Below are positions 1-32,000 of a DNA stretch of 32,000 nucleotides, piece after piece. The position numbers and the translations under genes were made by a program. Positions within the stretch are counted from its first letter, which is position 1, and every line of letters starts with the position of its first letter. Where the stretch lies: contig NZ_RSDW01000001.1 of the NCBI RefSeq assembly GCF_003945235.1, positions 4,230,001 to 4,262,000 of the forward strand, written 5' to 3'. The notes under the pieces were generated by a model. It searched no databases. It saw only the letters and a list, made by a program, of their open reading frames with translations, and had not been told where the DNA came from. The stretch comes from Edaphobacter aggregans. Its GTDB lineage: Bacteria; Acidobacteriota; Terriglobia; Terriglobales; Acidobacteriaceae.

Positions 1-1419
1 CAAACCCTCGAGAGCAGCGAAGACGATAATCCTCTGCAGGATTTAACCCTGGTGCAGCTCACCATTCCTTCCAGCAACATCGGCGTATGGACCCAGTTGC
101 AACCGCTGGACGACGGAACCGGCGACTACCCCCCAACAATGAACGATCCAACCGTGGCCGGGCGCTTGCTCGCCTGGATTCGCATTCGGCTTACTCCGAA
201 TGCGGACGGAAGCGTTCCTTCTACCGTGACTGCCAATTTCAGCTGGGTGGGTATCAACGCCACTCGGGTCACGCAGCAGATACAGGTTGTTGCCGAGCCG
301 TTGAGCGCCGGAACCGGCGAACCCGATCAGACCGGTCAGCTGTCCAACACGCCGGTCATCACCTCGTCCGTACAATTGGCGGTCAACGGTGTGCTCTGGA
401 CCCAGATTGACGATCTTCTGGCAGCTCCTCCTGAAGTCCCAGTCCGCGATCCATCGTTGCCACCAGGAGTAACCATGCCCGCTTCTAAGTATCCCAGTCC
501 TCAGGTCTTCACTGTCGACGGTGAGTCGGGCCAGATCCAGTTCGGAGACGGTTTGCATGGTGCGCGTCCGGCCGCAGGAACCTCAATGGTAGCCAGTTAC
601 GCCTACGGGGGTGGAGCGGTGGGCAACGTAGGCATCGCAGCGATCCAGAGCAGCCCCCAGCTTCCGGCAGGATTCACGGTCGAGAATCCTCTACCCACGT
701 GGGGCGGAGACGACGGTGAAACGCTAAGCGAAGCAGAGCAAAACATCCCAGACTATCTGCAGAACGGTGGGCGCGCGGTATCCAGTTCGGATTTTAGCAA
801 CATCGTCAACCAGACCCCGGGCGTGGCTCTGGGGCGGGTGGAGATCCTGCCCTTGTTCAACCCTGATCAAGTGGATGTCTCAGCGCCGGGATCGGTCACC
901 GTGATGGTGATCCCCAAAGGCCCGGGCGCTCCTGAGCCCGACCTTATGTTTCTGGACGCGGTCTGCAACTATCTGGAACCGCGCCGCCTGGTCACCACGG
1001 AGGTTTACGTACGCGGCCCGGCTTATGTTGGCTTCTACGTTTCGATCGGCGTCGATGTTATCGCAGGACAGGACATCGCCACCGTGACCCAGGCCGTCCG
1101 AACAGCGGTCCGGCAATATCTATCTCCGCTTTGCGGTGGTCCCTCGAAAAACGGCTGGCCACTATCGAAGACGGTAGATCCGACCGGCCTGATGGTGCAG
1201 GCGTTGCTCGTTGCCGGTGTCAGTGATGTCAATCAGGTTCTTCTTTGGGACGAAACCATGTCCTCGATTCCCAAGTTGTCGATCTCCGGTTTGCAACTTC
1301 CTGATTTGCTGCAAATCACCGTAAGCTCCGGGACTGCGCCGGATTTGTCCGCAGCAGTAACAACAACGACCGCAGCCCCACCGACCTTCGTCATTCCGGC
1401 CCCGCAGACAACGTGTTAG
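1..1419 (+). CDS. Baseplate J-like protein (eCIS Afp11 / phage gpJ-gp6 family), C-terminal part; 5' end lies outside the window
   Basis: Frame 1 is open from nt 1, with no stop before the track's GTG at 52, so the gene is cut by the window edge. The segment YAYGGGAVGNVG...NPLPTWGGDDGETLSEAEQNIPDYLQNGGRAVSSSDFSNIV...PGV fits the Baseplate_J core as I recall it (GGG-x-GNV; NP-x-P-x-GG-x-D-x-E; RAV-x-x-x-D-F/Y). A gpI-like baseplate gene follows 9 nt downstream. Confidence 0.85.
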   Translation, partial: QTLESSEDDNPLQDLTLVQLTIPSSNIGVWTQLQPLDDGTGDYPPTMNDPTVAGRLLAWIRIRLTPNADGSVPSTVTANFSWVGINATRVTQQIQVVAEPLSAGTGEPDQTGQLSNTPVITSSVQLAVNGVLWTQIDDLLAAPPEVPVRDPSLPPGVTMPASKYPSPQVFTVDGESGQIQFGDGLHGARPAAGTSMVASYAYGGGAVGNVGIAAIQSSPQLPAGFTVENPLPTWGGDDGETLSEAEQNIPDYLQNGGRAVSSSDFSNIVNQTPGVALGRVEILPLFNPDQVDVSAPGSVTVMVIPKGPGAPEPDLMFLDAVCNYLEPRRLVTTEVYVRGPAYVGFYVSIGVDVIAGQDIATVTQAVRTAVRQYLSPLCGGPSKNGWPLSKTVDPTGLMVQALLVAGVSDVNQVLLWDETMSSIPKLSISGLQLPDLLQITVSSGTAPDLSAAVTTTTAAPPTFVIPAPQTTC

Positions 1420-1428
1420 GGAGAGACA

Positions 1429-4347
1429 ATGGACGTTAATCAAACTCGATTCCAACTGGTATACGGTCAGACGGATTGGCTTCCGGTGGCGAGTGGCAGT
1501 TCACCGTCCGCTGAGCCGTTGTTTGATTGGAATGCCGGTGACGCCACTCTTAGCTTGCATCAGGACCTCTTCATTTTTCCTAGGCTCAGTGGACAAGTTG
1601 CTTTGGATGTTGCGAATCGCAGGGGATCCGGACGGGATCGCTATGGGAACTGGTACTGGATTGCGGAGAGTCAAACCGAACTGCGCTTTCTAAGCATGAA
1701 ACCTTCAAGCAGCGCGCAACACTTCTGGTCGAGCAGCGATGAAGTGCGCAGCTGTGTGTCAACTGGCGAGTTTGTCAGTACCGCAAGCCCACAGCCTCCC
1801 TTAGCGTTGGTTTTCTCCGGACTGGCTCCTACTTCCGACCATTATCTGGTGGTTGGTGTGATGAAGCCGAAGGGGCTGCTGGTTTTCGATTTGTACTCCG
1901 GTGGGCCGCCGGCTCATCTGCTATGGCCGGCAAGCGTGCCCTTTGAACCTTTTGACATGGCGCCTGCCGCCGACGGAGGCGTGTTTATCCTGGACCGCGC
2001 CAACCGGTTTTATTGGAAGCTGGATCGCAACTTACAGGTGCAGAGTTTTCAGCAGGCCAGTGCAGCAAGCGTTCCGCCGTCTGCATTTCAACCTGTTGGA
2101 GCAACGTCATCCGGGGAGCAGTGCTCAGTCTCGAGCCAGGTCACGTTGGATTTTGCCGCTTCACTCGCGGTACTCAGTGATCCAGTCGCGATTGAATGCC
2201 TTTCGGATGGAAGTATTCTCATTCTGGATAACCCGCCGGGCGCGGCCTACTCCGTAGTTCATCGATTTCAGGCCGGTGTGGAGACTGGACCGCCAGTGGT
2301 CCTCGCGCAGGTGCTTGCCGCATATGTGCCGGATTCTCCCAGTTCCGGCAATCCGGACCCGCAAGCAGTACGCGGATACGACTTTGCCTTTGTCGCGAAT
2401 TCCTCCCTGCAGAACTTAGTCGGGACGCTCTACATCGTCCAGATCTACGGAGACCAGTCGTTCGCCTTTGCAGTGGCCATTCAGGAAAACAATTGCTCGC
2501 TTACTGCTCAGCCGCGTTATTTCCCTATGCGTCGATTTGAAGGCATGGGACTGGTCTCGGCTGGCGGTTGCGTCTATTACGATTTTCAGGAGTTGTGGTT
2601 TCCGCTGGTGGAACAGCCACGCGCTCAATACCAGCTACAAGCTCAGCTGTTGCTTCCTCAACCCAATGTGGCTACCTCGCCGGCAAGTCCGCCGAGTGCA
2701 TTTGATGGCAAGCGGCCAGGCTGTGTTTGGCATCGGCTTTTTCTTGACGCCTGCATCCCGCCCGGAGCTGTCGTGCTCGTCGAGAGCCGAGCCGCGGATG
2801 CTCAGTCGTTGCTGCCCTCCACACCGTGGCGATCCGAGCCCCCGCCCTACTTGCGCGATAACGGTTGTGAAATTCCCTATGTCACGCCGCAGCTTCAGTG
2901 GGTACCGGGTCGAACCGGAACCTGGGAACTCCTCTTTCAAAGTGCGGTCGGACGCTATTTGCAACTGCGTCTGACCCTAAGCGGCAACGGGCGCAATACT
3001 CCACGTCTGCAGGCCCTGCGCGCCTACTATCCCCGTTTTTCTTATCTCCGCCAATACCTTCCGGCGGTATACCAGGATGACCCCGTCTCGGCTTCCTTTC
3101 TGGATCGATACCTGGCCAATGTTGAGGGGCTTTACACCGTGTTGGAAGGCAAGATCGAGCAGGTGCAGCAGCTCTTCGATCCCCGCATCATTCCCGCCGA
3201 ATATCTCGATTGGTTGGGGTCCTGGATGTCCATTCTCTTAGATCCCACATGGAATGAGCAGACCAGGCGACTGGTGCTCAACCACGCCCCACAAATGTTC
3301 AGGGAACGGGGCACGCCCAATGGCATCATCCGCGCAATCGAGCTCATGCTCGACTCCTGTCCGGACGAAAGCTTGTTTGACGAGACGGATTCGGGTGCTA
3401 GCCCCTGTTCCGGCTCGGGTTCCCCGGCTGCTGATGTATTTTCCGTCCGGCTGGTGGAGAACTTTCTCACCCGATCTTCGCCTCAGCTCAACTCCGGCGA
3501 TGCCGCCGCCGCACAGACGCCCGGAGTAATCGCCTCGGGATCTGTCTCCGGAGCAGGCTCTGCGTGGACGCCGGCGCATGGTGCCGCGCCTTTGAACGCG
3601 CTCTTTCGCTGTTACCTGCAGAGCGAGTATGCAACCGTTGCGGATCTTAATGTAGCTTGGGGGACAAGCTATTCGGGGTTTGACGATCCTAACCTGGTAC
3701 TGCTTCCGGTGCAGCCTGCCGGCACGGCCCAGGCAACCGACTGGAAGCGATTTCTTCGTGATGGGCTGGGCTTCACCTATGCTGTCGTGACCAGCGCCGA
3801 TCAGGGCACGTATCAATCGTTTCTTTCCGAGACTTACAGCACAATTGGCGACTTGAACACAGCTTGGAATTTGACGGGCGCGAATCTGTATTCCAGCTTT
3901 GCCTCGGTTTTTCTCCCTACGTCCATGCCCTCCAGCGGCGCCATGCTCTTGGATTGGATCAGGTTTGTTTCGGTAACCCTTCCTATCCAGCAAAGCGCGC
4001 ACCGCTTCACCGTGCTGGTTCCGGTTAACCTCACCGACACTTCTACCACGCAGCAGACGAAGTTGGCCGTGGCGCAACGAGTAGCCAACACCGAAAAGCC
4101 GGCGCACACCTCATTCGACGTCAGGCTGTATTGGGCGATGTTCTGCGTCGGCGCAGCGAGACTTGGACAGGACACCCTGCTCGGCCCCGGAAGCCGATTT
4201 GCCGCTTTGGTTCTGGGCAGCGGATCGCTCGCGGCCGGCAACCTGACTGCGAGCGACCCCATCCACGCCCGGGACAGAAAGAGTCTGGGAGAACGATCCC
4301 TTATCCAGAGTTGCTGCGAGCTCAAGCCTGAGGGGAGGTGCGTATGA
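1429..4347 (+). CDS. Large baseplate protein with P2 gpI-like tail protein domain (eCIS Afp12-like)
   Basis: ATG at 1429 follows GGGAGAG, 9 nt after the upstream stop. The central segment LRAYYPRFSYLRQYLPAVYQDDPVSASFLDRYLANVEGLYTVLEGKIEQVQQLFDPRIIPAEYLDWLGSWMSILLDPTWNEQTRRLVLNHAPQMFRERGTPNGI matches the Tail_P2_I signature (DP-x-x-x-P-x-x-x-L-x-WL-x-x-W...W-x-E...R-x-RGT). Its size (972 aa) and its position after the J-like gene match Afp12-type proteins. Confidence 0.85.
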   Translation: MDVNQTRFQLVYGQTDWLPVASGSSPSAEPLFDWNAGDATLSLHQDLFIFPRLSGQVALDVANRRGSGRDRYGNWYWIAESQTELRFLSMKPSSSAQHFWSSSDEVRSCVSTGEFVSTASPQPPLALVFSGLAPTSDHYLVVGVMKPKGLLVFDLYSGGPPAHLLWPASVPFEPFDMAPAADGGVFILDRANRFYWKLDRNLQVQSFQQASAASVPPSAFQPVGATSSGEQCSVSSQVTLDFAASLAVLSDPVAIECLSDGSILILDNPPGAAYSVVHRFQAGVETGPPVVLAQVLAAYVPDSPSSGNPDPQAVRGYDFAFVANSSLQNLVGTLYIVQIYGDQSFAFAVAIQENNCSLTAQPRYFPMRRFEGMGLVSAGGCVYYDFQELWFPLVEQPRAQYQLQAQLLLPQPNVATSPASPPSAFDGKRPGCVWHRLFLDACIPPGAVVLVESRAADAQSLLPSTPWRSEPPPYLRDNGCEIPYVTPQLQWVPGRTGTWELLFQSAVGRYLQLRLTLSGNGRNTPRLQALRAYYPRFSYLRQYLPAVYQDDPVSASFLDRYLANVEGLYTVLEGKIEQVQQLFDPRIIPAEYLDWLGSWMSILLDPTWNEQTRRLVLNHAPQMFRERGTPNGIIRAIELMLDSCPDESLFDETDSGASPCSGSGSPAADVFSVRLVENFLTRSSPQLNSGDAAAAQTPGVIASGSVSGAGSAWTPAHGAAPLNALFRCYLQSEYATVADLNVAWGTSYSGFDDPNLVLLPVQPAGTAQATDWKRFLRDGLGFTYAVVTSADQGTYQSFLSETYSTIGDLNTAWNLTGANLYSSFASVFLPTSMPSSGAMLLDWIRFVSVTLPIQQSAHRFTVLVPVNLTDTSTTQQTKLAVAQRVANTEKPAHTSFDVRLYWAMFCVGAARLGQDTLLGPGSRFAALVLGSGSLAAGNLTASDPIHARDRKSLGERSLIQSCCELKPEGRCV

Positions 4348-5717
4348 ATACATTTCAAACCGGCGCGCCCTGCATGCAGAAGTTAGATCCGCAAAAGCGG
4401 GTGAACTACACCTTCGGCATGGTGCTCGGGGTCGACGAATTCAAGCAGGAACAGATCTATCTGATGGCCAAGGACCACTCGCAATACCGCCTGGCGCACG
4501 GCTACGGCACGGTCTGCGGTCTTCAACTCCAGATGAGCACAGCTCCTGACCTCGAAATTCAGGTGTCCAAGGGGGTTGCGATCAACCCGCGGGGGCAGGA
4601 AATTCACTTGCAGCAGCAAATGTGCGCACGATTGAACGACTGGCTCATTACCAACCAAACGACCCTCGAAGGCATTTTCGGCAATGCTCCTCTGTCGTTA
4701 TCGCTGTGCGTCGTACTCTGTTATCGCGAGTGCCCAACGGACACGGTTCCTGTGCCCGGTGAGCCGTGCCGCACGCAGCAGGATACGATGGCGGCCTCGA
4801 ACATCGCCGACTCCTTTCAACTCAAACTCTGCTTGAACGCCGACCAGGTTATTTCATCGCCGACGCTGTCTCCGCCCATCGACACAGCCGTGCTGAATGG
4901 GTTGTGCTTTAAGCCGTCACAGATTGAAGAAGACACCATCCGGCGATTTGGCAGGCTGCTTCATCGCGTTCGCATCGGTGACACACCCAGTTCAGTTTCC
5001 GAAGCCGAACTTGAGGATCTGGTTCGCCAGCTTGGGAGCGACAGCGAAACAATCACGTCGCCCATCACTTCGCCCTCCTTCGATGATTCCCTGATCTATT
5101 TGTCCACACACGATGCGCCTGGCTTTCTGCGGGCGGCATTCCTGGTTTGGGTTACGGAGGTGCGCCCAAGCCTGGCGGCCCAACCGGGAGAGTGTGGCTG
5201 TGGTTGTCTGGACGAGAAGTGTGTGCTGCTCGCCGAGTTGACTTTTCAAGTAAGCAAGGTATGGCAGGTTGTGGGAGCAGTAACGGTGGATGAATCGAGA
5301 AGACCCTATCTTCTCGAAACGCGCTTGCTCCAGGAATGGCTGTTGAACCAAGTAGGCGGTAGCGTTGGCGGCGCGGACGCGGCGAGCAGCAGCGTTGTGG
5401 CGGCGGGAGCGTTTCGACTCATTTCCCCTATTGAGGCGGTCGGGATGGGACCGGTTCTCAACGGCCTGACTGCCACCCCTGGGCCGGCCTCCAATACTTT
5501 TTACCTGGATTGGAGCGGACCGTCAGCCTATGTCGATCCGACTTTGGGTTCACCCGCTTCTTTCGCCTATGTGGTTAAGGGCACGGCGATGGGACCGATT
5601 GGGGCCACCGTGGGTATTCAGGTACTTGGTTTTGCCCCCGAGGGCATTGAAGTCGCAGTGAAGGGTGCAAATCCGACTGGGTTCATGGTAGAGATCAGCG
5701 AGATAACTGGAGGCTAG
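4344..5717 (+). CDS. Hypothetical eCIS-associated protein in the fibre/baseplate-periphery position; N-terminal module shared with the next gene
   Basis: ATG at 4344 overlaps the upstream TGA (ATGA) and sits 6 nt after GGAGG (4333-4337). The track start at 4338 is a GTG two codons upstream. The N-terminus VNYTFGMVLGVDEFKQEQIY...GYGTVCGLQLQ...IQVSKGVAINPRGQEI parallels ORF 5797-7185. I recognise no catalytic motif. Confidence 0.75.
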   Translation: MNTFQTGAPCMQKLDPQKRVNYTFGMVLGVDEFKQEQIYLMAKDHSQYRLAHGYGTVCGLQLQMSTAPDLEIQVSKGVAINPRGQEIHLQQQMCARLNDWLITNQTTLEGIFGNAPLSLSLCVVLCYRECPTDTVPVPGEPCRTQQDTMAASNIADSFQLKLCLNADQVISSPTLSPPIDTAVLNGLCFKPSQIEEDTIRRFGRLLHRVRIGDTPSSVSEAELEDLVRQLGSDSETITSPITSPSFDDSLIYLSTHDAPGFLRAAFLVWVTEVRPSLAAQPGECGCGCLDEKCVLLAELTFQVSKVWQVVGAVTVDESRRPYLLETRLLQEWLLNQVGGSVGGADAASSSVVAAGAFRLISPIEAVGMGPVLNGLTATPGPASNTFYLDWSGPSAYVDPTLGSPASFAYVVKGTAMGPIGATVGIQVLGFAPEGIEVAVKGANPTGFMVEISEITGG

Positions 5718-5796
5718 GTGCTGAGTTGTTAACTCATAGACAAGTCCTTCGTCCCGACGGAGTCTTTGGAACGATGCAGGAATGGAGTTGCGGTGT

Positions 5797-7185
5797 ATGG
5801 CAAACGTTCAGCTGAACACTCCCGTGTTAATCGACGGGATACTGAACACGAATTTCTTCAACGGCCGCGTCCTGGCCGCGGAAGATCTGACTGCGCTGCA
5901 GACGGCCAATGCCCAGCAGCGTCGGCAGTTGGGTCGTAGCATCGGCGACGGTGTGGCATCCGGTCTGGAGGTCACGCTCGGAACTGATCCGACCGTGACC
6001 GTCCTGCACGTTACCGCAGGATTGGGGCTTAACCGCATGGGCGACGCCGTGGCTTTGAGCACCGATGTCGACCTAGCCATCACCACAACCCTGCAAGTGC
6101 AGAACGCCACCAATGGCCTGTTCGCGGCATGCCAGCCGCCACAAGGCATGATCGCCACGAATCTCGACTGCTACATTCTGACGATCAGTCCTGCATCGGG
6201 TCTGCAAGGTTCGGCGCCGATGACGAGCGCCTTGAGTTGTGGTTTCGCATCGGCCTGCGCCAGCGCCAATGTGGCGGAAGGCGTGCAGTTTGGGCTCCTG
6301 CCATTGGGCGTTCCGAACACCAGCAACACGACGCCACTGCGCAGCCAGGCGCTGCAACTGTATGCCACGCTCGCTCCTCAATTCATCACGCTGGCCGGAC
6401 TGACGGGGACTGCCGCCAGCAACCTCGAGGCACAGCTTGCGCCGTCCCTCTCAAAGTTTCGCAATGCTTTAGCCCATCTGTGTTTTGGCACCGATGTACT
6501 GGCGGGATTTCCCGCCAATCCGTTCGCGGCAACCAACGGCGTCTCGCAGTTCGAGGAGTACGGTTTGCTCGACGCACTCCGTGACCAAGGCTACCTGACG
6601 GATTGCGCCGTGCCTCTCGCGCTTGTTTATTGGACCGCCGCCGGCGTGCAGTTTGTGGATATGTGGTCGGTCCGCCGGCCAGTGTTCCCCACCGCAGCGT
6701 CGGAACTGTGGTCCATTTTCAGTGGCCGTCGCCGCATCGCGGAGGGCTTGGCGATGTTCTTGCAATTTCAGGAGCAGATTGCGTGGTTAGGCATCCAGAT
6801 GGGTGGCCTTGGAAGCGTCAACGCACAATCATGGTTTACGCAATTGCCGCCACTCGGTGCGATTCCAATCGGCGCCGAAACTGGGGGCAGCGGTGCCGGA
6901 GCTATTGGGTTTTTGGGGAACATGACTTATCGCGGTCCGGAGTTCATCGAGGGCGCGAGCCTTCAGGCCCTGATGCGAAGCTCCTTTGCCTATCCGCCGA
7001 TCGACCCTGCCACGGGAGAATTCATCTGGGTCTACACCGTGCGCGAGAACATTCAGGCGTTGGACAACAATTTGACCACGCCGCTCCAGGCTTACATAGT
7101 TTTCTCTAACGGCCACATGCCCTACAAGGCCGACGCACGGTTTGATGGCTCGCGATGGGATTACAGCAACTATGCCCTGGGGTAG
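5797..7185 (+). CDS. Hypothetical eCIS-associated protein, N-terminal paralog of the preceding gene
   Basis: The long ORF has two candidate starts, ATG 5782 and ATG 5797. I prefer 5797 because GGAG (5784-5787) lies 9 nt upstream. The N-terminus NFFNGRVLAAEDLTALQ...GDGVASGLEVTLG...LHVTAGLGLNRMGDAV has the same F-x-G-x-x-L...D/E-L/F...Q...G-x-G-v-x-x-GL-x-v...V-x-x-G-x-a/g-i/l-N-x-x-G pattern as ORF 4344-5717. Confidence 0.75.
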   Translation: MANVQLNTPVLIDGILNTNFFNGRVLAAEDLTALQTANAQQRRQLGRSIGDGVASGLEVTLGTDPTVTVLHVTAGLGLNRMGDAVALSTDVDLAITTTLQVQNATNGLFAACQPPQGMIATNLDCYILTISPASGLQGSAPMTSALSCGFASACASANVAEGVQFGLLPLGVPNTSNTTPLRSQALQLYATLAPQFITLAGLTGTAASNLEAQLAPSLSKFRNALAHLCFGTDVLAGFPANPFAATNGVSQFEEYGLLDALRDQGYLTDCAVPLALVYWTAAGVQFVDMWSVRRPVFPTAASELWSIFSGRRRIAEGLAMFLQFQEQIAWLGIQMGGLGSVNAQSWFTQLPPLGAIPIGAETGGSGAGAIGFLGNMTYRGPEFIEGASLQALMRSSFAYPPIDPATGEFIWVYTVRENIQALDNNLTTPLQAYIVFSNGHMPYKADARFDGSRWDYSNYALG

Positions 7186-7266
7186 CGGCGGTCAATATGC
7201 GACCGTCAACGTCACGGCAACAACGTAGTTTGGGAACGAGCTTGGAGATCTAGATCGGAGGATCCA

Positions 7267-8505
7267 ATGACGATCACGATTCAACCACCGAAACCCGGGG
7301 ACCTGATTCGCAGCGAGTACATGAAGGAACTGATTGATCAACTCGTTACGCTCGACGGCCGAGTTAGCGCGCTGGAAGGCGTGACGCCCGGAGCGAACGG
7401 TCAACTTTCGATCACGCGCATCGTGCCAACCGAGGTCGTGATTGGAGATCCGATCCAGATTATCGGCGTCAATTTCGGCCTGCCGGCTCAGAACATCGTA
7501 ACGTTCGATGGGGGCAATTCGGTGATCCCCTCGAGTGGGAACGATAAGCTGCTAAATGTAATTGTGCCGACGATCGACCTCGGCGGGGCAACCCAGAAGT
7601 CCGTCTCCGTGGGTGTCAGCGGTGGCGCGCGCGGATTCGACTCTGCGCCGTTAACGGTCCAGGCGATCCAAGCGACGATTCCCGCAGGGACCATCACCGT
7701 AACTCCCGGGCAAATTCCTGCCAACATCCAGCCGGGGAGTACCGTGATCTTTCCATTCACCATCCAGGCACAGACGAATCTGAGCGAGAGCTACAACCTC
7801 GTGACCGGCCTGCCGACGGTCGCGGCAGGTCAGACAGCCTGGACCGCAATTGTGACCAGTGATGCCGCAGGCAACAATGTGATCACGCAATTGACAATCC
7901 CGGCGCCTGTCGCCAGTCAGTCGTCAACAGCGCAAGTATTCGTCAAGGTGACGATTCCAGCGGGCACGGGGGTGGCGAACCCGTTCGTCACCCTGAGTGT
8001 CAACTCGGTGCACAACCCGCCGCCCAACCCGGGCTCTCCGAGCGGCAGCTTTTCAGCCACCTTCACTTTCGGTGGATCAACGCAGCCGCCGCAAACCGTC
8101 GGTTTCGCGATCAGCACCTTCACCGGTTCCGGCGTCGCTGGAGATCTCACCGGCGTGTCGATCCCTTTGCCCACGCCGACGCAGCCGCCGATCGACGGCA
8201 TAAGTTACATCTTCCAAAACCTTAATGCGGTTCAATACACGATGTCGTTGGCATGGCTCGATCCATCGAACGCGAATCACGGCTGGACCGCATCGTTCGG
8301 CGGTGCTCCGGGTATCACGGCGAACTGGCCAGTGTTGAGCCAGACGATCACCATGAGCACAGCAGGAAGCTCCAGTCCGGTAAAGGTCGCCATCGTCGCT
8401 CCGGCCGGTTCGACACAAAACACGCTCATCATCACCGTGCGCGCTGCCGGAGCCAATTCGAGCACCGATTACGGAATCCTTAATCAAGTCATCAAGCCCG
8501 CGTAG
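7267..8505 (+). CDS. Putative tail-fibre/receptor-binding protein: N-terminal coiled-coil, then a TIG/IPT-like Ig-fold domain and further beta-sandwich-like, Thr/Ser/Pro-rich regions
   Basis: GGAGG (7257-7261) lies 5 nt before the ATG. The N-terminal heptad-like stretch is LIRSEYMKELIDQLVTLDGRVSALEG. It is followed by ITRIVPTEVVIGDPIQIIGVNFGLPAQNIVTFDG...NVIVP, which is typical of IPT/TIG domains. The remainder is rich in T/S/G/P/V, as in Ig-like repeats. Confidence 0.7.
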   Translation: MTITIQPPKPGDLIRSEYMKELIDQLVTLDGRVSALEGVTPGANGQLSITRIVPTEVVIGDPIQIIGVNFGLPAQNIVTFDGGNSVIPSSGNDKLLNVIVPTIDLGGATQKSVSVGVSGGARGFDSAPLTVQAIQATIPAGTITVTPGQIPANIQPGSTVIFPFTIQAQTNLSESYNLVTGLPTVAAGQTAWTAIVTSDAAGNNVITQLTIPAPVASQSSTAQVFVKVTIPAGTGVANPFVTLSVNSVHNPPPNPGSPSGSFSATFTFGGSTQPPQTVGFAISTFTGSGVAGDLTGVSIPLPTPTQPPIDGISYIFQNLNAVQYTMSLAWLDPSNANHGWTASFGGAPGITANWPVLSQTITMSTAGSSSPVKVAIVAPAGSTQNTLIITVRAAGANSSTDYGILNQVIKPA

Positions 8506-8548
8506 CGGCGACAACGTATTCAGATAAATCTCGTCAATGGAGGCACAC

Positions 8549-10477
8549 ATGAAAAAGACACGGTGTACAGCAGCGTTGGCGATGGTTGCCGTTATGTGCA
8601 CGGCGCCCGCGCACCCGCAACTCAACTTCTGTTTCGGTCCGACGATCGCGCGTAGCGTCCCCAACCCTGTCTTCGACGGCAACATCGACGGGGATAACGG
8701 CTGGCTAAATTCGTTCTTGTACCGTGGCGGAAACGGCGCACCGGACGCCGACATCATCCTGCAGGGGAACAGCTTTACAGACGGCGGCGGCCACCAGTGG
8801 CTCGCCCTCGGCGCCAGCGTGCTCAATGACACCGAGTGGGATGCGGGCGACTCCGTAGTTATCCTCTTCAAGTCCGGCAGCGGTTCCTACAACGAGATTG
8901 TGGTCTCCCCGCTTGAGAACGATGTCGCGCCCACCACCCCAATCGCAAACGGCAGGCCCGGGGCCTCGCAGTACTCCACGTCTTCGACCGGATCCCCGGG
9001 AACCTGGACACTTGTTGGCAATGCTCCGTCGTGGGTAACGTGGGGATCCGTTGGCACGGCGGGTGGCGGGGCGTGCACGGCGGCCCAGCCCGGCACCGCA
9101 TGCAAGTGGACGGTCGAACTCGGCATCGACACCACCGCTGCAGCCGCTGCCGGCGTCACCGGAATCATCAGTCTGAATCAGCTCTACGTTGATGTAGTCG
9201 CAATTTTTGACCGCAGCGGCCCGATGAGCTATCAGTCCTCCTGGCCGAATGGAAATACTTTGGTAGACGGGACCGATTTCACGATCACCCCAGCGGTCGC
9301 TAACTGGGGCGGCGCGTCGACCTCACCAAACGCTTGCAAAGGCGTCTCGGTCAGCTACGCCGACATCAGCGCCAGTCCGCTCGACGTTGGTGGAAATCTG
9401 CAGGCGGGTCTGAGCACAACCCTCACTGCGAAACTTCACAACAGCGGCGCCAACGCGAATGGCGTGATTGCTCACTTCAGCCATGCGCCGTTCGGCGTCT
9501 GTGGACTCGTGGACAGCTGTTTCACTGAGTTCGGCACCAGCAACACTCCCGTGAGCTGTCCGAATGGAGGCACCCCGCCATCATGCTGCACCGGAACTGC
9601 CGCATGCATTCCACCCGATATGAGCAACAATGCGGGCACGGCCCTGCAGGCGTCGTGGACGCCCACCAACGCTGACGATGGTCATCAGTGCATTCGAGTC
9701 AAGCTCGAAGCAACTCAGGCCGGCACCACGTTCGCCAGTTCGGGTGACTTTCATAACATGTGGGTCGACCATTCTTCCAATGTGGACGTGCACGCGCGTA
9801 TCGATATGACCAAGGTTCCGGCGCCTGAGGGCGGAGGCAATCAACGCGTCCGCCTCTACTCGTACCGGCAGACTCAGTACGCTTTCTCCGATGGAACCGC
9901 CCCAGGGGTCGCCGCAGCAACATTCACGGCGCAAATCATCACGCAATACCGCGGCTATCGCTACACCGGCAAGCACGTCACTGTCAACAGAGTGAAATCG
10001 GAAATCTGGGACCCCGTCGGCTCGTACGCCTATACCATTCAGCACGAAGTGGATCAGGCGTTCGAAACCGGATTCGAGCAACGCAACGCCACGGTTTTCG
10101 ATCGGTTCTGCGCGAACTATACTGCCGCACGAACGACCTCTGGAAGTGGTGACTGCATCACCACGCTTAAAGCTCGGATGAGAAAAGATCCGGCTTTGGT
10201 GCAACAGGTCAACACCGCGTTGGCGAGCTTGGCGGAGACGCCGAAGGTAACCGATTGGACCTTTGACTTGCAAGGCGTGAAGCATGTTGGCAACAACCCC
10301 GATCAGGTTGAGCTGGAGGTCCCGTTGAACAGTGCCGTCATGCTGCCAACCAAGATCAGCTACGTAGCGGGGAAAAAGCGGTGCTTCGACCTTGTGGGGG
10401 CCGGGGTTCCCGTCAGCGCCTTTGGTCTGACGATTCTGGGCCTTGGTGTTTACCTGCCCCGGAAAAGAAAGGAGTAG
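8549..10477 (+). CDS. Secreted/surface protein with signal peptide, CARDB-like and Cys-rich regions, and a C-terminal hydrophobic anchor plus basic tail
   Basis: GGAGG (8539-8543) lies 5 nt before ATG 8549; the track start at 8537 is less likely. The signal-peptide-like N-terminus is MKKTRCTAALAMVAVMCTAPAHPQ. VFDGNIDGDNGW resembles the start of CBM9-type domains. VSVSYADISASPLDVGGNLQAGLSTTLTAKLHNSGANANGVIAHF resembles CARDB. There is a Cys cluster, CGLVDSCF...SCPNGGTPPSCCTGTAAC. The C-terminus is GAGVPVSAFGLTILGLGVYLPRKRKE, a TM helix followed by a basic tail. Confidence 0.75.
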   Translation: MKKTRCTAALAMVAVMCTAPAHPQLNFCFGPTIARSVPNPVFDGNIDGDNGWLNSFLYRGGNGAPDADIILQGNSFTDGGGHQWLALGASVLNDTEWDAGDSVVILFKSGSGSYNEIVVSPLENDVAPTTPIANGRPGASQYSTSSTGSPGTWTLVGNAPSWVTWGSVGTAGGGACTAAQPGTACKWTVELGIDTTAAAAAGVTGIISLNQLYVDVVAIFDRSGPMSYQSSWPNGNTLVDGTDFTITPAVANWGGASTSPNACKGVSVSYADISASPLDVGGNLQAGLSTTLTAKLHNSGANANGVIAHFSHAPFGVCGLVDSCFTEFGTSNTPVSCPNGGTPPSCCTGTAACIPPDMSNNAGTALQASWTPTNADDGHQCIRVKLEATQAGTTFASSGDFHNMWVDHSSNVDVHARIDMTKVPAPEGGGNQRVRLYSYRQTQYAFSDGTAPGVAAATFTAQIITQYRGYRYTGKHVTVNRVKSEIWDPVGSYAYTIQHEVDQAFETGFEQRNATVFDRFCANYTAARTTSGSGDCITTLKARMRKDPALVQQVNTALASLAETPKVTDWTFDLQGVKHVGNNPDQVELEVPLNSAVMLPTKISYVAGKKRCFDLVGAGVPVSAFGLTILGLGVYLPRKRKE

Positions 10478-10479
10478 CA

Positions 10480-11322
10480 ATGTCGGCTGGAAATGAAGAA
10501 CTGTTCTTCCATGTGCCGCGGTCGCTCGCAGGCTTCGATCCTTCGATGGTTTGGGCGGCGGGGCTGCTTGCTGCGAGCGCTCATGCGGTCTTCTCGGCAT
10601 GGCGTGCGGGACTAAGTACACGCGCCATGTATCGGGCAGTCGTCTTGTCACTTCTGGGCGGCCTCTGGGGTGCGAATCTGCTTTCTTTACTGGTACACGG
10701 CTGGGAGGGCGGACCGCTGGCTGCCTTTGCGTTCGTGCAAGGCGGGAAGAGTCTGTTCGGAGGACTGCTGCTTGGTGGGTTTGCCGCGGTACTCTATTTC
10801 CACTATCGCAAGTTGCCCATGCTCGCCTACGCTGACGCGGGCATGCTGGCTCTTACGCTCGGTTACGCCATCGGTCGCATTGGATGTTTCCTGAATGGGG
10901 ATGACTACGGCACGTTAACCCACGTTCACTGGGCGGTTGTGTATCCACCGGGGACGGAGGCGTACGAAGCACATCTCGAGCGTGGCTGGATTTCTCCGGG
11001 AGATGCTTGGTCTCTGCCCATCCACCCAGTCCAACTCTATGCGTCCTTGCTGGGGCTAGCTCTCTTCGTCGTGCTCGTGGCCTGGCGTCCTAAGTGGGAG
11101 GGCAGTCGACTCTGCGCCTACCTGATTATTTACGGAGTTAGCCGATTTTTTTTGGAGTATCTCCGCGGCGACTTCCGAAGAGTGCTTGGAACTTTCTCTC
11201 TCCCGCAGCTCTTTAGCCTCTGCTTTATTTCCCTGGGTTTGGTCCTCTGGCTTCATCGAGGAAGGGTGCAAGCCACTGCAATTTCCAGCGCCCCCGTTCC
11301 GGATCAAGCGAGGTCTTGCTAA
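10480..11322 (+). CDS. lgt: Prolipoprotein diacylglyceryl transferase (Lgt) family protein, probable paralog embedded in the eCIS locus
   Basis: ATG 10480 lies 5 nt after AAAGGAG (10468-10474), which sits inside the end of the upstream gene. The track start at 10381 would overlap that gene by about 100 nt. Lgt-family motifs are present: GGKSLFGGLLLGG (the GG-M-S-x-H-GG region), GRIGCFLNGDDYG, HPVQLYASLL and YGVSRFFLEYLRGD. The protein is multi-pass hydrophobic and about 280 aa, the normal Lgt size. Confidence 0.8.
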   Translation: MSAGNEELFFHVPRSLAGFDPSMVWAAGLLAASAHAVFSAWRAGLSTRAMYRAVVLSLLGGLWGANLLSLLVHGWEGGPLAAFAFVQGGKSLFGGLLLGGFAAVLYFHYRKLPMLAYADAGMLALTLGYAIGRIGCFLNGDDYGTLTHVHWAVVYPPGTEAYEAHLERGWISPGDAWSLPIHPVQLYASLLGLALFVVLVAWRPKWEGSRLCAYLIIYGVSRFFLEYLRGDFRRVLGTFSLPQLFSLCFISLGLVLWLHRGRVQATAISSAPVPDQARSC

Positions 11323-13433
11323 TGGCAAGCACTCTAACCGCGGCTCCATTGCGCTGGCGTCGCCGTTATCCGAACGGAGATCTTGCGATCAAGCTGCGCG
11401 TGTCCCACCTGGTTGAGAGTGTTGATTTCGAGCCACGAGAGCTACCCCCGGCGTCCATCCTGATTGTGCGCCGGCTGGAAGATCCCATGCCACGCTGCTT
11501 GCGCGGCGACCCATCAGCGTTGGCCCCGGCGCCGGCGTGGGAGCGGGCGGCGCGTTCAGCCCTTTCTGGCATCGCCCGACAGACCGCACGGCCCATGCGC
11601 GATTTGGTGCCGTCAAACGCGAACGCGGTCTTATTTGCCGACGAGGCGGAGCTTCTGGCTTGCTTCTCACGCGATCTGTTGCGTGGAGTGGTGTCTTCAC
11701 TCTGGTGGTGGAGGACATTTCTGCGCTCCCTGCCCTCCGCCGCAACGCATGGCCTTCTGGAGGCCTGGCGAACAAATATCCGTTCCGTTCCCTCCGCTCT
11801 TGCCCATCTTTCCGAACGGCGGGAGGCGATTTGGGTGCTGAGTAGTTTTACCCCCGCACATGCGTGGCTGATTCTCGAAGAGATTGCCTGCGGCTTTGAT
11901 CTTAAGTTTGTTGTTGCGGCGCGGAAAGCGTCGAGTGGTGTCACTGCAGAGCTCCCTGTTGCGGGCGCAGGGGCGGCAGCCCATCCTGTAGGCACCATCC
12001 CTTTCTGGCCTTCTCCGCAAGACTCTCCACTTGTTGTCGCACCGTGGCACGGAGTCCTGGCCGACCATATCGTTTCCACCAGTCTGGGCTGGGAGCGATC
12101 GGCGCTGCTTGGCGTTTCTCTTTTGCTGTGTCAATCGCCCAAGATTGTTCGCAGCCAGGAGTTCGCCCGGGCGTTTATTCGCTGGCGCCACTCATCGATC
12201 GGGCCAAGCTACGCCATGCAAACAGACGTTCTTGAGGAAACCAACGAGCCAGAATCCGGATCTCGACCTCAAGCTGTCCCTCCCCTAATTCAGCTCCGAC
12301 GCGGGGATTCGAATGAAGGATTCGATAACGTGAAGTCTTCCGCTCTGGATGGCCCAGACCGACACGCGCATGAGGGTGGCTCCCCGAACTTTGATTTGGC
12401 CCCCGAGCTCGATCCCACCTGCCGGGCTACCGATACTTCAACCGAACGCGAGGGTCTTCGGGCAGCGAGAGGCGAGGGAACAGAATGGGGAGCGGAAGCT
12501 TTGCAGGCGAAGGCCATCGCGCCTCATCTTCCCGTGCCTGGCAAATTAGCGTCACAGTCAGTGCGACGAAATGCGACGGCTGCCGAAGTAGTCGAACCTG
12601 TCCCGGTTGAGGAACTAGCTGGACCTATTCCGGTAATGAAGAAGAGTCTGGCTGCCGGTGAGTGCGTATCGACCGCGCTCGGCGGTGTGTTCTTTCTCAT
12701 CAACGTACTGAAAGCGCTTAGATTGTCGCAATTGCTCGAGCAGGAGTGCGGCTGTCAGCTCGGCTTAGGGAGCTGGGAGCTGATCGAGCTCATAGCCCGG
12801 TTCCTGCTTAGGTCGAGTGATGCCTATCTGGCCCAGGATCCTCTGTGGGCTCTTCTGCTGGTCCTCGACGGCCGCCCAGCGGAACAGAAAGCGGGAGCCG
12901 ACTTCTCTCCGCCGGACTGCTACCGCATTCCGGACTCGTGGGTTCCGGATGATGTAACTGACAGGCTTGAGATTCGTTGTTGCGGGCGCCGGCTCGAAGT
13001 CTGGAACCCGCTCGGGTTTCCCCAGATGGTCCGCTATTTTGATCAACCACCGTCGCGAGCGACCATCGAGCAGGAACTTGAGAAGAACGGAGCGCGGGGA
13101 AAGTTCTCACGTCTCCGCCGTCATCCTTCACTGTATAGAGGCGCCGAGGCGCTCGACCTCGCTTTAGACCGGCCGCTCCGGCGCCTTCTGGCCTTCTTGA
13201 TGCCTTTCTTGCGCTGGCGCCTCGCGGCTGGACTCGGGCTAGGCACCGCTCCAAGACCCGACCTCGCCGAAGCCTTACTGTTACGCGTAGCAAACGTCTG
13301 GGTGACATCAACGCACGTTGATTTAATGATGGGCCTGAACCAGGTGACCGCACCGGTTCGTTGTTCGGGCCTCGATACGGACCCAGGATGGGTTCCGGAA
13401 TTGGGGCGAGTCGTCAAATTTCATTTCGACTAG
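11322..13433 (+). CDS. Hypothetical protein, 703 aa, in the position of the eCIS tape-measure/tail-length protein (Afp14-like by position only)
   Basis: ATG 11322 overlaps the lgt stop (TAATG, 11320-11324). The ORF is long and uninterrupted, with an Arg/Trp-rich N-terminal third (SSLWWWRTFLRS), a disordered acidic middle and a C-terminal domain ending VRCSGLDTDPGWVPELGRVVKFHFD. It lies directly upstream of the AAA+ ATPase. The functional assignment rests on position alone. Confidence 0.6.
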   Translation: MASTLTAAPLRWRRRYPNGDLAIKLRVSHLVESVDFEPRELPPASILIVRRLEDPMPRCLRGDPSALAPAPAWERAARSALSGIARQTARPMRDLVPSNANAVLFADEAELLACFSRDLLRGVVSSLWWWRTFLRSLPSAATHGLLEAWRTNIRSVPSALAHLSERREAIWVLSSFTPAHAWLILEEIACGFDLKFVVAARKASSGVTAELPVAGAGAAAHPVGTIPFWPSPQDSPLVVAPWHGVLADHIVSTSLGWERSALLGVSLLLCQSPKIVRSQEFARAFIRWRHSSIGPSYAMQTDVLEETNEPESGSRPQAVPPLIQLRRGDSNEGFDNVKSSALDGPDRHAHEGGSPNFDLAPELDPTCRATDTSTEREGLRAARGEGTEWGAEALQAKAIAPHLPVPGKLASQSVRRNATAAEVVEPVPVEELAGPIPVMKKSLAAGECVSTALGGVFFLINVLKALRLSQLLEQECGCQLGLGSWELIELIARFLLRSSDAYLAQDPLWALLLVLDGRPAEQKAGADFSPPDCYRIPDSWVPDDVTDRLEIRCCGRRLEVWNPLGFPQMVRYFDQPPSRATIEQELEKNGARGKFSRLRRHPSLYRGAEALDLALDRPLRRLLAFLMPFLRWRLAAGLGLGTAPRPDLAEALLLRVANVWVTSTHVDLMMGLNQVTAPVRCSGLDTDPGWVPELGRVVKFHFD

Positions 13434-13444
13434 GCAGGTAGAAA

Positions 13445-15559
13445 TTGGACCGGGAACTCAATCCCTTTTCTGACGTTCCGTGTACCGCACGAGGGCACTT
13501 AGGTCTCCTTTTTTATGAGGCCGCCTGTCGCGTGATCTTCTATCTGCAGCACCGTTCCCAACTTTCCGGCAACTCTCCGAAACAAGTGTTCGAAACCTTC
13601 CCTTTCCTGTCTTCTTACTGGGAAGAACTGCAGCACCGTTTTCCGGAAATAGAGCAAACTGAACAATTCCTGAATATCCTTCGCACCGAGTGTGACCGAT
13701 GGGAGGAGTCCTGCCAGGAATGGCTTCCGCTGCGCGCCGTTCGCCAACAGGCGTCGCTCGGCGCGGAAGCCGTAGCCTGCCTCGTGCTGGCAGGGCTGAC
13801 AGAACAAGACGCGCGCTTCGGTGAATTGTTCAGTGTCCTGCAGCAGCCGCTGGTACAGCGCCGTCCGACGCTTGGCCTTTTGCAACAGCTGATGCAAATG
13901 GAGCAGGGTCCCTCGGACGCTTGGAACCTTTGCCTGCCGCTTCTCGACCAGGGATTGTTGGTCGCCACCAATCGGGATACACCCAGAGCCGAATGGGCAG
14001 TTCGGGTTCCGTCTGCAGTCTGGAGCGCCCTGCGCGGAGAGTACGCCAAAGAGCCCATTCCTGGAACGAAATATCATCCGTCCGGCGATTTTGCCCCCAT
14101 TCGCGAGCTCATACTTGCTCCCGAACAGCGTGCGCAGCTTTCTGAACTGGTCTTGCTCTTAAGCTCGAATCGAACTCGCGCGGTAGTGGTTCGAGGATTG
14201 GCCGGCAGCCCACGCATCGAAATTTTGGGCAGTATATCCCGCGAAATGGGGCGCGGGCTGTTTGAGGTGGATGGGCCGCTGCTTGCCGACGAAGAGCGTC
14301 GCCGCCTGATTGGCCCCATAGCGATCTTGATCAACTGTATCCCGGCGCTCAGTTTTGAACTCGGGACCGGAGAATCCGTCGATATTCCTCCGCTCGGCGG
14401 CTACGCCGGACCGATCGGGCTTTCCCTCGGTTCCGAGGGTGGATTGGCAGGCCCGTTAATGGATCGTTCGGTCACAGTGCATCTCCAACCGGAGACGCCT
14501 GAGCAGCGCCTTCGCTATTGGCAGCGCGAACTCAAAGACCACTCTGCCGAAGATCTGCACCCGATTGCAAAAGGCTTCACCTTGAGCGGAGGCCATATCC
14601 GGAAAGCAGCAAGAGTAGCCGCCACCCACGCGGCGCTCGACGGCCGCTTAAAAATTAATTCGACGGACGTGCGTCAAGCCACCCGCAACCTTGGCCAGAG
14701 ACTTGAGTTTTTGGCCGCTAGATTGGAGGATGGTGGTGACTGGGCACACTTGGTCGTTCCAGCTTCGACGGAACGCGCCTTACACGATCTCCAGACGCGC
14801 TGCCGTCATCGCGAGCAGCTCGCAACCCTGCTGAGCCGCCAGCTACCAGGTGGACTCAACCGGGGAGTGCGTGCCCTCTTTGAAGGGCCCAGCGGCACAG
14901 GTAAAACTCTTGCCGCAAGGATCCTTGCCTCCGAGCTCGGCCTTGATCTTTATCGCGTGGACCTGGCTGCGTTAATGAACAAATACATCGGGGAGACGGA
15001 GAAGAATCTTAGCCGGGTGCTCAGCCGAGCGGAGGACCTTGACGTAATTCTGCTGCTCGACGAAGGTGACTCGCTGATGAGCCGCCGCACCGACGTCAAG
15101 ACAGCGAACGACCGTTACGCAAACCTGGAAACCAACTACTTGCTGCAGCGCCTCGAAACCTACGTGGGAATCGTCCTCGTAACTACCAATATCGGCGGCG
15201 CGATCGACAGCGCATTTCGGCGGCGCATTGATGCGATTGTCAGATTCCATCTCCCGCAGGCGGAAGAGCGCTGGCGCTTGTGGCAGCTCCATCTCCCACC
15301 GCGACATGCCGTCCAGCCCGACGAGTTGGAGACGATTGCGCTGCGATATGAGATGACAGGCGCCCAGATACGCAATGCCTCCGTGCAGGCGGCCCTGTCG
15401 GCAATGCAGGGTTCGCGCGGAGCGATCAAGGTGGCCGATTTAAGAAACGCGATTCAGTCCGAGTATCGCAAGGCCGGCGCCGCCGTGCCCGTCGAAGAAA
15501 TCAGAAGCGCGGAGTGTCAGGAACACCGCCTCTCAGGTTTTCTTTCCGTAATTTCCTGA
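13445..15559 (+). CDS. AAA+ ATPase, eCIS Afp15/Cis15-like (long N-terminal domain plus one classic AAA module)
   Basis: Walker A is GPSGTGKT (about 14884-14907) and Walker B is ILLLDEGD (about 15046-15069). The surrounding sequence LAARILASELGLDLYRVDLAALMNKYIGETEKNLSRVLSRAE and the sensor/Arg-finger region VTTNIGGAIDSAFRRRID are typical of the classic AAA clade. The start is apparently TTG at 13445, with no in-frame ATG nearby. The N-terminal ~470 aa domain resembles those of eCIS ATPases. Confidence 0.9.
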   Translation: MDRELNPFSDVPCTARGHLGLLFYEAACRVIFYLQHRSQLSGNSPKQVFETFPFLSSYWEELQHRFPEIEQTEQFLNILRTECDRWEESCQEWLPLRAVRQQASLGAEAVACLVLAGLTEQDARFGELFSVLQQPLVQRRPTLGLLQQLMQMEQGPSDAWNLCLPLLDQGLLVATNRDTPRAEWAVRVPSAVWSALRGEYAKEPIPGTKYHPSGDFAPIRELILAPEQRAQLSELVLLLSSNRTRAVVVRGLAGSPRIEILGSISREMGRGLFEVDGPLLADEERRRLIGPIAILINCIPALSFELGTGESVDIPPLGGYAGPIGLSLGSEGGLAGPLMDRSVTVHLQPETPEQRLRYWQRELKDHSAEDLHPIAKGFTLSGGHIRKAARVAATHAALDGRLKINSTDVRQATRNLGQRLEFLAARLEDGGDWAHLVVPASTERALHDLQTRCRHREQLATLLSRQLPGGLNRGVRALFEGPSGTGKTLAARILASELGLDLYRVDLAALMNKYIGETEKNLSRVLSRAEDLDVILLLDEGDSLMSRRTDVKTANDRYANLETNYLLQRLETYVGIVLVTTNIGGAIDSAFRRRIDAIVRFHLPQAEERWRLWQLHLPPRHAVQPDELETIALRYEMTGAQIRNASVQAALSAMQGSRGAIKVADLRNAIQSEYRKAGAAVPVEEIRSAECQEHRLSGFLSVIS

Positions 15560-15588
15560 TAACTCTGGCGCCCGCAAGGTCCAAGAAC

Positions 15589-18500
15589 ATGGCTGACGTA
15601 CAAAGGGTTCATAAGACGCGCGACAGGTCACAGGCTGCTAGGTCTGGGGGCCAGGAACCGCCTGCGCCGGCCGCAGCCCCCGCTGCACCAGCGTGGCTTG
15701 CGGCGCCTACGGCTGCGCCGTTCTCGATCGGCGGAGTGCAACGCAAGGTTGCTATTGGCGCGAGCAACGATGCCTACGAACGCCAGGCAGATCAGGTTGC
15801 AAACCGGGTGGCAAGTGGTGGCCGTATAGCGCCCGGTTCTATTTCCAGCATCGCGCCAGGCGCGCTTGGCCAGCGCCAATCCAAAGACGAGAAGAAAAAA
15901 GGGCCGGCATCCGCTCCGCCAGTACAGCGGGAAGTCAAGCCTGAAGATAAAACCAAAGACGCAAGAGCAGCAATGCCGGTGCAGAAGCAGGCAAAGCCTG
16001 ACGATAAGCAAGATAAGAAAGCAGCGCCAGTACAGAGGGAGACGAAGGCGAAAGACAGAAAGCAAGACAGCGACGCAAAAGCACCGGCCGTCCAGCGCGC
16101 CGGGAAGGACGATAAGGAAAAGCGGGAAGAAAAAAAGCTTGAGGACAAGCTACCTCCAGCGGTGCAGCGTAAGGTGCGCCCTGAAGATAAGAAGAAGATA
16201 GAAAGAGACTGGTCGGCTCCTTTGCAGATGAAGTCCAAGCCCGAGGAAAAGGACAAGACCGCGCCCCTATCTCCAGTACAGAGAGAATCGAAATCAAAAG
16301 AAGATGAGAAGAACGATTTATCCGCTGCTGCTCCTATCCAGCGCGCGGACAAGCCTGAAGAGAAAAAGAAAGACGAGAAACCCGCGGCTCCTGCACCGCT
16401 TCAGAAACAAGCGAAGCCCGAGCAGAAGAATAACAAGAAGGAGGATTCGCCAGGGGCTGCACCTGTTCAACGTGCCGAAACCAACCAGGTCCCCAGGCAT
16501 GAGGAGAAGCCCGTCCAGACCAGCCGAGGAGGAGGAGGCGCCACGGCAGCCCCTTCGATGGAAAGCGCCGCTTCGCACGCCATCGCCAGCAAAGGGCCAG
16601 GTGTACCAATCAACTCAGGAACCCGGGGGACGCTGGAGTCCGGAATGGAAACTGACCTCAGCGATGTACGTGTCCACAGCGATACGCGAGCGCACGAGGC
16701 CTCAGAGGCGCTGAATGCTCGCGCCTTTACGCATCAGAATGACATCTGGCTAGGCCGCGGCGAATCCCAGTCCGACACGCGGTTGATGGCGCACGAAGCC
16801 GCGCACGTCGTGCAGCAAACGGGCAGCGTGCACCGGCAGTTGGTGCAAAGGGACGACAAACCGGCAGCTGCCGGCTCCAAAAACACGGGGGAAACCACTG
16901 CGGCGCCGGCATCGGGTTGGGACTACGAAGGAAAAGAGGGCAAGGTCCAGAAGGACAAGAAGCTTGTCTTGCCTCTCTTGCGAGTTCCTGATTTCAAGAA
17001 GCCGCCAATAACGCCTTCTTCTCTCACTCTGCCGCAAAAGACAGATGAGCCTCGCCCGGATACTCAACGAACGATCTGGGAAAAGGATGTCAAGGCAGGA
17101 AGCGCAATTGACACAAAGCTCAACAAGAAGATTGCGGATGAGAAGGCCCCCAGTCTGCAAAAGAATGGTGAACCCAACTATTTCCTTCAACTCAAGGGTC
17201 AGGATATTTACCTGATCGGCTCGAAAGATACATTGAAGCAAGGTCTTCTGCGGCCTTATTGGGAGCCTTCAGGAAGGCCCAACTCGTTTCAGGTGGACCA
17301 CAAACAAGAACTTCAATTAGGGGGCACCAATTCCATAGAGAACATGTGGCTCCTAGACGCGGACGCGAACATGAGTTCCGGCCGCAACATTAAGGCGGAG
17401 CGGGACTCTCGAATTCAAACGCTGCTCAATGCTGCCATCAAGAAGGGGGTTTGGAAAGAGCCGCCAGACGTAGAAGCCGTGCGTCGCGGCTACACGATCG
17501 AAGTGGAAAAAGTCATGGGCGGTCTGGATGTTGGAGGCAAGCCCGATAGCCGATGGACCAGGGAAGCAATCAAAGACGCTGCCTTGCAACTTGACGGCCT
17601 GAAATGCCTCACAAAAGACCAAATCAATAAAAAGGGCCTGCAGGGCACGGCAAGTCGGATCGTTATTTACACCAATCCGGCAGGCGGCGGAGTGCGATAC
17701 AGCGAGGGATGGCAGGACGGTCAGACTGAAAGAAAACAAGACTTTCACTTCGGCAAAATGTTTCAGATTACGAAAGTTAACTACGACCGAAACAGCAAGC
17801 AGGGCTCAGTGGAAGGGAACGTATTCCGGGGTAGCCACTTTTTCCAAGAGGTCAAATTGCCCCCTATTCCTTTGCAGGAAATGGACGTTGTCGACTACGG
17901 GGGTTTCATTTCGGTGTCCGCACTTACGCGAACGATTCAGCACGAGCTGAAACTAAAGGGTCTCAGTGCTGTGCAAATCGATGAAGCTCAGCTGACCGAC
18001 AGAGGATTGGTCGCCCGCGGCAAAGTGCAGCCCAGCATCCGGCCTTTTGACAAAGTCAGCCTCGATCTCATCATCGATGGCGACAATATTTATCTCAGCA
18101 AGGTTTTTAGTGCCGACGACTTCAATTTTCCCGGTCCCATTAAAGCGACCAGCGCAAGTCTCGAAATATTTGCGGGCACTCAGGGAGTCGGCGTTAGGGG
18201 CGACGTCCACATTGAAATTGAGCGGTTAGGCAAAGGCAAGATTACAGCTGGAGTGTCGACCAGCGAAGGGCCAAAAATCGAAGGAGACTTCGAATTTGAC
18301 ACCGATCTCTTCGACCCTGCAAAAGTTCACGTCGAGTACTTTCAAGGGAGATTCAGCGGTGGAGGCAAGATCGGCGTCAAGCCGGGCAAAGTACGCGGCA
18401 TCAAGTCTGCAAGTATTGACGCTTCTTTCACAGAAGACGTTATCGATGCTAAGGGCTCGATCATGCCTGACATTCCGGCCGTGGAACAGGCCGACCTTGC

Positions 18501-19620
18501 CATGCACTATGACGAGAAGTCCGGACTGACCATTGCCGGCGACCTGCAACTAAAGAAAGACATTCCTGGACTTGCTGATGGCTCCATTCACGCCGAAGTA
18601 AATAAAAAAGACGATAAGTACCTTGTAAAGGCGCACGGCGAGGCCACACCTAAGATCCCCGGCATTACTTCCAAGCTGATGGTGACCTACGACGATGGCG
18701 CCTTCGACGCCATCGTTATTGCGGGCTACGAAAAAGGAATGCTCAAAGGCTCGGTCATCGCGGGTGCGACGAACCGTCCGGTGGATGACAGCGGCAAACC
18801 CGGGGAAGTATCGCCCGCCAAAGCCGACAAGATCACACTGTACGGCGGCGGTTCGGTCACGCTCCAACTGGCGCCTTGGTTACAAGCCACAGCGGTTATC
18901 AAGTTCAAGCCTGACGGCGACGTTCAGGTCACCGGCAAGATCGGCCTGCCCAGCGTTCTCGACATCTTCGATGAAAAGAGGATCGACAAAAATATTTTCA
19001 AGATCGGCATTTATATCCCCATTGTGCCCGGTGTTGCCTTAAACGTCGGCGGTGGAGTTGACTTGAGCGCGGGTATCGGACCGGGACAATTGCAGGAGGT
19101 GGAGGTAGACGTCACTTACGATCCTGCGAAAGAAGATGAGACCAATGTGCACGGCCACGCTGCGCTGCATATACCCGCCCATGCTGGGTTGCGCATGAAT
19201 GTGCACGCGGCGCTCGACGTCGGTGTCCCCCTTGCCGACGTCGAAGGGGGAATTGAACTGGGTGGAACGCTGGGGATTGCAGGCGCGCTCCACGCTGGAG
19301 TTGACATTGATTGGACGCCGAAGAAAGGTCTCGTCCTGGACGCAAGCGCCGAAATTTATGGCGAGCCCAAGTTCAGATTCGACATAACCGGTTATGTCAA
19401 AGTGGAAGTTGGCGTCGGGCCTCTTTCGGAAACGCTCTGGGAAAAAAGGTGGGAGCTGGCTGCCATTGAATATGGCTCTGGCCTGCGCCTGGGACTTAAG
19501 TTGCCGGTTCATTACCAAGAAGGTAAGCCCTTCAACGTTTCACTTAGCGACATACAATTTGAAGTTCCGAATGTGGATCCAATGAGCGTCCTCAAGGGAC
19601 TTATCGACCAGATTACGTAA
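15589..19620 (+). CDS. DUF4157 (eCIS-associated HExxH domain) protein, putative eCIS cargo/toxin: charged repeat N-terminus, DUF4157, HNH-like motif, Gly-rich beta-type C-terminal domain
   Basis: ATG 15589 (MADVQRV...) is preferred over the track start at 15514, which overlaps the ATPase gene by 46 nt. The DUF4157 signature is LESGMETDLSDVRVHSDTRAHEASEALNARAFTHQNDIWLGRGESQSDTRLMAHEAAHVVQQ (about 16600-16830; HEAAH at 16792-16806). The gene lies directly after the AAA+ ATPase, where eCIS loci usually encode payloads. Confidence 0.9.
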   Translation: MADVQRVHKTRDRSQAARSGGQEPPAPAAAPAAPAWLAAPTAAPFSIGGVQRKVAIGASNDAYERQADQVANRVASGGRIAPGSISSIAPGALGQRQSKDEKKKGPASAPPVQREVKPEDKTKDARAAMPVQKQAKPDDKQDKKAAPVQRETKAKDRKQDSDAKAPAVQRAGKDDKEKREEKKLEDKLPPAVQRKVRPEDKKKIERDWSAPLQMKSKPEEKDKTAPLSPVQRESKSKEDEKNDLSAAAPIQRADKPEEKKKDEKPAAPAPLQKQAKPEQKNNKKEDSPGAAPVQRAETNQVPRHEEKPVQTSRGGGGATAAPSMESAASHAIASKGPGVPINSGTRGTLESGMETDLSDVRVHSDTRAHEASEALNARAFTHQNDIWLGRGESQSDTRLMAHEAAHVVQQTGSVHRQLVQRDDKPAAAGSKNTGETTAAPASGWDYEGKEGKVQKDKKLVLPLLRVPDFKKPPITPSSLTLPQKTDEPRPDTQRTIWEKDVKAGSAIDTKLNKKIADEKAPSLQKNGEPNYFLQLKGQDIYLIGSKDTLKQGLLRPYWEPSGRPNSFQVDHKQELQLGGTNSIENMWLLDADANMSSGRNIKAERDSRIQTLLNAAIKKGVWKEPPDVEAVRRGYTIEVEKVMGGLDVGGKPDSRWTREAIKDAALQLDGLKCLTKDQINKKGLQGTASRIVIYTNPAGGGVRYSEGWQDGQTERKQDFHFGKMFQITKVNYDRNSKQGSVEGNVFRGSHFFQEVKLPPIPLQEMDVVDYGGFISVSALTRTIQHELKLKGLSAVQIDEAQLTDRGLVARGKVQPSIRPFDKVSLDLIIDGDNIYLSKVFSADDFNFPGPIKATSASLEIFAGTQGVGVRGDVHIEIERLGKGKITAGVSTSEGPKIEGDFEFDTDLFDPAKVHVEYFQGRFSGGGKIGVKPGKVRGIKSASIDASFTEDVIDAKGSIMPDIPAVEQADLAMHYDEKSGLTIAGDLQLKKDIPGLADGSIHAEVNKKDDKYLVKAHGEATPKIPGITSKLMVTYDDGAFDAIVIAGYEKGMLKGSVIAGATNRPVDDSGKPGEVSPAKADKITLYGGGSVTLQLAPWLQATAVIKFKPDGDVQVTGKIGLPSVLDIFDEKRIDKNIFKIGIYIPIVPGVALNVGGGVDLSAGIGPGQLQEVEVDVTYDPAKEDETNVHGHAALHIPAHAGLRMNVHAALDVGVPLADVEGGIELGGTLGIAGALHAGVDIDWTPKKGLVLDASAEIYGEPKFRFDITGYVKVEVGVGPLSETLWEKRWELAAIEYGSGLRLGLKLPVHYQEGKPFNVSLSDIQFEVPNVDPMSVLKGLIDQIT
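15870..16525 (+). repeat. In-frame degenerate tandem repeat: about 10 units of [P/A]-[V/L/I]-Q-[R/K/M] followed by a Lys/Glu/Asp-rich spacer (16-24 aa per unit)
   Basis: The units, read directly from the translation, are: PVQREVKPEDKTKD, PVQKQAKPDDKQDKK, PVQRETKAKDRKQDSDAK, AVQRAGKDDKEKREEKK, AVQRKVRPEDKKKIERD, PLQMKSKPEEKDKT, PVQRESKSKEDEKND, PIQRADKPEEKKKDEK, PLQKQAKPEQKNNKKED, PVQRAETNQVPRHEEK and PVQTS. Isolated VQR motifs also occur at about 15598, about 15739 and about 16843. The DNA here is strongly purine-rich on the coding strand. Confidence 0.75.
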
Positions 19621-19640
19621 CCACGTGATGGAGGTGGGTT

Positions 19641-20693
19641 ATGCAAGACGATACAACGTTTTCTCTCACCGGCGCGAGCCGGCTGAACGGCAGCGGTGGC
19701 GTGAACGGCCAGAAGTTCGGCTCGCGCGACGCTAACGATCGAGGCGCGCGGCGACACCTCGAGGGCGATGTGGAAGGAGCAAAAGCTGAATACCTGTCGG
19801 CACTCGAACTGGATTCCGGCAACGCGACTGCGCATAACAATCTCGGTTTCCTGCTGTCCCAGGAAGGTCAATTAGACAAGGCCATCGCCCATTACCAGCT
19901 AGCCCTCGAAATTGACCCGCAGAAGAGCATGGCCATGGCCAACATGGGGCTCGTAGAGGGCGCTCAGGGCAATGATAAGGCCGCTGTGGAATGGCTTCGC
20001 CGCGCGGTAGGGGCCAACACTGGCAACGTTCTTGCCTGGGATAATCTAAGCCGATTGCTGCTGAAAATGGGCCGGCTTACCGAGGCCGAAGCCGCGGCGC
20101 GAACTGCCCTGGAGGCCGCACCCCATGAGGGGCGCTTTTACCTCACCTTGGGACTGGCCGTCGCCGGGCAGCAGCGCCTGACGGAAGCGGTCGAGATATT
20201 CAAACGCACTGTCCACCTTGATCCTAATTCAGCAAATAGCTGGGAACAATTGGGCGTAGTGCTCTGGCTCCGGCAGGATCTGGGTTCTGCAGCCGACGCT
20301 CTTCGGCGCGCCGTTACGCTCGACTCGCAAAGCGTCTCGGCTCGCTATCATCTGGCCCTGGTTCTGTTGACCAGGGGCGAGCACGAAGCCGCGGTCAAGG
20401 AGCTGGAATCTGTTCTGGCCATCGAACCGGGTCATGCCGCCGCGCAACTAGATCTGGCGGTACTTTCAGTCTCGCAGGGCGATGCCGCGGGGGCTCTCGA
20501 CAGACTGGAAGTAATCCTGCACAGTGACCCGGAGAATCCGCGGGCCCTTTTTTACCGCGCGGTCGCACTTGATCAGTCGCAGCGAACTAGCGAAGCCACG
20601 GAGCTCCTGCAGGCACTGGCTGACGCCGGCAAAGGCAAGTATTCGCAGCGAGCGCACGTCTATCTGGAAGAAAGGAGCGGGAGACACTCCTAG
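19641..20693 (+). CDS. Tetratricopeptide (TPR) repeat protein
   Basis: GGAGG (19630-19634) lies 6 nt before the ATG. About eight consecutive 34-aa TPR units are visible, for example AEYLSALELDSGNATAHNNLGFLLSQEGQLDKAIAHYQLALEIDPQKSMAMANMGLV and ...FKRTVHLDPNSANSWEQLGVVLW. The gene starts 20 nt after the DUF4157 gene and ends 6 nt before the next gene. Confidence 0.9.
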   Translation: MQDDTTFSLTGASRLNGSGGVNGQKFGSRDANDRGARRHLEGDVEGAKAEYLSALELDSGNATAHNNLGFLLSQEGQLDKAIAHYQLALEIDPQKSMAMANMGLVEGAQGNDKAAVEWLRRAVGANTGNVLAWDNLSRLLLKMGRLTEAEAAARTALEAAPHEGRFYLTLGLAVAGQQRLTEAVEIFKRTVHLDPNSANSWEQLGVVLWLRQDLGSAADALRRAVTLDSQSVSARYHLALVLLTRGEHEAAVKELESVLAIEPGHAAAQLDLAVLSVSQGDAAGALDRLEVILHSDPENPRALFYRAVALDQSQRTSEATELLQALADAGKGKYSQRAHVYLEERSGRHS

Positions 20694-20699
20694 TGATCC

Positions 20700-23600
20700 A
20701 TGAATGCTGCCATCGCCCAGCCCGATCCTATCGTCCTGCCGCAGGTCGCCGAGTCACGCGCGTTGCCGCACGAGCTCAAGGATTTCCGCGGCCATCACGC
20801 CGGCGAAACCATCCTCGTCTGCGGCTGTGGATCGTCGTTGTCGGATATTGTCTCTCCGGACCGCTTCATTACTATCGGGGTCAACGATGTGGGCCGGCTA
20901 TTCCAACCGGATTACCTGGTTGTCTTGAATCCCAGGCAGCAGTTCCACAACGACCGTTTTCAATTCGTTGAGCAGAGTCGCGCCCGCGCCATCTTCACAC
21001 AACTGAATTTGGGCATCCTTCATCCTCACATCGTCCGCTTTCGATTGGGAAAATTCGGTGGCGTAGATTTCTCCGACCATTCTTGCCTGCACTACACCCG
21101 AAATTCTCCGTACCTGGCCATGTGCCTAGCGATTCACATGGGTGCCACGAGGATCGGACTGATCGGGGTGGATTTCAATGCCGATCATTTCTTCGCAAAA
21201 ACAGGCCAGCATCCGCTCACCCGTCAGCTTCCGCAAATCGATCAGGAGTATAAGCGTCTCTATGATGCCTGCAACAGGCAAGGGATAGAAGTCGTCAACC
21301 TAAGTGCCAACAGCCGTCTCACAGCACTCCCCAAAATGTCACCCGAAGAGTTCGCATCGCGTGGGCAATCGAAGAAGTCTCTGAATGTGGTTTCCTATTC
21401 CACTACACCTGTAGCAGGCGTGCCTGCCATCTTGGCCAGGTGTATCGCATCCCGCACTGCGCACACCTGCCGCACAGTGTGGGCAACAAAAAGCTATTCC
21501 AACGGTGTGGCTTTTGACGGAGATGTTGAGTGGCAGCGGTTACCCGAGGTCGCCGAAACGCTCTTGCGATCTGCCGATTTGGTGATTGTCCACAATGGAA
21601 AAGTAGATGAGCGCCACCGGGCATTCCTTCGCAACAAGCCGATTATCACCATGGCCCACAATTACATCTCGAACATCGACCAGGCATTCTTGCAGCAAGG
21701 ATTTCCCGGTGTAGTCGTCGGCCAGTACCAGGCCGCTCTGCCCGAGTTTAAGGGGTGGCACGTGGTCCCCAATCCCGTACCGTTGTGGGAGACCGCGTTT
21801 CAGCCCATCGCTAAACAGCTGCCCATCACGATTTGTTACACCCCTTCCGGGAAGCACGATACCTATCCAAGAAATCATCGGCTTTACTGGCACTCCAAGG
21901 GTCATAGTTCAACCATACGAGTGTTAGAGAGCCTCGCACGGCGCTATGAAGTGCAACTTGAAGTCATCCGCGGCAGTCAAGTATCCCATGCCGAATCGCT
22001 CGCCATGAAGCGTCGCGCCCACATCGTGATCGATGAATGCGTTACTGGCAGCTATCATCGAAATAGCTTGGAAGGGTTAGCCCTCGGTTGCGTGGTCGTG
22101 AATGGAGTAGGCAGCGTGCCGTCGATCGCAGATCTGCTCACTCACTGCGCTGGTGGGGCCGTGGAGATTCCGTTTGTGCAGGCCGGCCTTGATGATTTGG
22201 AACGAGTGTTGACCATCCTGATAGAACGTGGCGCCGCGGCGCTTGTCGCGCAGGGAGAGCGCAATCGCAGATGGATGGAAGAGCGATGGGACTTTCGACA
22301 GCAATGGACACGTTTCTGGGAACCTGCGGTCGATCAGGCAACTCGGCCGCGACGGCATAGTGCTGCCAGCGTTCACCTCGCTCATAGCGCCCCCCTTAGA
22401 GGAGAAAAAGGCGTGAGCCACCAAATAGCGGCGACTGTACTAGCAGAGGGATTAAGCGTGGTTGTTTGTCAGGGCGGAAAGGAGCGTTTGCCTCAACTCG
22501 GAGCATCACTGGCCAATCTTCGGCAATGCGAGGGTGTGAGCGAAATCATCGTGGCAGAGATGGGCTGCGCCCCTGTCGCCGAGGAACTGGCTCGTCGCTG
22601 GGCAGACAAGTACGCGTTTGTGAAAGCCGATGATGCTTTCGAACGGGCACGCGCTTTAAACATAGGTACTTCCCTGGCAGAGTACGACCTGGTCCTTTGG
22701 ATGGACAACGACCTGATCATGTCCCCGGACTTCATTAGCAAAGCAGTCAAAGAGATGCGTGCAAACGGGTTGGACTATTTGATCCCTTACGCTCGATTAG
22801 ACTGCTTGTCGGCATCCGATAGTAAGGCCGTGATGCAAGGAGTTTGTAACCCCGCGGATTGTGCCGTCGCTGGCGTGTATCTACCGCTCCGCCCCGCTTA
22901 TGGAGGGGCGGGAATCGTCAAACGATCTTTCATTCTCGAATACGGAGGAATCTCAGAAGACTTTCGAGGTTGGGGTGGGGAAGACGATGCCTGGTGGCAT
23001 AAAGCCAGCCTTCTCGGACGGGCCGACGTGACTCAGCAGCGAAATCAATCCCTTCATCATCTGTTCCACCTAAACTCCGGCTCTTACACAAAGCAGAAGG
23101 AGAGCAATCCACACTACTCCCGAAACGTGGCTGCGCTTAAGGAGATCTCTTCCGTTCGCGACCGCGAGACTTTCCTTAAGCGCTTTCAGCCGCCGCGGGT
23201 CTCATGGAGCTGGGAGAATAAATCCATAGCGTTCGTCAGCCGCCATATTGGTTCGGACTCTTTGCCCAGTGCTGTGGCGCATCACCTGTCGAAATTGGTC
23301 TTAGGCCAGGTTCTTCCGCAAGTCCTGACCGATAACGATGTTGCCTCTAAGGACTGGTTTGCAAAGAATTCGCCCGATGCCCTGGTCCTCTGCGGTCTGG
23401 AGTCGGCTATACCCGTCTTAGCCGATGAGGCGCAGAGTGCGATATGGAGAAAAACGATTGTTATTCATACTGGAGGAGACCTGACGGTTGATGTTGCACA
23501 ACCGCTGCAACGAGCGGGAGCGATCGTCTGCCTGAGTGGTGCGGATGCGACACAACTCCGAAAGGCGGGGCTGCGGCCATGGACTTGTGGCCGGTCCGCC

Positions 23601-30669: not shown

Positions 30670-31976
30670 CGCCAACCGACCCAATACCTTTCGACCCCGA
30701 GTTGCTCGAGGTATATGGAATTATTCGAAGCACTCCCGCCTGGAAGGATGTGAAAGATTCCATGGCGCGCCTGGCCCCATTGCGCCAACCAGCGGCAAAG
30801 CCATACGATCAGATGGACCTGGACCGGGACAACGTATTGCGGTATGCGGGAATCCTGCGCAATTCATCTGATTCCATAGCCTATGCGATCTGCTTAGCGG
30901 CACACTTAGCCCGGTTTTCCAAGACGCAGGTATTCGAACAACGCCTGAATGAGGGGTTCCAGGCGCTCTCGACAGGGCTGGACCTCCCTGCTCTGGCCGA
31001 GGCCGACACCCGGACAGAGCTGGATCGATGCCTACGCGGAGTATTTCCGAACCAGAAGATTGAGCTGCCTTCGCTGCGTGCACCCGCTCCCGCTCCCGCG
31101 CCAGATGCTCCGCAGCAACCACGCCCAACATCCGAAACCCCCGATGTGGAATCTGCTGCCGCGCCCAGTGGGGACCCAGCCGCAGATGCGTGGCGCAACG
31201 CGCTGGAGAGAGTGCTCACCCAGATTCGGGACATGGACCCGCTGAATATCGATAGCGTGATTCAGAAGGCATACGATGTCTGGCAAGCTAGACTGATGGC
31301 CTTCTTATCGACCCAGCCTGAAGTCCCGCCCGACATCGATTATTTGCGCTGTCGTGCATTGAATCTACCGCCGGGGATGATCCTGCGAGGGCGTCTCAAG
31401 AACGTTAGCCTTCGCGAATGGAACGAGGCCTTCGTCGCCGGCATGTCGGAAACCGGTGTGACTTTCCCGGTTCCCCTTTGGTTTTCACTGGCAGCGCTTG
31501 GTGCGCTGGGGTTCGACGTTCCCCGAGATCTGAGTTCGGTTAAGTCAGCGGAGGAAAACAAAGCGGCTAGCGAGTTCATCTCGAAGATCCCACAGACTAG
31601 TCCCCCAAAAGGTCTGCTCATACTCCGGGTGACCGCCGAGTCACAGACTGCAGGCTGGAACATCTCCACTAGCATGCCAACCCTGATCATCACTCCCACA
31701 GACTTCCTCCGCGAAGGCAAGGCGAACCTGCAGTCTTATTTCCAGCCGAGACTGCACGGAGTCTTGATCGAGGTGGGCCGCGACGAGCAGCCGGCTGCAG
31801 CGTTAGCTCGCGCGAATGGCGCCGCAATCAAGGAAAAGCTTCCATCAGTACGATTGGGATTCTTGATGGCTGCGCAGCCTCAGAACGCAGTCCTGCCGTC
31901 GGGCTATAATAGTTTCGCAATAATGCCTACTGACGCGATGGATGCGTATACAAAGGCGTTCATGTCTACGTCATAA
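30666..31976 (+). CDS. Hypothetical protein, 436 aa, no recognisable domain; third gene of the coupled cassette
   Basis: GTG 30666 overlaps the upstream TGA (GTGA, 30666-30669). The ORF is uninterrupted, with a Pro/Ala-rich linker (RAPAPAPAPDAPQQPRPTSETPDVESAAAPSGDP) separating an N-terminal helical part from a C-terminal alpha/beta-looking part. The stop at 31974-31976 is followed by AAAAAAGC, close to the window edge. Confidence 0.65.
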   Translation: MTPTDPIPFDPELLEVYGIIRSTPAWKDVKDSMARLAPLRQPAAKPYDQMDLDRDNVLRYAGILRNSSDSIAYAICLAAHLARFSKTQVFEQRLNEGFQALSTGLDLPALAEADTRTELDRCLRGVFPNQKIELPSLRAPAPAPAPDAPQQPRPTSETPDVESAAAPSGDPAADAWRNALERVLTQIRDMDPLNIDSVIQKAYDVWQARLMAFLSTQPEVPPDIDYLRCRALNLPPGMILRGRLKNVSLREWNEAFVAGMSETGVTFPVPLWFSLAALGALGFDVPRDLSSVKSAEENKAASEFISKIPQTSPPKGLLILRVTAESQTAGWNISTSMPTLIITPTDFLREGKANLQSYFQPRLHGVLIEVGRDEQPAAALARANGAAIKEKLPSVRLGFLMAAQPQNAVLPSGYNSFAIMPTDAMDAYTKAFMSTS

Positions 31977-32000
31977 AAAAGCACAGCTGTTCCCCTTTGA

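Follow-up and report, generated by a model that had tools for sequence, protein, structure and literature searches.

The closest described system is AlgoCIS of Algoriphagus machipongonensis, which carries two cargo proteins, Cgo1 and Cgo2. Mass spectrometry detected Cgo2 in purified particles, where it fills the inside of the tube and is released when the particle contracts (PMC8894135). The disordered N-terminal domain (NTD) of Cgo1 and Cgo2 is needed for loading by the AAA+ protein Alg15 (bioRxiv 10.64898/2026.05.27.728243); Alg15 in turn is required to load both proteins, and the cargo is delivered unfolded. AlgoCIS particles have had no effect on any tested cell type.

A related gene lies in the window analysed here, a stretch of 32,000 nucleotides from Edaphobacter aggregans (Table 1). 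Its open reading frame runs from an ATG at 15589 to a stop codon at 19620, and its 1343-aa product is identical to the database entry RSL17998.1. An alternative annotation (WP_185827223.1) starts 49 codons further 3', but the upstream 'MAxxQRxHKPR' is kept in homologues, which favours the start at 15589. Given its length of 4 kb and homologues at 24-79% identity, the frame is not a chance feature. All four parts described in an earlier note are present, in the order charged low-complexity N-terminus, PF13699/DUF4157 domain with HEAAH, DH...N...N motif and all-beta C-terminus of ~640 aa. In BLASTP the protein aligns with A. machipongonensis A3HTA9 over aa 318-1338 (31% identity, 1125 columns, E 4e-165), which spans DUF4157, the DH..N..N motif and the entire beta domain, with a separate alignment for the N-terminal motif. 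Within the cluster ALPR1_12680-12765 / A3HTA7-A3HTC4, A3HTA9 comes third and hence corresponds to ALPR1_12690, or Cgo2; its 1228 aa, and the 498 aa of the preceding gene's product, equal the lengths published for Cgo2 and Cgo1. The window protein is thus almost certainly a member of the Cgo2 family and quite probably a CIS cargo. The earlier note had proposed an injected cargo, and full-length homology to an experimentally shown lumen cargo, together with the adjoining Alg15 homologue, supports this more directly than the note had foreseen. Its further remark that no characterised effector matches does not hold, as Cgo2 has the same four parts and a comparable size. The cargo role is well supported, yet the effector is not of a new kind.

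Table 1. Features of the Edaphobacter aggregans locus (positions in the window).
Feature	Position	Strand	Residues and basis
CIS baseplate genes: Baseplate_J (52-1419), CIS12 family (1429-4347), weak CIS13 (4338-5717)	52..5717	+	Pfam/NCBIfam
AAA+ ATPase, Alg15/Cis15 homologue, putative cargo loader	13445..15559	+	PF00004 E 3.8e-22; Alg15 homology
Whole gene, Cgo2-family putative CIS cargo protein	15589..19620	+	1343 aa; ORF/translation, exact database match RSL17998.1, Cgo2 homology
N-terminal low-complexity charged region, presumed loading sequence	15589..16593	+	aa 1-335; composition, charge-hydropathy, indel-richness
Conserved N-terminal motif VQRKVAIGASNDAYERQADQVANRVA	15736..15813	+	aa 50-75; conservation in alignment, Cgo1/Cgo2, DUF4157 ORFs
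Ten P[VIL]Q[RKM]-x-K-P-E/D-K-rich units, period ~19 aa	15919..16488	+	aa 111-300; regex
DUF4157 / eCIS_core domain	16606..16824	+	aa 340-412; PF13699 match
HEAAH motif	16792..16806	+	aa 402-406, within DUF4157
Middle alpha/beta domain, without whole-domain PDB match	16915..17688	+	aa 443-700; AF2 model, Foldseek
Putative HNH-type core D570 H571...N585...N594 (to G598)	17296..17382	+	Invariant columns, topology, sub-threshold HNH matches
C-terminal all-beta domain, Gly-rich, amphipathic strands, hairpin repeats	17689..19617	+	aa 701-1343; DSSP of model
TPR protein, conserved downstream partner	19641..20693	+	TPR family matches; Algoriphagus homology

The neighbouring genes are also those of a CIS. 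The AAA+ gene immediately upstream encodes a product with 37% identity to that of Algoriphagus alg15 (E 1e-55), and the TPR protein encoded directly downstream has 26% identity (E 2e-21) to its Algoriphagus counterpart, whose gene is flanked by cgo2 and alg15. A TPR gene directly follows the cargo gene in six loci besides the window (L001, L005, L006, L007, L012 and L084) and is missing beside distant family members. Baseplate genes are present in the window; the sheath/tube part of the locus lies outside it. In 13 loci with upstream genes scanned, a CIS_TMP or CIS AAA+ gene adjoins the family member, and in L003 and L004 the family member is located between cap/AAA genes and tube/spike genes. 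Relatives adjoin CIS genes in every locus inspected, so the gene is not unlinked to eCIS loci, the case in which the earlier note would have given up the cargo reading. The locus also carries Lgt and a giant glycosyltransferase/methyltransferase. These envelope functions, and the fact that AlgoCIS has no known target, would suit a protein that is not injected but acts in the producer (particle release or lysis, envelope remodelling, regulated cell death), as proposed for Streptomyces cytoplasmic CIS; this is very improbable, given that the Cgo2 orthologue resides inside the tube and leaves on contraction and that the 1343-aa protein has neither a signal peptide nor a membrane anchor. Two distant relatives (P0036 and P0043) have the AAA gene on one side and the tube initiator/spike genes on the other, as tme does in Streptomyces davawensis. 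Together with the N-terminal DUF4157, large ORF and nuclease-like module of the window protein, this recalls a tape-measure-related effector that would set or follow tube length, insert into membranes via helices and carry a nuclease. That reading is scarcely tenable and largely refuted: the 1343-aa protein shows neither a tape-measure nor a coiled-coil signal and lacks transmembrane helices (hydropathy over 19 residues peaks at 1.6), its payload is all-beta, family members in seven loci, Algoriphagus among them, are immediately preceded by a dedicated CIS_TMP gene, and AlgoCIS particles lacking Cgo1/2 still assemble and have been purified and imaged (PMC8894135).

The N-terminal region had been described as ~330 disordered, highly charged residues, and both composition and the charge-hydropathy plot, by which disorder was judged, agree. 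Residues 100-335 contain 24.7% K+R, 18.3% D+E, 11% P and 14.5% A and fall on the disordered side of the boundary (H 0.32 vs 0.435), and aa 1-335 are the part of the family alignment richest in indels. Within this region a short motif is conserved, with the consensus PhiQxKLxhGxxxDxYExEADxxA and D61, E64, A67 and A71 invariant among the homologues. Cgo1 and Cgo2 carry it too, as do 206 of 233 family members and 91 of the 108 DUF4157 ORFs from 79 genome loci. The motif marks the loading region in most DUF4157 proteins, and no earlier description of it as such was found in the literature searched. The repeat units that follow show no tandem repeat at the DNA level. Hydrophobic-Gln dipeptides are in excess in the NTD of the closest homologue (12 vs 2.5 expected, z ~7).

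The DUF4157 domain with intact HEAAH, whose absence from profile searches would have counted against the earlier note, is matched strongly by PF13699, now named eCIS_core (76.4 bits vs a cut-off of 22, E 1.9e-21). H402, E403, H406 and Q409 are invariant among 22 homologues, and the AlphaFold2 block-mean pLDDT is mostly 82-92, with 70 for the first block. The next domain is modelled with confidence (aa 436-705, pLDDT 95.5, pTM 0.87) but has no whole-domain structural match in the PDB over aa 443-700, the best Foldseek E being 0.79. Its D570-H571...N585...N594 motif begins 158 aa past DUF4157; the position (~150 aa had been noted) and the conservation of the HNH-like motif stand, whereas its assignment as HNH is plausible, with matches below threshold. 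Ten residues (D570, H571, N585, N594, E574, Q576, L577, G579, L589 and G598) do not vary even in homologues with only 24% identity, and [DE]H..[ED].[QE] occurs in 254 of 273 family proteins. Like the HNH / His-Me finger nucleases (PF01844; Cas9 HNH, McrA, Gme HNH), the modelled core is beta-beta-alpha (strand-strand-helix, pLDDT >95), with DH ending strand 1, one Asn preceding strand 2, another beginning the helix, and H-to-N-to-N spacings of 14 and 9. HNH domains head the Foldseek list (41-48 columns at 3-4 A; non-significant), and in a PDB profile search Cas9 HNH and DUF1524-type chains align on DH..N..N at a non-significant E of 0.2-2, in the register of the Cas9 HNH catalytic residues. Unlike these nucleases, the window motif stays under every family threshold (Pfam HNH, 14.8 bits vs 21.4; among 22 members, 8 give a sub-threshold match), has the sequence DHxxELQLGG, in which E574 and Q576 never vary, and sits in a 260-aa domain without structural match. 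The literature searched held no earlier description of an invariant HNH-type motif on a beta-beta-alpha core within an otherwise unmatched fold. The domain probably has an HNH fold, and the chances that it is an active nuclease are about even. In the AlgoCIS paper, killing of E. coli was seen for Cgo1 only, although Cgo2 was expressed too, which argues against a constitutively active cytoplasmic DNase. The sub-threshold HNH matches and the lack of reported Cgo2 toxicity could instead mean that DH..N..N is a structural or nucleic-acid-binding relic without catalysis and that activity resides in the metallopeptidase-like DUF4157 module, where HExxH is invariant; no known domain is more specific to eCIS than DUF4157 (PMC8213781). 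However, Cgo1 with HExxH mutations retains toxicity, DUF4157 is not needed for cargo loading, and invariant D, H, N and N in the Cas9 HNH register are hard to explain without a metal site, making this reading improbable.

The ~640-aa Gly-rich beta-type region is confirmed by composition (12.1% Gly in aa 701-1343) and by the AlphaFold2 model of residues 330-1343 (mean pLDDT 80.2), in which DSSP assigns ~40 consecutive antiparallel strands of 10-28 residues. One strand face is 76% hydrophobic and the other 34% charged, the hydrophobic face is enriched in aromatics at the strand ends (13/62 vs 7/129), and hhalign detects an internal hairpin repeat (probability 97.8%). Every Foldseek match that reaches significance is to a transmembrane barrel or a lipid-binding sheet, LptD, ApoB100 and VDAC (E ~1e-5) among them, with poor superposition (TM 0.10-0.29, rmsd 20-40 A). 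In the model, the C-terminus thus resembles such proteins only locally, as a repetitive amphipathic beta-meander, a character not described earlier in the literature searched. Membrane activity is a tentative prediction, and the domain may instead be a soluble sandwich or solenoid. Nor is it the variable toxin domain expected past DUF4157: its homologues form 997 representative clusters at 50% identity in several phyla, and a family of ~1000 clusters is not a swapped-in toxin. Such conservation of a payload across phyla is unusual in a toxin.

By analogy, the cargo could be a conserved helper in delivery and not a toxin, its beta domain forming a pore or translocon in the target membrane after ejection and the TPR protein serving as chaperone beforehand; the pore would admit other cargo or its own nuclease domain, like type III translocators or phage ejection proteins. 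Delivery in an unfolded state would fit this, since outer-membrane barrels are able to fold into bilayers without help. Type III secretion translocators are membrane-active, helical and encoded beside a non-exported all-TPR class II chaperone; the likeness is analogy only, without homology. Retention of the payload, unlike in polymorphic toxins, the conserved TPR partner, the amphipathic strands with aromatic ends, the barrel and lipid-binding-sheet matches, and the second, different DUF4157 cargo that accompanies the family member in Algoriphagus and Aquimarina are all consistent with a helper. Against it, no barrel matches globally (TM <=0.29), the modelled C-terminus finishes in a helix with no sign of barrel closure, single and double cgo mutants gave no comparable known phenotype, and distant family members do without the TPR gene, so that this role is unlikely.

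The preferred reading is a conserved CIS cargo protein of the Cgo2 family, and the full course of events proposed for it is likely. The upstream AAA+ ATPase would recognise the charged unstructured N-terminal region through the consensus motif and the PhiQ-containing repeats behind it, while the TPR protein, itself outside the particle, probably keeps the aggregation-prone beta domain loading-competent. On sheath contraction the cargo would be expelled with the tube and refold in or at the target. There the most likely activity of the middle domain is that of a metal-dependent HNH-type nuclease, and the beta-meander most likely engages a lipid bilayer. The DUF4157 HExxH module, between loading sequence and payload, is a candidate for processing or refolding. 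From the homology we infer that Edaphobacter shares the lumen location of Cgo2, its NTD- and Alg15-dependent loading and its release on contraction; the TPR chaperone role, nuclease activity and membrane engagement are likewise what we infer.

Among known systems, the PVC payloads (Pnf, Pdp1) and MAC effectors (Mif1, Pne1) are also carried in the tube lumen, have a disordered packaging region at the N-terminus and depend on a Pvc15-type AAA+ protein, and Pne1 is also a nuclease; they differ in having no DUF4157, no common motif and unrelated payloads. S. davawensis Tme (BN159_7576), which associates with the spike/tube-initiator complex, is likewise a very large CIS-associated protein with an N-terminal DUF4157 and a His-dependent nuclease module, but it also has transmembrane helices, coiled coils, homology to tape measures and an EndA-like nuclease at its C-terminus, none of which was found in the window protein. 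In AlgoCIS Cgo1 (498 aa), also a lumen cargo, DUF4157 comes after a disordered NTD that carries the same motif (FFGVQAKLETGKPGDKYEQEADAMADKVV) and PhiQ repeats; Cgo1 differs in its short, unrelated C-terminal domain and in being toxic in E. coli. Cgo2 is from Bacteroidota and the window protein from Acidobacteriota. The NTD of the window protein exceeds that of Cgo2 by ~190 aa and is rich in lysine, with PVQR repeats; the NTD of Cgo2 is acidic. The gene order is AAA-cargo-TPR in the window and TMP-cgo1-cgo2-TPR-AAA in Algoriphagus; unlike AlgoCIS, the window operon holds Lgt and the giant glycosyltransferase, and no second DUF4157 cargo was seen in the 32 kb. The two proteins nevertheless have in common the four-part architecture, colinear over ~1020 residues at 31% identity, with the N-terminal motif, the DH..N..N motif and the beta domain, as well as an Alg15-like AAA+ gene and a directly downstream TPR gene as neighbours.

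The gene belongs to the Cgo2 family of CIS cargos, has its loader and a probable chaperone encoded alongside, and is not an unprecedented effector. Cgo2 is one of two lumen cargos (with Cgo1) of AlgoCIS from Algoriphagus machipongonensis. Translation of the cargo ORF gives a product identical to RSL17998.1 on record for the acidobacterium Edaphobacter aggregans. An alternative annotation starts 49 codons further downstream, but the ATG proposed in the earlier note is the better start, because the extra N-terminal residues are kept in homologues. Only 29 nt separate the stop of the AAA+ gene from the cargo ATG, and 20 nt the cargo stop from the TPR gene, so that the trio looks co-transcribed. 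With Baseplate_J, CIS12-family and weak CIS13 matches on the same strand, the cargo gene lies at the 3' end of a CIS operon that it shares with these three genes and the AAA+ gene.

Coordinates of the cargo gene, its neighbours and two segments of its product in the window
Feature	Position	Strand	Length	Basis or remark
Baseplate_J	52-1419	+		family match
CIS12-family protein	1429-4347	+		family match
CIS13	4338-5717	+		weak family match
Unannotated ORF	5782-7185		467 aa	
Unannotated ORF	7267-8505		412 aa	
Unannotated ORF	8537-10477		646 aa	
Lgt	10381-11322			PF01790, E 1.3e-41
Unannotated ORF	11316-13433		705 aa	
AAA+ gene	13445-15559			
Cargo ORF	15589-19620	+	1343 aa	translation, ATG to stop
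N-terminal motif	15736-15813			segment of cargo ORF
Histidine-bearing strand	19144-19227		28 residues	aa 1186-1213 of cargo
TPR gene	19641-20693			
Multi-domain protein	20700-26735		2011 aa	
ORF	27944-28549	+		
ORF	28549-30669	+	706 aa	AAA_16, E 8e-6
ORF	30666-31976	+		

A search with aa 430-1343 retrieved 44 proteins at 24-79% identity, with PF13699 at the N-terminal side and lengths of 988-1429 aa, except four short ones (522-944 aa). This shared layout makes the region after DUF4157 part of a fixed architecture, not the variable toxin module that had been supposed. Searched by itself with HMMER, filters off, against 1.84 billion cluster representatives, the beta domain matched 997 clusters (443 at E<=1e-30); in the best 150 of the 997 the match lies at the protein C-terminus, and most of these proteins have 1150-1400 aa. 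Full-length relatives are spread over Acidobacteriota, alpha-, beta- and gamma-Proteobacteria, Bacteroidota, Chloroflexota and Cyanobacteria. Some family variants reach ~2250-2400 aa (P0049, P0050, P0073, P0137, P0182), with the beta-domain match in two stretches; at locus L023 (1464-16534), a 2281-aa member follows a CIS_TMP gene that is itself preceded by another ORF of 2231 aa.

The Cyclobacteriaceae relative at locus L007 led to a 1228-aa protein of A. machipongonensis (EAZ83077.1, UniProt A3HTA9), whose locus reads CIS_TMP (537 aa), DUF4157 protein (498 aa), A3HTA9 (1228 aa), TPR (289 aa) and AAA+ (435 aa). The AlgoCIS cluster spans ALPR1_12680-12765, or A3HTA7-A3HTC4 (PMC8894135), and Cgo1 and Cgo2 have 498 and 1228 residues (bioRxiv 10.64898/2026.05.27.728243). 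The accession range and the matching sizes therefore identify A3HTA9 as Cgo2 (ALPR1_12690). In BLASTP, the window protein and A3HTA9 share 31% identity over 1125 columns (E 4e-165); the alignment begins shortly before DUF4157 and extends to the C-terminus (window aa 318-1338, Cgo2 149-1218), and an N-terminal motif aligns separately. The homology is thus full-length, including the region after DUF4157, and Alg15-type AAA+ and TPR genes are linked; the earlier statement that no characterised effector matches the protein was wrong. Mass spectrometry of purified AlgoCIS particles detected both Cgo1 and Cgo2; the tubes are filled in 96% of cases in the wild type and empty in 93% in the double mutant, and the cargo density spans the entire length of the lumen and is gone after contraction (PMC8894135). 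Cargo that lacks the disordered NTD is not loaded, whereas DUF4157 and the C-terminal domain can be spared; loading further depends on the AAA+ protein Alg15 with its Walker B glutamate, and the cargo is presumed to be unfolded (bioRxiv 10.64898/2026.05.27.728243). Lumen location and NTD- and AAA+-dependent loading have been shown for Algoriphagus only (PMC8894135; bioRxiv 10.64898/2026.05.27.728243). Orthology to this tested cargo, together with the related AAA+ and TPR genes, supports the interpretation of the window protein as an injected cargo.

The partner genes and their surroundings point the same way. The window AAA+ protein shares 37% identity with Alg15 over the ATPase module (E 1e-55), and the TPR protein is colinear with its Algoriphagus counterpart (26% identity, E 2e-21). 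The earlier note would have given up the cargo claim had the gene been unlinked to CIS loci in other genomes; a family member stands beside CIS genes in every locus inspected. The AAA+ gene is directly upstream of the member in the window and in L001, L009 and L066, and is separated from it only by a small ORF of 51-76 aa in L003 and L004. The latter loci belong to the most distant pair of relatives examined (24-30% identity); there the member sits mid-operon among the structural genes, with cap/AAA genes on one side and tube/spike/baseplate genes on the other. A CIS_TMP gene is upstream of the member in L006, L007, L010, L012, L023, L078 and L084, directly adjacent unless a small ORF or a second DUF4157 gene lies between them. 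One such second gene, in Aquimarina rubra (L010, 9995-11908), encodes a DUF4157 protein of 637 aa that carries an OmpA-like (peptidoglycan-binding) domain; it is downstream of the tape-measure gene and directly upstream of the Cgo2-family member, and looks like a second cargo of another kind, comparable to Cgo1 in Algoriphagus.

An all-TPR gene (290-350 aa) directly follows the member in the window and in L001, L005, L006, L007, L012 and L084, representing three phyla, and is absent from the more distant relatives among the loci compared. In Algoriphagus it falls inside the published range of the 18-gene AlgoCIS cluster; the term TPR occurs in the text of neither the AlgoCIS paper nor the later preprint (PMC8894135; bioRxiv 10.64898/2026.05.27.728243), and the AlgoCIS supplements have no entry under the label of this gene. 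By analogy, we infer that the TPR protein may chaperone the aggregation-prone beta domain before AAA+-driven loading.

The protein had been described as having four parts, and every one is confirmed, by composition, PF13699, the DH..N..N residues and an all-beta model. By sequence, the whole protein matches no PDB chain; the full-alignment profile gives only low-complexity matches and a very weak BepA HExxH match, NCBIfam and PHROGs have no family for the protein, and Foldseek finds no significant match among viral predicted structures.

The low-complexity region comprises aa 1-335. Its aa 100-335 (25% K+R, 18% D+E, 11% P, 14.5% A) lie beyond the charge-hydropathy boundary, on the disordered side, and this composition and a motif common to Cgo1 and Cgo2 mark the region as the presumed disordered N-terminal loading region of the Cgo2 family. 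It contains 10 P[VIL]Q[RKM] units spaced ~19 aa apart; Tandem Repeats Finder detects no DNA-level repeat beneath them, so they are not a recent expansion. The common motif lies within VQRKVAIGASNDAYERQADQVANRVA and includes the residues D61-x2-E64-x2-A67-x3-A71, invariant in the family alignment. It is present in 206 of 233 family members and in 91 of 108 DUF4157-type ORFs (84%) from 79 genome loci (L005-L083) of many phyla, including archaea, irrespective of the type of C-terminal domain. Its general form, PhiQxKLxhGxxxDxYExEADxxAxxV, sits 110-350 aa upstream of HExxH in these 84% of DUF4157 ORFs, outside the coverage of PF13699. Hydrophobic-Gln dipeptides are strongly over-represented on the C-terminal side of the motif in the closest homologue of the window protein (12 vs 2.5 expected), with a family median z of 3.1; the spacers around them are basic/acidic in the window protein, whereas they are acidic in Cgo1/2. 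Loading sequences are not conserved among PVC, MAC and AlgoCIS, according to the preprint (bioRxiv 10.64898/2026.05.27.728243). Within DUF4157 cargos, to judge from the alignments, a conserved linear motif clearly exists, and it is a putative site of recognition by the AAA+ loader or by a tube or baseplate component; one study reported that a small DUF4157 protein binds the tube initiator. The analysis suggests that the AAA+ loader may read PhiQxKLxhGxxxDxYExEADxxA, not disorder alone, in DUF4157 cargos.

The DUF4157 domain with an intact HEAAH holds up in a Pfam search: PF13699 (DUF4157, now called eCIS_core in Pfam) covers aa 340-412 with 76.4 bits against a gathering score of 22 (E 1.9e-21). 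HEAAH occupies aa 402-406, and H402, E403 and H406 are invariant across 22 homologues. A low-confidence linker of 30 residues leads to a compact alpha/beta domain (aa 443-700) which, modelled alone as aa 436-705 (model residue 1 = aa 436), reaches pLDDT 95.5 and pTM 0.87 and contains D570-H571...N585...N594. In the model, strand 132-136 ends at D135-H136 (D570-H571), N150 (N585) just precedes strand 151-155, and N159 (N594) opens the long helix 156-183, at pLDDT >95. The predicted model thus has a beta-beta-alpha-metal arrangement with conserved His and Asn residues, and D570, H571, N585 and N594 are invariant in the homologue alignment. The HNH-like motif proposed earlier corresponds to this conserved DH..N..N set; the Pfam HNH match of the window protein (PF01844) stays below threshold (14.8 vs 21.4 bits).

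Among 22 family members, 8 match Pfam HNH (best E 0.01), and HNH_5 and Endonuclea_NS_2 each give a single weak match; a homologue search with the 83-column HNH-core profile gave no match. Foldseek of the 270-residue middle domain against the PDB gave no significant match (best E 0.79); among these non-significant matches, HNH domains make up about half of the top 25 and 11 of the first 12 (type I-F Cas8-HNH, McrA, Gme HNH, EsaD and IscB), the best-superposed aligning 41-48 columns at 3.2-4.4 A. A profile built from 60 diverse core segments found five matches at E<=10 among all PDB sequences, four of them HNH-type nucleases (two Cas9 HNH domains, St1Cas9 and a DUF262/DUF1524 enzyme; Cas9 HNH E 0.2-2), and the DH...N...N register is aligned in all three with an alignment shown. 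The H-to-N-to-N spacing is 14 and 9, which we take to be that of SpCas9 D839/H840/N854/N863. A His-Me finger core, inside an otherwise unmatched domain, is thus likely on the strength of the model and the conserved residues; whether this putative nuclease is active is an evenly balanced question. Killing of E. coli has been reported for Cgo1 only (PMC8894135).

From aa ~700 to the end, the protein is modelled as continuous antiparallel strands with next-neighbour connectivity, mostly of 10-13 residues with three of 28, and the Gly content is 12.1%. One face of the modelled strands is 76% hydrophobic and 6% charged, the opposite face 23% hydrophobic and 34% charged; aromatics of the hydrophobic face concentrate at strand ends (13/62 vs 7/129, Fisher p 0.002, a post hoc comparison on one sequence). 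Profile self-comparison reveals an internally duplicated two-hairpin unit (aa ~922-975 vs ~980-1035, probability 97.8%). The 22 Foldseek PDB matches at E<=0.001 comprise only LptD barrels and the ApoB100 lipid belt, and weaker ones include MTP, VDAC and other outer-membrane barrels. Superpositions are poor despite E about 1e-5 (TM 0.10-0.29, rmsd 20-40 A), and on the model the likeness is one of local sheet geometry, not of fold. Membership of the transmembrane beta-barrels (LptD, VDAC, porins) is rejected on this global misfit. Neither a signal peptide nor a C-terminal aromatic beta-signal was found: the N-terminus is charged and disordered, and the C-terminus is a helix ending in ...GLIDQIT. 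Membrane or lipid engagement is our preferred reading of the modelled domain, though at a low probability. One 28-residue strand, NVHGHAALHIPAHAGLRMNVHAALDVGV, carries five His on its polar face and purely aliphatic residues on the other; the His are conserved among close relatives only, and the strand could be a pH-sensitive element.

A more far-reaching scheme, which we consider improbable, would make the Cgo2 family a conserved translocator of many CIS, delivered unfolded and silenced in the producer by the TPR protein until loading, with a repetitive amphipathic beta domain folding by itself into a large beta-barrel-like pore in the target membrane and carrying or admitting the HNH nuclease. 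If true, a beta-barrel membrane protein would be injected by a phage-tail-like machine, and the cross-phylum conservation of the Cgo2-type payload, while other DUF4157 cargos vary, would be explained.

Other genes of the window are unusual for a CIS locus or lack assignments. The Lgt gene lies inside the operon, between unannotated fibre-region genes and the AAA+ gene, an unusual setting for CIS loci; it is conserved in the syntenic L001 (4866-5714) and might hint at lipidation of the particle or of an accessory protein. The four unannotated ORFs have no Pfam, NCBIfam or PHROG match at E 10, bar a weak TSP3_bac match (E 0.15) in the 467-aa one; the 705-aa ORF, which immediately precedes the AAA+ gene, has a conserved 712-aa version in L001. 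Residues 792-849 of the CIS12-family protein match glycoside hydrolase family 42 (E 2e-10); this stretch may be a borrowed module for carbohydrate binding or trimerisation. Directly after the TPR gene, the 2011-aa protein combines two GT2-type glycosyltransferase regions, a Caps_synth/DXD region and at least one SAM methyltransferase domain; its L001 counterpart, in the same place (15210-20156), has 1648 aa. Past a gap after this giant glycosyltransferase come three overlapping ORFs, the middle one with an N-terminal P-loop as its sole match, which may be an unrelated NTPase-based module.

A Tme-like, tape-measure-related effector was also considered. In Streptomyces davawensis, tme holds a mid-operon position such as family members hold in L003 and L004; the window gene follows baseplate and fibre-region genes, and the tme-like position is confined to these two distant loci. 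The reading is rejected, as the window protein has no tape-measure homology (no match in a TMP family search), no coiled coil and no transmembrane helix (maximum hydropathy 1.6). CIS_TMP has no match anywhere in the window, and in relatives' loci CIS_TMP genes are separate from, and next to, family members. AlgoCIS particles lacking Cgo1/2 still form, and were purified and imaged (PMC8894135). The payload of the window protein is all-beta, unlike the Tme type. In genome annotation, 'DUF4157 proteins' of this kind, ~1200-1400 aa long, can be named Cgo2-family CIS cargo. AlgoCIS is under development as a programmable protein-delivery particle, and Cgo2 is its largest cargo; the Edaphobacter gene falls into one family with Cgo2, very widespread and conserved in architecture, whose invariant HNH-type site, large amphipathic beta domain, conserved TPR partner and conserved N-terminal motif are concrete, testable leads.

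What the first reader, a model, noticed from the sequence alone, without database searches (positions are those of the whole stretch)
15870..16525. About ten tandem PVQR + Lys/Glu/Asp-rich units, with further VQR motifs flanking DUF4157
The short motif [P/A]-[V/L/I]-Q-[R/K] recurs every 16-24 aa, each copy followed by K-P-E-D-K-like charged spacers. Single copies also lie at the extreme N-terminus (MADVQRV), at GGVQRK, and just after the metallopeptidase-like domain (QLVQRDDKP). The tetrapeptide is strictly conserved while the spacers are free. This suggests a recognition or cleavage site or a docking motif, for example tube-lumen packaging or autoprocessing by the adjacent HExxH domain. Simple low complexity would not explain the pattern.
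Basis: seen in the sequence. Interest (0 to 1): 0.7.

Follow-up and report, generated by a model that had tools for sequence, protein, structure and literature searches.

The report
Conserved Φ-Q-R motif array in injection-system cargo
The disordered front end of a large protein that is probably loaded into a phage-tail-like bacterial injection device carries ten evenly spaced copies of a four-residue motif (Pro/Ala, Val/Leu/Ile, Gln, Arg/Lys); the motif recurs in related proteins from many bacterial groups and may be the first sequence-defined loading or processing signal for this cargo class.

Summary
Window ORF 15589-19620 (+, 1343 aa; Edaphobacter aggregans) has ten [P/A]-[V/L/I]-Q-[R/K/M] copies at aa 111-295 and a degenerate eleventh at aa 308. 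The period is 20.1 ± 2.1 aa. Composition shuffles give 0.05 copies of P[VLI]Q[RKM] where 8 are seen.

[quoted passage not shown] Its architecture is disordered N-terminal domain (NTD), DUF4157, then a large C-terminal domain (CTD), like AlgoCIS cargo Cgo2.

The motif is under selection. Codons differ between copies. In close orthologs Q is 94% conserved against 39% for spacers. Arrays in other lineages keep Φ-Q-[R/K] (Φ = V/L/I/M) while period (11-35 aa), spacer sequence and net charge change. In 130 diverse DUF4157 proteins, IQR and VQR are the two most over-represented NTD tripeptides.

No paper in the searched library describes the motif. The literature calls this loading region "not conserved".

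My best explanation is a multivalent short linear motif in the cargo-loading region, read by the loading ATPase or the tube (confidence 0.45). The main rival is cut sites for the invariant HExxH peptidase domain (0.25). Neither can be decided here.

This is a new variant of a known kind. Interest 0.6.

The parts
15589..19620 (+). Gene for a 1343-aa DUF4157 (eCIS_core) protein. Architecture: disordered NTD, DUF4157, large CTD.
   Evidence: ORF. Pfam PF13699 at aa 340-412, E 1.9e-21. 100% identical to an Edaphobacter aggregans protein annotated from V50. The ATG at 15589 is supported by the conserved N-terminal 49 aa in orthologs.
15598..15606 (+). N-terminal copy VQR (aa 4-6), inside the conserved peptide M-x-[E/D]-x-Q-R-Φ-x-K-x-R.
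   Evidence: Q[RK] lies in the first 10 aa of 30 of 58 orthologs, with Q at residue 5 in 26, against 3.6% in shuffles.
15733..15843 (+). G-VQRK copy (aa 49-53) followed by the conserved element VAIGxxxDxYERxADxVAxxV (predicted helix aa 62-75).
   Evidence: Q51, G57, D61, E64, A67, A71 and V74 are ≥90% conserved in alignment A1. AF2 pLDDT is 87-98 for aa 61-90. EAD is present in 89 of 130 diverse NTDs.
15868..15876 (+). Degenerate copy GQR (aa 94-96) just before the array.
   Evidence: Q95 is ≥90% conserved in A1.
15919..16521 (+). The array: ten ~20-aa units, each starting with [P/A]-[V/L/I]-Q-[R/K/M] (aa 111-295), plus a degenerate eleventh PVQT (aa 308-311). It is a disordered polyampholyte.
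   Evidence: Positions. Shuffle and regularity statistics. Codon diversity. AF2 pLDDT 40-47. Conservation of Q against spacers.
16606..16824 (+). DUF4157 / PVC-metallopeptidase core, with HEAAH at aa 402-406 (nt 16792-16806) followed by VVQQ.
   Evidence: Pfam match. H402, E403, H406 and Q409 are invariant in 84 sequences. AF2 pLDDT 93-98.
16840..16851 (+). Post-domain copy LVQR (aa 418-421), in the disordered linker between DUF4157 and the CTD.
   Evidence: 122 of 256 DUF4157 domains in diverse proteins have [VLIM]Q[RK] within 32 aa after the HExxHxxQ signature, 106 of them 12-19 aa after the first H, against 5.6% in shuffles. R421 is ≥90% conserved. Linker pLDDT is 31-46.
16912..19617 (+). 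Conserved CTD of ~900 aa: an α/β part with an HNH-like D570-H571...E574...N585...N594 motif, then ~550 aa that are all β.
   Evidence: Orthologs in several phyla. Invariant residues. AF2 mean pLDDT 82.8. Weak Pfam HNH hit, E 0.042. Weak Foldseek similarity to LptD/VDAC barrels, TM 0.13-0.3.
13445..15559 (+). AAA+ ATPase (Afp15/Pvc15/Alg15 type) directly upstream. It is the candidate loader and motif reader.
   Evidence: Pfam AAA, E 3.8e-22. Syntenic in L001-L004. AlgoCIS Alg15 is required for cargo loading.
19641..20693 (+). TPR protein directly downstream; conserved partner gene of the cargo.
   Evidence: Pfam TPR. tblastn finds it immediately downstream in 9 of 9 orthologous loci, L001-L009. 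The AlgoCIS MS table lists a 34-kDa 'TPR Protein' that is not found in particles.

Best explanation
The array is a set of redundant short linear motifs in the intrinsically disordered N-terminal loading region of an eCIS cargo protein of the NTD-DUF4157-CTD type, the architecture of AlgoCIS Cgo2. Each ~20-aa polyampholyte unit presents one [P/A]-Φ-Q-[R/K] core (Φ = V/L/I/M).

I propose that these cores are the contact points through which the loading machinery recognises, grips or retains the cargo as it is fed unfolded into the inner-tube lumen. The machinery would be the AAA+ ATPase encoded immediately upstream, and/or tube-fold proteins such as the tube initiator and tube rings. Copy number would give avidity, and the charged spacers would only keep the chain extended and soluble.

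Shown here: the motif, its regularity, its selection, its family-wide occurrence, the predicted disorder and the eCIS context.

Taken from papers on other systems: the NTD is required for loading, DUF4157 is dispensable for it, the ATPase is required, and a DUF4157 protein binds a tube initiator.

Inferred: that the motif is the element of the NTD that is read, and which component reads it.
For: 1. The motif is real and regular.
2. It is selected at the protein level. Codons differ between copies. Q is 94% identical against 39% for spacers in close orthologs, and 72% against 21% in distant ones.
3. Arrays in other lineages keep Φ-Q-[R/K] while other properties change. The period ranges over 11-35 aa, spacers differ (KPEEKKK, EEEKKEP, AAKxDEK, QEEExxxxAQTA), and net charge runs from -0.27 to +0.11 per residue across 88 arrays. 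What is conserved is therefore the motif, not charge or length.
4. The enrichment shows up without prior choice of motif. IQR (103 observed, 3.8 expected) and VQR (121 observed, 6.2 expected) rank first and second among all tripeptides in 130 diverse DUF4157 NTDs. 41-50% of all Q residues in NTDs follow V/I/L/M, against a background of 10-16%.
5. The region is predicted disordered (pLDDT 40-47), as expected for a linear motif.
6. A copy sits at residues 4-6 of the protein, and its Q-[R/K] core at that place is conserved in about half of the orthologs. That suits a terminal recognition signal and makes little sense as a protease site.
7. The gene follows the eCIS AAA+ ATPase.
8. In AlgoCIS, ΔNTD cargo is not loaded, ΔDUF4157 cargo is loaded, and ΔAlg15 particles are empty.
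9. The motif drifts by lineage: [A/V]-Q-[T/A]-K in proteobacteria, Φ-Q-[E/K/Q] in Bacteroidota, R-L-Φ-R-K in Methylomonas. This fits a co-evolving, system-specific receptor, which is what the AlgoCIS authors hypothesise for the loading sequence.
10. A Streptomyces DUF4157 protein binds the tube initiator.
Against: - No binding partner was identified here, and no complex could be modelled.
- The AlgoCIS Cgo1/Cgo2 sequences could not be retrieved. Whether the experimentally defined loading NTDs carry the motif is untested, and orthology with Cgo2 rests only on architecture, size, CTD orthologs in the same bacterial family and a shared TPR neighbour.
- In all 16 loci examined, nearly every motif-dense ORF also carries a DUF4157 domain; one 554-aa ORF in L010 with four copies does not. 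The motif also flanks that domain on both sides. Both facts fit a functional link to the peptidase at least as well.
- PVC cargo loads without DUF4157 and with unrelated N-terminal signals.
- The conservation figures come from an automatic alignment of a repeat region. The aligner will tend to stack Q residues, so the figures are inflated.
Confidence: 0.45

Rival explanations
1. The motifs are cut sites for the DUF4157 zinc metallopeptidase in the same chain, cutting as [P/A]↓Φ-Q-[R/K] with the hydrophobic residue at P1'. Cutting at LVQR419 would release the CTD effector. Cutting in the array would shred or detach the loading region after it has done its job. This can coexist with the loading explanation.
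For: - HExxH and the following Q are invariant in all 84 and 65 aligned sequences, so an active site is being maintained and needs a substrate.
- In 16 loci, nearly every motif-dense ORF carries DUF4157 in cis; the one exception is a 554-aa ORF in L010.
- 48% of DUF4157 domains have the motif shortly after the HExxHxxQ signature (87% of these 12-19 aa after the first H), against 5.6% expected. Here that copy lies in a disordered linker before the CTD, which is the ideal place for a release site.
- Another copy lies just before the conserved helix on the N-terminal side.
- Zhang et al. 2012 predicted this domain to be an autoproteolytic releasing peptidase.
- From general knowledge of zincins, a hydrophobic P1' preference is common.
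Against: - A conserved copy at residues 4-6 would release only a tripeptide.
- AF2 does not dock any copy onto the domain. Both flanking copies fall in low-confidence segments.
- Cgo1 toxicity did not depend on the HExxH motifs, and ΔDUF4157 cargo is still loaded.
- The motif drifts between lineages while the peptidase core stays highly conserved.
- No report of processed forms was found (and the DUF4157 papers read).
Confidence: 0.25
2. The region is only a disordered, highly charged spacer or filler, such as an entropic chain that occupies lumen volume or keeps the cargo unfolded. On this view the Φ-Q-R core is a passenger inherited from the founding unit and has no specific reader.
For: - Composition is extreme: 47% charged residues, 12% P and 13% A over aa 101-310.
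- Copy number varies from 4 to 14 among orthologs.
- Some lineages have nearly identical units, which shows recent amplification, for example P0010 and P0039.
- The literature describes only disorder and no conservation.
Against: - Independent arrays with unrelated spacers, periods and opposite net charge share the same core.
- Synonymous codons differ between copies.
- Q is far more conserved than the spacers.
- The core is also enriched as single copies in diverse DUF4157 proteins that have no arrays.
Confidence: 0.1
3. The motifs are docking sites for the TPR protein encoded immediately downstream. It would act as a cytoplasmic chaperone that holds the disordered NTD until hand-over to the ATPase.
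For: - The TPR gene is immediately downstream in 9 of 9 orthologous loci across three phyla.
- TPR domains bind short extended peptides (general knowledge).
- There are sub-threshold matches to type III secretion TPR chaperones LcrH/SycD and SctY.
- AlgoCIS has a TPR protein that is absent from finished particles, as a chaperone would be.
Against: - The TPR gene accompanies the CTD family whatever the motif variant, including orthologs with few or no Φ-Q-R copies (L003, L005, L007). It may therefore serve the CTD.
- Arrays also occur in DUF4157 proteins with other CTDs, whose neighbours were not examined.
- No interaction was tested.
Confidence: 0.08
4. The Q, R or K of the motif is a site of post-translational modification (glycosylation or methylation) by the multi-domain glycosyltransferase/methyltransferase encoded two genes downstream.
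For: Glycosyltransferase and methyltransferase genes follow the TPR gene in the window and in L001, L002 and L004, which are array-bearing loci. They are absent in the Methylomonas locus, which lacks Φ-Q-R arrays.
Against: - The sample is only four loci against one, all four from one clade, so plain synteny is the simpler reading.
- The domain set (GT2, Caps_synth, Gly_transf_sug) is typical of polysaccharide synthesis.
- Bacteroidota and other array-bearing loci show no such genes by tblastn.
Confidence: 0.04

Closest known systems
AlgoCIS cargo Cgo2/Cgo1 of Algoriphagus machipongonensis and their N-terminal loading sequence (Xu et al. 2022, PMC8894135; bioRxiv 10.64898/2026.05.27.728243)
   Same: - Same architecture: disordered NTD, DUF4157, then CTD.
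- Similar size: 1343 aa here, 1228 aa for Cgo2.
- Both are encoded in an eCIS locus with an AAA+ ATPase and a ~34-38 kDa TPR protein.
- CTD orthologs occur in the same bacterial family, Cyclobacteriaceae.
   Different: - Those papers describe the loading region only as disordered and 'not conserved'. No motif or repeat is reported.
- Bacteroidota orthologs examined here carry Φ-Q-[E/K/Q] in acidic repeats, not P-Φ-Q-R in K/E/P-rich units.
- Direct sequence comparison with Cgo2 could not be made.
PVC / Afp N-terminal 'signal peptides' or packaging domains (Photorhabdus Pnf, Pdp1, Cif; read by Pvc15)
   Same: An N-terminal, disordered, hydrophilic region directs cargo into the tube lumen with the help of the cognate AAA+ ATPase.
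   Different: - PVC cargo lacks DUF4157.
- Its ~50-aa signals fall into several barely related groups.
- No periodic motif is described for them.
PVC-metallopeptidase as a releasing peptidase of polymorphic toxins (Zhang et al. 2012, PMC3482391)
   Same: Same domain (HExxHxxQ), N-terminal to a variable or large C-terminal module, encoded in PVC-type loci.
   Different: That work predicts autoproteolysis but names no cleavage site. The flanking and repeated Φ-Q-R motif offers a candidate site but is not shown to be one.
N-terminal marker motifs of type VI secretion cargo (MIX, FIX, RIX)
   Same: A short conserved N-terminal sequence signature marks cargo of a contractile injection machine whatever its toxin domain. 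This comparison is from my own knowledge and was not tested here.
   Different: Those are single structured or semi-structured motifs or domains, not a periodic array in a disordered region. They belong to a different machine.

Membership tests
DUF4157 / eCIS_core (PF13699) = PVC-metallopeptidase | Match to the Pfam model above the gathering score | tested here: met
   76.4 bits against a cut-off of 22, E 1.9e-21, aa 340-412.
DUF4157 / eCIS_core (PF13699) = PVC-metallopeptidase | HExxHxxQ zinc-binding signature | tested here: met
   HEAAHVVQQ at aa 402-410. H402, E403, H406 and Q409 are invariant in 84 sequences.
DUF4157 / eCIS_core (PF13699) = PVC-metallopeptidase | Peptidase activity or autoprocessing | not testable with these tools
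   This is only a prediction in the literature. AlgoCIS data show the domain is dispensable for loading and its motif is dispensable for toxicity.
eCIS lumen cargo with N-terminal loading sequence (Cgo type) | Encoded in an eCIS locus next to the AAA+ ATPase | tested here: met
   Baseplate_J, Tail_P2_I and AAA genes lie upstream and the ATPase gene ends 30 nt before the start codon. The same order is found in L001-L004.
eCIS lumen cargo with N-terminal loading sequence (Cgo type) | Disordered NTD, then DUF4157, then an ordered CTD | tested here: met
   AF2 pLDDT is 40-47 over aa 100-320, 93-98 over DUF4157, and the CTD model has a mean of 82.8.
eCIS lumen cargo with N-terminal loading sequence (Cgo type) | Sequence orthology to Cgo2 (ALPR1_12690) | tested here: inconclusive
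   CTD orthologs at 34-37% identity occur in Cyclobacterium and Cyclobacteriaceae with a TPR neighbour.
eCIS lumen cargo with N-terminal loading sequence (Cgo type) | Physical presence in the tube lumen, dependent on the NTD and the ATPase | not testable with these tools
   Shown only for AlgoCIS.
DNA-level tandem repeat / recent low-complexity expansion | Head-to-tail nucleotide repeat detectable by TRF | tested here: not met
   Only two 19-24-nt micro-repeats were found and no ~60-nt period. Codons at the motif differ between copies.
Short linear motif (SLiM) array | A short core conserved across orthologs, in a disordered region, with poorly conserved flanks | tested here: met
Short linear motif (SLiM) array | An identified binding or modifying partner | not testable with these tools
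   The candidates are the AAA+ ATPase, tube or tube initiator, the DUF4157 active site and the TPR protein. None was tested.

The most novel reading that the evidence does not exclude
Φ-Q-[R/K] is the portable, sequence-specific loading code of DUF4157-type cargo across contractile injection systems of many phyla. Each copy would dock to one repeating element of the machine: a ring of the inner tube or tube initiator, or a subunit of the hexameric loading ATPase. Copy number and spacing would then set how much of the lumen one cargo molecule occupies. After delivery, the same sites would be cut by the DUF4157 peptidase to free the effector.

This would overturn the current view that the loading sequence is unconserved disorder. 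It would also give a minimal designable tag for engineered injection systems.
Probability: 0.3. Interest if true: 0.8.

Novelty: new variant of a known kind. Interest (0 to 1): 0.6.

Why it matters
eCIS particles are being engineered as programmable protein-delivery devices, and how cargo is chosen and loaded is the main open mechanistic question. Current papers say that the loading region of DUF4157-type cargo is disordered and not conserved, and they predict cargo from composition-based scores.

A conserved, countable core motif would help in four ways:
- It gives a concrete residue-level hypothesis that can be tested with a handful of point mutants.
- It suggests a minimal synthetic loading tag.
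- It could improve the prediction of cargo genes in genomes.
- It offers the first candidate substrate for the long-unexplained, invariant HExxH site of DUF4157, a family with about 46,000 representative clusters here.

Tried and rejected
- **Tandem Repeats Finder on nt 15400-17200:** no ~60-nt repeat. Recent DNA amplification is rejected for this gene.
- **Sequence search of the PDB:** no hit at E ≤ 1.
- **Foldseek of the NTD+DUF4157 model:** only noise, E > 3.
- **Pfam at E ≤ 10 on aa 1-339, and NCBIfam on the whole protein:** nothing covers the NTD.
- **Literature searches:** the tetrapeptides, and DUF4157 with 'repeats' and 'disordered', returned no relevant description.
- **Attempt to obtain Cgo1/Cgo2 sequences:** a homolog search seeded with a Cyclobacterium ortholog gave no hit named Algoriphagus machipongonensis. 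The papers' supplements hold no sequences.
- **Intramolecular docking of a motif copy into the peptidase cleft:** AF2 gives low confidence at both flanking copies.
- **The TPR gene as an array-specific partner:** rejected as array-specific, because it accompanies the CTD family whatever the motif variant.
- **Glycosyltransferase/methyltransferase co-occurrence:** too few loci, all from one clade.
- **A minimum spacing of 11-12 aa matching the ~40 Å tube-ring rise:** spacings of 8-9 aa also occur, so there is no strict rule.
- **Loss of HExxH as a natural experiment:** no ortholog with a degenerate site was found.
Full report
**What is there**

The finding lies in one long gene, window 15589-19620 on the + strand, encoding 1343 aa from MADVQRV. 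The window comes from Edaphobacter aggregans (Acidobacteriota): a database protein is 100% identical.

The database annotates the start at V50. The ATG at 15589 is the better start, for three reasons:
- It lies 30 nt after the stop of the upstream gene.
- The first 49 aa are conserved in orthologs as M-x-[E/D]-x-Q-R-Φ-x-K-x-R ... P-F-x-L-G-G-V-Q-R-K (Φ = V/L/I/M throughout).
- The ortholog in locus L001, annotated from the same internal position, also has this peptide in frame upstream.

**The observation**

[V/L/I]-Q-[R/K/M] occurs at aa 112, 131, 148, 168, 192, 212, 230, 250, 271 and 293. Each copy is preceded by P (8 copies) or A (2 copies). A degenerate PVQT lies at aa 308.

| Test (aa 101-310) | Observed | Expected |
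|---|---|---|
| P[VLI]Q[RKM], 100,000 composition shuffles | 8 | mean 0.05, max 3 |
| [VLI]Q[RK], same shuffles | 9 | mean 0.41 |
| Spacing regularity (20.1 ± 2.1 aa) | – | 1 of 200,000 random placements as regular |

The unit is more than a tetrapeptide. Its consensus is A-A-P-V-Q-R-x-x-K-P-E-[D/E]-K-K-K.

There is no nucleotide-level tandem repeat. The copies use different codons: V as GTA, GTG, GTC or GTT; R as CGG, AGG, CGC, CGT or AGA. The repeat is therefore old and is maintained at the protein level.

No other gene in the window is enriched.

**Context**

Pfam finds only eCIS_core/DUF4157 (PF13699) at aa 340-412. Upstream lie Baseplate_J and Tail_P2_I genes and, immediately adjacent, an AAA+ ATPase. 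Downstream lie a TPR protein and a 2011-aa glycosyltransferase/methyltransferase. [quoted passage not shown]

AF2 with an 84-sequence alignment gives:
- pLDDT 40-47 across the array, which indicates disorder;
- 87-98 for a conserved helix region (aa 61-90) that follows the VQRK at aa 50;
- 93-98 for the DUF4157 core.

A second model of aa 300-1343 (mean pLDDT 82.8) places the post-domain LVQR in a disordered linker with pLDDT 31-46. It gives a confident CTD, made of an α/β part and about 550 aa that are all β.

**Relatives**

About 90 full-length orthologs were found, and their CTD is conserved. Where a source names the organism, they come from Acidobacteriota, Dormibacteraeota, Gemmatimonadota, Proteobacteria and Actinomycetota. 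A second search seeded from Bacteroidota adds Bacteroidota, Planctomycetota, KSB1, Bipolaricaulota and Cyanobacteria.

Most orthologs carry arrays of 4-14 [VLIM]Q[RK] copies in the NTD, where about 0.4 is expected. Their ~910-aa C-terminal parts have 0-3 copies.

The decisive point is what varies and what does not:
- The period is 20-21 aa in most lineages, but 11, 12-13, 15-18 or 25-35 aa in others.
- The spacers are unrelated. Examples are PVQKQAKPDEKKKDEKPAAA, PVQKKEEEKKEP, PVQRAAKxDEK, PLQRQEEExxxxAQTA and SPLIQRQ...EEEEE.
- Net charge per residue runs from -0.27 to +0.11 across 88 arrays.
- The core stays.

In alignment A1, Q is 94% identical against 39% for spacers in close orthologs, and 72% against 21% in distant ones. 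These figures carry a caveat: an automatic alignment of a repeat region tends to stack Q residues and so favours this result.

Some proteobacterial orthologs that first looked array-less carry a variant, [P/A]-[A/V]-Q-[T/A]-K, seen 10 times against 1.0 expected in P0076. Methylomonas has A-R-L-Φ-R-K repeats instead. Bacteroidota orthologs have Φ-Q-[E/K/Q] in acidic repeats.

**Family-wide test**

The DUF4157 domain alone finds 46,293 representative clusters. I took the NTDs of 130 diverse members among the top hits and scored every tripeptide against each protein's own composition.
- IQR (103 observed, 3.8 expected) and VQR (121 observed, 6.2 expected) rank first and second. QRK, PVQ and LQR are in the top eight.
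- 122 of 256 DUF4157 domains have the motif within 32 aa after the HExxHxxQ signature, 106 of them 12-19 aa after the first H. Shuffles give 5.6%.
- 41-50% of all Q residues in NTDs are preceded by V/I/L/M, against a background of 10-16%.

The motif is therefore a general feature of the family. The tandem array is an expansion of it, in the loop between a conserved helix (..IGxxxDxYExEAD..) and the domain core.

**What the literature says**

- DUF4157 is the 'PVC-metallopeptidase', predicted in 2012 to be an autoproteolytic releasing peptidase.
- It was later shown to be a core marker of eCIS loci and of their toxins, with unknown function.
- In AlgoCIS, the two DUF4157 proteins Cgo1 and Cgo2 fill the tube lumen.
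- A 2026 preprint shows that their disordered NTD is required for loading, that DUF4157 is dispensable, and that the AAA+ ATPase Alg15 is required. It states that the loading sequence 'is not conserved' apart from disorder.
- That preprint's MS table lists Cgo2 (134 kDa), a 34-kDa TPR protein and the ATPase. This is the same trio as here.
- I find the TPR gene immediately downstream in 9 of 9 orthologous loci, including Cyclobacteriaceae.
- In Streptomyces, DUF4157 proteins associate with the spike complex or tube initiator.
- I found no paper that mentions the motif or the repeats.

**Interpretation**

The evidence establishes a selected, periodic short linear motif in a disordered region that, in the best-studied relative system, is the loading signal.

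I rank highest the reading that the cores are the contact points used by the loading machinery (0.45). Four observations favour it:
- The Q-[R/K] core of the copy at residues 4-6 is conserved at that place in orthologs.
- The NTD is required for loading in AlgoCIS, while DUF4157 is not.
- The motif drifts by lineage, as expected for a system-specific reader.
- The core does not depend on charge or spacing.

The main rival (0.25) is that the motifs are sites cut by the DUF4157 peptidase. Five observations favour it:
- The HExxH site is invariant.
- In 16 loci, nearly every motif-dense ORF carries the domain in cis; the one exception is a 554-aa ORF in L010.
- Copies flank the domain on both sides.
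- One copy sits in the disordered linker before the CTD.
- A hydrophobic residue at P1' would suit a zincin.

The two readings can both be true.

Lesser rivals are a passive charged spacer (0.1), docking of the neighbouring TPR protein (0.08), and a modification site for the downstream glycosyl- and methyltransferases (0.04).

**Limits**

- No partner was identified.
- Cgo1 and Cgo2 sequences could not be obtained, so orthology with Cgo2 is inferred and not shown.
- The ortholog sample is phylogenetically uneven. The mode at 20 aa in the spacing histogram partly reflects one clade.

**Verdict**

This is a new variant (a conserved motif array) within a known kind (the N-terminal loading region of eCIS cargo). 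Interest is 0.6. It would be higher if the motif proves to be the loading code or the long-sought DUF4157 substrate.

Noticed in passing
window 15589-15735: The public annotation of this protein (P0001, 1294 aa) starts at V50. That cuts off 49 conserved N-terminal residues, including the M-x-E-x-Q-R peptide. The ortholog P0010 is truncated in the same way, although its upstream frame encodes MGETQRLKRS.
   Followed up: yes
window 19641-20693; L001-L009: A ~350-aa TPR protein is encoded immediately downstream of the cargo gene in 9 of 9 orthologous loci across Acidobacteriota, Gammaproteobacteria and Bacteroidota. It probably matches the unstudied 34-kDa 'TPR Protein' of AlgoCIS, which is absent from particles. 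It has sub-threshold similarity to type III secretion TPR chaperones.
   Followed up: partly
window 17296-17373 (aa 570-595) and 16912-19617: The conserved CTD has an invariant HNH-like D-H...E...N...N motif, with only a weak Pfam HNH hit (E 0.042). About 550 aa of long β-hairpins follow, whose best Foldseek matches are large barrels (LptD, VDAC) at low TM-score (0.13-0.3). It could be a nuclease plus a membrane-inserting or barrel-like module. It is unannotated in all the libraries I searched.
   Followed up: partly
window 15760-15843 (aa 58-85): The conserved element IGxxxDxYERxADxVAxxV is predicted as a very confident helix (pLDDT 95-98), although about 240 disordered residues separate it from the DUF4157 core. 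This suggests it packs on the core. E64 is nearly invariant and could be a zinc ligand or a switch residue. Pfam's DUF4157 model does not include this element.
   Followed up: no
window 10381-11322: A prolipoprotein diacylglyceryl transferase (Lgt) homolog sits inside the eCIS gene row. It overlaps the end of the preceding 646-aa ORF by about 97 nt. This is unusual content for such a locus.
   Followed up: no
window 20700-26735; L001, L002, L004: A 2011-aa fusion of GT2, methyltransferase, Caps_synth, Gly_transf_sug and Glyco_transf_7C domains follows the TPR gene. Split versions of the same domains follow it in three related loci. It is not known whether it belongs to the injection system, for example by modifying particles or cargo.
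   Followed up: partly
L010 5852-16130; L016 6898-12946; L015 2744-13156: Bacteroidota and cyanobacterial loci carry two or three DUF4157 cargo genes in tandem, one small (455-637 aa) and one or two large (1328-1679 aa). All have motif-rich NTDs, mirroring the Cgo1/Cgo2 pair of AlgoCIS.
   Followed up: partly
window 13445-15559: The AAA+ ATPase is 704 aa, with the AAA domain only at aa 478-602. The ~470-aa N-terminal part has no family match. It aligns only with ATPases of related loci and not with the shorter Bacteroidota ones (~260 aa aligned; Alg15 is 50 kDa). It is a candidate cargo-recognition domain.
   Followed up: no
P0122-P0130 and other hits: Many very large proteins (2000-4700 aa) carry 2-6 DUF4157 domains. 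In some, for example P0152, several Φ-Q-R-K copies cluster right after each domain.
   Followed up: partly
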